A stretch of DNA of 64,000 bases from positions 12,478,359 to 12,542,358 of the forward strand of contig OZ316893.1 of NCBI GenBank assembly GCA_973895155.1, given 5' to 3'. Positions 1 through 64,000 of this stretch are shown piece by piece. This DNA comes from Marsupella aquatica. Lineage: Eukaryota > Plantae > Marchantiophyta. Every line of letters begins with the position of its first letter. Positions within the stretch are counted from its first letter, which is position 1. The position numbers and the translations under genes were made by a program. The notes beneath the pieces are model-generated. The model did no database searches and had not been told where the DNA came from. It was given only the letters and a program-made list of their open reading frames with translations.

Positions 1-2580
1 AGCTACGGCACACTGTTGTCGATCTGATCGCCCTACCTCGTCCAAATTGAAAAGCCCTTCCTCGTCCCACCACCAGTCCAAAGGCTTCTGTGGACCCTTA
101 GCTTCTGTCCCTGGATCCTCTGCTGGCCAGTTCTCGGGTATTGTCCTGCCATAGAAAACCTCTTAAGCACTTGATACCCGAGAGTTCAGTAGAAATTTCC
201 CATCGACGTTGAATTCTCAAATAGTTGATTTCACTCATGGGACTCAAAAAGCAAATTCTGCAGCTGGCAAATACTCCGAGTTTCCTTTTTCACTCTCAAA
301 CCTAGAATATTGGCAGAGCAACTTTTTCGGAGCTTAGATGGCGGCTGCCTTGGAGGTATGTAAGCGATGACAGTAAAGCCGAAAGAGTAACGATGACTAC
401 ACACATTCGGGTGTCCAGTATCCAGACTGGGTGCCGTCATGGACTTCCAATTGTCGTTCTTCACGTGCGGATGTTCAGCTCCACAGCCTTGAAGGCGAAA
501 ATAGCGTTTACCCGAGACAAATGATAGTGTTCGCAGAGCATGCGTTGAGAAGCGCGCTCGTATTCTGTCGAATGTGGTGTTTTGGGTGAGAAGATAAGAA
601 GGTAATAACTCTTGCAAAACCCTCACCTGATGCGATGAATAGGGTCGTCGGGGCTGAGGCTCTCCGACTCCATCCCAAATCCAGTGAAGGGTCGTCCGGC
701 TCCCAACGTTCGTGGCCGAGCCAGCTTCCCAGTGTCCCTGGTGTGTGCGATATCTCGCCACTCGTTGACCTTCCCTTAAAAAAACAAACCACATCTTATC
801 AAGGCTCAAGGGAGACGTTCCCATTCGAGAAAGATTGCGTGCAAAGAAAGAGTAATAAGAAAGAATTGAGATAACATAAGGTTTTTCGGTAATACCACAT
901 GGAGAAGGGCGTCCACAAGGCCCGGTATTTTTGCCAGGGGGCTTGAGTCCTTTCTGTTCTCGGTGTCCTTCTCCTTGAAAGAAAGCATCGTCAGAGTATT
1001 CAGGGCCCAAGTGAGCTCCCCTTTCAACCCGCTCTGCAACGCCATCACCATCCTCTTGTTGTTTTGCTCTGCAGCACCAAGGACAGCCCCAGTTCCCATC
1101 GTAGAATAACTCTCTCAGAGCAAATAATTTTCCGGTCCCCGAGCAAGAATGCACTTGCGCGTTCTTCCGATGCAATGAAACACCAGACCAGACCAGACCA
1201 GACCAGACCAGACCAGAAAAAGGGTTTTTCGACAGTATCAACCGAGAATAAAAATAGGGTTGCTGTACCCCAAGGGATAAACTTCTCCCATGCCAATGCT
1301 ACTTCTCCAGGAGTGCAGACGTACACACAAGCGAAATACCCTCTTAGCGAAATACCCTTCTCCTTCTCACTCTTTCGGACAATATGGAGTGAAGTTATCT
1401 AAGCCTTTCGGACAAAGAAGTGTAGTTTTGTGCAGTACACACTAATCTGCCGTCCACGGTTCAACAGAAGTTCGGGAGGTCCCAATCGAAGGGGAAGGAT
1501 TTCACAAGTACAAAGCGGAACAATCCCCACACACAATAACACCGCGATTCACATAATTTCAGAAAATGATGGATATTACGAACATCCTCAGCGACTGTAA
1601 GGGTATTTGTTTTACGGTGAATGGAAAGGATGGAACAACCAATAATAATCCCGTCTATTTGAACGGGCAGCCGCAAGCATTCGTTTAGCTTGCTGCCGGG
1701 AAGGTAGGCCATAGGCCACACCGAAGTGTGCCATCCATCATCCTCGAGGAAGAGGGTGAGTACGACTCTACGTCAGTCACTGAGAGATTCTCCGATTCTG
1801 CATCATATTACTGGTGTAGTCGGACTAGGACTGCTCTGGAGCCTGCTGCTGACAGCAAGTAGATCAACGGGACGGGCGGGTAATCTGGTATGGTACGCTG
1901 CCCCCACCCAGCATAGGAATCCGTGAAGGCAGAATCAGTGTTGATTCTTCTGCAGTGTAGCATTCCGTATTATTTTTTAATTGCGGGATATTGTATCATA
2001 CGAGTCAAAATAAGCTTAGATAGGCCCCGAAAGTTCCCCTCCTTCTTGCTACAAAAAAGTAAGACCCCCGGCGCCCCCTTCATTCACCTCCAATACTTAT
2101 GTTCTATGTATGCCACGCACACACTCTGCAGTGCCCAATCACCGACCGTGCATTCGATCGACTCAAGTAGCCCAAAATAGTCCGACAACCGAGAAAGAAA
2201 GGGCGATTTAGGGTACACATGAGTACTGAAATGATGTCCAGGACACGGAATTTTCGATCAATTGAAAAGACGCATTAGAGTTCAGAGAGAGTGAGTCAGG
2301 GAGAATTAGTAGTACAGGAGACCAGCATGTCCGACCAGACTACAGAAGCATCCTAAAAAATGCACAAAAACCGACCTGCGAAGGAATTCTGCACTTGTAG
2401 GGATGGGCCCAAGGAGGGCAGGGACACGGCCCCAGCCAAGCCCGAGGCATCCGGATTGCTGCCATGGTTATTATTGTTGTTGTTGGTATTATTGTTGCTG
2501 TTGTGGTGGTGGTGATTGGCGTTATGAGCCGGCCTCCCTCTCTTCGGTGCAGTCCCTCCGGGTCCCGTCTGCCCCACCAT
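1..2580 (-). CDS. LFR: Armadillo-repeat protein LEAF AND FLOWER RELATED (SWI/SNF-associated), 5' part; continues beyond the left edge
   Basis: Exons 2376-2580, 896-1068, 627-769, <1-145 with GT-AG junctions and consistent phases. Spliced peptide MVGQTGPGGTAPKRGRP...LGPSLQVQNSFA|EQNNKRMVMALQSGLKGELTWALNTLTMLSFKEK...PLAKIPGLVDALLHV|VNEWRDIA...|...DWWWDEEGLFNLDEVGRSDRQQCAVA matches the plant LFR N-terminal half as I recall it (KRGRP, ALQSGLK.E.TWALNTLT, WW.E.GLFNLD). Confidence 0.93.
1182..1216 (+). repeat. (CCAGA)n pentanucleotide microsatellite in LFR intron 1
   Basis: accagaccagaccagaccagaccagaccagaccaga seen directly. Confidence 0.9.
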
Positions 2581-3290
2581 TCTCCTTCCTCCACTCCTCC
2601 CTCCACAAGATTTCAATCAATTAGTCGGTCCTCCTAGCCCGGCTGTCCGTCCGCCTCGAATCGCCACTAACAACAGCAAACCACTGCTAAAATTCACCCA
2701 ATCTGCCTTCTGCACACATCAATCCGTCGAATTCCGGTCTACCATGTTGTAACTTTAACCGATCAGCCGTCTTCGTCGTGCATATTGCACTGCACTGTGA
2801 CGCAATGCAATGCGATTGCTCCTGCGTGCGGAATTTCACTTCCGTGACCTCATCGTCGTCACCATTTCTCACAGCCAGTACCACCGTATGGCATTGCTCA
2901 ATCTACCAGCAGCTGCACGACGACAAGCCATGACATTAAGTGATCATTCTATTCACTACTCCTACTCACTCCCGCACTTGCTGTACTGCTTTTTGCTTTG
3001 CTCCCTCGTTGTCTCGTACCGTTTGCAATGTCTGAATGAATGATGCGGAACGAGTGACCCCTGCAAATGCGACGAATGAACGGATGTATAATGGCGATTT
3101 CAGTCTTTCTTATTACCTCTTTGTCTTCGTTTTTCAGCCGAAGCAAACAAACCCAAACAAACCCTACACAAGGGGCCAGCATCAGAACAAGCGCTGGTAC
3201 TGGACATAGTTTAGGTTTAGACGTTATTGGACGTTGCATCTTTTGGACCTTACGCCGCGTTTCTCGACCTTACTATGCCACAGCTTTTTC

Positions 3291-3797
3291 TTTTTTACTA
3301 ACCTGTCCCCAAACTATCCAATATTTGTCCCTCAAACTACCCAATATTAGTAACTAGCCTGTCTTGCAAACATAACTAATTATCATCCTGCCCCCCATTT
3401 TGTGTGCGGGTTAGTGTTAACTCATATACGGGTTTGATTTGTCATGTGGGAAGTTGTTACTGGCTAGCCTACCCCGCCGTGACCCCCTTTTCCCCATCCC
3501 CGTTACAGGGCACAATTGCAGGTCCGGGAGGGGAGAAAACACATCATTTTTTGCTCCACACTCCCGTCACACAAACCCGACACTTTTGGCCCTCATTTTA
3601 CTCAGGAAACATAGCAGGGAAGGGGAAGGGGGTTGCGATGGGTTAAGGCTAGATAGTAGCAACTTACCACATGGCAACAGGAACCTATATACGAGCTAAT
3701 ACTAACCCAAATACGAAATTGGGGGTGAGTTGATAGTAATTTTTGTTTGGGGAGCATGTTAATAATGTCGGGTAGTTTGGGGACAAGTTAGTAAAAA
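3291..3797. mobile_element. Foldback / long-TIR MITE (Mutator-like, non-autonomous) about 0.7 kb upstream of the LFR ATG
   Basis: Ends tttttactaacctgtccccaaacta ... tagtttggggacaagttagtaaaaa are inverted repeats. Imperfect complementarity continues inward about 200 bp (gtcatgtgggaagttgttact / agtagcaacttaccacatggc). No ORF. TSD not clear. Confidence 0.75.
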
Positions 3798-3945
3798 CCT
3801 GTACTACGTTATGTTATTTTATTTTATTTTAGGACACTAGTATGTTATTATGACCTTACTATGTTTACTATATAAACCACCTCTATGGTTTAAAGGTTTT
3901 ACATAATAGCATCTCCAACCCAGTACCTTCAAACTACCTCTATAA

Positions 3946-4282
3946 GGGCATCTCCAACCCTACTGGATAGGTTTACTATAACTGCGTTGACCAAACCCTA
4001 TTGGATTCTATTTTTTGGTTCCCCTATCTATATGTGGACGAGATTATAAACTAGTTGACTCTCTATTGGGTTCCTTGTAAGGACGAGATTATAAACTAGT
4101 TGACTCTCTATTGGGTTCTTTGTAAGGTTGTTACTCTTGTTTTCTAGGAAAGTTACCCCATGAAGATTGGGGCTGTTTTTCAGTTTGCCACTATAGCTAC
4201 ATACATAAACAAAAAACAAGACATTATCAGACTGGGATTTTTATGTACCTAGTAACCAAAATGTCATAGGGGTGGAGATGCT
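3946..4282. mobile_element. Tourist/PIF-Harbinger-like MITE
   Basis: TAA|gggcatctccaaccc ... gggtggagatgct|TAA. Internal 38-bp tandem duplication (ggacgagattataaactagttgactctctattgggttc at ~4036 and ~4081). An extra left-TIR remnant lies at ~3908. Confidence 0.7.
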
Positions 4283-4452
4283 TAAACCACTACTCCCGGT
4301 ATACAAGGACCTTTGGTACTGTACTGCCATTCATGCTGGGCAGGGCACTTAGAACCCAGGATGGGGGAGGACTGGCTGGAAACTTGAAATTTCATCTAAT
4401 TTTATTCTCAAAAATATTTACTAATTTTTGAAATGGAAAATACCCAGTAGTA

Positions 4453-4720
4453 GATCTCATTGAGATCTTTCTTTTGCACCCTAGATTGTCTTCTAACATG
4501 GATGGATAAGATTTCTAGAGACAATACAAAATAGACGGCAAAGATTGTAAAACCAACAATATCAACGGCTAGGAGAGCTTGGAGTTTTTTTATTTTTCAT
4601 TTGAAAAAGATTAACCCATTTACAAAACGGAAAAAACCCATCCATAGATCTCTTTGAGATCTTTCTTTTGAGCCATAGATTGGCCACTATGATGGACGGA
4701 CGAGATTTCTAGAGACAAAA
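4453..4720. repeat. Two imperfect ~70-bp direct repeats, probably TE subterminal repeats
   Basis: atctcattgagatctttcttttg...agatttctagagacaa at ~4453-4523 and again at ~4647-4718. Confidence 0.6.
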
Positions 4721-5567
4721 AATGCAGACGGCTCAGATCGACCCTTCCCCCCAAAATTCAAATTTCAAATTTGGCTAATCAGATTGCACCTTTAGTTTTT
4801 TTTGTTATTTCTTACAAAATATCCAACCATTTTGCCTGCTTTTTTTTGTACAGAGGTGGATCTCAAGGAGACCTACAATTTGAGCCATAGATCTGATCAG
4901 TCTGATGGCTCTGATCAGTCTGATGGCTGAGGGTAGGTGCAGCTATCAATGCAAATTGGACAGCTCTAGGGAGGAGCTGCTCTGCTGCCCGATGTTTCAG
5001 GCACTGGATACACTTGGTATGAGGACCTCCGGGTAACCTGAAGCCCCTTATACTCATAGGTGGGGTTAAAGGGGGGCTTGCCTCCAAGAGATTAATTTGC
5101 CTAGGTCAACAACGCACCTACCCTCCACAGCCTGTTCCCATGCACTTCCCATCATACTATTTCCCATCATACTATTTCATACCCTAAAAACTTGTTGTGG
5201 GAATTAGCACATTATTGTTTCTGGTTTGCCCTAGGGGATTCTATCTTACACACTTGAAGGGTTTCCCCCTCAAGCTATGGCCCCAGTTGTACACCGGAGT
5301 TTCTTGGCCCCCAAAAACTATTCCAGGATCAGTCATTAAGCATGTATGGGTGACCTTATAACTTAAGGAGAGTTTAATCAGTAAAAACATTATGTAGCAA
5401 TCTGTGAAAGACTACGAGTGTGAAAAATGTCTCCATCCATCCTTATTGCAATGGTTGTATCTTTGCTGGACCTTGGAGAAACCCCACAAATTAGACCGGC
5501 TTGTCCTGCATGCCTTTGCTAGGACCTTGTCTCCTAAATCTGCATGGGATGTTTATTTATTTATTTA

Positions 5568-5900
5568 CTAGCCCAATGCTTGTGCATAACATGTCAAGGA
5601 GAGGCAAAGATGTCAATGAGAGACAAAGAGGAAAAGATGTCAAGGTGATCCAAGATGTCAATGAGAAACAAAGATTTTAAGGCAAGGCAAACTAATATGT
5701 CAAGGAGAAGGAAAAATGTTGAGGTAAGACAAAAATGTCAAGAAGAGGCAAAGAAATGTTGGTAAGTTTGTTGTCATTCCAATGGTGTAATGTGTAGTCA
5801 TGTTTGTTGGTGCGGATTTCTCATAATTTTGATTGGGTGGTTTTTGTTGGAAAAATGCTATCGTTTTGGTCAGTGAGGGCAAGTCAAGGTGAGGTGCAAG
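5568..5900 (-). mobile_element. Helitron 3' end with AGATGTCAAGG-type minisatellite (same family as 29956-33277)
   Basis: Minus strand reads a degenerate hairpin ...tgcacaagcattggg-CTAG|T ending at 5568. It abuts arrays of agatgtcaa(g/t)g units like those at 29996-30090 and 32540-33120. Confidence 0.55.
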
Positions 5901-8867
5901 GATGCAAGACGGGACATGCCAGCATTTTGTTGCAAAAAGGTTACTTATCCTTTTGGTTGTTGGGGAGAGCGAGTTAAGGCAAGGGTGCACAGATGCGAGA
6001 CATTTCACGGCAGCATAACCTGGCAAAGTCCAAACATGGCCGCCCCATAGGGGGAAAATTTTGTTTTGGGTTTTTTGTCTTTTTTGAATTTCTTGTTCCC
6101 TAGCCTTTCTGTTATGGGCAGACGGGCAACGCCAAGTGCAATCACACATAACACAAAGTACTTTGCAATCTTGTGAGACACAATGTGTACCTTGCGGGCA
6201 TGTGTACCTATGATATGGGGCTATAGGCAGATTTACCGCCATGGTACAGGCTGCAAGCATATTGTTGCTTCTTTGACCGCAGCAATGTGTTGCTACCCGG
6301 TGCGGTTCGTCTTCTTCATAAAGAGATCTGGTAAGTGCAAGGGCTAGCTTGGTCGCAGCCATCTTCTTGCAGTTGTGAAACATTACACTGAAAAATTTGG
6401 TATTTTCTACTTCTATTAATATTAAAACTCCAACCCAAAATAGTCCTTTACAAAATAGAGTCTAGTTTGTGGACCTGTCTTTTATGTATGGTTAGGCCTG
6501 GAAGGACTAGAAGTGAGGGGAATTTCCAATTTGGGAAGCTGCATCAGGTTTTTTAGAGTACCTTTTGTCTCTTTGTTGTTAAAGTGGAGAAAATGTATCA
6601 AGTGATAGTCTCGGTGATAGTTGAAACACACTATTTTAATACTGCATTGGATCAGTTAAATACACACTTCAGCTTGGACTTAGTGAAAGCCTGTCAAAAT
6701 GTACTTAGAGCCATTAGTGTGATGTCTTTTTGTATGTTTCATGCGTGGTCCCTTAATTTGGAGTATACAGGGTACAATTTGGGTCCCTTTTCAATTCTAA
6801 GAGCAAAGTATTTCTCACTTCTATGCTTCCAACCGCGCTTAAGGTGAGGATTACCTAGCTACTGTAGTGGATTTATTAAAGTATTGCAAAATCAATTACT
6901 AAAGTGCAAATTCTCAAATATGACCGTACAATTCTCAAGTATGACTGTCTAAGATTTACTGTAAAATTAATTCTCCAATCCGTTCAAGACTGTTTGCATT
7001 TTTGGGCTGTATTTTATGGAAAGAATGTCGGGGAGTATGTATGACTTGGGTGCTCTTCCACCAGACTATCCTATGTTCTTATTTGACATGCACCTTTGAT
7101 GAAACTAGCCACTTTTGGTAGTTAAGGGAACCATTCCTCCCTGATCAACATGCAATTAGCTATAGTCTTGGTGGTAGTCTTGTCTCTAGTCTTGCTTGAT
7201 AGTTGATTCCTTTGTACCTTATGTAAGGCTTCCAAAGTAACGCAAGGAGCACATTTTGCCAGACTAAGGATTTTTTAGAATGTTACATGTTGCGTGTATT
7301 TGAGGTCCAAGGGAAAAACCTAAGACACCTTGTTAAAGCATTGAGCTCAAGTAGCAGTATCGGTAAGAGCTTCAGGCAACAGCCAGCAACAGCAGCATCG
7401 AGCAGCACAACATCCACCACCAAGCATGTGCATTTTGGTATGGTCACTGACTAGAATGTCTTTTCTCTTTTCAAGCACTACTAAGGTAACTCATATTGTA
7501 GAGTTATAGGGCCAATCACCCATCTTTTTATAGGCTGCTAACAAAAACTTAGATTGAGCATAGGACATTTAAAAAAAATGACCTGACATCTTGATTACTT
7601 TCCCCAGTGAATAGTCAAAGTCATCACCTCTGACAGAAACCTCACCTTTGAGGTCCATTTTTATTTTTGGTGTAAATTCACTGATCACTCATGGAAATGT
7701 GCAGAAACAAAGTTTCAATCCATCCTGGCTTCAATGTCAATTCTATATTGAGCCAGTATTTTACCATATGAAAATTCAGCTTTTAATTGCATTGTCACTA
7801 AAGATATTCAAATTGATAATAGTGCCATGGTTTTTATTGTATTTACAAATATGCCACGGTTTTGTACAAGTTCATCAAAGTAACAAATTAGAACATTGTT
7901 ACTGGAAAGTAACATTTCAAGTAAACAAAGAAAATGGTAAATTAGGGTGAAAGAAAATAATCTTTGGATAAGTTGTGATTGATATATGAGTGTTTTCTGG
8001 TAATCCGTTTCAGTTTCTTAATTTAATTTATACATTTTTGAAATAATGATAAGTAGAAAGCAACTCTTCAACTACTCTAACATTTACAAAGGTAACATAA
8101 GAAACACAAGAAACTTTTCAACTTGTCTTTTCAACTTCTCTAACATTTACCAAGGTAACTTAAGAATTTGACTTATGTGTGGATAGAAGAATAAGAAACG
8201 AAGGTAAGAAACACTAGAACTACTATGGGTAGAGGAATACCAAGAGACTCTAAGACCTTTCAACTACTATGGACAAAACAATATTTTGAATGAACTATAT
8301 GAAATGTTACATACATGTATTCTGACTATAGACATAAGGGTACTAAGGGAAACTTTTTGCATGGAGTATTACCCTTGGTATTTCCATGAATATACTCCTA
8401 TTTGTCTTCAATGAAATCATCCTAACTATGTTTATAATTGATTTCATTTATAACCCTTCATTTAATCTTTGTCCTCTCATCTATCCATTTCAATGTGCAA
8501 TTCTGCATGGTTCCAAATAGTTCAATAAAACAAGCTTAGGTAACCCAGGGGTACTCCAACTAACTAACAACAATGGAGGTATTGTAAATAAGAACATCTT
8601 TAGTGGCCATGTAATTAAAAGCTGAACTAAAATTATAACAAGAAAGACAAGAAATGGCATTAAGTAGCTACACACAAGTTTTGGGATTTATTTCACTTCT
8701 CACTTATCCAGGGTTCAGTGTCTCATAGCGGTCTGAAACTGCACTTTCTTGGTTGAGGCCGTGAATAGCGTGTGTGAATCGGGAAAGGTCCCGGCGAGTG
8801 GGGGGGACAAAGGACCGGCGCTTCTTTGACGGAAACAGTGTGCGGCAGGGCCAAGTCCTCACACGGA

Positions 8868-9066
8868 GGGACGGCCCTCGAAGCAGCGGGGAGGACTGTA
8901 GTAGTAGTAGTAGTAGTAGTAGTGACGGTAGAGGGACGGCCCTCGAAGCAGCGGGGAGGACTGTAGACTGTAGTAGTAGTAGTGGTGACGGTAGAGGGAC
9001 GGCCCTCGAAGCAACGGGGAGGACTGTAGACTGTAGTAGTAGTAGTACTGACGGTAGAGGGACGGC
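8868..9066. repeat. Compound minisatellite: three ~60-65-bp units, each containing a (TAG)n microsatellite
   Basis: Unit gggacggccctcgaagca(g/a)cggggaggactgtag...tagtagtag...gacggtaga repeated three times plus a partial copy. Confidence 0.9.
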
Positions 9067-10409
9067 GAAAGCGAAAGACCTCCACTGTTTGTTTAGTTCG
9101 GCTGGCAATGCCTCTTGTGGCGCTCCAGAGAAGCGAGACATGATTGCATCGCAGCACACTCTTTCGAGAGATCGACGAAAAGCCAGGCTGGTGCTGTGCA
9201 GACTGCGGAGTGCCGACTGCTGCGGAAGTGCGGGTCGTGTCCAATTTTTCGCAGACGGTGCGATATCATCCCCGATCGATCTGCAGCCCGACCTCCCCGA
9301 TCGTCCCATGCTGGAGCGCAAGATGCACTTCAGACCGGGTGATCGTGTTTGCGCTGATTGACGACGACGCGGGCTGTAGCGAATGCATTTCTGGCTGTTG
9401 GATCAACGAGACGCAAGTGTGAGTTTCTTTTTCATCTTGAAGTTCCAAGGATCTGAGAGATCTTGGGACGTCCGTTCTTCGGGAAAGGCAGAGAAAGGCA
9501 TTGCGGTATTATTGCACTTACGAACGGTTGTGTCGTTGTTGTCGTTGTTGTTGTTTAAGGATGGCTTGTTTAAAGATGCACTTATTAACGTAGAGTGTGC
9601 TGCGGATCGTTGGAATGAATTCGGCGCATCGCAGTTGCTACCACTGTGTTTTTCTTCTCCTTCGCCTGAGTCGGGGAACTAGTGAACTCTCTCATATCAT
9701 TTCTCGTCAACGAACAACATCAACGACCACGGGAAAGAAGGCGCGGGAGCGGGAAGGAACAAGACTTGAGTGGCGGTAAGGGCAGTCCGGTCTACGGCAG
9801 GCCGTCGAATCTGGAATATGCTCCAGTTTTAAACGTACTGTATTTTGTCGAGAGGTTTGTCGAGAGGCGGTGGTCCTTTTACTTTGAAGTAGGGAAGGAC
9901 AGCGAGGAAAAAAAAGGAAAGGAAGGGGGAAAGGAGCAGACGACGACGAGAGGAGGAGGCCTTTCTCTTCTTCTTCAGTTCCATCTTGCTTGGTCTTCCC
10001 GGAACAGGTAGGCAGGAAGGCAGCTAGGAAGGCGGAGGGCAGGCATGCGGTCTGCGGGAGTGGCACGGAAGCAGGCAGGGGACTGTAGGTACTCTCGTTT
10101 CTTAGTTGTCCAAGTTTGGTAGAGTTAGAAGCGGCTTATTGACATGGATGGCAAACAGCAGCAGCAGAGGTAGAGAAAGTGAGTCAAATCATGCATGGTC
10201 ACGGGCGGCCTGGGAGGGAGAGATGGATGCAGGTTGTCTAATGCTGTCCAGATGGCAATGAACTTCGGGAGCAGATTTCAGTAGAGATAACGTCGACAGA
10301 GGAAGAAGGGAAGAGGAAGGAAATTGTGGTAAGGGGCAGGGCTAGGCAGGGCAGGACAGGATAGGGCTTCGGATTCAATTAGTTTGCGACAGGCGGGCAG
10401 AACTGAGGT

Positions 10410-13400
10410 ATGGCGGACGCAGGGTCCGGGGGGCAGACGGTGTCCGCGGCGGGGCAGGCGGGACGTCGAGATCCATATGAGGTGCTTGGAGTCACTCGAG
10501 ATGCCACGGATATACAAATCAAATCTGCATATCGAAAGCTGGCGTTGAAGTAAGAAAATAAATCAGAAAGAGTTTCCATCGCAGAAAATAATTAATTTCC
10601 ACTCGGATAACTATACGAATTGTCTTTGGGGATCTTACAAATATAATTTTTTTGTAAATCAGTGGAATCACGTTCTTGTAGCCGTGGTTTGGACGTTCTC
10701 TCTTCCCTTCGCTTCACTGGAACAAATATTTGTCGACAGATTCTGTGTCGGTGTCACTCACCCCGTGTTATGTTTTCTCGCACCTCACAGTCCTAGATGA
10801 ACCAAGTTGCAGTAATGTACCTTTAAAATGAGACGTATGAAGCACTAGTTGTGTACAGTCCAGCTCGTCAATTCCTTGTTTCCCGTCATGAATGGAGTGG
10901 GTTACTACACTGATCAGCTCTGCGGTCTTTTAGCATGAGGTTTGGATAGATATTGTTGAATTGGAATGGCGTCTTCCTCCTTCATCCTTCCGTCTAAAAG
11001 CTTGTAGGTTGGTGGGGGTCCAGCAATGTCTCTGTTCGATAAAGGTCCAAAGGCAACGGCTAAGACCCTTCGCTATTTTGTTCTCTGTTTTGTCAGTGCC
11101 TTTCGTTCCTAAATTTGATGATTTTGCAGGTATCACCCAGACAAAAATACGAGTAATCCTGAAGCATCTGAATTGTTCAAAGAAGTTGCTTACTCCTATG
11201 GAATTCTCTCAGATCCAGAGAAACGGAGGCAGTATGATGCAGCCGGCTTCGAGGTATCTAAGCTGTTTAGCACTAGATACAAGCTTCAGTGTATTGTCAG
11301 AATTCTCCACACAGACAACGAGCGTCGCTTTCCAGATAGAAAGGGGGCGGGGGGGGGGGGGAAGGGCGATTTGTTTACCTCGTGCTGTGATCTCATTAGT
11401 TATGTCGCAGAATTTCTGCAGTATAGCGGTTTTAATTTCCCCTTGACCTTCTTCGTCACCTAAGACGCCCATTAGTTGGAACAAAAATAATACGAAATAT
11501 AGTAGATGAGGTCATTCCTCATGCGCTGGCTATCCACCTTCGAAGCAATGATTGCATACAAAATTGCAATGAGATGGTAGATTAATTGATTTCTCAGGAC
11601 TTATGTCGACATTGTTATTCCACATGACTAGGCCGTCGATCTTGATGGTATTGACATGGAGCTTGACCTGTCGAATCTTGGTACCGTAAATACTATGTTC
11701 GCGGCCCTGTTTAGGTGAATTTCTCTACTGTGTCACGGACCTTACGTTTTTGAAATGCATATCTACTCGATAATGTTCTCGTAATGCCGGTGGCTCTCCA
11801 CGAGTAATGCCGGTGGCCATCCAGAAAATGATTTCTGTTCACTTTGAAAGTTTGAACTCTTTATCGTCAAAAGTATTAACAGTTGGAACCATGACATTTG
11901 GGTTTTCGGTTCCCAGCAAGTTGGGTGTCCCCATCAAGACTACCATCTCAGCAAACGTTCTTGAGGAGGCCCTTAATAACACAGTGACAGTCAGACCTTT
12001 GCCTTTGGGGCGTCCACTGAACGATAAGGTAAACGATTTCCTAAAGGAAGGTTCGCATAGACTTTGTCTTGAAATGAACTCAGAATGCTGGGACCATGCC
12101 TCGTTCCTAAGTGGACAGATCTTGCTGCTATATTCTGTCATAGTGAGGTGTGCGTTTGGTGACGACATCTCAGGTCGAGAAGCAAGGCGCACACTTCTAT
12201 GGTGTGACTGTCACTGAAGCCCAAGCAGAGGCGGGAGTTGTTGTCCGTGTGATTTCCGCTGCCCAAAGTAAATTCAAGGTAGTGGATTTTGATTTTGATT
12301 TTGATTTTTTCATTGAGGCCATCTCGGAGTTCCATGTTTCTCATTCTTTCTGTATAATGTGTTATGGTCGGAATGTATCAATTAAGCTCATTTGCCTTGG
12401 ATGCTGTGAACAGCTTCTCTACTTCGAGCCTGAGGAGCATGGTGGTCTCGGATTGGCTTTGCAGGTACTCCAGTCTCCATACGATTTCTGTTTATTTACG
12501 AAAAGGTTGTCAGGCATTTATGTTATGTGCTGAGTATTGACTTAACTGTAGACCTTCTTGGAAAGTTTTGAGAAATGATTGAAGAGTACGGAAATCCTTT
12601 CCAGCTGACTGTTGTTTGGCTCATTTAACAGGAGGATAGTGTGAAGACTGGAAAAGTGACATCGGCTGGATTTTACTTTCTACATTTTCAAGTGTATCGC
12701 TTGGACCCAACTGTTAATGCTGTGAGTATCCCTGCTGAAGCTAATCAAACGTTCATAGTTGACAATTGCACTTAGCAACACGTAGGGCTAGCTTTTCTGA
12801 TGCCCAAGCGATAACTTCTGTGTTTTTTTGCATGAAGGGCACGTGTGCGTAAAATTGTAACAGTAGTGTGCAGGACATAATGCCATCACAACATGGACTA
12901 GGAAGACTGGCCCTATTTACTGGATAAAATCAGGATTTATGTGGACGACGAAATCTGGGCTTCACGGATAGATTTGAAGGCTGAGAAGATATTTGAAGAT
13001 GATGTTTGGCTTTTTTGGGAAGATCTACATACTAAGACAGTCATACTTTAGATTTCCTGAAGACTCGGGTTTTTCCTGCAGCTAGCTATTGCTAAAGATC
13101 CAGATGCAGCTTTCTTCAAGAAGTTAGAAGGGCTCCAACCTGTTGAGATGTCTGAGCTGAAAGCTGGGCCACACTATTTTGCTGTCTATGGTACGCAAAC
13201 TTCCATTGAGGTTCTTAAAATCTTGCCAGAAAATTGAAGTTAAGAAGTTTACCTTGACGGGGGGACCGGATAAACTGGAGGCCAGTTGTTCTCGTGTGGA
13301 ACTTTACTTCGTGAGCATTGCGTCAAAATGGATCTTGCGCTCACTGTTGATGAATACAGTGAAGATTGGCCTCTACTTGACCCCGATTGTACTATTCGCC

Positions 13401-14250
13401 TCAGGTGACAATTTCTTCAAGAGTGCAAGCTACACGATAGAAGCTATTTGTGCAGACTCCTTTAAAGAATCTTGTGAAAAGCTAAAGGAGGTAGAGCAAC
13501 AAATTCTAGCAAAGAGAAACGAGCTTCGGCAGTTTGAATTGGAGTATAGAGAGGTACTCATTCTACCCCTGCTGACTTAGGGATTTTGGAAAGGAGGATG
13601 CGTTAGTTACTGCACTGTAGTGATAAATATATGAAGGGAAAGTCAGGGGATCGAGTGGAGAAAATGATTTACTTGATGTGAAGATTGTGTGCGAGTCGTT
13701 TTAATCTCGTCTGCCCATTCCTCTACATAGTGCAGTTACATGTAATTGACAAAAATTTAGGAACGTGTTTGTGATTTTTGTCTCCTTAACTGGTCGGGTT
13801 TCTGCAGGTCTTAGCTCGGTTCACAGCAGTGACGACCAGATATGCTCAGGAGAAAACTTCCGTAAGTTTTTGTGAATGTTCCTACTGGTTCCGATAACAA
13901 TTTTGAATTTCGTTCAATAATATTTAATGAGAGCATTTTCAATTCTGGTGATATCTCCACCGCAGGAAGCTGACATAGTGTTCTTGGTTTTCCAGGTGGA
14001 TGAGCTTTTAAAATCACGTGACAAGATACATGATTCATTCACGGCAAACCCATCTCCAAAGAGAACCAGTAGCGGTGATTCTAAAACTGCGAAGCCTGTT
14101 AAAGAAGGTAGTGAGGACGAGGGGGTATCTGAAGATGTGCCAACAGATTCTAAAGACAAAGACAAAGACAAAGACAAAGACAAGGATAGATCTAAGTCAA
14201 GTAAGAAAAAATGGAATCTTTTTTCTAAAGGTGATGGCAAGGTTCCGTGA
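10410..14250 (+). CDS. ARG1: DnaJ co-chaperone, ARG1/ARL (ATJ15/ATJ16-like) family, ~423 aa
   Basis: 11 exons: 10410-10549, 11130-11253, 11632-11714, 11917-12028, 12174-12278, 12414-12464, 12632-12721, 13082-13190, 13405-13553, 13808-13861, 13996-14250 (1272 nt, all GT-AG, in frame). J-domain [10 protein letters not shown]...YRKLALKYHPDKN and family motifs [48 protein letters not shown], plus a C-terminal coiled coil and KD repeat. Confidence 0.93.
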
Positions 14251-15277
14251 CCAGTTGTCAATAGCAAACATTGTGTGATTATAGAACCCCTGGAGCCATC
14301 CACCAGATATTAATTCCCAAATCGAAACCTTAGCTTCTGACCTCTGTGCCTCAGGACACTTACGGGCTTGGATAGAATGTGCCTGTTCATATCGTGAAAT
14401 CTCAGATCCAGTTTCTCATCTATCTCTTCAAGATGGACCCACTGAAGATACCATTTTCCTTGTCTCTAACGAGGCACTCTCGTGAAGTGGTTTTACCGAT
14501 TGGCTTTTGACTGTGTGACCTCCCCCCCCCCTTCTCCCTATCTTTGTGAAGCCACATGTTCTGAAGTAGAAGAGCGCGTGATAGTAGTTCTCTAAATAAT
14601 ACTTATTTAAAGATTCTGTGGTTTAGTGTGGGAGATTCTGAGGGACGATGTCGGTTAGGTTCACCTTCAAAGCTTGAAAGCTCTATTCCGTCGCCCTAAA
14701 CCTCGAGAAACACTTGTTGTAGATTATACAACGAGCTATTTCTTGTGATAGAAAATCTCTGATTCAATGTCAAAGCTTTGTGGAGGAACCTCCATCCTCT
14801 TTTACGCACTTACCTGTTATGTTTGCTATGTCCCTCTGTTGAGCTACAGCCACATCAGTAGTCATTAATTAGACGTACAAACTGTTCTTGCTGCCTTTAT
14901 TTCAGAGGCATTGATGTCCATGTCTGTAACGGGTAGATCTAAGAATTTGAGGCGGTTCTAAGGGTCTTATCCCTCGTCATATGGATCAGCATAGATGTAT
15001 TATTCATATTTTTTCGGAATCTAGCAGAACCGATTTGTGCCTTCGCATTTTATTTATTTTCTGTGTCAAAGCGCTCTCAAGCTATTGTGGTTGATTGACT
15101 TTACTCCATTTAATTTAATAGTAAGTGAAAGCCGAATGAAGGGCCAAATAAGTGAAAGTTTTTTTTGAACTGCAGCCTGGTGGTAAATGTCTCGTCGCCT
15201 GGATTGGAAATGTCTACTGTTACCTTTATGCAAGGTAAGTGTGGAGCAGATCAAACCATGAATCTCCCTCTTGCTCA

Positions 15278-15532
15278 TGAAGGATGTCGGACCCCTAGTT
15301 TCTCTTTGCAAACAAAGAGCAAGGGCTGGCTGGTTTGTCTTCAACTCACCAAGGTACCCAGTGCAAAGAAGGATTTCGAAGTCCTAGTTTTCCTTTGCGA
15401 CAGAGAGCGACTACTGGCTGGCCTGTCGTTCACTCACCTGAGTCATCACTACCTAGTGCTCGTGAAGTTGTGGGACCCCTGGTTTTTCTTTGCAACGAAT
15501 AGCGACAACTGGTTGGTTTGTCTTCAGCTCAC
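15278..15532. repeat. Three imperfect tandem units, ~70-bp core and ~90-bp period
   Basis: Core gaagg..g(g/a)(c/t)cct(a/g)gttt..ctttgc..aga(g/t)agc..ctgg(c/t)tgg..tgtc.ttca.ctcacc at ~15278, ~15368 and ~15463. Confidence 0.75.
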
Positions 15533-17542
15533 CTGCAGGTCATACGCTGGGAAGCATTGTCCCGCGGTCCTTGGAGGAGCCTTTCATGATTTGATGCTTC
15601 TTTACCAATGACAGATCAGCTTGTCTCAGGAGCACCAATGAAGTCCTCAAATATTAACTGGCGTATCCTGGAAAGATCACTCGTGCGCTGGTAATTTGGC
15701 GATGCCATGTGGTATTGCGTTGGTTTGCTAGGTCTTGCTTCTTAGTTGGGCGCTGTGTAACACCTACGTTGCATTGGAGTTTACTTGGAAAGCGAAATTG
15801 GGTAGTCACCGTGCGAGGGTACAGAGCAGACGTTTCACTTGTCTCGATTTTGTGCTTCGATTGACTCCGATGACTGGACGGCAATGACTTCTTGTCAGCA
15901 GAGTTGAGCAGATCATATCCTGTCAGTTTTTTGGATTTCTTCTACAGCTTTCGTGCTATTCAGTCATGATTTCTGGCATTGTTGCCAGGGTTGAGTGCAT
16001 AGAATTATGCACGGAGGAGAACAGGAGCATTGAATAAAATGGATATCGATTTAATTTCCTTTTCTTCTATGTTCCAGTTTTCTATGTACATCTTTTTCAT
16101 GTGAGATACTTGTTTGAGTGTTCATTTGTTTTAAGAAAACAGTTGGTGCTATCTAGGGCATGGCGTCTATGGCAATCAAGGCTATAGAAGATGCTTTTAC
16201 TTGAGCGATGTATTTGCTTGACTCGTGGTTATCACCTAGAATTGTTTAGCTCGTAGTGGTCATTGTTGACATGTAGTGATTTCTGTGGCCATTTAAAGCC
16301 AGTCTTAACAGCTGGCCAACGGGTTGTTGTAAATTTGGTTGCCCCAGTCAACGAGCCCCAGGTTGAGGCCGTGGATGTTGTTTGAGACTGTTGTCTTGAG
16401 TCGTTCTCTGAGTAGGTGTTCGTTTATAGATGGTAGGTGATCGAGTGGGCGGAAAGGCCCTTGGAATTTGGTAGGAGCTACACAAGCCGTCGGTCATGAT
16501 TTGGCTACCATTTTCTGCAACTATTGCATTTAATCAGGCAAGGCCATTCCATCTTGCAGAAATGAGCTTCTTTTGAAGTACTGATCTGAGTATTTCCTCC
16601 CGAAAATATCATTGACCAGTGAAGTACTCATTATGATTTTCGCAATCTGCACTTATAATTATCAGTAGTAGTTCAGTGTTCGCATGTGAGGGGCAGCTTT
16701 CCTTCATAGATTCTGTTTACGAAAATTATTTTTACTCGAAACAGAAGCAATGAAATATGTACGTATTTCTCTCAATCCTATGCGTTTTGAATGCAGTGTT
16801 TCTCTATTTCAGTATTGCCGTGACACGTGATCGGAAACGGAACGTTGGCCAAATATTCTGGTTTTTCCCCCAGAGTGAAGATTTGCTTTGCAGATAATTA
16901 GTGAGCCTCTCCAAGGCCCGGCTCTTTAGCTACTCTGCCATATTGGGTTTCATTGAAGGATTGATTGCATATCTTCCGACTACAATGTATTCACTGAACT
17001 TTGTATTGCGTAGAAGACTATCAAGATCAGTTTAGAAATGTTGGTGTGGCCAACGGGATTGCTGTGAAAGGGAACGGGTGTGAAGAATGTCGCTCACTTA
17101 TCATTGTTTGATGATGTACTCTCCTATTCCCTATGTTAAAGGTCTCCTCACAGAAGATCATGATATACGAAGTAGATTCCAGGTTTTACCCTAAGAGCTC
17201 TACCCCGACGTCTCATTGCATGTCGATGAGGAGTAGCTGCGACATACATGAACATGTCTGTATAATCAACTGAAGATTTTAGTCAAGAGAAGCCCAAAAT
17301 GTAAACACTTGTAAGAGTTTTATCGTGGGTACCTTAAGGATGAAAATTTGTCCTTGCATTCAATTGTTCACAAAATCAAACACGAGATGCTAGCCAAGAA
17401 AACTGCATTGGATACCACAAGTTTGAAATGATACTGACCATATTCTCTAACAGCAGTCTCACTGCCATGCATTGTGCTCGACTCTTGTTTCCCCCACAAT
17501 CCTCCTTATCAAACGTTTTTCTTCCTTCGCACTCTCCTGTGC

Positions 17543-18050
17543 CTGCAATTTGCAATGTGAACTGCATATTTGCAATGTGAACTGCATTCCATGGCAGCAA
17601 CACGTATTGCAATGCTTAGGGCCCAACTTCTGTGTTTCTTTATTGCACTCCTTCGTGCTTGCAGTTATCATCGTCGACCTCATTCCAAGTGCATAACACT
17701 AGCGACAGTGCTTGCAGTTATCATCATCGACCTCATTCCAAGTGCATAACACTAGCTACAGCACACCAACACCTGACTTTTGTCTTTATTTCCACATGCC
17801 AGAATCTTTCTGTGTCTACTTCACAAATTTTGAATGCAACTCATTATTTCCTCCCTACCTGCAACACTTATCTTTTGACCACCGTTCCTTTGACCATATT
17901 TTGTGGACCTCATTCTAAGTGCATAACACTTGCAACACACTGATACCTTTTGTGTTTTCTTTCGGCTGCCAGCCCTTTCTCTGTTTACTTCACTCAGTCC
18001 ACATTTTCCGTATGCAACCATTCCTTTCCTCCCTACCCGCAACACTTCTC
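17543..18050. repeat. Cluster of short tandem and dispersed direct repeats, probably TE-derived
   Basis: tttgcaatgtgaactgcat x2; gtgcttgcagttatcatc(g/a)tcgacctcattccaagtgcataacactagc x2 (~17656, ~17708) plus a partial third at ~17906; ttcctccctacc(t/c)gcaacactt x2. Confidence 0.7.
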
Positions 18051-21000
18051 TTTTGACTATCTTTTGCATCAATTGCTGAGACACATCAACACTTTACCCA
18101 ATGCGCCTCCATTGTAGCACCCAAACCCCAGTCCCAAAGGTCTTGCTCCTACTTCATACTTTTGTAGGGCTTGTCCTGAGCTTCGCAACAGTGCTACTAA
18201 CTTCGCAAGAGCCTTCCTGGATACTGAGACATTGCTTTGAGAGTGCAACCCTGGTTTTGCAGGATACCAGTTGCACTAACAGTCCGGGTGCATCAGGACC
18301 AACCTTCTCAGGTTGTTACCTGTGTAGGAAGCCAACCAACCTCTGCTAATGCTTCCATACTAGTGCCTGATCCTTAAGACTCTCTCTAGGATTCATGTGC
18401 TAACCAGTCACTTGGCTTGAGCATTGGTTTTGGAGTTGAGCCCATGGTTCACTTGTGTGCCTGGTGGGTGAGGGACCCAAACAGGGTGAGGGACCCAAAC
18501 ATACGCCCCTCATATGCTTTTGGTGACCTACCACCCATTGACCAGCTTTGGTCCTCTGGTTTCAACTCTTCACCCAAAGATTCAAACGACCGTTACTTTA
18601 GTCAAGGAACTCAACTACTCTACCACTTAGCTCCAATGTCACTTACTCCAACACCGAGCTCCTCTATAGTCAAGGCACCAGGATGGTCATTCGGAATGGG
18701 CTAAGTATATGGAGACTATAGAGCAAGGGAGCTTTACACTAGCAAGGGCAATTAGGCTGAGCTAAGGTCGTGCATAAGGGACTAGGACTAGCAAAGGAGC
18801 TGTTTGGGCCAAGAGCAAGTCCGGGCTCAAGGCGGGTCTTCTGACGGACTCAGAGTTTTGAGGGCTTAGTGAGAGCTCCTCACAGGCCTAAGTGCAATGA
18901 AGGATGACTCATGCAAAGCAGACACTTATCACATGAGCTAGTGGAGGGACACGGGCAGGGCCACCCCGGACCTCCAACGGATAATGAGTCTTGAGGACCT
19001 GGGCATGCCCCTTGTCCTCCTTGTGACAATGCGCATGAGAACCTTGTTGTCGCGGTGACAATGCGCTAAGACACTTTCTCTACATATGTCTAACAAGGAA
19101 GTTATAGGTCGAGCAAGTTTGCTTCGTGCCCAGTCAACTTGGTTGGAGTCCAGGTGGGGGGCCAATAATAGGGGACCAAAGTTGGTCCCGGGGTGTCAAG
19201 TCACCAAAAACAGATATGAGGGGTGTGGTGACTCTCTGAGCGGGCCAGGGGCGAGCTAAGTCTGGAAGCGCAAAAATCTCACTACTAAGGGGAGATACCA
19301 AACTGAAATAACAATATCTCCTCAACAAGAATTGCGATGGGGGCTTATTGGGTGCATTGAAAAGATCTCAATGAGTGCTTCCTCCTCATGATATCAGCTA
19401 GGTCTTGGAGTGATTTAGGTCCTCACAGTTTGCGTGAGCTATCCCGCTCACTTGCTGATCTTACCGAAATAGCAGCCAATCCGCATTTGGTTCCCATGGT
19501 AGCTTGCATTGGAGCGGCATGGCAAAGTAGGCCTTGGTGTCGAGGTCCATGTTTATCATGCCCTCAAGACCCGTTGAGTTGATTACAGGAGTTAGGACTA
19601 GGCTAGTTTTGGCGCTTGGGACAACTTTGAGAGAAGCTAGCTATTTGGGCCATGAACATATCCTGGAGGTAGGGCGGTCAGCCAATGACGAACAGAAAGC
19701 AAAGAAGCTTGGATAGCACCCAAAAGAGGGGTTGTTTTGGACAAACAATGAACTTGTGTCAGTTAACCTGCTTCAGCTTATAGCAAGGCGGTGCAGGCCT
19801 GGGAGCTATATCTACTGACCTACTTACTAACAACTATTGAGCTTGCTGCAAGACAATGATTTAGGGTTTTGAGAGTGCTACTAATTACTTAGTTACCAGT
19901 TGGCTTGTTTGCTTGTGCAGACTTTAGAGGCCATTGAGCCACGTCTGTGTTGAGGAACGTGTGCGTCATCGTATGGTTATTGCCACAAATGCCCGGGCGC
20001 AGATGGTGATATGGGCACTAGGTTCCTTGCTGGAAGAGTTCCATGTTGGCGCTTGGATACTCGAAGTACCTAGGCCAATGTACTAAGTTTGGTGAGGGCG
20101 CTGGATGGCTGGACTTTGCTGTATGGCTAAACCATGGAAACTGTGTTGAATCCGATTGTCAAATTATTTCAGCAATTGTACCAGAGTTCAACCATATGCA
20201 ATAACTTAGACCAATCAGTTTGCATACTTTTCTAGTACCAATTTAACATTCTCAGTCTAGTTATCAGTTGAGAATAATAAGCAAAGCTTCTTAAACCGCC
20301 ACTAGCCAAGACAAAAATGTGGTTACATAGTTTTCACCATTTTTAGTACTTTTTCCCAAATTGTGGAGCAAAGTCTCATGGTAGAGGTGAGGAATGTGAA
20401 AAAGTGAGAAGTTTTGGACACTCCTTTTATATGGCCCGTGGTGATAGTGCCCTCTTGTGAAAAACTTCTTTGAGATTTTGGCAAAACATTTGGGTTCTCG
20501 GTCAGATAACAGTTCTTAGACATTCCGGATTTATGCCAAAAGACATGCTTGAAAAACAAGTATTCTACTTGGATTGCGTTCTCCTTTAAGTGCAGGGGAA
20601 GAAGGATCACATGCATCTTGGAGGATCAGTCCACAACAGTGAGGATTAAATCATATCCCCCCAACTTTGGGCAAGTTGGTAATGAGATCCATTAAGCCCT
20701 AGGTACAGTAGTTGACTAAGCCATTTTGACTAACTACTGTGGCTCATCTTAACCAAATCCCGTGTCTTCATAGCCTGTCAATCATGGGATTTGCCCATCC
20801 TATCTTATACTTATCTAATAATATAAACTCCTGGACAAACAACTTATGGGGAAACTCATGCCATCGCATCTACTTGGGAGAAAATTTGGGTTTGGGACAA
20901 AAGTAAGTCACCCATGCTAACCCATGACTATTGTGATCTAAGGTGATTCCATCAAGTAAATGTACCATTGCTTTATAGCATAGCTGATGCAATGCATTTC

Positions 21001-21786
21001 TCATTCATGTGGTGACCATTTATTTTCCGGCTTGACTGATCAACTATTCTATTAGCCTTTTGTCTTGATTGATGAACCTTCTTGGCCAAGTTATACAAAA
21101 TACAATGAAAACCCAAATTTCCCGCAGCCAAAAAACAAATCCAAGGAAAAAAACCAGACAGGATCGCAATTCCGAATTCCAGGGATTAACATGATTTTTT
21201 GACTGACAATAAGAGGCAAAAATAAAATGAATCTGAAAGCGCCCCATTCACTTTACCTGTGGGATTTCCCAACTATGCTTCGCCTTCAGAATACTTGTGT
21301 CAAACAATTAAACCTGATAATAGATTAAAGTGCCAGGTCGGGTTTGCAATCCAAGACAACCTTTCGTGAAAATCACTTCGGCTCCATCAAACAAAGTTTT
21401 CAGCAACATGTCATTGCATGCTGCGCGAAGCCAGCAAGTTTATAAGTTACGTACATCACCGAATCCAGAAGTGGATAAGACGGTAGGCAACTGTCGCAGT
21501 TGCTTAACGTAAACCCTTGAGTTCATAATATAAGCGTATCTTGTAGCTTGGATGCTACACAAATAAATGGAATCGTAGACGCTCCTTCATCCGTCCTCCA
21601 GTAACGTGACCAGCAAATCCCAATGAACTCGCATCTTTCCAAAATGTCTTAATTGACTTGGACGAATGCAAACTCTAACCCCTCACAATCAATCAAAGCT
21701 TCTTCGCCTCTGACATAACCAGCAGTAAATAAAATCCACATCTCTCCAAAGTTTACCGATCGAATAACCAACTGCAAACACACACA

Positions 21787-22025
21787 ACTTCCCATCAGTG
21801 ATCATAACCTCAAAGCCCATGACAAAGAACTTCCCACCAAACTTCCCATCAGTGATCATAACCTCAAAGCACATTTAGGGTATTGCACTTGGACCAACAG
21901 CTGCCCACAATGGCGGCTTCACCTCACAGAGACCATCTCAAATATATTCAATTTCTGCCATAACCTCAAAGCACATTTACGGTTGGAACAAAAGCTTCCT
22001 ACAATGGCGGCTTCACCTCACACAG
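21787..22025. repeat. Nested duplications in the 3' region of the membrane-protein gene
   Basis: aacttcccatcagtgatcataacctcaaagc x2; cataacctcaaagcacattta x2; acaatggcggcttcacctcaca x2. Confidence 0.8.
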
Positions 22026-22091
22026 AAAATCTTTAAAAATATCCATTTCCGTGAACATGGCATCAAGGTGGTGGCCAGTACTTGGCAATGT

Positions 22092-25000
22092 TTACGGGAC
22101 GAGCCCATTTTGAACAAGCTGCCCAACTCCAATGGACATGGATGCTGTAACCACTGCTACTATTACACTCACGAGCTGATCCCTTGCTTCAAAACCGCAG
22201 ACAGATAACTGCAAAACACAACATCCCAAGAATTATATTACAGTTGGATCCACAGGTAGAGGTGATTGAGCGTTGTAGTGTAGGTAAAATTTCTCGCATC
22301 TAGTTCACGATGATGATTCTTATGAACTAGCAGCTAGGCAAGTTCGTTCTATAACAACTACTGTACCTTTATTGCTGAGCCAATTCCTGACTTGCAAGAA
22401 CACGAGTTAAAAACGAGGTACGTATATAATCACAATTACTGGACCATCTCTGACTAGTTTCAGCACTAATTTGAAGTATAATAGTTTCTCCACAGGCGAA
22501 GCACCAAAAGCTTACCTGCACTTTGGTGTTGTCCCATTTAACACCATCGGCAATTGAGCTGATAGTGTCAATTGTAGCCCTTTCCTTCTTCAAGTCCTCC
22601 TCAGGATGCACATGTTTGCCTTCTTTGATCATCTTCATTTGAGTTCTAATCTAATCATCCCACAACAGTTGATAACATAAGCCTGGTTGAGAACTAAGGC
22701 ATCGGCAATCCAATATTGACCAAAGTTGAGCTAACACTATCAATATCAACACAAACGAAGCCCAAATTGCCCAGCAATTAAGTTTTCGTTCATCAAAATG
22801 TTCCAAATTTAGTTTCAAGTAGAGAGAAAGAAATTGACTATATTTGCAACAGAAGTAGATGTAACAAGCAAGAGCCAATTACTGTGATAGAAACTACCCC
22901 ATTGTGAAAGCCTGAAACGGAAACAGTTCCGTTTCTTACCGGTGAGAATAAACTGTACATAATATATCGTTGCGTTACTATCCAGGAGTCAAAGGAGTCG
23001 AACAACCTAAAATGTTGCTCTACAAAAGATATAGTAATCGCGATAGCAAGCCTATCCAGGAAAGGTCTATATAGAGGCAGACATGAGAGACCTTGCGGCG
23101 AATCAGTGTTGTGCCATGAACCTGAAGCATATAGTTGGCATCCCCACCCGGCCACACCATAAGAGCAAGGAGTGTCAAGAAGACGTCAATGCTAAATATC
23201 ACTGTGATTCTGCATAACAATCAAAACCCAGTACACAATGAGGATGCAAATCATATACACCAAAGCCTTCGCAAACCTGAGACACCCGTTGCATGACAAT
23301 ATGTGACAGCTACATATGCCTATCAATCCATTAGGAATAAATAAGCAAAACGACAACAATAACAAACAGTCTTCTTTTTGTCTATTGTGTGAATAAGCAT
23401 CACGTGACTACGTCAGGACAGGAGAGAGACTCACAACAAATAGCAATCAGCTTTCTTTATGCCTGTCAGCATCTTCGCCACAATGTATATCAGTAAGATT
23501 ACGCAGTATCCAGCGAAGTAGGTCGAGTAGTACTGCATTGAACACCGGTTGCTATTAGCGCATCAAAAACTTGTCCCTTTCCTGCTAAATGCTTGGATGT
23601 TCAAACTCCTAAATCAAATTCCTTAACCATCGTAATCGAGAATTCTCAACGGCACAGAACCAACCTGTCGATAAGTGTAAACCACAGATTCATTGCTGAA
23701 AGGCCTAGACATGAGAAGAGGGTTGGGCCTTGTAGACGACATTGTTAATGGGCAGAAGCCTACCTTAATTCTCTTTAGAAACCCATAACCAAAGTTCACC
23801 ATCAGTTGGCGGCATGTCCACCAGGCTAAAAGGGAATCAGCATTGGAGAAGTCAAAGAAGATACCCTCTCCTGACAAGACCCCGCTGCCGCCGCTTCTGC
23901 TGCTGAACTCTTCACTGTCAGATCGGAGCCGCTTCCCAAACGTGCCAGGAATTAATGACACCCATTTTGAACTTTTTTCAAATTTCAAAGAAGCAGTACG
24001 GACATGGTCAGCTCCCGTATAAACACCAGTGCGGAGGATCTCATCAAGGCTCTGAGCAATGAAATGACGTCGTCGAAAATCCAAAACACCAATCATCATG
24101 AAGCCGACATTGGAGATCATTGCAAAGGTTATCAGCACAAAACTTGGAATCAGAACGCAATATGTAGTCCATGGTGGGCCTGGGATTGGATGCCCCCCTG
24201 CAACAGCAAGAAACAAGAAATTCAGCCTTTCTCTCTTGCAAAATCTCCAGTGTAGATACATACATGACTCCAGGTGTCAAGCGATTAGAGAGTAACAAAC
24301 TTTCTTGTGTACAGGAACCCAGCTGAGCCATCCAACAGTAAACGATAACAAAATTATACAGCAGCCAGACCCATACACAGAGGGATGTTCATGTTTGCAA
24401 TGGACCATGTCCCAAGACTTGCTTTACAGGAGTCCAATGAAGAGGAAGCCAAAGAAACCTGTAAACTATGTCTCTTCCTATAAGCAGGTGCGGTTAGCAT
24501 GCGGAGTTGCGAAACATACAAACGATTCTACATCCTAAGGTGCAGTTTCACTCTTACTGTTAGACGTACACAGAATACATGCTCCCAAGCAAGCATGCTT
24601 TAGTTTCGTGACCGCAAACTGGTACTCTAGCCCAGCGATGAAGCTTAAAATAAGGGTACATACATCCAGACATCGACCAAGAGCAATCGGGATGGACCAT
24701 GATCTTACCCAGTATGAATCTACCAGCCGCGGGTATCACAGCATGACAGAGTCCCAATACACAGCAACATACCCTGAGATGCTGACTCAAGAGTGTGTGT
24801 CCTAACCTCTTCAACCTGAAAATAAGACAGCCTGTACAGCTTAACACCTCCGGCTTTGCAATGACGTTGAAACGCTAAACTTCAAACAACTTGAGTGGTC
24901 AGTGTAGAAGGAAGCCCCAAACCAGTGGCTCTTCCCTGGACAGTCACGAGAACTAGAGTATTCACCTGCTTAAACTGGAAGCCTGTCGTATTACATGCGC

Positions 25001-27656
25001 AGCATATAACCGCGAAGGAAGATATCCAAGATTGACCTGACCCCCGGCTTCAGCCCATGCGAGTGGGTCTTTGGCCAATTCCTCACAGTCTATTTCCAGC
25101 CATCTATCTGCTCGCTTACCATAACTAAAGCTCAAACTCTGATGCCACGCAAAGTGGTAGTCAGCTTCAAAAAGCATGGAAAGGAATGTGCTCACTACTT
25201 TGTTCATCGACTCCCGGTACGAGTTTAGACTTGCCGTTGGAAGGCTGAAAACTTTCATTACACTTGCATCTTCTTCACCCACTCACATTTATTAGAAATT
25301 CAAACAGTTACCGTACATAAATAGGTCGCCAATACAATACAGATGCAAAACGACAGATACTTGATTGAAGAAACCTGAATCAAGATCTTGTTTCTCAAAT
25401 AACAGTGTATGAGATTTTCCACATACATTGAAGTCATTTTTTGCAAGCCGAAGATCAAGAACCAAATCTCTTATTGCTTGCGTTGAATCAGCATTGGGGT
25501 CTAGTTTGAACGAGTATTTCTTCAATATCAACTTGTTCCTTAGAGCAGAAAGTAGCAACTCATACTTTAGAACCCTTCGTGGAATTGGATCCTTCCATGC
25601 AGCCAACAACTACAAAAACCAACATCCCGAAATGTAGATTAGTGCTAATCAAGTAGTCGCCATGCGGGGGAGTAACAAAATCGCGCCTGGCAGACCTTAC
25701 ACGGCAGTTTCTGATGAGTACCAAGCTAAAAGAAACGCCAGTTACGTGTCGAACTTCAAATCGTCCTGCGAGTAAATCGTGAACGACTCTAAGCAGCTCA
25801 TGCAGAGCACAAAGGAGCTACTACCAAAAGTTTATGAGAGGATCGTATAGTTTAGTTCCTAGATGTCTTCTTTCAGGGCTGCTACTTACAGTTCTGTACT
25901 GATGTACGTAAGGAGGTACCGTTTTGGTCTGCATCTCCTCCATCTCAATCTTTGACAAGAATGCATACTTGGTTGCGATGACCTGCGAAGAAATGGCAGA
26001 TTCCTGAATAATCAATAACTCTTGGAAGACAGATGCAGCAGACAAGGAAAGCTCAGTGCCCTACATCAGCTATTATTGTCATCTATTTCCGGTATTGCAG
26101 TGAAGGGAAATGGAATTGAAACCGTGGAATCACAAACAGAAAACCACACAAGGTAAAATGACAGCAAAACCATATCCGCATCTTTGACTTACCAAATTGC
26201 GCAAACCCCACAGAAAATCCACCAATACGATATCATACAAAAAATCATAGTGTTTCGCCTCGGCAAGATACATAAAACTCACCACATTCAACATGTAAAC
26301 TGCATCCACAATTTTAAATTTGATCATCGTGAAAATGCTAGCAATCGATGAAAGCACTGTCTTGGAAAGGAATAAGCACACGGAAGACATAAACACACAA
26401 CCCCATGATGCCATCTTAGTCAACCATGTTGCATTCATATGTAAAAAGTACTCACAGTTTGCAGCCCAGAAAAGTTGTGTCGCAACCAGACCAGAACTGT
26501 CCCAACCAAGAAAGCCACGATTGATAAGACCAAACCATCCGCCATCAAAATAATACAGCAACGGGCCAGAAAGCGGCCAGAAAGTATGATAAATAAACTC
26601 CTTGCAGAAGACCATCCTGTCAAACAAACATGTCATTAGAAAATAAGGAGTGCACAGAAGTGAAAACGGGCTTCAGGAAAACAAACATCAAAAGTCCACT
26701 GAGTTCCCATCAAATCTCTGTGCACCCCGCCATCTCGCTGTGTCAGTCATATTCTGCATTCACGAATAAGAATAGCGTGCTTGGAACCCCTTGAAGCTAA
26801 AACCAACTCCTATCCACCAAGGGACCCGAATAGTCACATGATAGACAACTTGAAGATCGTACAATTTTCTAATAGTGATACACAAACTATGTCCATTTGA
26901 AAATAGCATGTCAGAGTCACTAGTGCTGGGTTTCGTGTAAAAATGTCAACTTTTGATTTGAACAACATCTTCGACTATCCACGGTCAACTGATTGCGTTA
27001 GAGCTTTAAAACCACACTGGCGTGCTCGTGGATTATGTGACAGTGTTCACTGCTGGCCCTACCAGGGAATTATACAACACGGAGGTCCATGATTCGAATT
27101 TTTCTATGCGCAGGTTACTTCCAGTACATGTAAACCAGAAAAGTGAAACGCAGCCTCGCGCTGCGAAAAGTACTGTAGACTGCAACCCAAGCTTTACACA
27201 GGGAAGAAGGATCTTAAACGTTCTATGTGCCAAACTTAAAATCGAGATTTCTACGGCTAGTTTATATCAAGCACTAACATACTTGTTGAATTTCACAGCA
27301 GCCCGAGCTTCCAAGTCCGCCAGATAAGAATAATCGCTGTCATGCTTTTCTGAAACTTCCTCAGTCCCCTCATTCTTATCATCATTCAGATCCTTCTTTT
27401 TTTCGTCGCTCTCCTCTTCTCCCCTGCCTTCTTTTTGGTCATAACCGTCATACGGAAGCCCTTGTTTCAAATCAGCCTTCTCGGGAACGGTTTCTTCATT
27501 GTCCTTCTCTTCTTCATCCTTGTCCTCTTTTTCATCAAAGCCATTGAACGGAAGCCCTCCCTTTGTGTTGTCCGATCCCTCGCTCGCGCCCAAAACACTT
27601 CCATTTGCAAGAGCTGAAGTCGGATACGCTGACTTTTCAGGATAACTTTTAGCCAT
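22092..27656 (-). CDS. Uncharacterised multi-pass membrane protein, ~736 aa; candidate PHTF-like 7TM ion-channel (OR/GR superfamily) member
   Basis: 13 exons: 27279-27656, 27063-27103, 26456-26616, 26193-26299, 25890-25982, 25361-25609, 24966-25138, 24709-24815, 23764-24197, 23435-23532, 23092-23209, 22516-22650, 22092-22208 (2211 nt, GT-AG, open frame). The exon-1 donor is the least certain junction. Acidic disordered N-terminus followed by about seven hydrophobic segments. Confidence refers to the gene model; the family call is inference. Confidence 0.8.
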
Positions 27657-28022
27657 CTTAGGCACAACGCCTGACTTAATTTCCACGACGAAAGGTACCT
27701 TCACTGCCAACCTCAACAAAAATCATTGTGTTGAGGCAGATCGCTAGAACGTACAGCACGCACTTGAGACATGTGTGGAAGAAAAGTGTCGAAAAATCTC
27801 AAGACAGAGGGCCCCTGGATGAAGATGATTCGTATGTGAGTGCAGCTACCTCCACCAAAGCTTTTCGACGTGATAAAAGTGTACCAAAATCGGCGATTGC
27901 AACTGCCGAGGTGAGCCGTTTTGCGACTGAGATCGGTAAACGCGAAGTGGACTTACTGCACAATTATAAGAAGCCGATACGATTAGGCATGTACAACGGA
28001 ACGAGAACAGGACACAACTCGC

Positions 28023-28120
28023 TGATTGCAGAATACGCACGAGAAGCCGACTGCAGTAGCAAGTTGCTTGAGGAATGATTGCAGAATACGCACGAGAAGC
28101 CGACTACAGTAGCAAGTTGC
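28023..28120. repeat. 45-bp tandem duplication (53-bp period), probably in the 5'-UTR intron of the membrane-protein gene
   Basis: tgattgcagaatacgcacgagaagccgact(g/a)cagtagcaagttgc at 28023 and 28076. Confidence 0.9.
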
Positions 28121-29955
28121 AAAATGAGGAATATCAAAACCACACTCAGACAGCCAACTCTTCTGAGATCCACCAGTGGGGACCTTATCAGGGATTGGAG
28201 AGCACCGTGCAATTTGGAAAAACAGATAATTCGCATCGAATTTGGAAAATGGCCTACCCTATTTTACAGTCTCGACGAGGCGTGGAGTGGAGTGGATACA
28301 GACCGGGAACTAAACCGATATAGAGAAAATTGTGCAATCTTGAGGAGCATCGAAAAAATCCGATCAAGCTTTAGACTAACCTAAGAGGAGACAGCCGAAA
28401 TCAAATCAAATCAAGTCAAGACTTACAAACGAGCAGCACAGCCGACACCAAATCAAATTTAGAAACTACGAGGAGTACTTACGAGGATCGAGGCCGAAAT
28501 TAAGCAAAATTCTGACTCGGACATTGAGAGAAGGGGAGTAAAAGCTGCCAGAATTCCCCCTCTTCTGCATCAATTCTGGTGGAGGGCTTTACCGCTGCAG
28601 TGGAACGCACGCTAGCAGCCTGTTGGTGAAGATAAGAAGCGGTCTCAAGCGGATGCCGATGATAGCGAGCTGGCCGAAGAATCCCAAGAAGAAGAACGCT
28701 ACCGTTGCCAGATACATCTTGACTAGTCTTGCCTGGTCTACACCAGCGCCTTCGCGTTGCGTTGCGTTGAGCCAATTGCTCCTTGATTCCCAGCGTCCAA
28801 TGTATATGGACACGACCAGATTGCAAAAGATCAGGTCAGTAATCAATCTCTGGTCAAGATCTCAGACGTCTGTCTCTGAAGCTGCGATTTCACACAGTCA
28901 CGAATTCCTTTCGCAGTTTCGCTGTTTCGCTGTTGCTCCTTGTTTCCCGTCCTCACCACGCACCCTGCGAAGTAATAACAGGCACTTCCCAATTCCCGAT
29001 CGAGGTGCTATGTCCGACGAAAGCGACGAAGAAATGAAATGAAGAAGAACAAGAACTACTGTGCAGTCTACCGTGCAGAGCGGATAAGTGCATTCCGTGG
29101 TTAATTGCGTGAGGGCCATGTGGTCCCCTAATATAGTATCAATTTCCTTTGTAAATATACCAGAAAATGCAGTTTGCATAAGTGCAACCAAGACCCAAGT
29201 GCAATGGGTCTATAACTGTGCACATGCATTTATCAGTTACTCCAACATGACTTTATCATTTAGTGGGATGCTTGCAATAGAAGTATGCTCGATAAGCTCG
29301 GCAGAATTTCATGCACTTGTCCAGTTGGATTGTGCACCATGGGGAGTCCAAGCGTGTGATCTGACGAGACATACGAGGAAGTGCAAGAAATTCCGGTGCA
29401 CTTATTGGGTACAACCATGCACATATGATGAAGTGCATCAATGATATTCCTTGCACTTATATATAACATACTGTGTACCATGGATAAGTGCAGGCTTGTA
29501 GAGTCTTCCTGGGAGCCTGCACTTGGACACTGTAAATTCTATGCAGTTGTGGGCCTTGGCTGCACAAAGCCACAAACACTAGTACTATACAGAGCAATGG
29601 GGATACCATGCATTATTGTGGAGTTCTTGCATGTAATGTGGCTTCTTCATCTCACCACACAAAAGCCCACGTCAAAGGACCCCAGGGGGGGCACCTTCGC
29701 GCACCAAGTGTGAAATTCAGTTTAGTGCAAAGTTGATTGTTTGTCCCTTTTCCCCTGACTATTTTTCACTTTTATATGTGTTTCAACATATAAACTCGTC
29801 TCTATTGAAATACAAACTCGTTGTAAAAGTCCATGGACACTTATCCATAAGAATAGTTACATAGTCTGTAATACTCATGAAGTGTGATTTATTAGAACTA
29901 GCCCCATGACCAGTAGATATGAAGAAAAATCTTGGACAATAAGATTTATAAGCTA

Positions 29956-32900
29956 CCAGCTCCATGCCCGTGCATTGCACGAAAGACTTCGACGCAAGAT
30001 GTCGAGGAGAGGGCAAGATGTTGAGGTGAGGGCAAGATGTTGAGGTGAGGGCAAGATGTGAAGGTGAGGGTAAGATTTTGAGGCGAGGCAAACATGGACA
30101 GTTGTGCATTGCAAACATATAATTCAGGCAAAATGTCAAACAGATTAATACAAAAGTGATACAATCTTTATTCACCCGTACAATAAAGAACCTCATCATA
30201 TACAATGTCTTTTGTCAACCTTGCTTGACCCTCCTCGAAATCCAAAAGTAAAACCTTGATAGTTGTACGTAGGAGATGTTGCCCTTGAAAATGCTACATA
30301 CAACTGTACGTGACTAAATACAAGCTTTAAAAGCTGTAACCCTACATGTTTTAAAGTCTGACCTTGAGTTTTGTTTATGGTCATTGCATATGCCACTCGA
30401 ATGGGAAATTGGACCCTACGTAATAAAAAAGGAAGTGAATAGTCAGATGTTGTGACAGGGCCCCAAACCCGGTAGTAACTTAGTGATAACTTATAATTGC
30501 GTATATAAGTAGAAAGACAAGTAGGTGTAGTAAAAGTGTTTGGATTTTCAGATTTTTCATATTTGTTAGTTCTAATAAATGGATGCGACAACCGGACAAA
30601 ACGAAGTTGAGAGGGGTGTCGGGCGGTGATGGATGACAAGGGAACCATTGAGGGGGTACAAGGAGGCCACAAGGCAGCCCAAGGACTTGGAGCCAAGGTG
30701 TGGGCATCTTGGAGGGGTGGGGGCTGGTCGGAGGCTCCACGTAAGGCGCAAAATGGGAAGAATGACCAAAATATAGAAAACATTGAAACTTAAGACAGAC
30801 GTTGCTGCGCTAGTACTATTCCAAACATGGTCATGCTTGGATTCATTTTGAAGCCCTCAATGACCCCATGCAAAACTGAGGTTCTCTAGTTGATTTTAGG
30901 TCTATATCAAACAGTAACATCTTGAGGGACCTCAACGCCCGTAAAACGGCAAACTAGGCAACCTTGGAGTAGTGATGGTGGGAGGGCCCTTAGAAGGAAG
31001 GGGTTCCCACACTTGTGTTCCCCTTCACCCTTTGTGTGGTCCTCACATGTTTTTTTGCTCTCTTTCCCTTTCCCACCGTAGAAGGGGCCCCCTCCTTTTA
31101 CAACGAACCAGTGGTGGCGAACAGGAGGATCGGGGCTCAAGTCAGGGCACCGTGAGTGAGGAGGAGGAGGACTGATGAGGAGACCAACTCACGGGGCTCA
31201 AGCCAAGGCATCGTGAGTGAGGAGGAGGATTGATGAGGAGACCAACTCACGGGGCTCAAGTCAGGGCACCGTGAGTGAGGAGGAGGAGGATTGATGAGGA
31301 GACCAACTCATGGGGCTCAAGCCATGGCACCGTGAGTGAAGAGGAGGAGGACTAGGGTAGCCATACGGACCTGTCGTATGACCTCTGGATTTTGAAACTT
31401 TTTGGAAGGGTGCACTCACAGGCTTGTTGGAAAGAGCTCGCGGAGTTGATTCCAACAAGAGGCGGCGCTCCTCAAACGGAGCCAGGATGAGTAAGTTAGG
31501 GCCCGACAAAGTTGGGTTTATGAGATACTGAAACGGCCATAACTTGGTCGTCTGATGTCTGTTTCAAGAGCGGTTGAGTGCTTCATGATCAAGAGGAGGA
31601 GGGCTATCCAGGGGTGAACTCAGTAGTGCAAGTGGAAGGGCGCCTAGTTTCGGCCATTGTGGGGTTCCTTGCCATTTCACGGTTCACGGAGTAATGTTGG
31701 GGCGCCGTCGAAGGCACCGTCGGCCCCATTGTTAGTTTAGGGTTTAGGGTTTTAGAAGCATGTGTGTGCCGCATGCTTTTAGTTTAGGGGTTTCTTAGTG
31801 AAGGGTTTAGCGGCGCCGCTAGGGTAAGCCGCCATCGTTGTGGCCCCGTGAGGGGTGCTTTGGTGTGTTTTCTTGGTATTTAGGGGGAGAGCCCCGGAGT
31901 AGTGAGGGGGGAACTCAGTCTAGTGTTTGCTTAGGGAAGTTAGCTCATAGCCAAAAGAGGGAATCAAGCCAGAGTAGTGAGGTAGAGGTGTAGCACTTGC
32001 CCCAGTGAGGCAGTAGTTGGGCAGACGGCAGGAGGCCGGGTTGCCCTTGCAATGTGTTACGATGTTTTGCCAAAAGATATGGATTTGGTTTGATTCCTCA
32101 AGTTTTGGTGTGGTGTTACCTTTTCTGGTTCACAATTGTGTTCTTTCCCAAGAAGCGTCTGAGGAATCCTTGCACGGTTTGGTCAACCATGTGAGTAGGA
32201 GGGGTGGTGACAGCACTCCACCGACGACCAGTAGGAGTGTGTGTGTGGCGTAGTCCATGGGACTTGATCAAAAGTAGAGCGGCTAGTCGGTAGACTTGAT
32301 CAAAAATTACATTTCCGGGAGCGGAAATAAACATACTCATCCTACATGCAATAGAATCCTAATAGCGTCCCTCCACGTTCCCGTCATACGATAACAAACG
32401 ATTTTAGTAAGAGTAAATATGTAATTGTCGTCTAAATCGTTTGATAAGCAGGTGACAGATGTCAACGGAATCTGTGGGATAAATGTAAGGGTCCCTGCAT
32501 GTTTTCCTGCAAAAACCCAATGCCCATGTGTTGCACGAAAGATGTCGAGGTGACAAAAGATGTCAAAGAGAGAAAAAAGATGTCAAGGTGATAAAAGATT
32601 CAAGGTGAGCAAAAGATGTCAAGGTGATAAAACATGGAAAGGAGAGGAAAGATGTCCAAGTGAGCAAACAATATCCAGATGATAAAAAAGGTAGAGTCCA
32701 AGAGAAAAGCTTTCAAGGTGAGCAAAAGATGTCACACTAAGCAAAAGATGTTGAGATGAGAAAACAAATTCTGAAAGGAGAGAAAAATATCCCAAGATGA
32801 ACAAAAGATGCCAAGGCGAGCAAAAAATGTTGAGGTGAGCCAAAAATGTCAAAGAGAGAAAAAGATGTTGAGATGAGAAAAAGATTTTGAGGAGACAAAA

Positions 32901-33277
32901 GATGTCGACGTGAGTGAAGGAGATAAAAACATTTTGAGATAAGGAAAAGATGTTTAGGCAAGGCAAAGATGTCAAGGCAAAAGAAGATAAAAATGTTGAG
33001 GCAAGTTTAAATGTACATTGCATTGAGGCAAAGATTTGGGGTGATGTGAACATTTTGACTCGAGGCAAAGAAATGCAAAAAGATGCAAGTGAGCCAAAGA
33101 AATGTATATAATGCAAGCGAGGCAAGAAAGTTGTTTAGACATCTCATATGTTGTTGTGACCATCTCATCATTATGACGATGCAGTTACTCTGGCCATGAG
33201 GGTGTTGTGGCTATGCTGGTCTTGCGGCCATGTTGTTGCCAAGCCCGATGCCAACGCATTGCATAGATATATTGAGA
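29956..33277 (-). mobile_element. Non-autonomous Helitron carrying a Pif1-like helicase C-terminal fragment, interrupted by a solo LTR
   Basis: Minus-strand 3' end: hairpin cgtgcaatgcacg + ggcatggag + CTGG|T at 29956. Putative 5' end A|TCTCAATATATCTATGC at 33277. Helicase motifs [20 protein letters not shown] and [12 protein letters not shown] at ~30270-30445, and GKHAGTLTFIPQIPL at ~32463-32510. AGATGTYRAGG minisatellites at 29996-30090 and 32540-33120. Confidence 0.8.
30451..32457. mobile_element. Solo LTR (2007 bp) of an LTR retrotransposon, probably Ty3/gypsy given its size
   Basis: TG...CA ends (tgtgaca...ggtgaca) flanked by the perfect 5-bp TSD GATGT (30446-30450, 32458-32462). No internal coding domain. 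Internal ~60-bp tandem array at 31130-31350 (ggggctcaag...gtgagtgaggaggagga...gagaccaactca). Confidence 0.88.
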
Positions 33278-34442
33278 TAAGGTAAAGAACTGTTGATTAA
33301 AATCTGGGTTTTTTAAGGTGGATCAAACTAAAATATTGGATTCTCCATAATTCTTTCTTGCCAATTTCATGTGAAAAGTGTCAAGCAATACATGTCTTGT
33401 GGAGAAATGATGTTGGGAGCTTGATCTTCTTGGCCTTCATTAAAGATGCATTTTTTGAAAAGCTTTTCAAAGAGAATGTTGGAGTATAGATGGAATAACA
33501 AAATTTGGACCTATTTTATACAAAACATAAAACAAAAAACAAAAAAATAATCAAAACATGTGCACCCGGGGGCCATATTCTCTCTTGCACTCACTTTGCT
33601 TTTGCATTTTTATTTTATTTTGGAAGAAAATGTTATTTTATTGTGAAAACTATATTGTTGGGGAGAGCAAGGATGTGGGAGGGTAAGAGTGAGTGCAAGA
33701 GAGATGATGGCCCCTGGGGTTTTAAAACTATTGGGAGGGGAATGTTTTAATTTTCGCTCTCCCCTTTGTTCCTATTTCTACACTCCTATGCCACACCATT
33801 ACTCCCTTTTTTTCTTACATTGGCACCATTAAATAAACAGAAAAAATGTACAACTAAATACAGAGAAGAAAATGAGAAAATTAACCCATTTTCTTTCGTT
33901 CCAGAGTCTCATAGGCTCTGCAAAAATCCAAAAAGTTCTCATGCCCCAAAAGATTCTCCTTCCCTTCGTGTGTACTTTCATACTTTTAAAAAACACATTT
34001 AAGATGATGTCACATAAGTATCTTTCATATTCGATGTCAGATTAGTATCATCTCCTATATGTTGTATTTTACTATTAGAATGAGCATATCATTTGACATA
34101 CGGACCTGATCAATAAATCCAAGAGTACAAACAAATCTTTGAAAAAATCTGACGGCTCAGGTTTGTTCCCTCCATTTCTGAATTTGTAAGCAGACGAACT
34201 TAGAGCTTTTTGGCGACATTGCATATTACAGAAGTAGATTTTGGTTAGTGTTTGCCCCATCCTTGTTTTTTGTTCATCCTCATTTCAGTTCTGTATTTTT
34301 TAGAATTAATGTCACTTTGGTCCATTGATTTTATTGAACTTCATTATCAGTTTTGTTTTTATGGGAAATTATGGGTCTAGAGGCTTCGTGACTCTAGACC
34401 TAGGCCTTAAGAGGGGCTTAAGTTGATGCTCTTATAGTAAGA

Positions 34443-34974
34443 CAAGCCCTATGTCTGTGCATCACACTATGCAAGGAGGGCCGGCCCATAGGGATCTCGG
34501 GGGTCTCACTATATGGGGACCTCCCCATCGCCTGCGACGTTTTTAGGCCTCGGACCCCCTAAAATGTAAGATTTTTTTTTAATTTTTTAACCCCTATAAA
34601 GTTGGAATATTCTTGGAATATTCTAAAAATTGGATTAAAAAGACCCTAATGTTCTTATAAGTCTCAAAATTGAATTTAAAAGACCCTATTGTTCTTCTAC
34701 AAAAATTCTTAAGTCTTCCCTTAGAACCAATAAAATGACCCTATCCTTCGTCGCACGTGATATGCCATTTTTGTGGAAGTGAAACCCCCGAGATAGGGAT
34801 TCGGGTTGGGATACCCATAAGGCAGCACATATGTGCTAGTGTGCACATTTCCTCCATCAATGGTCACAAAAAATAGCTACTTGAATCCAACAGTTGTGGA
34901 TCTTTCCAGCACAGGAGCTTTTTTGTATTGGGATGAAGGACAAAAAATGCGGGATCTCTTATTATAGTTGTAGA
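34443..34974 (-). mobile_element. Mini-Helitron (family also at 52556-52780 and 57050-57416)
   Basis: Minus-strand start A|TCTACAACTATAAT. About 150 bp shared with the other two copies (ccatcaatggt...gaatccaac.g.tgtggatctttcc...). Degenerate hairpin/CTRR-like end near 34443. Confidence 0.55.
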
Positions 34975-35258
34975 TGTCACTCTTTTGACATAATTATTAC
35001 ATTGCCACTTTTTTCTTCTATTTACTACTATTTTAGTAGTGGCTGTGAAGAAAAGGCCCTCATTGTGGACTATTTTATAGTAAATAATTGATTTATAGAT
35101 TGAAGTGGAAATACACATAACAATTGAATTAAATCATTAATATGTTATTTATTTAAAAATTTAGTGAACAGTCGTGTCTCTTAAATAAGCCTTTTCATCT
35201 AACCAATCACAAAAAGAATAAAAGTCATTTGATTGATGTGGATAGCCTTTGCTACTCT

Positions 35259-38200
35259 TGTTGAGCATAGACGACATTCGCAACGGCAAGCCCATGAACC
35301 ATCCAACGTACAATAGTCAACACAGAGAGATACATGGTTCACCTCCACATGAGGCTACGTCCACGGGAGCACACAAGAGCTTTACTGCACTCTAGGCCGA
35401 CTGGCCATACCAAGCATCCACAACATAAGCTCTCCCTATCTCTCAACTAGCTCTGTAACAATGAGTCTAAGTTCCACCAAGGTCTGGCATTAGCCCTGGC
35501 TATACTCACAACAACACTACCGCTAACATTAGCTAAGTCCTAACCCGAGTTAGACTAACTATGGTTAGCTCATGAGTCACAAGACTAGAGCAATATCTAA
35601 CAAACTCCCCCTTGACTCTTGTCTTGGGGACTGGACTAAATGCTACCATATGGAATCCTCAGCGGGAAGTTCTAGACAATCACCAAACCAGGTCTCCCTC
35701 TAAAAACCACAAGGGTTAACTAAGGGTTAACTAGAACTAAGCCGCAGCCAAATAGGAATGAGTAATCCATATACAAATAGTCACACATTGCTAAATAACT
35801 TTACTTGCATTACAACTACAAAACTTGCAAAGTAGCACGGTGTCTTGAGAAACTCTCCAAAGGAATCACTTTGGTAAAGGCATCAGCGGAATTGAGCTTT
35901 CCATCAATCTGGACTAGCTCAAAAGTTTTATCAGACACTGCTTGCCTGATAAAATGGTACCTGATATCAATGTGTTTCACCCTATTATCCATCACTTGGT
36001 TAGCAACCAAGTGAAGAGCACTCTGACTTCACAGTGTAGAGTCATTTTGCCATGTTCTAAACCCATCTCCGCGATCAACTTGTCCAACCATTGCTTCCTT
36101 TGTTGCTTCTGCTGCTGCAATATACTCTGCTTCTGTAGTAGATTGAGATATACACTTTTTCAAGGTAGATTTTCAACTAATACATCCTCCTCTAAGAGTA
36201 AATACAAACCCAGTTGTAGACCTCCTTGTGTCCAGACAGCCTCCATAGTCAGAATTTACATAGCCAACTAACGTTCTATTTGATCTGTCATCAAATAGTA
36301 ATCCATAGTCCTGTGTTCCCTTCAGATACTTGAGAATCCATTTCACAGCTTCCCAATGTACCTTCCCTGAATTTGACATGAATCTGCTTACCTTGCCCAT
36401 TGCTAGGGCCAAATCAGGCTTAGTACAAGTCATCAAATACATCAGACTACCTACTGCCTTCTCATAAGGAATCTTAGCCATCAGTCTTTTCTCCATAGCA
36501 TCCGTAGGAGAGAAAGCCGATGATAACTTGAAATGTGAAGCTAGAAAGGAATACTCACTGGCTTATAGTTTTCCATTTTGAATCGTGCAAGTACTTTCCT
36601 CGCATACTGGCTTTGACTCAAGCACAACTGTCTAGTTTCAGAGTTCCTAAAAATCTCCATCCCTAAGATCCTCTTGGCTTACCAAGATCCTTCATCCTGA
36701 ATTCAGAACTCAATTTTGCCTTGAGACTATCAACCTCAGATTGATCTTTAGCCACAATCAGCATGTCATCCACATAGATCACCAAAATGATGAAACCAAA
36801 TACATCATTCTTGACTGATTTTGTATACACACAAGGATCATACACCATCCTTGTAAAACCTTGAGCAAGCATAAAATCATCAAACCGCTTGTTCCATTGT
36901 CTGGGAGATTGCTTCAATCCATACAAGGACTTGAGCAATCTGCAAACTAAGTTCTCTTGGCCCTTCTTCATAAAGCCTAGTGGTTGTCTCATGAAGATCA
37001 TCTATTCCAAATTGCTATAGAGAAAAGCAATAACAACATCCATCTGATCCATCACCAGATCAAAAAACACAACAAGCTGATACAAGATCCGAATTATGGA
37101 ATACTTAGCCATCGGTGAAAAGACCTCATTGTAATCCATTCCTTTCTCTTGAGTAAATCTCTTGGCAACAAGCCTTGCCTTGTAGATCTTGTCTCCACCC
37201 TTTGAAGGACTGTCATTCAACTTGTAAATCCACTTGTTGTCCACCACTTGCTGACCTCTTGGAAGCTCCACCAGCTCCCATGTCTTGTTGTCACTCAAAG
37301 ATTACAACTCCCTCTGCATTGTTGCATTCCATTCATGCTTCTGCTCTGAAGCACAAGCCTCACTGTACGAAGAAGGTTCTCCTTCTTCCAAGATCAAAGC
37401 CATGTTATCATCATCAGGTGCAATGTCAATATCATCAGATAGCTTAGATGAGTCTGCCCATTGACCATACCTGGTAGGAGCTCTAGTAGAACAATTGGAA
37501 GTTCTTCTAGTAGATGACTCAGGCTGATCTGCTACTGCTGCAGGCTGAATTTGAGGTACTCTAGCAACAATCTGCTCCTCTTGTTCCATCACAGGAACCA
37601 GCTCTAAGCCCAGAGCTTCTCCATCTCTCCTGTCATAAACATCATCATGACTAATCTCCCCCTCAACCCGGTCCGAGATGGAAGATTTCCCCTTGTCAGT
37701 ATGGGAGTTCTGAGAACTCTCCCCCTCCTTTGATGATCTAGATTCATTAAAGGACACATCTCTACTGACAATTAGTTTATAAATTACTGGATCCCATAAC
37801 CTATAACCCTCCACACCTTTCTGATAGCCAAGGAAAATGCACTTCTTCGACTTGGACTCTAGCTTTGATTGAAGCTGGGAAGGTGTAAGCACATAAGCAT
37901 CACATCCAAAAATCTTTAGATGTGAGTAATCTGCTGGACGCCCGTACTTCATTTCAAATGGCATCTTGAATTCAATAGAATTGGATGAAGAAAAATTTAC
38001 CCAATAAGTTGCAGTGTTGACAGCTTCAGCCCAAAACTCATGTGGTAAGCATGATTGACTCAACATACTCCTCGAGCGGTCCAATAGTGTTTGGTTGAGT
38101 CTCTCAGATACACCATTCTGCTGAGGAGTAGAACTTGTTGTGAGATGGCGGGTAATCCCTGCTCCTTACAATACGTTCCAAATTCCCCGAAACTGTATTC

Positions 38201-41200
38201 ACCGTCATTATCCGATCAAAGATATCTCACCTTATTACCAATCTGATTCTCAACTTGGGCTTTCCACTTCTTAAAAGTGGCAAAAATATCAGACTTATTG
38301 TGTAGAAAGTATATCCACACATACCTTGAGTAAGATTTCGTCTATGAACGTGACATAGTATAACCGTCCAGAATGTGAGGGAGTAGGGGCTGGACCCCAC
38401 ACACACTATGTACATACTCAAGTACCTTCTTGCTGGTGTAAGTTCCAACTCCGAAGGGTTTCGTGTGCTGCTTCCCAAGCACACAGTGCTCACCAAATTC
38501 CAACTTACAAGATTGCAAATTAGAAAGTAATCTTTTTTTTCTGAAGAATAGCCAAACCTTTTTCACTCATGTGGCCCAAACAGAAGTGCCACATCCGGGC
38601 CGTCTTCTCATGAGATAAGGTTACATTGGCTTCATCATAGACTACATTGCCCTCCAAAACGTATAGATTGTTATGTCTCTTTCCCTTCACTACAACTTTA
38701 GTACCAGTTGAAACCTGAAGGACACCATTAGCAGAACTCCACTGATGACCATTTGCTTCTAAAACTCCAAGTGAAATGAGAATTTTCATCATGCTGGGAA
38801 TATATCTTACATTCCTCAATGTTATCATAGCACCATCAAACATATGAAATCTAACAGATCCAAGTCCAACTACTTGACATGGGATTCCATTTCCCATCAA
38901 CACTGACCCGTTGGAAACCGTGTAAGAACTAAAAAAATCTCTCCTAGAGCAAATGTGAAAAGTATATGCACTATCTAGAATCCAGTCATTACTACCTGGA
39001 TTTGACACTACGTTGAGAGCATAACCTTGGCATCACAATATGTCATCATCATCAAGCAAATCTACCTCATGCGAGTTCGATGTCGCCTTAGCTGATGCAG
39101 TAGGGTCCTTTACTCGACAATCCCTTTTCATGTGGCCAGACTTGCCACATCTCCAACATGCAAGAGGCTCCTCTCTTGCGATTTTCTTCTAGGTTTAGAT
39201 CTCCCCCGTGATGTAGATCTAAATCTATTCTGCCCATTCGTGTGTTGCGCTGATCTTCCACGGTTCACGTTCAGCGTAGTGCAAGAAGAAGATGCAGTCT
39301 GTGATTGACCCAACTTCTTCTGAGCATTATCAGACAGTAAAGAGCTCACTACCTCATTATACAAAATGGACTTCAAATCTCTGTACAAGAGCACTTGTTT
39401 CAAGCCCTGATAAGATGGCGGTAAGGAGCTTAATAGAATCAAGGCCTTATCCTCATCTTCAACTCCCTTACCCAGGTTTGACAGATCCACCGCTAGACTG
39501 TCAAACTCATCCAGGTGATCCTGCAACTTGCTCCCTTCCTTGAGCCTGAGGCTCATCAAGAGAGACTTCTTGTACAGCCGGTTTGACGTATCTTCCTGGT
39601 AGTACTTCTCTCTTAGAGCCTTGAATAGTGACGCGCAATCCGCATAATCATCTAGCTTCTTGATGATGTGCGGCTTCAGATAAAGCATCACTGCATTGAC
39701 AGCAATCACCTGCTCTTGTCTCCACTACTTTTTTGAGATCTCCTCCTCTCCATCATATTGCTCTCGCGAAGAGAGCAGATGAGCTAAGCCCATGGCCCTA
39801 AGAACACCCTTCACTTGCTTCTCCCAGAGCAAGTAATCAGTACAACCATCGTACTTCTCCACCTCAAACTTCACTCCTCCAAATCTAGCCATCTCCCTCT
39901 TCTTCCCCACTACTAACAGCTCTGGTAGTAGGATAGCTTCCTCCACAGCACACCGCACCGGTGATCGTACCGGTGATACTAGTTCCTCCTCAAACGGTAG
40001 CAGCTCCTCTTTAGACTCTCTATCTGACCGTCGTGATCCTGAAGCTCCACCGATGCCAATTCTTCCAGTATTCTTCGAGTCACTCATATGAGAAAATCAT
40101 GAAAAAAAGTCTTTTTTCAAAACTTCTCATAAAACTCAAAACTCAACACCGCCGCGTAGCCCACGAAGCTAGGAGTCCAATACTGAAAGCGGAAATCAAA
40201 ATCAAAATTCGACGGAAAAGTTATTCAAATTTTGATCGGGGTGGGTAAAACCTTAGGAAACTCCCCCATTTTGACCACCTCAGAGAATAACCGAATTACC
40301 AAGTATAACCCATCGTCGGAATAGCGATGTGATCGGTACGCCGCGTTGCCAACTTCAATGGCTACAACCTCGCCAAAAAAGAACCAAAAAAGTTACCGTT
40401 TGGCAAACGGAATCTTTGTCGGACGGCCAAAAAATAGCTCTCGATCTGTTTTTTGGGAATATTCCCGCACAGTCCGACAGGGCTCACAGGGGGCCATTCC
40501 CCGTGTCGAAGCGGTTAAAACAAAGGGCAACAGGTCCCGACACAAGGAGAACAAAGGGGAGGAAAAACGACTTAAAAAAGGTGTCTTAAAGGGGGTGCTA
40601 AGCCCCTTAGACCTTAAATACCCCGTAAAGGGCCGAGTATATGTCGATCAGGGGTATAGGGGGCCGCAAAGGGGGTGACACGTGGCCAGCTACGGCTTCT
40701 TACACAGCTGGATACGGGGTCGGGGGCGAAAAAATGCCGTGCGCCGGGGAGGGGCGTCGGCAAGAGGCAGGGCAGGGCGCAAGGAGGTGGCAGGGCCGAT
40801 AGGGCGTGAGCCGGTGGAGAGGGTGCGGGGGTGGAGTGGTCGTTGCTGGCGCCGGCAGCCTGAGGCGAGGAGTGCACGAGCCCAAAAATATTTTGGACGG
40901 CTGCTGCGAAGCCGTGTACTGTGCGAGCCGGCACACGAAAAAAGTGTCCTTAAAGTAACCAAAAAAAATATGTCATTTTCAAAGAAAAAAGCCGGTTACA
41001 CACCTAAATCGTCGCTGTTTTAAACAAGAAAACAACGAGTTACTGACGGGATCATATGTTGCCAAATCACACCGGCGCCGTCTGCAGCTCCAGCACTGTA
41101 AAAGCTCTCCGTCGTGTCGTCTTCACTCCGCGTCAAGTGCCAATCCCGGGCTCAAAATGATCGTCTCGCAGCGATCAAACAGTTGAGCCATAGCACTTCA

Positions 41201-42027
41201 CATTTCTTCCACTGAGTCAGACATCACGAAGAGAAACCCGGTTCAGATGGGAACAAGCTCCATAGCTTGTGAAAAAACCTGAACGCCTTCGTCACTCGTC
41301 ACGTCGCACTCGGTAACAACTCGGTAGCAATCCAGCTACCGAAACGACCAGCTTGCTTCAACCTTCAACTTGAGCTATAATGTGCAATCCCTCCCGCACC
41401 GCACAACTCACACCGTTGAAAAATGCGAACTTTGGTCTCTCCCCCGAAATACCGTCAAACACGAATAAACCCTGAACGACGCAAACTTCAATTCCTCCGC
41501 ACCACGGATACCGATCAGCAAGTTCTAACCACCGTTAGAAAGCCCTCTCACTAACCTATCCGCATAGCTACACACATTCGAGTTTCATGCAATGAAACTC
41601 CGAATGTACCATCGACAATGAACGCTGGAAAAAACCTGTCACGAAAAAACCTCGTCACCTCCCAGGCATGCTCTGATACCACTTGTTGTGCATAGACGAC
41701 ATTCGCAACGGCAAGCCCATGAACCATCCAACGTACAATAGTCGACATAGAGAGATACGTGGTTCACCTCCACATGAGGCTACATCCATGGGAACACACA
41801 AGAGCTTTATTGCACTCTAGGCCGACTGGCCATACCAAACATCCACAGCACAAGCTCTCCCTATCTCTCAACTAGCTCCGTAACAATGAGCCTAAGTTTC
41901 ACCAAGGTCTGGCATCAGCCCTGGCTATACTCACAACAGCACTACCGCTAACATTAGCTAAGTCCTAACCCAAGTTAGCCTAACTGTGGTTAGCTCATGA
42001 GTCACAAGACTAGAGCAATATCTAACA
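35259..42027 (-). mobile_element. Full-length, decayed Ty1/copia LTR retrotransposon (Tnt1/Tork-like)
   Basis: LTRs 35259-35602 and 41684-42027 (344 bp, TG...CA). TSD ACTCT at 35254-35258 and 42028-42032. PBS TGGTATCAGAGC (tRNA-iMet) at 41670-41681. PPT AAGGGGGAGTT next to 35602. Domain order gag (KFEVEKYDG, LLSSLPPSY), protease (WILDSA), integrase (FWAEAVNTA, KKCIFLGY), RT (YKARLVAK, SLYGLKQSPRQW, YVDDML), RNase H (KHIDIRYHF), with many stops and frameshifts. Confidence 0.97.
35816..40087 (-). pseudogene. Disrupted copia gag-pol polyprotein
   Basis: Fragment ORFs 39725-40087, 39128-39709, 38520-39008, 37302-38084, 37002-37298, 36663-37001, 36173-36496 and 35816-36010 lie in copia order. Confidence 0.92.
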
Positions 42028-42724
42028 ACTCTCAGGAATGTCAGGGTTTTCAGTTGTAGGTTAAGAAAAGTAACTCGGGTTAGCTCATCGGGATCCAACA
42101 ACTGACATCGCTCCTGGAACGGGAATCAAACAGCCGCCATGTCCCTCAAGGTTAAGTCAACGACCCTCAGTTCATATTTCACGGAGGGGTGGTTGGCTGC
42201 TCCGACTCTCCCTTTGTTCTCCCGCAAACCTGTTTTCACCCGGCTGCTAGAGGGCCCCTCCTGCCCGTTGCCCGACTGCGTCTTTGCTCCCTGCCCTGAC
42301 TGCGCTTTCACTCCCTGCTGCTGCATCTTCACCTACCAAGTAATTTTGCTCACCCCAACTGCGTACCCCAACTGCGTCTGGCCCCGCCTGGGCTGCGCCG
42401 TTGCGTCCTTCCTGCGCCCTGACCCTCCCCGAGTCCCTCCTGCAAAACACTACTAGTTATGTGCGGCCTGGCCTGAAGTACTCTCTCCGCTGGGAAAGAC
42501 TCTCATTTTTTCTTGTGTGTGGCCACCATAGCCAGAGCTTGAAATGAGGGTTGGATCATGCCCGTGTCCACCAATGCTGGTCTCAATCCCACATGAAGTG
42601 AGACTGGCGGTCTTGTTTGCCTCACTCCAGACTGTGATTACACTGAACCTTTAAGCAGAGCTGATCAGACTCCTCCTCCACCAGCTAGTGCTCTTACATG
42701 CTCTTACCTGTTGCCAAACTCCTC

Positions 42725-43500
42725 TCTCCCCAAACTGAGCTAAATTACTAACTTGCCCCCAAAATTATTTTAATTGCAAGGTTGCCTCCCATATTGTATA
42801 CATGGGTTACATTAACAGTTTTAGTTGACCCAAGGTGATTTCTCATTGGTGGACTAACATGTGGCAAGGCACTATTGGCTCTGCCTTACCCTGGCAGAGT
42901 TTACCCTCACCGGGCTAGTTCTTTCCCATTTTTTGAACAAGCCTTGCACCAAACAGGGCTGGCCCCTCCCCCTCGCAAGTTTCATTCCCAACCGGGATCC
43001 CAACCCTGACGACCTGGCTGGTTGGGTGCTGCAATTTCCCTTCAATGGGGTCCCACACTCCATAGGGGCCTGATGATCCTTGGGTCCCGAGGATCCATCC
43101 TACTCCCACTTTTCTGAAGGAAAGAGGCCCCGAGAGTATACATAGTTTCCATGTGTAAACAACCTACATTTGGGCCTATCACCTATTTTGAGCTAGGTCA
43201 TCAGGATTTAAAACTCGAGAGGGGGATGGGCCAGCCCTGTTTGGTGCAGGGCTCATTCAAAAAATGTGAAAGAGGTAGCCCAGTGAGGGTAAATTATGCC
43301 AGGGTAAGGCGGAGCCAATAGTGCCTTGCCACATGTTAGTCCACCAATGAGAAATCACCCTGGGTTAAATAACTAAAACTGTTAATGTAACCTGTGTATA
43401 CAATATGGGGGGGGGGGGGGGGGCAACCTAGCAATTAAAAATAATTTTGGGGGGAAGTTAGTAATTTAGCTCAATTTGGGGGACACTTTAGTAAAAAGTT
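42725..43500. mobile_element. Foldback / long-TIR (Mutator-like) non-autonomous element
   Basis: Left arm ~42725-42982 is the reverse complement of right arm ~43210-43500 (e.g. ggtgatttctcattggtggactaacatgtggcaaggcactattggctc / gagccaatagtgccttgccacatgttagtccaccaatgagaaatcacc). Right terminus ttgggggacactttagtaaaaa resembles the end of the 3291-3797 element. Confidence 0.85.
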
Positions 43501-43919
43501 GTTACCAAAAACCCCTCTCAACTTTGGCTTCCAGTTATGGCAACTTATCCTAACTAACAAAATTTTGAAAAAGTCAGTCACTTTTGTTGCACCTACTTGT
43601 GTTAGACGCAGACACAATTATAAGTTATCACTAACTTACTATCAGGTTTGAGGACCCTGCCACATTATTACTCTCCACGTGTAGGTTTTCAATTCATTAT
43701 AAGCTTTACATTCTTAGTGCAAAGCTGGGCCTGGCAAACACAACAGAAATTTCAGGCAGTTCAATAAAGTTATCCTTAATGTAAAGGGGCCAAAACCAGG
43801 GCCAGATTCCCAATTTGATTTTTTAGTGTGTTTCCTTAAAGTTTCGTAAAGTTCCCCTGCCGTAGGCCAGTTTAGCAAACAGTTTAGCAAATAAGCAGGT
43901 GAGTTAAGAGGTGCACTCT

Positions 43920-44130
43920 GAGAAGCAGCCAGCTCGATTTGGAAAGCAGCTTGATCTGGGAAGCAACTAGCAAGAAAGGGGGCAGGAAAGCAGCGAAGCA
44001 GGAAAGCAGCTCAATCTGGGAAGCAGCCAGTTCGATTTGGAAAGCAGCAGCAGCTTGATCTGGGAAGCAGCAGCTCGATTTGGAAAGCAGCTCAAAGCGA
44101 AGCAGGAAAACACAGGAAAGCAGTGAGCAG
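43920..44130. repeat. Degenerate minisatellite (gcagctcgatttggaaagca / gcttgatctgggaagca units)
   Basis: Units seen about six times in tandem. Confidence 0.7.
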
Positions 44131-44664
44131 CGAAGCAAGACAGCAACTTGCATGCTATTTCTCAGCAGCTCGAGGCGATGGAGGGAATGAGCTTGCAGCA
44201 TTGTCAGGCCTGAGCAGCAGCGACGGAGGCGAGGATGGAGCGATGGAGACAAGGAAGCTGGGCAGTGCTCAGCAGCTCGAAGCTATGGAGGGCTTGGGCA
44301 ACGATGCAGTGAAAACGGGCTTGGGCAAGAAAAGAGCAGAACATCGGGCCTGATACTAACTTGCGGTGAGAAGGGCCACACACTATTGGAAGGACAAAAA
44401 ACAGGTTTTGCCCTGTTTCTCTACCCCGAGTACTCGAAGTTTCCATTTACGTTAACTCGTCCATTAATTTGCACTAAAGTCACGACCAGACGCCCTTAAT
44501 TATGCACATGCGGATAACGTTAATGTTAAGTGAAAAGAGTACCCAAAAGTAGGATCAAATCCATAAGCTCTCCTTTACGATTATATGTTCTTCCATATTT
44601 CTCCCTAATACGCGGGTTGACTCTACACTATGAAGCTGAGACCATATGCCCTTAATCCTATATG

Positions 44665-45480
44665 CAAACATCCAATGTAGACACAGAAAAATGTGAATCA
44701 ACAATGAGAAATTGCATTACGCTCTCAGGAGCTCATCCGGAATTCCACATGAGTAAGAATTGTTCTCATGATCATCCTTCGAACAACGAACCATTAAGTG
44801 TGACGGGTAATCTTGTGTGTTAGGGCTTGAACGAGAGTGCTACCCGAGCTGGGTACAGGGTACAAGTTGCACATAGCGGCTGCGTGGCTGGGTCGTGACT
44901 TCCATTGGAGGTGGAGTCAGGAAGCATTTGGTGATTGCCTAAAAGACCTTAGGGCGGGGGTTAATCGATGACATCAACTAGGAGTATGTTTGGCGGCGGA
45001 ACATAAAGTACACCTGAAAAAGAGAGGAGCGATTATTGTTTGTCTAGAGCACTCACTAGTTGGGGAATCTCTGAACTATGGATCTGAGCCGATCATAAAT
45101 GATGATAAAGAAAAGAAAGGAACATTCATAAACACAAGCATGATAGGCAAAACATCCATTGTAGACACCGAATAAGTGAATAACAAGAAAAATGGTATTA
45201 TGCTCAGAGGGGCATCCAACATGAGTAATACTTGTTCTCATGCACATCCTTAGAACAACGAACACAACAAGATACGAGCTGCTTTATCACTACAAGAACT
45301 TACCCGGAATTCAACATGCGTAAGAATTATTCTCAGGATCATCCAAAGAACAACGAACATAACAAAAAAGAGCTGCTTTATCAGTAGTAGTAGGCGCTTA
45401 TCCAGAATTCAGCATGAGTAAGAATTGTTCTCATGATCATCTTTAGAACAACGAACTCAACAGGGCAAGAGCTGTTTTAT
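44665..45480. repeat. Four copies of a ~60-120-bp unit downstream of UGT copy A; single copy at ~52876-53008 downstream of copy B
   Basis: Core catgagtaagaattgttctcatgatcatcctt(a/c)gaacaacgaac at ~44748, ~45220, ~45315, ~45413 and ~52960. Confidence 0.8.
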
Positions 45481-45772
45481 TAGTAGTCCTGCTAGCTCAG
45501 TTCAAAACAACAACGAGCATCCAGGCAAGGAACAGGACACAGTGACACATCACAAAAAACTAAACTCATTTACTTTCCGCTATAACCTTACACCAAAGAC
45601 TGTAAACCTCAACTCTAAGCGTCCAAACGATCAACCGAGCAGTATCGCAAAGAGAAAGAGGATCTGGTCACAGAATCCCTTGGACAAAAAATTTATGGGT
45701 ACCCGTTCCAGGTGGAATCGGTTCTCCAAGATCATTCGAAAGAGAGGGCCTGTTCACAGAATCCCAAGGTAG

Positions 45773-47203
45773 TTAAAAATTACAATTACCCGTTCTAGGG
45801 GGAATCCATTCTACAAGATCATTCAGAGCTTTATTGCTGCTTCCTCCTTTTGCCACAGCTGCTTCTGCCTTCTTCTTCAGCTCCTGAACTCTCGCTCTCA
45901 ACGCATTTCCTTTATCCGACAAGAGAAGTCGCATTGCGTCCTCGAGTCCTACAAGACTCATGGGACTCTTAGGATTTCTACCTCTCACTTCAACTCCAAT
46001 TTTCAGCACATCCACCAGGTACCTGCAGTTTAGAAGCGTATCACTAGTGACAAGAGGCCAACATGCCATCGGTACGCCCGAACTTACGCTTTCGATAATG
46101 GAGTTCCAGCCGCAGTGTGTCACAAAGGCTCCGATGGCATGGTGTTGCAGCACTCGTAGCTGCGGCACCCATCCTCTGACCACCAATCCCCTTTCTCTCG
46201 TTCGTGCTTCAAAATCCGGGGGAATCGCTTTTGCAGCGGCTCCAGATGCCACCCACAGAAAACTTTGCTCACTAGCCTCCAGCCCTTGAGCTAACTCCTC
46301 GACCTCATGGGGAGATAAAGTAGCCACAGTGCCGATGCAGACATAAACAACTGATCGAGATGGCCGTCTATCGAGCCATTGCAACGGATCAATTCCTCGT
46401 TTGTTCCCTTCTAGGCTCCGATCCTTGAAGTTGGCAGCGTTCGAAAGGGGCCCAACTAAAAACAATTTCGGGATCTTCCCTGGAGAAACGTCTTTCCAAG
46501 CCAGCTGCAGTGCGTCCATCGGAGCAGCTTCCAAATCGTAAAAGGTGTTCACAATCACAGCATCAGCTTTGTTTATCTCACGCCCTACCTCAAAAAAACT
46601 TAAATTCCCAGACGGCGGCGGAGGTTGGAGCATATCTCGATACTCTAATGGTGGAAGACCAGGTATTTTCAAGTAGCCCTCAAATTCTTCAATGTATGGA
46701 GCTCCATCTGGATCGTGCTTGATGATCAAAGTCCCGTCAGCAATCCGCGAAGGTAACTCAGCGAGTTGTCTCACGTGGGTCCCTCCACAGCTGTGAAACT
46801 GATAATACGGTATGCTCAACTGATTAGCTGCGTCTCTGATCCACGTCAAGAACCGATCGGCGATGATGCAGGTAGGTCCAGAAATTCCTCCGTTCCGATC
46901 CGCCAGCAGCTTCTCAAGGACGGGCTGGAAGTGGCTTCGTGCAGTAGCCAGTTCGTTGCCAGTGTCGACCAGAACGTCTCCAGTTCGGGGGATATCTTCA
47001 AATCCAAAATCCTGGTAGGAAATTAGATTGAAGTCAAGTCCATGTAATTCATCGAAAGTCCGGACGAGTACGATGAACTTTTCGGAACCTACTAGTGTGA
47101 CAGTGACACCTCTCTTCGCAATTTGGAGTGCAAACCTGTAGATCCCGAATAAGTGGGCCTGCGCGAGCAGTGGTACAAGCAAAGCATGCTTTTTGCAGTT
47201 CAT
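45773..47203 (-). CDS. UDP-glycosyltransferase (GT1 family), 476 aa, intronless; copy A
   Basis: N-terminal HALLVPLLAQAHL (catalytic His), CIIADRF, VNTFYDLE, VVYVCIGT and PSPG box WVPQLRVLQHHAIGAFVTHCGWNSIIESVSSGVPMACWPLVTSDT. Confidence 0.95.
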   Translation of the reverse strand: MNCKKHALLVPLLAQAHLFGIYRFALQIAKRGVTVTLVGSEKFIVLVRTFDELHGLDFNLISYQDFGFEDIPRTGDVLVDTGNELATARSHFQPVLEKLLADRNGGISGPTCIIADRFLTWIRDAANQLSIPYYQFHSCGGTHVRQLAELPSRIADGTLIIKHDPDGAPYIEEFEGYLKIPGLPPLEYRDMLQPPPPSGNLSFFEVGREINKADAVIVNTFYDLEAAPMDALQLAWKDVSPGKIPKLFLVGPLSNAANFKDRSLEGNKRGIDPLQWLDRRPSRSVVYVCIGTVATLSPHEVEELAQGLEASEQSFLWVASGAAAKAIPPDFEARTRERGLVVRGWVPQLRVLQHHAIGAFVTHCGWNSIIESVSSGVPMACWPLVTSDTLLNCRYLVDVLKIGVEVRGRNPKSPMSLVGLEDAMRLLLSDKGNALRARVQELKKKAEAAVAKGGSSNKALNDLVEWIPPRTGNCNF

Positions 47204-47895
47204 TTTCGGGACTGAATTCGCCGCTTCAGCTGCTATCCAACCTTCCTCGACAATTCCCGTTCGATTTGCTGCCTTGTGAGTACAGAAAAAAACGAAAGCA
47301 CTCTTTCCATCAAACGATCAACACATTGTTGTCATTCAGGACGGTTTTGTACTCTCGATCCCACTTCCGCTCATTTGGCTTGCTGAGTGTACTCCGAGGT
47401 CACGTTCTCCATGTGTAGCAAGGGAGTTATTGGGCGGATAGATCCGTATCCGGATTTTATACGTGTTCAGTCGATGCGGAGCTCGGAGGAAGCCGGAAGG
47501 TTTTACTTATCCCCTCTGTTTCATCCTTACTATATAATTCTTACAACTACTGTAAATTATACGAGGCCCGTCAAATCCATTATATCGCCTTGGAGACAGA
47601 CCGATCAGTACTCTTTGCGTAAGTTAAATGTGGATTCCTTTCTTCCTACGTTCTAAAATTCGCTGTGTAGTGCAGCAACCAATGCAGAAAGAACAATCCG
47701 TGGTAAAAAGAACAATCCGTGGTAAAATTATCGTGGGAACTGCCATATGTAAATAAGGTCAGCTCGAAATGTACCAAATAGTTTTCACATTTGATGGCAA
47801 ATGGAGTCGGCAGTGCAAATCGTACAGGGACCATAGTTGCCTTTACTCACACACCTTTTCCAGCCCAAGCACATTCGCCCTCTTCAAAGCTATGA

Positions 47896-48893
47896 GAGAT
47901 ATATCCTTGATGGCCCCTGGTGAACCTTTCTTACCTAATGGGCCCTTAGTTAATTTTTTCTACCAAGTAGGACCCCTCTTAATGACCAGTACACTTGTTC
48001 TTGTGTGGTGCTTACATTTGTCCCTGTGTGGTGCCTACTATGTATGGTAACTCCAAGCAAACTGCACAGTTGAACCGTGCGGTCAACCTTGCATGGTCGA
48101 TCGAGAAACCATGGAGATGATTCAAGAGAAACCGTGAAAAGCGACTGCCACTGTCGAAACTGCGATTTGAAGACAATATGCATTATGTCTTCGGATTCAC
48201 TGGGTTAATGCCCGAAAACACAATGAATTATGTCTTTGGGTTCAAATTTTTACCGTATCATGGGATAGTTATTAGGTATGTTTTTCACGTTGTGCACATA
48301 GGTTTTTCACGATGTTTTCATGCACGACTATCAGCGTCAGTGTGGGGTACCTCCAAATGTCCACAAAAAATTCAAGTTCAATGTTCGGAATTTGCCTACT
48401 GCCACCACAACAAAAATTGGCAAATGATTGACAAATGCGCTCAAAAAATGGTAATACTCCCCTGTGCAATGCATACAAACAATTTCAAAAGAAAACAGAC
48501 CCAAAGGTGTCGAGGTACACCCTAAACCTTGAAACACGGGAAGACATAATCCATTGAGTCTTCAGGCATTAACCCATTGAATCCGAAGACATAATGCATA
48601 TTGTCTTCAAATCATAGTTTTGATAGTGGCAGTCGCTTTTTGCAGTTTCTCCTGAATCATCTCCGTGGTTTCTCAGTCGACCATGCAAGGTTGACCGCAC
48701 GATTCAAGTGTGCAATTTGCTTGGAGTCACCATACATAGTAGGCACCACACAAGGACAGGTGTAGACACCACATAAGAACAGGTGTACTAATCATTAAGA
48801 GGGGTCCTACTTGATAAAAAAAGTTACCAAAAAGTTACCTAGGGGTCCATTAGGTAAAAAAGTTCATGAGGGTGCCCATCAAGCATATATCTC
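47896..48893. mobile_element. Long-TIR foldback (Mutator-like) element upstream of UGT copy A
   Basis: ~345-bp arms 47896-~48237 and ~48541-48893 (gagatatatccttgatgg... / ...ccatcaagcatatatctc). Flanks aagctatga / aagctcata resemble a degenerate 9-bp TSD. Absent from the paralogous region of copy B. Confidence 0.87.
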
Positions 48894-51476
48894 AAGCTCA
48901 TACTCTTCAAAATAGTGGAAAGCTTCTTGTTAGAATGTTAGTTGAACATAAAATTATGGTGGCCTGAAAATGGTGGAGAATTTATTTTCTGGCAGTGCTG
49001 TCAGAAACTCATGTTCTGGACTCTGGAGATATTAGCTGAGCGTAGTGTGACCACGTTTCCGGGTTGTCTGACGATTTATGTAAGAGTCTATGAACACTAT
49101 CGATGAATGCTATTAGTTCAGTGCTTACCGCATAGCTCTGGTCATCGTCTGGTCTGACGATGATGAAAATTGAAATTAATCCTCCTGTAGATGTGTTAGT
49201 CGCCAATTTCGTCCAGATAAAGATCTCCCAGATGTCTTCCATAGACAGACATCACTCAAATACTCAGCCATTCGAGTGATGGCTCCTCGGGAAGTCATCA
49301 TCGGAACGCCAGCAGCCCGCCGTCAATGAAATGATTCAATTCGATTTACATTTTACAACCTCCCCTCCTCGTGACATTGCTTGCTGAATCCTAATCCATC
49401 ATCGTTGTCTATGATCATCTAAAGCACTTAGTCGACTCGCTCTACTGTAGTGGGCTTCCTACGTTAATCATTTAGTTCATTTCAATGCTTGTCACGAGCA
49501 GCACACAATCGCCACCCTTGCTCATATTTTGACCATGAAGCCATCCACGTTAAGCCATCCCGTGATTCGTGAATTCTTATTGCCAAAAATGGTCGAGAGT
49601 TTTTTTTTTGGGGGGGGCGGCAACTTAGCGAAAGTAGTTTTCTAGCTTTATTACAAGTATACTAGGATGGTGATGCACATCTTTGACGGGGGATTGTTCT
49701 CCAAGGATGCACTGAATCACTGATGGGTACAAAGAGAAAACTAGCATATGCACTAAATATAACGTAGAGAATTAAAATTCTATGAATGCATTAATTAAGT
49801 ATAAAGCTGTGAAGTGATTTAGAGCCTATCCAGATCCAGATCTTGACTGTGTACTTTCTCCAAGAATGCACAGCAAAGGAGCAAATTCATTAAGGGCATT
49901 AAATATAAAGTAAAGTTCTTTTGAGTGCACTATGTGCTGTAATGCCCCCAAAACCAAGAGTTTTAGGTTGACTTTTGAGGAGCTTTTATTGCCCATAATG
50001 TTCCCACTCAGGTAAACAGGCCTTATTTCACCTAACGACTCAGAGGTTTTACTTTTTCTAACTTTTTCTAAATATAGATGAGAATCTTCTTGAAAAGGTG
50101 ATCCAGATCCTGACCAGGCATAATGCTCCCATAATGACCTTACTATCTACCACCACTATATTATCTTGCCAAACGCGTGGGATGGGAAGAACTGAGAAAA
50201 GGACTAAACCAATCCTCAGTTCTGTACAAACCATTATTTTTTTGATATCTTCAGATCTATCAGTATATTCCATTTAAAATAAATGCTTACCTAAGTTACC
50301 TTTAGGCTGCCCTCGTATTAAAATTTACTTATACTTGAATTGTTTAAATTGCAATTAAAATTTGGAAAAAAAATGAAGCAAAAGCCCGGATAGATTGCTA
50401 GGTTGTCCCTATCTATCCCCATGGACTCTGATAGGGGACGGACCATCTTACACCTAATTATGAGATAGCCCAACTATAAATGGATGATAAACACTCTCAT
50501 TAATTGTTTACTTACATTTCTGTCTCTCTAAGGACAATATGTACTCATCTCAAAGTCAAATTGAGAATGTCAATGAAATGGAATGAAAACACACATTTAA
50601 AATCTTTCTCATCTCTGCCGCAGCAAAGTACTCAAAGCGCTCCTTGTAACAAGTGCAGCACTCTCTAAACAATAGGATTCATTAACAATACTCCCCCAAA
50701 AAATCTCAAGTAGCACTATAGCAATAAATTAGTCAAAACGTTATTTACAACAAGAACAATGGTCTGTCAAAAATAGTATTCAACAACTGCTTAGGCAAAT
50801 TAAAATTTCCTTTAGCTCCACAATGAAAAACTTTCTTCAATCCCGGTAACAAGAGCAATGTTATATAAAATACAAGATTATGTAAAAACATTTCTGAAAT
50901 TAGTATAGTCATTCTGCAAAGTGTCAATGCCCTAGAATCTTTAAAGAATGTGTAGAAAAATACGGATCCATTGTAAAAATTGATTTATTTGGGCATTAGA
51001 TTTGCCCCATAGCCTCCTTGGTGAGAATTGTTTCTTTGGTTAATGAGTCACTGTGTTACTTGCTTCCCTTTTAACTAGGCTTATAAACATTAAAAAATGT
51101 TTTTGAGTAAATTAAGTTCATTTGGTATTTGATCATTGAGCAAATTACTTGAGGCAATATGAGTACTCAAAGTTTCATAAACCATAGAGGCCAAATCAAG
51201 TATTTATATAACTAAGGACCTAAATATACTTTATATATTTATTGAACTCTATTAGGGGAATGGAGCGAAGCCTTCAATTAAGTGCTCTGGCCTTTGACAA
51301 AATATCTTTAAGACATGAGTGAGGACAGAGTTAGTGACAGGGAAAATCTTTGGACATAAGTGATGCCTTGGTCATTGACAGTGCTTTGTATGGACAAAAA
51401 AGTAAACACTAGTATCTCTGCATATTTAAATGTTTTAGCCCAGTCCATCCAAGTGTCATTTATCCATGGAGGCTTA

Positions 51477-52420
51477 TGTCACCTGCTTATTAAACGATTA
51501 ACACAACAAATATTGCTTGGTTTCTACTAAGAATTATTTTTATCGTATGATGGGGACGTGGAGGAACGCTATATAGATTAATTTCCTACTAAGGATGAGT
51601 AGATTCATTTCCGCTCGGAAATATATTTTTTGATCAAGTCTACCGACTATACTTGTACTCCGCTTTGATCAAGTCCTGTGGACTATCTTGTTTCTACTTC
51701 TCCTGGCCTTTGGCAAAGTACTGTCACCACTCTCCCACTCACAGTGTCGACCAAACCATGTAAATTTCTCTAAACATTTATGCTAGGGGAAAAACACAAT
51801 TGTGCAACAAAGAGAGAGAACACCACATAAGAATTTATGAGAATCCAATCGAATCTATATCTTTTGGTGGCCAACATAACACATTGCATGGGCAACTTGA
51901 CCTCTTGCCGTCTGCCCAACTCTTGTCTCATGGGACAATGAGCGTCTCTCCACCTCACTACTCCGGATCAATTCCCTACTCTTCTTGAAGGCTAATCCTC
52001 AAAACAACAACACTAGACTGAGTTCCCCTGCTCCTACCAGGGGTTGTTGGTTAAATACCAAGAAAACAATGAGTGAGCACACAAGCCCTAGGGGGTGTGG
52101 CGGCGGCCACTGCCCTGGCTGGCCGCCATCCACTGGCGGCACCTCTAACCTAAAAGTTTTCTACACATTTCTACACATTACACCCTAAACCCTAAACCCC
52201 CCACTCCTAACCCTATTGCTGCCTATAGGCAGCCAAAGGTGCCTTCGTCGGCTACCACAACAACTAAGTCAAAACTAGACTAAGTCCTACATAGGTCATG
52301 GTCTGCCTTCCTACTACGTGGCTGCCTCCGTCTCCCACTACCTTGGCTATGATAATTGTCGAAAGCAGAAGTTGCTCGAAATCAAGTCCTGAGAAATTCT
52401 CTAGATAGCCCCTGGATGGA
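51477..52420. mobile_element. Truncated LTR fragment related to the 30451-32457 solo LTR, in opposite orientation
   Basis: tgtcacctgcttattaaacgatt, ttatcgtatga, ttttgatcaagtctaccgacta, acacaattgtg and cattgcatgggcaac are reverse-complement matches to ~31600-32457. Confidence 0.8.
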
Positions 52421-52555
52421 GGCAGCCACGTAGCAGGAGTACAGGGCTGAGTGGTAGCTTACTTGAGTAGGAACTCATAGGTCTTGGGTTCAAATAATGT
52501 AATTGACTTTTGTTACCCTCCTTCCGTGGGGTTCCACAATTAATAAATATATATA

Positions 52556-52780
52556 TGAGCCCTATGCTCGTGTCTTGCATGGGGCAAGGAGGGCCGGGGC
52601 ATATATAGGGCAGCGCTGAGGAGCACATGTGCGCCAGGGGTGCGCATTTCTTCCATCAATGGTTAGGGAAAACAGTCAAATGAATCCAACGGCTGTGGAT
52701 CTTTCCTGCCCAGGAGCTGTTTGGTATTGGGACAAAGGACAGAAAACGGCATGATCTTTTATTATAGTTATAGTTGTAGA
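52556..52780 (-). mobile_element. Mini-Helitron copy
   Basis: Shares the terminal ~150 bp with 34826-34974. Minus-strand start TCTACAACTATA. Left end agccctatgctcgtgtcttgca resembles a degenerate Helitron 3' hairpin. Confidence 0.55.
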
Positions 52781-53331
52781 TATCTTTAACAATAAATAAA
52801 AATAAATAAAAATGATGATCTACAGTAGGTAGAAAGGAAAGGGACATTCATACATACCCACAAGCATGAAAAGACAAACATCCATTGTAGGCTCACATAA
52901 TGTGATTAAACAATGAGACATTGAATTAGGCTCTCAGGCCCTCATCCAGAATCCAACAAGAGTGAGAATTGTTCTCATGATCATCCTTACAACAACGAAC
53001 ACAACAAGGCAAGGGCTCAGTTCAAAACAGCAACGAGCTCTTGGGCCCGGAAAAGGACAGAGTGAGACGTGGGAAACACTAAACTAATTTCCTCTCCGGT
53101 ACAACCTTACACCAAAGACTGTAAAAACCTCAACTCTAATATGCGTCCAAACGATCAGCCGACAAGTAGGGCAAAGAAACAGAGGATCCGTTCACAGAAT
53201 CCCTTGGTCATTATAAATTGAAATTATGGGTACCCTGTTCAAGTTAGAATCGAATCTGCAAGAATAATCTGCAAGACCATTCGAAAGTCGAAACAGAGGA
53301 CCTGTTCCCAGATTCCCAGAATAATTAGTCG

Positions 53332-54762
53332 TTACAAAGTATGAGTACCCGTTAAAGGTGGAATCGATTCTACAAGATCATTCAGAGCTTTGTTGCTGCT
53401 TCCTCCATTTGCCACAGCTGCTTCTGCCTTCTTCTTCAGCTCCTGAACTCTCGTCCTCAACGCGTTTCCTTCGTCCGACAAGAGGAGCCGCACTGCCTCC
53501 TCGAGTCCTCCATGTCTCCCGGGACTATTGGGAGTCCTACTTCTCACTTCAATTGCAATTTTCAGCACATCCACCAGGTACCTGCAGTTTAGAAACTGAT
53601 CATTATGGAGCCGAGGCCAACATCCCATTGGAACGCCCGAACTTATGCTTTCGATGATGGAGTTCCAGCCGCAGTGCGTCACAAAGCCTCCGATAGCAGG
53701 ATGTTGCAGCACTTTTAGCTGCGGCACCCATCCTCTCACCACCAATCCCCTTTCTCTCGTTCGTGCTTCAAATTCTTGGGGAATCACATTTACAACGCCT
53801 CCAGATGCCACCCACAGAAAACTTTGCTCGCTAGCCTCCAGCTCTTGAGCTATCTCCTCGACCTGATGGGGAGATAAACTAGCCACAGTGCCGATGCAGA
53901 TATAAACCACTGATCGAGGTGGCCATCTATCGAGCCATTGCAAAGGAACAATTCCTTGTTGGTTCACTGCTAGAGACCGATCCCTGAAGTTGGTAGCGGT
54001 CGAAAGGGGCCCGACTAAAAACAATTTCGGGATCTTGCCTGGAGAAACGTCTTTCCAAGCCAGCTGCAGTGCGTCCATCGGAGGAGCTTCCAATTCGTAA
54101 AAGGTGTTCACAATCACAGCATCAGCTTTGTTTGTATCACGCCCTACCTCAAGATAGTCTAAATGCACATACGGAGGCGGAAAATTGAGCATATCTCGAT
54201 TCTCTAATGGTGGAAGACCAGGTATTTTCAAGTAGCCCTCAAATTCTCCTATATATGGAGCTCCATCTGGCCCGTACTTGATGATCAAAGACCCGTCAGC
54301 AAACAGCGAAGGTAACGCTTGCAGTTGCCTCACATGTGTCCCTCCACAGCTGTGAAACTGATAATAAGGTATGCTCAACTCCTTCGCTGCATCTGTGACC
54401 CACGTGAAGAACCGATCGGCGATGATGCAGGTAGGTCCAGAAATTCCTCCGTTCCGATCCGCCAGCAGCTTCTCAAGGACGGGCTGGAAGCGGCTTCTTG
54501 AAGTTATCAGTTCGTTGCCAGTGTCGACCCGAACTTCTCCAGTTCGGGGGATATCTTCAAATCCAAAATCCTGGTAGGAAATTAGATTGAAGTCAAGTCC
54601 ATGTAATTCATCGAAAGTCCGGGCGAGTACGATGAACTTTTCGGAACTCAGTAGTGTGACAGTGACACCTCTCTTCGCAATTTGGAGTGCAAACCTGTAG
54701 CTCCCGAACAAGTGGGCCTGCGCGAGCAGTGGTAAAACCAACGCATGCTTTTTGCACTTCAT
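53332..54762 (-). CDS. UDP-glycosyltransferase (GT1 family), 476 aa, intronless; copy B (tandem paralog of copy A)
   Basis: Start placed at MKCKKHAL (54762) by alignment with copy A; same 1431-nt length. PSPG box WVPQLKVLQHPAIGGFVTHCGWNSIIESISSGVPMGCWPRLHNDQ. Confidence 0.95.
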   Translation of the reverse strand: MKCKKHALVLPLLAQAHLFGSYRFALQIAKRGVTVTLLSSEKFIVLARTFDELHGLDFNLISYQDFGFEDIPRTGEVRVDTGNELITSRSRFQPVLEKLLADRNGGISGPTCIIADRFFTWVTDAAKELSIPYYQFHSCGGTHVRQLQALPSLFADGSLIIKYGPDGAPYIGEFEGYLKIPGLPPLENRDMLNFPPPYVHLDYLEVGRDTNKADAVIVNTFYELEAPPMDALQLAWKDVSPGKIPKLFLVGPLSTATNFRDRSLAVNQQGIVPLQWLDRWPPRSVVYICIGTVASLSPHQVEEIAQELEASEQSFLWVASGGVVNVIPQEFEARTRERGLVVRGWVPQLKVLQHPAIGGFVTHCGWNSIIESISSGVPMGCWPRLHNDQFLNCRYLVDVLKIAIEVRSRTPNSPGRHGGLEEAVRLLLSDEGNALRTRVQELKKKAEAAVANGGSSNKALNDLVESIPPLTGTHTL

Positions 54763-55954
54763 TTTCGGGACAGAATTCGCCTCTTCAGCTGCTAGCGAAC
54801 CTCCCTTGACAGTTCCCGTTCGATTTGCTGCCCTGTGCATACACAAAACAACGATCGCACACTTTCGATCAAACGATCAATGCATTGCTTTCTTGGCCAT
54901 AGAATTCAGGACGGTTTTGAAACCATGAATCACACTTCCGCGTTTTTGGCTTGCTGGGTGTACTCCCGTGGTCACGTTCTCCCTGTGTTGCAATTATTTG
55001 GCGGATAGATCCTTTTTGGGATGTTTCTGATTGCCTTGAATCCAAAAAGCCCAGCATACAACAGGGGTGGCCCACAAAAGGGGGTACACATGGCAAACAC
55101 AAAATGGGGTCAGCACCGGTGGGGGTCCAAAGGTTGGGGAGCCAAAGGGACCTGAAAGGCTGGCACCACGAGAGAAGCAGGCCCATCACCAAGGGGAAAC
55201 AAGAGATTTAACTAATGCAGAAGAGTGGCACAACTCTGGAGACCGGCCAGTCGAGAGGTACCGGCTGGGCATCCAACAATGGATGATAACAAGAATCCGT
55301 GATAAAGCAAAACAATATCAGTATTGGGATGTTGCATGTGTTTAATCCCCACTATATAATTCCTACAAGTACTGTAGATTACCGTACGAGCCCCGTCCAA
55401 TCCATTCGTTCGCCTTGGAGACAGACCGATGAGCACTTTTTACATAGAGTAAACGTGGATTCCTTCTTCCTACGCTCTGAGATTCGCTGTGTATGCAGCA
55501 ACCAATGCAGAAAGAAGAATCTGTGGGAAAGTGATAGTGGTAATGTGATATGTAAGTAAGGTCAGCTCGAAATGCACAGAAGTTTTTCGTATGTGATTGC
55601 AAATTGGGTCGGCTGTGCAAATCATGTAGGGAGTATAGTGCCGAAGCACATTTGCCCTCTTCAAAGGAGTGCCCTGCTGGTAGTCACACATCAAAATGTG
55701 ATAGTATACAATGTGCACTCATTTATTTAAAGTAAATAATGAGGTTTATCATGCTATGGAGGGATGTCGTCCACCCTATATGTGTCCACCCTATATGTCA
55801 TATTTTGATGTGCAATTACCGGGACCCCAAAGTAATGATGCTTGAAAACAGAGGGAGGCTTCTTGTTGACTAACCTTATGATGGCCTGAAAATAGTCAAG
55901 AACATATAGTCTGAGGGTACTGCCAAAACCAACATTATGAACTGTAGATATTAG

Positions 55955-56399
55955 GGTGTCTCAAAGCAGGGCCATAAAGAATAGTTACAGGACATCAATT
56001 GTGCCCATAAAACACCTTATGACTAGATTTTTGGGACCATTGGTTGCACGGGGGATATGCATTTACCCGTGCCATAGGGGATGAGTTATGGGTACTCCCT
56101 CTTAGAGTAAGTTCTTTTGGCCTGTCCCGGTTGGACAAAAACAAACCTCTTACCTCAACAAGCAGTCACGATAGCACTCTAATAATACACAATGACTGGC
56201 ATGTTGTTTCTGTCTCTGGATACGCGATGTTGTGATGATACACATCAAAGTCTCAGAGTTAAAGTTACGGGTTTTGGTCAGCAGCCGTGGCACTTCCTTA
56301 GGGAAGCCTATTTTGGCCTTCCCCAAATTTTATGGCCATTCCCATAACACAGTCCTTACAGCAACTCTTAACTTGTTACGGCTGTGCTTTGAGATGCCC
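55955..56399. mobile_element. Tourist-like MITE upstream of UGT copy B
   Basis: tag|ggtgtctcaaagca ... tgctttgagatgccc|tag. The paralogous copy-A site (gatattagctgagc, ~49026-49040) is empty. Confidence 0.75.
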
Positions 56400-56520
56400 T
56401 AGTAGTTCATCGTGTACTGTGCTCACATTTCCGGGAACTTATTGTTTGACTGTCAAAACCTTATGAACCAGATTTGCACCTCATAAACCACATTTCCGGG
56501 AACTTAGGGACTTACAAAAA

Positions 56521-56690
56521 TCTGGGCTTGGCTTCATAACATAAACTTGGGGGTACAATCACCAAAACCGCATAACCTAGGCATCTATCATTGGGTCCCA
56601 TGTGGGTCTCTGGGCTTCATCACATAAACTTGGGGGTAAATAAACTAACCCATGTAACCTAGCATTTATCATTGGGTCCCATGCGGTTCT
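56521..56690. repeat. Two ~85-bp direct repeats
   Basis: gcttcat(a/c)acataaacttgggggta...aacctag...tatcattgggtcccatg x2. Confidence 0.75.
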
Positions 56691-56937
56691 CTTGTTTTGC
56701 TGATGTGTACATTATTTTTGGACAAAATCTTAGAGCTCCTCTTCAGATATATTCTCTTTTCAATTTAAATTTTTTAATAGACCTTCAGATGCTCCATTAA
56801 AATGAAGCAAGCTCTTGCTTCTTTTCAATGAATTGCATTTATTTCTCTAGATTTGACAGTATTTGGCTTATATGGAACTGGTGGTTGTCAGCTTTACTTT
56901 GGATGGAGGGATGTTTGAATGGGATGTTGGATGTTTG

Positions 56938-56963
56938 AACCCTAAACCCTAAACCCTAAACCC
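56938..56963. repeat. Short interstitial plant telomeric repeat (CCCTAAA)3
   Basis: aaccctaaaccctaaaccctaaaccc. Confidence 0.7.
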
Positions 56964-57049
56964 CCCCAATCTTGTAAAGCCCCCCCCCCCCCTTCTTGGC
57001 TAACAGTACTGTCAAAACTTTTACGAACTCTACTGTAATTATGTTTGAA

Positions 57050-57416
57050 CGAGCGCCATGCCTGTGCGTTGCAGAATTGCACAATTGGTGAGTGAGAAAG
57101 CGAGGGCCTGGCAGGAGTCGTGGGGACTGGTCAGGTTGCGTACCAGTTCCACTCCTGGGCACTGGGCAGCATGGGGTACATCAATTACGAGGGAGGGAGT
57201 CATGGGCAGTCGGGCATACCCCTGCCTCAGGGCCCGACGTGAGGAAGGAGTACTCCTGCCTTGCCCCCTTTTCACATTCGAGGGTCCCCTTTTGCATTCA
57301 ACGGTTAGGGAAAAAGTGCAAAAGAATCCAATGGCTGCTGATCATTCCCACTCAGAACTGTTTTTGTAAGCGGACAACAGACAAAATTTGGCGGGATTGG
57401 GTATTATAGTTGTAGA
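57050..57416 (-). mobile_element. Mini-Helitron copy
   Basis: Right end attatagttgtaga|t (TCTACAACTATAAT on the minus strand). Left end a|cgagcgccatgcctgtgcgttgca resembles the 3' end at 29956 (a|ccagctccatgcccgtgcattgca). Confidence 0.6.
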
Positions 57417-58127
57417 TTTCAATTGCCGGCAACAACCAGCACATTATTGTCACCCTGAATACCTCTGCAGTGACGCTGACGTTTAGCCACATAGTGATTC
57501 ATGAATTATTATGTCAATAATACTAATAATGCCTGAGAGATTTTAATCTAACTTTATTAAAGTAATGGAGAATCTTCCTAAAAAGTTGATCCAGAAATTG
57601 AGGGGCGTTTTGAAGCTAAAGTAGAGGAGAATATTTTTCCTAAGCTAAGGACAAAATGCTCTTTATATCCAATGGCTGAGATTGATTCCTGCCCAAATTT
57701 GCTTTTGTAAGTGGGCAAGGCCCAGAAATGGGAGAGATTGAGTATTAATATAGTACTTGATGCTATTGCAGTTGACATAGAGCCCAGAAAATGAGGGCTT
57801 GGGCTCAAGTTTTGAAAAGCTATTGATGTTCATGATGTTTTAGTAACAGACAATTAGAGGCCTAAGAGAATTCTCATTTGGATTGGGGCATGAGAATTCT
57901 CATGAGAAATTTAGTCATGCCCCGATCCAAATGTCTACTATGCATTCTTCTCTACAAAGCACCCAAAATTTCAAAGAAAAATAAATCCCTAAGGGCATTT
58001 TTTAAAATAAAAATAAAAATTAGGGGAAATCTGTGAAACCCCACAGAAAGGGAAGAGTCAGCCACAATAGTCAAGAAGTGTCAACCACAACAGTTGAAAC
58101 CAAGACCTATTAGCATTATGGTCAGTA

Positions 58128-58625
58128 TGTTAACTAAGGTTGCTCTAACCCTAGTTGAAAAGATTTCTCGGACTGATCTCGCCAAGTTCTAAATGGTGTG
58201 AACACATACAAAAAAAGAGTTTTCAAGAGAGAACACACAACATATAGCAAGAGATGAGAGCTTGAAGAGGAAGAGCTATGGTGATGCTTAAGTAGACACA
58301 TAATCGTTAATTAAGCTTTGTTTTCCCGTGGACATAGCCAACCTTGAAGCGAACCATGTAACAAATGAGTAAGTGTAGGGCTTGAGTATTTTCCTGATCA
58401 GAATTCTCCCCACACATCCAACAGAGTAGTGATTGACCCAAAACCCAGTCAATAAAGTAATCCAAGATATTAAGGGGAACCCATTGACTTAATGCCCTTA
58501 GTGATTTGCCCAGAGAGGCATGACTTTGTGATAGCTCACTTGAGTAAGTTCCTCTGCGGGAAGTTGAAGACATTAGGGCCAAAAGGCCCTCCCCCCTAAC
58601 GAAAGGGTTAACTAGAACTAGGCAT
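58128..58625. mobile_element. Degenerate copia-like LTR/3'-UTR remnant
   Basis: Begins tgttaac. Contains a PPT-like ccctcccccct followed by aagggttaactagaacta, identical to a motif in the 3' UTR of the copia element at ~35722. No TSD found. Confidence 0.35.
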
Positions 58626-60182
58626 CAATACACAATAACTGGTCAAAGAATCAAGATGGTTCTCAGAGTCAAGAAAATCCTCGCACAAATCAGACAAATC
58701 TGAACAAACACCAAGTGAAATGGAGTTCAACTTCCATACTAGCCACGTCGTGCCCGCTTAGTTAACTCAATAACCCTATTTGTGACTGAATTAACTCAAA
58801 CCATCTTGTCGAAGCCATAATTAACTCAAACCATCTTGTCGAAGCCGTAGCTTGCGCTTCAGTCACAAATGCAAACTAATCTTTCAACATTCAAACATCC
58901 AACTCGTGTTCCTCACCAAAAAATGATTCTCCAATCCTTGACCTTCAAGCATTAGGGCACTTCAAGAGAAAAGAGCAAGCTCTTCCTACAGTTGGCCCTC
59001 CATCCTATAGGCCCCTCCTAAGGGTGGTCATTTTTCTCTTCCTACATTCTCTAAGTATTTCCCCCAAAATTCTCCACTCCAGCACACAGCTACCACGACC
59101 ACTAAAAAACAAGGGAATCCTTCTATAGGATTGTCAAAACTATGTATATTTTAAAAGTTATTTTTATTGTCACTCCCAGGAGTGCCCACCCAGGAGTGCC
59201 CACCCAGGAGACATGATCCTAGACTGAGATAGAAGACCCAGTCAAGGGGAAGCAAACAAAGAGCTAAAAAGCCCAATTGAAAGGACCCAAGAAGGGCCTG
59301 GTAGAGCTCCGGTCATAGGGATCCTGCCACCTCACCCCACAAAGAATAATGCCTCTGAAATGTGTCTACTAAGAACAGTGAACAGCCCCCTGAAATGTGA
59401 CACACACACAATATGTGTGTTTTGACAATCTTTTATATGCACAATGACAACATTGCGTTGCAACACCACACAACCACAACTCACGGGCGGGGCTAGTTTG
59501 GAAATAATCCGAGACACCATTGCTCCACTACTAAATGTTACCGGCCAATCAGTAGGATGGTTTGGATTTGTGGCAATCCTCTATACTAATTTGTTGACAG
59601 AATTTCAGAAAGCCCACTTATTCGCGGTCTACGTGGTTGGTGTGTATTAGGGATTTCCAGTCGGAGAGCTACCCTTCGAGCAATCTTCGTACCATGGATC
59701 CCCGCTCGAGATCTGAGAAATCCAGAAAGGTACTACGGTTTTGCTTACTCTCATCAGATGATGTATGGAAAGTTTCTTGTAATCAATAAGAGGGAATTCC
59801 TGCCCACATTCAGTGGAAAATTGAATTCTCAGCAGGGTTTAAGCTGTCTCTCCAGAGGTTTAATGTCTTCAGAGGCTTAAGGAAAATGAGATGGGATTTT
59901 GAAGTAGGTCATGATTTGATCTCGTACCAAATATCCAGTGTGGTGTGAAAGGTCGTCAGCTTGTCTTGTAGTCACGGAATCAGCTGAGATTTGACTTTAT
60001 CTGGAGAGATTGCATCTCTTTCTAAACCTTTCGTTTTCGAAGGACTCGATTCTCTTTTGCGTTGCGTTGCATCTCACTGCGAGAGGTTTTCCTCGGCCTC
60101 AGAAGTGGTTATTTTGACCGATTTTTTTGTTTGTGTCTGTGTCGGCTCCGCTGACTCTTCTCACATGACAAATCGATTAGAA

Positions 60183-63100
60183 ATGGCCGTTCTTGCAGCT
60201 TCGGCTGGCCGAAGGGTTTCTGGACCAGCCAGGGCAGGGAGGGTAGGCCTGTTAGGGTTAATTTGCTCAGCATGACAGTACTTCAACGAGCTAGATCGCA
60301 TTCCTATGTCCTGGGCATCCCTTTCATTCCATGTCAATGCTGGTGTTGTCATGGATGCACTCTCTTTGGTGAAGGTCCCACCCAATCCATCTAGCAAGGC
60401 TGCAATTCAATGCTATACCCATCTTGAACAACATACGAGATAGGCATCAGCAATTAAGGAGTACCTTACTTCAAATAATTGGGCAAGTGCAATTTAGATG
60501 CAAGCCCGTCCCCTTGACTACAGCAGTAGAGCGCTCAATATGTATGGTAGGGAGCTCGGCCCACCTCCCGTATGTAACGGCTCGTCCATATTGTGGAACC
60601 ACCTTTAATTGCTATGCTGAAACTTCATTGCAGTGGTTTTTGATTTTTGATTTCGGAGATTCTTGGGAGTAAAATAGCTTTACTGTCGGTCTCACGTTAC
60701 GTAAACCTTAGAAAAATAATGGAATGCATTTTATCTGTTACGGAAAGGCTGAATTCTGTTTTTATTCACTTAGTTCTGTTCAGATGTCTTAAAGAGTGGG
60801 CGGGAGTCAAAATTGTTATGAGGACGAGGCTAAAGAGAGTCTCTTCTATGCTATGCTTCAGGTTGCTGGGGAGAAGACATGGCTTTCGTCGGCTTTTGGG
60901 ATTGCACGCTTTCTGCCGGGTTTCTTCGTGGGCGTTTTGGTAGGATTGATGGTGGATTTGCCCCAAAAGAACAAGAGGTTGCCGGCGAAAGAATCGACCA
61001 GAGAGAAGCAGAAGAAGGCTGCTGAGATAAGGGCCGGTGTGAGACGCGGTACCAAGGTGGGCGCTCGGGCAAGCAGTGCCTCTCCAGCATCCATTGATGG
61101 CGGCGGAGAGTTGAAAATGGTAAACAAAATGATTCCTTTGAGATACGTATACGAATCAACGTCCGCCGTTTGGTCTTCAAGTGCTTTGTGTTTCCCTCAG
61201 TTTAAAGAGGGTTATTTACGGAACTGGGTGTGAATCCTATTACCGAAATGATTATTTCCTCAGTTGAGCTGTCAAAAACCTATGCTCCTAGAAAGCAACG
61301 CTGACAATGACAATATCGTGCTCTTGCTCAGGGGTGGTATTAAGACCTTTTACTTACACAGTGATGACCAGTTTCGGATTGCTATGACCGTCAAATTGCT
61401 AAATGTCTGTGCATTGTATTGAGAACGCAGATATTGTAGTTTGTGGTATCGGAGATTACTTTGTTGTCAAGTGCACCGCTAGATTGTCTCGGCCCACATA
61501 ACCTAATCGGCATGGGTGCAGGTTTTAGTTGTTCGTCTTGACTTGAAGATGAAAAGTGGAAAGATTGCGTCTCAATGTGCACGTAAGCTCTTCGCCTGGA
61601 TCTCACTGGACTTCAATCTGTGAACAATCATTCATTTCTGGGGATCGTGACCCATGAGGCAAGTAGAGAACGCTTGATTAGGGGTAGATAGTGGGTTGCA
61701 ATAGGATGATTCTATATCCACACAATTTTGAAACCGTGGTTTTATTGTGTAGCATCTTCAAACGGCTGATGATTTTCCAGGAACAGCAGTATTTTTGATA
61801 GAATCTAGGGCTCCCCTTTGTGCAATCAACGATCCTAAGCTTGGATTCGGGTGTTCACGAATGCAAATAATCTCTTAATATCCTTCAAGTACTACTCTCT
61901 TGTCGCCTATCAATACGCAGATCTGCACACTTGGCCACGACTCCTGTCCCTAGGAACAATGACATACACGGTGGTTTTCCGGCAACTTAGTCATTGTTTG
62001 TGGCTTTCAAAATCTTTTGATAACTGTTGCACCCTGTCTAGCAGATGCTGCTGTCGGTTCATTTGAGGAATGCCTTAGCAGGTACTTGTCTTCATGATGG
62101 CATCTTTTTCCATATGCTATCTGTGCTGTGGCCTCAAATCCCAATTTGTGTCCCTTTACGCTTGTATTCAAAGATTCAGTCCTCACGGAACGTTTCTTTC
62201 TTTCAATCCACAGAGGGCAGAGATACTTATTGAAGAAGTGGGAGGACTGCGGGCAGCCAAAAATTGTTGTTACATGTAATAGTCAAAATGAAATGTACGC
62301 GATCTCGCTGAGTTGCCTCCCTTATGCCGCTCTATCACTATGACGGATTGAGCGGGAGTTTATGTGTAGGTTAATGTATGGGTTTTGTTGTGGTGCATAA
62401 AAATGTCAGCTGTCCAACTCTAACGATTGGAATGGTAAATTTTGATTTTAAAATTCAGCGATGTCACCAAGTATTACAGGCATTAGAGTAGGAGCTTCTT
62501 GTGGTCTCTTCGCATTCCAATGTAAGATGCTGGTCGAGCATTGGTATCAGCTAAGAGTCCTTTTTGATCTTTAGTACGGGATTATTGATGACAATGGTCG
62601 AATGTGTAGGAATCAGCTAAGGGCAAAAGCAGAGAATGTTGGTCTGCCTGTCTTTACTGTGGCAGATGCTGGCCGCACTCAGGTGAGCTTTATTGTCAGT
62701 TCAATTTGTCTAGAATGGGGAAGGATGTAGACTGAATTCTCTAGACTTGTATTATCTTGTTCTCTCTCTAGTAGCTCTCGAATATTCACTGTGTCATGGT
62801 GCGACATGTATTTGGTTTTCATCCTTCAAGATGTAGGAATGATTTTGTTTGACGTCTAAATAATCTGATCTTACGCTTGACAGGTGGCTGCTGGATCACA
62901 AACGGTTCTAGCTATTGGCCCAGGTGAAACTCATGGGATCCGGTCTCGTTTCATGTCCTCTGACTCCCGTATCTCAGTCATTACCAATTTTGTTCTAGCT
63001 CACTCCAGATGCTTGAGAGTAAAACTTTCTGTACACATGTCAAGTTTGCCTCTTGATTGGAGCAAAAAAGCGGTGGACGAGTCTGGGCAATAATAAATAA

Positions 63101-63296
63101 CAGGCTTCTGTCTCGATTTAGTTTGCCTAAACAGAGAACCTTTCAGGCTCCTTTTCTGCTGTGTACAGAGGACCTTGTCGTTGGTTCGAGTCATACTCTG
63201 GAAAAATATACACTGGTTGCAACTAAATTGGATGACTCCATGGCAGGGTTGAAGACAACTGTGGACTCCGTAACTCGACATCTGGCGCTACTTTGA
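60183..63296 (+). CDS. PTH2: Peptidyl-tRNA hydrolase 2 (PTH2/Bit1 family) with N-terminal membrane anchor, ~219 aa
   Basis: Exons 60183-60242, 60862-61119, 61522-61582, 62045-62081, 62214-62294, 62610-62682, 62884-62923, 63247-63296 (660 nt, in frame). Motifs ELKMVLVVRLDLKMKSGKIASQCAHAA, WEDCGQPKIVV, VADAGRTQVAAGSQTVLAIGPG, VDSVTRHLALL. An in-frame upstream ATG at 60165 is possible. Confidence 0.93.
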
Positions 63297-64000
63297 TGTG
63301 TGGGGTCTGAGCGTGTCGTGTATTTCCGTCATTTGCAATCTGCACAATTCAATGACACCGATCTGTGACCACGAACGATTGATTTAAAGATTCCCGAAAA
63401 GGACGCAGACAATCAGACAATTTCCACAAGGAAGCTCCGCAAGGAAGAAGCACGTAAGTTCGGCTGGACCGCGGGACGTGTTATTGACAGAAGGGAATGG
63501 AAGTCTGAATGCAGGGAGATACCAGGGTGGGTGATAACTGGTCGGGTGATCATTGGTTGATATTCCCCTTTTCACAGATAAGTAGCTAACTGGCGTACAG
63601 TATCTGAATATGGATGTTGGATTCCACAACGTGATATGCTGTCCAGAAGCTAAGTCATAGGCAGCATTTATAGCCCTGCTAAATGTCGGGAGATGCTTTC
63701 TGAGATGCTAATTAGATCTGCTCGAGTGAGTTGTGGATATTGGAGACCGTTTGATGATGTCGCCAATTTTATTAATTGGGAGATTCTGCAGCCCGCAATC
63801 AAGTTCCGGTGAATTGTGATGTTACCCTAAACAGTGGTGGTATTTGGATGGCAAATTACTGTAAAGTCGCGTAAAAGGATCGGAGCGAAAAATAAGTGGT
63901 CCTTTGGTCTGAAGTTGTTACTGTGCATTTGATCTCCATAAACAGAACAATGATGTACCCGATGATGTACCCGATGATGGACCCGACATTGATAAGAAGC

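What the first reader, a model, noticed from the sequence alone, without database searches (positions are those of the whole stretch)
22092..27656. Candidate PHTF-like 7TM ion channel (insect odorant/gustatory receptor superfamily) in a land plant
Seen in sequence: a 13-exon ~736-aa protein with an acidic N-tail, a short amphipathic segment (EFIYHTFWPLSGPLLYYF), TM1 (LVATQLFWAANFYMLNVVSFMYL), TM2 (FLYDIVLVDFLWGLRNLVIATKY), a long loop, TM3 (LRVCCCVLGLCHAVIPAAG), TM4 (YCVLIPSFVLITFAMISNVGFMMIGVLDFRRR), a second long loop, TM5 (YYSTYFAGYCVILLIYIVAKML), TM6 (YLLITVIFSIDVFLTLLALMVWPG) and a split terminal helix (LSVCGFEA / LVSVIVAVVTASMSIGVGQLV). Established: long intracellular loops, short extracellular loops and a split TM7a/7b characterise the 7TMIC fold (insect Or/Gr, PHTF, plant DUF3537). 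Inference from recalled human PHTF sequence, aligned by eye: MIGVLDFRRRHFIAQSL ~ CVAERTYKQRLLFAKLF; FDFSNADSLLAWWTCRQLMVNFG ~ [48 protein letters not shown] ~ FVTLGSETS..TSILLTEQINLYLKM; LSVCGFEARDQLVSVIVAVV ~ [20 protein letters not shown]. It does not look like DUF3537 to me. If correct, this is a second, PHTF-type 7TMIC lineage in an early-diverging plant. Speculatively, it could be a ligand-gated channel in flagellated sperm, since animal PHTFs are male-germline associated.
Basis: partly seen in the sequence, partly recalled or inferred. Interest (0 to 1): 0.9.

Follow-up and report, generated by a model that had tools for sequence, protein, structure and literature searches.

The report
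Insect smell-receptor fold in a liverwort
This 12-exon liverwort gene encodes a membrane protein whose 84%-identical relative is predicted to fold like insect smell and taste receptors, so it is likely an ion channel from a second branch of that family in land plants, shared with mosses and some single-celled eukaryotes; a role in swimming sperm is possible but untested.

The parts
27283..27656 (-). Exon 1, residues 1-124: acidic N-tail, predicted to be disordered
   Evidence: pLDDT <50 over residues 1-49 and 60-105 of the ortholog model; least conserved region, 0.22
26456..26616 (-). Exon 2, residues 125-178: short helices before TM1 (likely the TM0 re-entrant loop) and the start of TM1
   Evidence: region conservation 0.64
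26193..26299 (-). Exon 3, residues 179-214: end of TM1, 5-residue outer loop, TM2
25890..25982 (-). Exon 4, residues 215-245: end of TM2, start of the long first inner loop (IL1)
25427..25609 (-). Exon 5, residues 246-306: IL1, predicted helices and a short strand
24966..25138 (-). Exon 6, residues 307-363: IL1, second half
   Evidence: the acceptor at 25138 is fixed by the C. fissa alignment
24709..24815 (-). Exon 7, residues 364-399: TM3
23764..24197 (-). Exon 8, residues 400-544: long TM4 reaching into the cytosol (invariant F..D..RR..L), Ser/Gly-rich disordered IL2, conserved W..R helix, start of TM5
   Evidence: query
23435..23532 (-). Exon 9, residues 545-576: TM5, 3-residue outer loop, start of TM6
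23092..23209 (-). Exon 10, residues 577-616: TM6 and its cytosolic extension
   Evidence: one helix over 570-628 in the ortholog
22516..22650 (-). Exon 11, residues 617-661: end of the TM6 extension and cytosolic helix TM7a (predicted anchor domain)
22092..22208 (-). Exon 12, residues 662-699 and stop: beta-hairpin linker and TM7b (predicted pore helix) with a conserved Gln near its outer end
   Evidence: Gln in 15 of 18 family members

Best explanation
The gene encodes a 699-residue membrane protein of a bryophyte-algal-protist subfamily that is predicted to have the insect odorant/gustatory receptor (7TMIC) fold with the long first inner loop of the PHTF-like Class-B, and it likely works as a four-subunit cation channel opened by a small molecule. 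Shown by sequence: the gene structure, the family, two paralog clades in liverworts, seven hydrophobic segments and the loop lengths. Predicted on the 83.5%-identical ortholog: the fold. Inferred by analogy to Orco, MhOr5 and Gr9: four subunits join through the cytosolic ends of TM4-TM6 and TM7a; four TM7b helices line one central pore; the conserved Gln and hydrophobic residue at the outer end of TM7b form the gate; a ligand binds among the outer halves of TM2-TM6. The folded IL1 and the acidic N-tail would face the cytosol as regulatory parts. Step odds: 7TMIC fold 0.95; Class-B type 0.8; tetrameric cation channel 0.65; ligand-gated at the cell surface 0.4; mainly in sperm or flagellated cells 0.25.
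Confidence: 0.62

Rival explanations
1. Same fold, but an ER-resident protein like mammalian PHTF1. It would act as an intracellular ion or leak channel, or as a membrane scaffold that recruits partners through its N-tail and IL1, with no external ligand.
For: Rat PHTF1 is mainly in the ER and mouse PHTF1 binds FEM1B (PMC9998090 section 6). The family is low-copy (two clades) and slow-evolving (83.5% to C. fissa, about 60% to Marchantia, 46-48% to mosses), unlike expanding chemoreceptor families. The cytosolic parts (IL2 helix 0.71, IL1 0.57) are as conserved as the membrane parts. The Atlas neighbour TMEM39B is, from recall, an ER protein.
Against: TM7b keeps a Gln plus a hydrophobic residue near its outer end in 15 of 18 members, the pair that gates Grs (PMC12635824, passages). 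By eye the PHTF sequences lack a Gln there.
Confidence: 0.25
2. It is the true plant ortholog of PHTF1/2, strongly diverged.
For: By-eye likeness along the whole chain to PHTF sequences in supplement 10 of PMC9998090: F-P before TM1, P-x-x-x-R in TM3, basic residues after TM4, W..R in the IL2 helix, G..N in TM6 and the hairpin Gly before TM7b. Long IL1. One phase-0 intron sits just before I-x-x-x-x-K-M in the TM6 extension, where PHTF isoforms in that file also appear to have an exon border (inferred from skipped segments; chance is not excluded).
Against: PHTFs of mammals, flatworms and oomycetes share near-identical motifs (FRL..V..IK.WL.LR, TEQ.N..L, NPL.YN) that the window protein and its orthologs lack (by eye). 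No PF12129 match in 12 of 12 members. No PHTF-named cluster among the Atlas rows shown. IL1 is about 155 aa and mostly confidently folded, against more than 300 aa and mostly unpredicted in PHTF. IL2 carries a disordered insert of about 40 aa that PHTFs lack.
Confidence: 0.12
3. It is not a 7TMIC. The structural match comes from long-helix bundles, and the protein belongs to another multi-pass family such as TMEM39.
For: Foldseek E-values are 0.009 or weaker and TM-scores are under 0.5. TMEM39B scores 0.94 in the Atlas.
Against: Of the rows shown, only Or/Gr/Orco chains align over 300 or more residues from TM1 to TM7b, and they fill ranks 1-8 and 1-19. No PF10271 match.
Confidence: 0.03

Closest known systems
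Class-B (PHTF-like) eukaryotic 7TMICs (Himmel, Moi, Benton; bioRxiv 2023.08.30.555482)
   Same: 7TMIC core plus a long IL1 between TM2 and TM3; broad but sparse distribution in eukaryotes, with blastoclad fungi among the taxa that preprint covers.
   Different: The main text names no bryophyte member ('bryophyt', 'moss', 'polymorpha' 0 occurrences) and says preliminary screens showed no obvious new plant-specific 7TMICs. Its Figure 4D and Dryad data were not visible to me and may include these proteins.
PHTF1/PHTF2/Phtf (animals, oomycetes; Pfam PF12129, accession recalled)
   Same: Fold, long IL1, similar Z to Orco, scattered by-eye motifs.
   Different: Diagnostic PHTF motifs are absent, IL1 is half as long and folded, IL2 is longer, and TM7b has a Gln. 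The paper's validated PHTF file has 0 occurrences of ten plant, algal, fungal or ciliate genus names searched.
Insect Ors, Orco and Grs (6C70, 7LIC, 8VC1, 8JM9, 8Z9Z)
   Same: Predicted seven-helix packing, long TM4-TM6, split TM7 with a hairpin; S-x6-Q-L matches 3 of 4 positions of the (T/S)Yhhhhh(Q/K/E)(F/L/M) motif of PMC7746228.
   Different: 7-11% identity, 700 against about 400 aa, two large cytosolic inserts, no motif Tyr, low copy number; gating and tetramer not shown.
Plant DUF3537 proteins (PF12056, Class-A)
   Same: Plant 7TMIC fold; Atlas score 0.91.
   Different: No Pfam match. DUF3537 has a long IL3 and an unrecognisable TM7 motif and is widespread in seed plants (PMC7746228); this family has a long IL1 and no named seed-plant hit.
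Kinetoplastid 7TMICs (Trypanosoma and Leishmania GRL1)
   Same: By eye, similar spacing from TM3 through TM4 to the D..R turn and a W..R helix in IL2.
   Different: They carry an N-terminal repeat domain that this protein lacks; the relationship was not quantified.

Membership tests
7TMIC superfamily | Seven transmembrane helices | tested here: met
   Seven hydrophobic clusters and seven matching helices in the ortholog model; no dedicated topology predictor was run
7TMIC superfamily | Shorter extracellular than intracellular loops | tested here: met
   5, 8 and 3 against 155, 104 and 73 aa, with my helix boundaries
7TMIC superfamily | Intracellular N-terminus, extracellular C-terminus | tested here: inconclusive
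   K/R bias 12 against 7; the orientation follows from the structural match only
7TMIC superfamily | Long TM4, TM5 and TM6 reaching into the cytosol | tested here: met
   Helices of 49, 31 and 59 residues
7TMIC superfamily | Split TM7 (TM7a, linker, TM7b) | tested here: met
   Helix 633-658, hairpin 662-667, helix 670-696
7TMIC superfamily | Tetramer with a TM7b-lined pore; ligand-gated cation conduction | not testable with these tools
Class-B (PHTF-like) Euk7TMIC | Long first intracellular loop on a 7TMIC core | tested here: met
   155 aa; 141-215 aa in 17 of 18 members, 693 aa in Mesostigma; definition
Class-B (PHTF-like) Euk7TMIC | Groups with Class-B in sequence or structure trees | not testable with these tools
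PHTF (orthologs of PHTF1/2) | C-terminal motifs conserved from mammals to oomycetes | tested here: not met
   Compared by eye only: against supplement 10 parts 1, 17 and 18 of 18
PHTF (orthologs of PHTF1/2) | Pfam PF12129 N-terminal domain | tested here: not met
   0 of 12 members match at E<=10; HMMER's filters drop most weak matches
DUF3537 | Pfam PF12056 match; long IL3, short IL1 | tested here: not met
   0 of 12 members; IL1 is the longest loop
Animal Gr/GRL | TM7 motif (T/S)Yhhhhh(Q/K/E)(F/L/M) | tested here: inconclusive
   Window protein matches 3 of 4 positions; family totals are 10, 0, 15 and 8 of 18; structural end-points are one residue off this register
TMEM39 | Pfam PF10271 match | tested here: not met
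   0 of 12 members, despite an Atlas score of 0.94

The most novel reading that the evidence does not exclude
Bryophytes keep an ancient pair of insect-odorant-receptor-like channels (clade A, Mp4g16350; clade B, Mp1g20980) that assemble, perhaps together as Or and Orco do, into a ligand-gated Ca2+-permeable channel steering swimming sperm to the egg. The pair would be inherited from flagellated algal ancestors and lost in seed plants along with the flagellum.
Probability: 0.13. Interest if true: 0.88.

Novelty: new member of a known kind. Interest (0 to 1): 0.52.

Why it matters
Function in the 7TMIC superfamily is known almost only for insect members, and no PHTF-like protein has a known role. 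This gives a Class-B subfamily with two named genes in Marchantia polymorpha, a haploid plant with motile sperm and, from recall, easy knock-outs, so the channel and sperm hypotheses can be tested directly. It also means land plants carry two 7TMIC lineages, DUF3537 and this one, and the second is apparently missing from seed plants.

Tried and rejected
Expression in the window's own organism: no RNA holder listed, and the four runs laid are DNA-like contigs. A second read-laying run returned no data, so most sister-organism differences were not seen. No whole genome is held, so copy number and synteny are unchecked. IL1 folded alone from a moss-type ortholog gave pLDDT 51 and pTM 0.36, so I did not search with that model; whether IL1 has a known fold is open. 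Sequence search of solved structures: 0 matches. Prokaryotic or viral relatives by DNA pattern: 0 of 4 candidate stretches in genome contigs and 0 of 34 in viral contigs. An attempt to obtain a real PHTF through a short motif gave 3 chance matches in bacterial contigs and 0 viral, so the PHTF comparison stayed by eye. My single exhaustive search used only exon 8, and the three word-based searches scored only about 8,000 candidates each, so the taxon survey is incomplete. Literature: Marchantia gene ids, 0 papers and 0 hits in the supplements of PMC8476127 and PMC6290024; PHTF+Marchantia 0; bryophyte+gustatory receptor+PHTF 0; TMEM39+7TMIC 0; TMEM39+PHTF 6 papers, unrelated by title. The journal version of the Class-B paper is not held. 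Earlier scan findings: none. Rejected: the 13-exon/736-aa model, DUF3537 membership, and LSVCGFEA as TM7a.
Full report
Gene model. The region holds one spliced gene on the minus strand. tblastn with homologs gave the exon blocks, and splice sites were fixed by hand from GT/AG candidates. The result is 12 exons: 27656-27283, 26616-26456, 26299-26193, 25982-25890, 25609-25427, 25138-24966, 24815-24709, 24197-23764, 23532-23435, 23209-23092, 22650-22516 and 22208-22092. It spans 2100 coding bases and 699 residues, with 11 of 11 introns GT-AG and no internal stop. The protein is 83.5% identical to Calypogeia fissa CAM6085117 (P0024) with a single one-residue gap, about 60% to Marchantia, 56% to Riccia and 46-48% to mosses. 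The window is therefore probably from a leafy liverwort (inference). Two independent checks back the model. First, an intronless contig encoding a protein 98.6% identical to Sphagnum fallax KAH8945622 (L002) and a genomic contig (L004) give the same 11 intron positions and phases. Second, differences in a sister organism avoid the exons: 5 of 30 substitutions are exonic, 4 of those synonymous, and 7 of 7 indels are intronic. Those counts come from the 40 of 338 substitutions and 12 of 51 indels that displayed, after dropping 3 rows seen only in run X1.

Family. An exhaustive search of 1.84 billion representatives with exon 8 found 16 proteins at E<=0.001. I looked up 13 of them. Six carry organism names (Marchantia polymorpha Mp4g16350, Riccia sorocarpa, Mesostigma viride, Blastocladiella emersonii twice, Mantamonas plastica) and 7 do not. 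Word-based searches added M. paleacea, both Riccia species, C. fissa, Sphagnum and Ceratodon and a paralog set of 4 liverwort proteins including Mp1g20980. A tree of 18 proteins gives clade A (window, Mp4g16350, mosses; 100/99) and clade B (Mp1g20980; 100/100), with Mesostigma outside both and long branches among the outgroups. Two unnamed fragments join clade B and five join clade A (Blastocladiella left out). A profile of the 14 clade A and B sequences finds the four distant proteins at E 4e-124 to 8e-45 over most of their length. No named seed plant appears among the hits. No named fern, lycophyte, hornwort or Physcomitrium appears either; these could be hidden under unnamed 50% representatives such as P0002, so the distribution is suggestive only. 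Pfam gives no significant match. UniRef labels the Riccia and one Sphagnum member 'Odorant receptor', an automatic name.

Which kind of 7TMIC. The 2023 preprint sorts eukaryotic 7TMICs into Or/Gr/DUF3537-like (Class-A) and PHTF-like with a long IL1 (Class-B). IL1 is 155 aa here and 141-215 aa in 17 of 18 members, so this is Class-B by that structural definition; the phylogenetic part of the definition could not be tested. I read PHTF sequences in supplement 10 of PMC9998090 (parts 1, 17 and 18 of 18). But mammals, flatworms and oomycetes share several near-identical C-terminal motifs that the liverwort family lacks, PF12129 is not matched, and PHTF's IL1 is over 300 aa and mostly unpredicted. 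I therefore read it as a separate Class-B subfamily. This comparison is by eye. TM7b ends in S-x6-Q-L, 3 of 4 positions of the Gr motif (PMC7746228), with the Gln in 15 of 18 members. In Grs a Gln and a hydrophobic residue swap in the pore during gating (PMC12635824). However, the structural alignments end with this Gln opposite MhOr5 Val468, one residue off, so the match is not confirmed.

Mechanism. The most likely reading is a tetrameric cation channel with a TM7b pore and a TM4-TM7a anchor, by analogy with every solved member of the fold. Ligand gating and surface location are weaker inferences. The main rival is an ER channel or scaffold like PHTF1. The sperm idea has no direct evidence: I found no expression data for either Marchantia gene. 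In its favour, the named taxa have flagellated cells at some stage (recalled) and no seed plant was found. Against it, Mesostigma and Mantamonas have no sperm (recalled), named ferns and lycophytes are missing, and intronless copies turn up in environmental assemblies of unknown tissue. Glutamate-receptor-like channels are, from recall, already implicated in moss sperm chemotaxis.

Novelty. Class-B 7TMICs are described. I found no text naming bryophyte members (searches; in-paper finds 14, 38, 96). The validated PHTF file of PMC9998090 has none of ten plant, algal, fungal or ciliate genus names searched (41 of that paper's 53 files were not searched). The preprint did not exclude bryophytes from its screen, and its Figure 4D, supplements and Dryad data were not visible, so prior inclusion is about as likely as not. 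What I saw of each paper: bioRxiv 2023.08.30.555482, parts 1-4 of 6 and passages; PMC9998090, passages, section 6, supplement searches and parts of files 10 and 16; PMC7746228 and PMC12635824, passages; PMC8476127 and PMC6290024, supplement searches only; all others, search listings only.

Verdict. The protein is PHTF-like rather than PHTF, and the sperm role is open. It is a new member of a known kind whose value lies in being testable in Marchantia. Interest 0.52.

Noticed in passing
fold search of the ortholog model against BFVD: Giant-virus proteins match about as well as insect Grs did: Catovirus A0A1V0SCD1 (440 aa, prob 1.00, TM-target 0.44), Edafosvirus A0A3G4ZRZ0 (444 aa, prob 1.00, 0.42), Mimivirus LCMiAC02 A0A4D5XEV6 and ChoanoV1 A0A5B8IPG2 (E 0.004-0.16). 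These may be viral 7TMICs; the word 'virus' does not occur in the main text of the 2023 superfamily preprint.
   Followed up: no
ESM Atlas result for P0024 residues 108-698: A TMEM39B cluster (PF10271) scores 0.94 with 197 shared features, above DUF3537. Either a general multi-pass signal or a hint that TMEM39 relates to 7TMICs; no paper holds both terms.
   Followed up: partly
window 24966-25982 (IL1, residues 222-376): The first inner loop is conserved (0.57) and mostly confidently folded in the full model but not alone (pLDDT 51), so it may pack on the membrane core; its fold is untested.
   Followed up: partly
P0012 (Mesostigma, 1613 aa); P0009 and P0011 (Blastocladiella): The Mesostigma member has IL1 and IL2 expanded to about 690 and 260 aa. 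Blastocladiella emersonii has two copies with nearby locus numbers (001358, 001361).
   Followed up: no
window 11122-13577 (+): Exons of a DnaJ-domain gene (PF00226, E 2e-13).
   Followed up: partly
window 36176-40096 (-): Fragmented Ty1/copia retrotransposon (gag, integrase and RT matches).
   Followed up: partly
window 30199-30789 (-): Weak helicase C-terminal match (E about 0.002, below cut-off), probably a Helitron or PIF1-like fragment.
   Followed up: partly
window 45776-47317 (-) and 53335-54876 (-): Two near-identical long open frames encoding UDP-glycosyltransferases (PF00201), a tandem duplication.
   Followed up: partly
window 21790-22030: Short direct repeats just downstream of the stop codon; the sister organism's contigs differ here by a 20-base deletion and a 46-base skip.
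   Followed up: no
window 22570-22910 and 29100-29500: Raised contig depth and loose ends in the runs suggest small dispersed repeats in and next to intron 10 and upstream of the gene.
   Followed up: no
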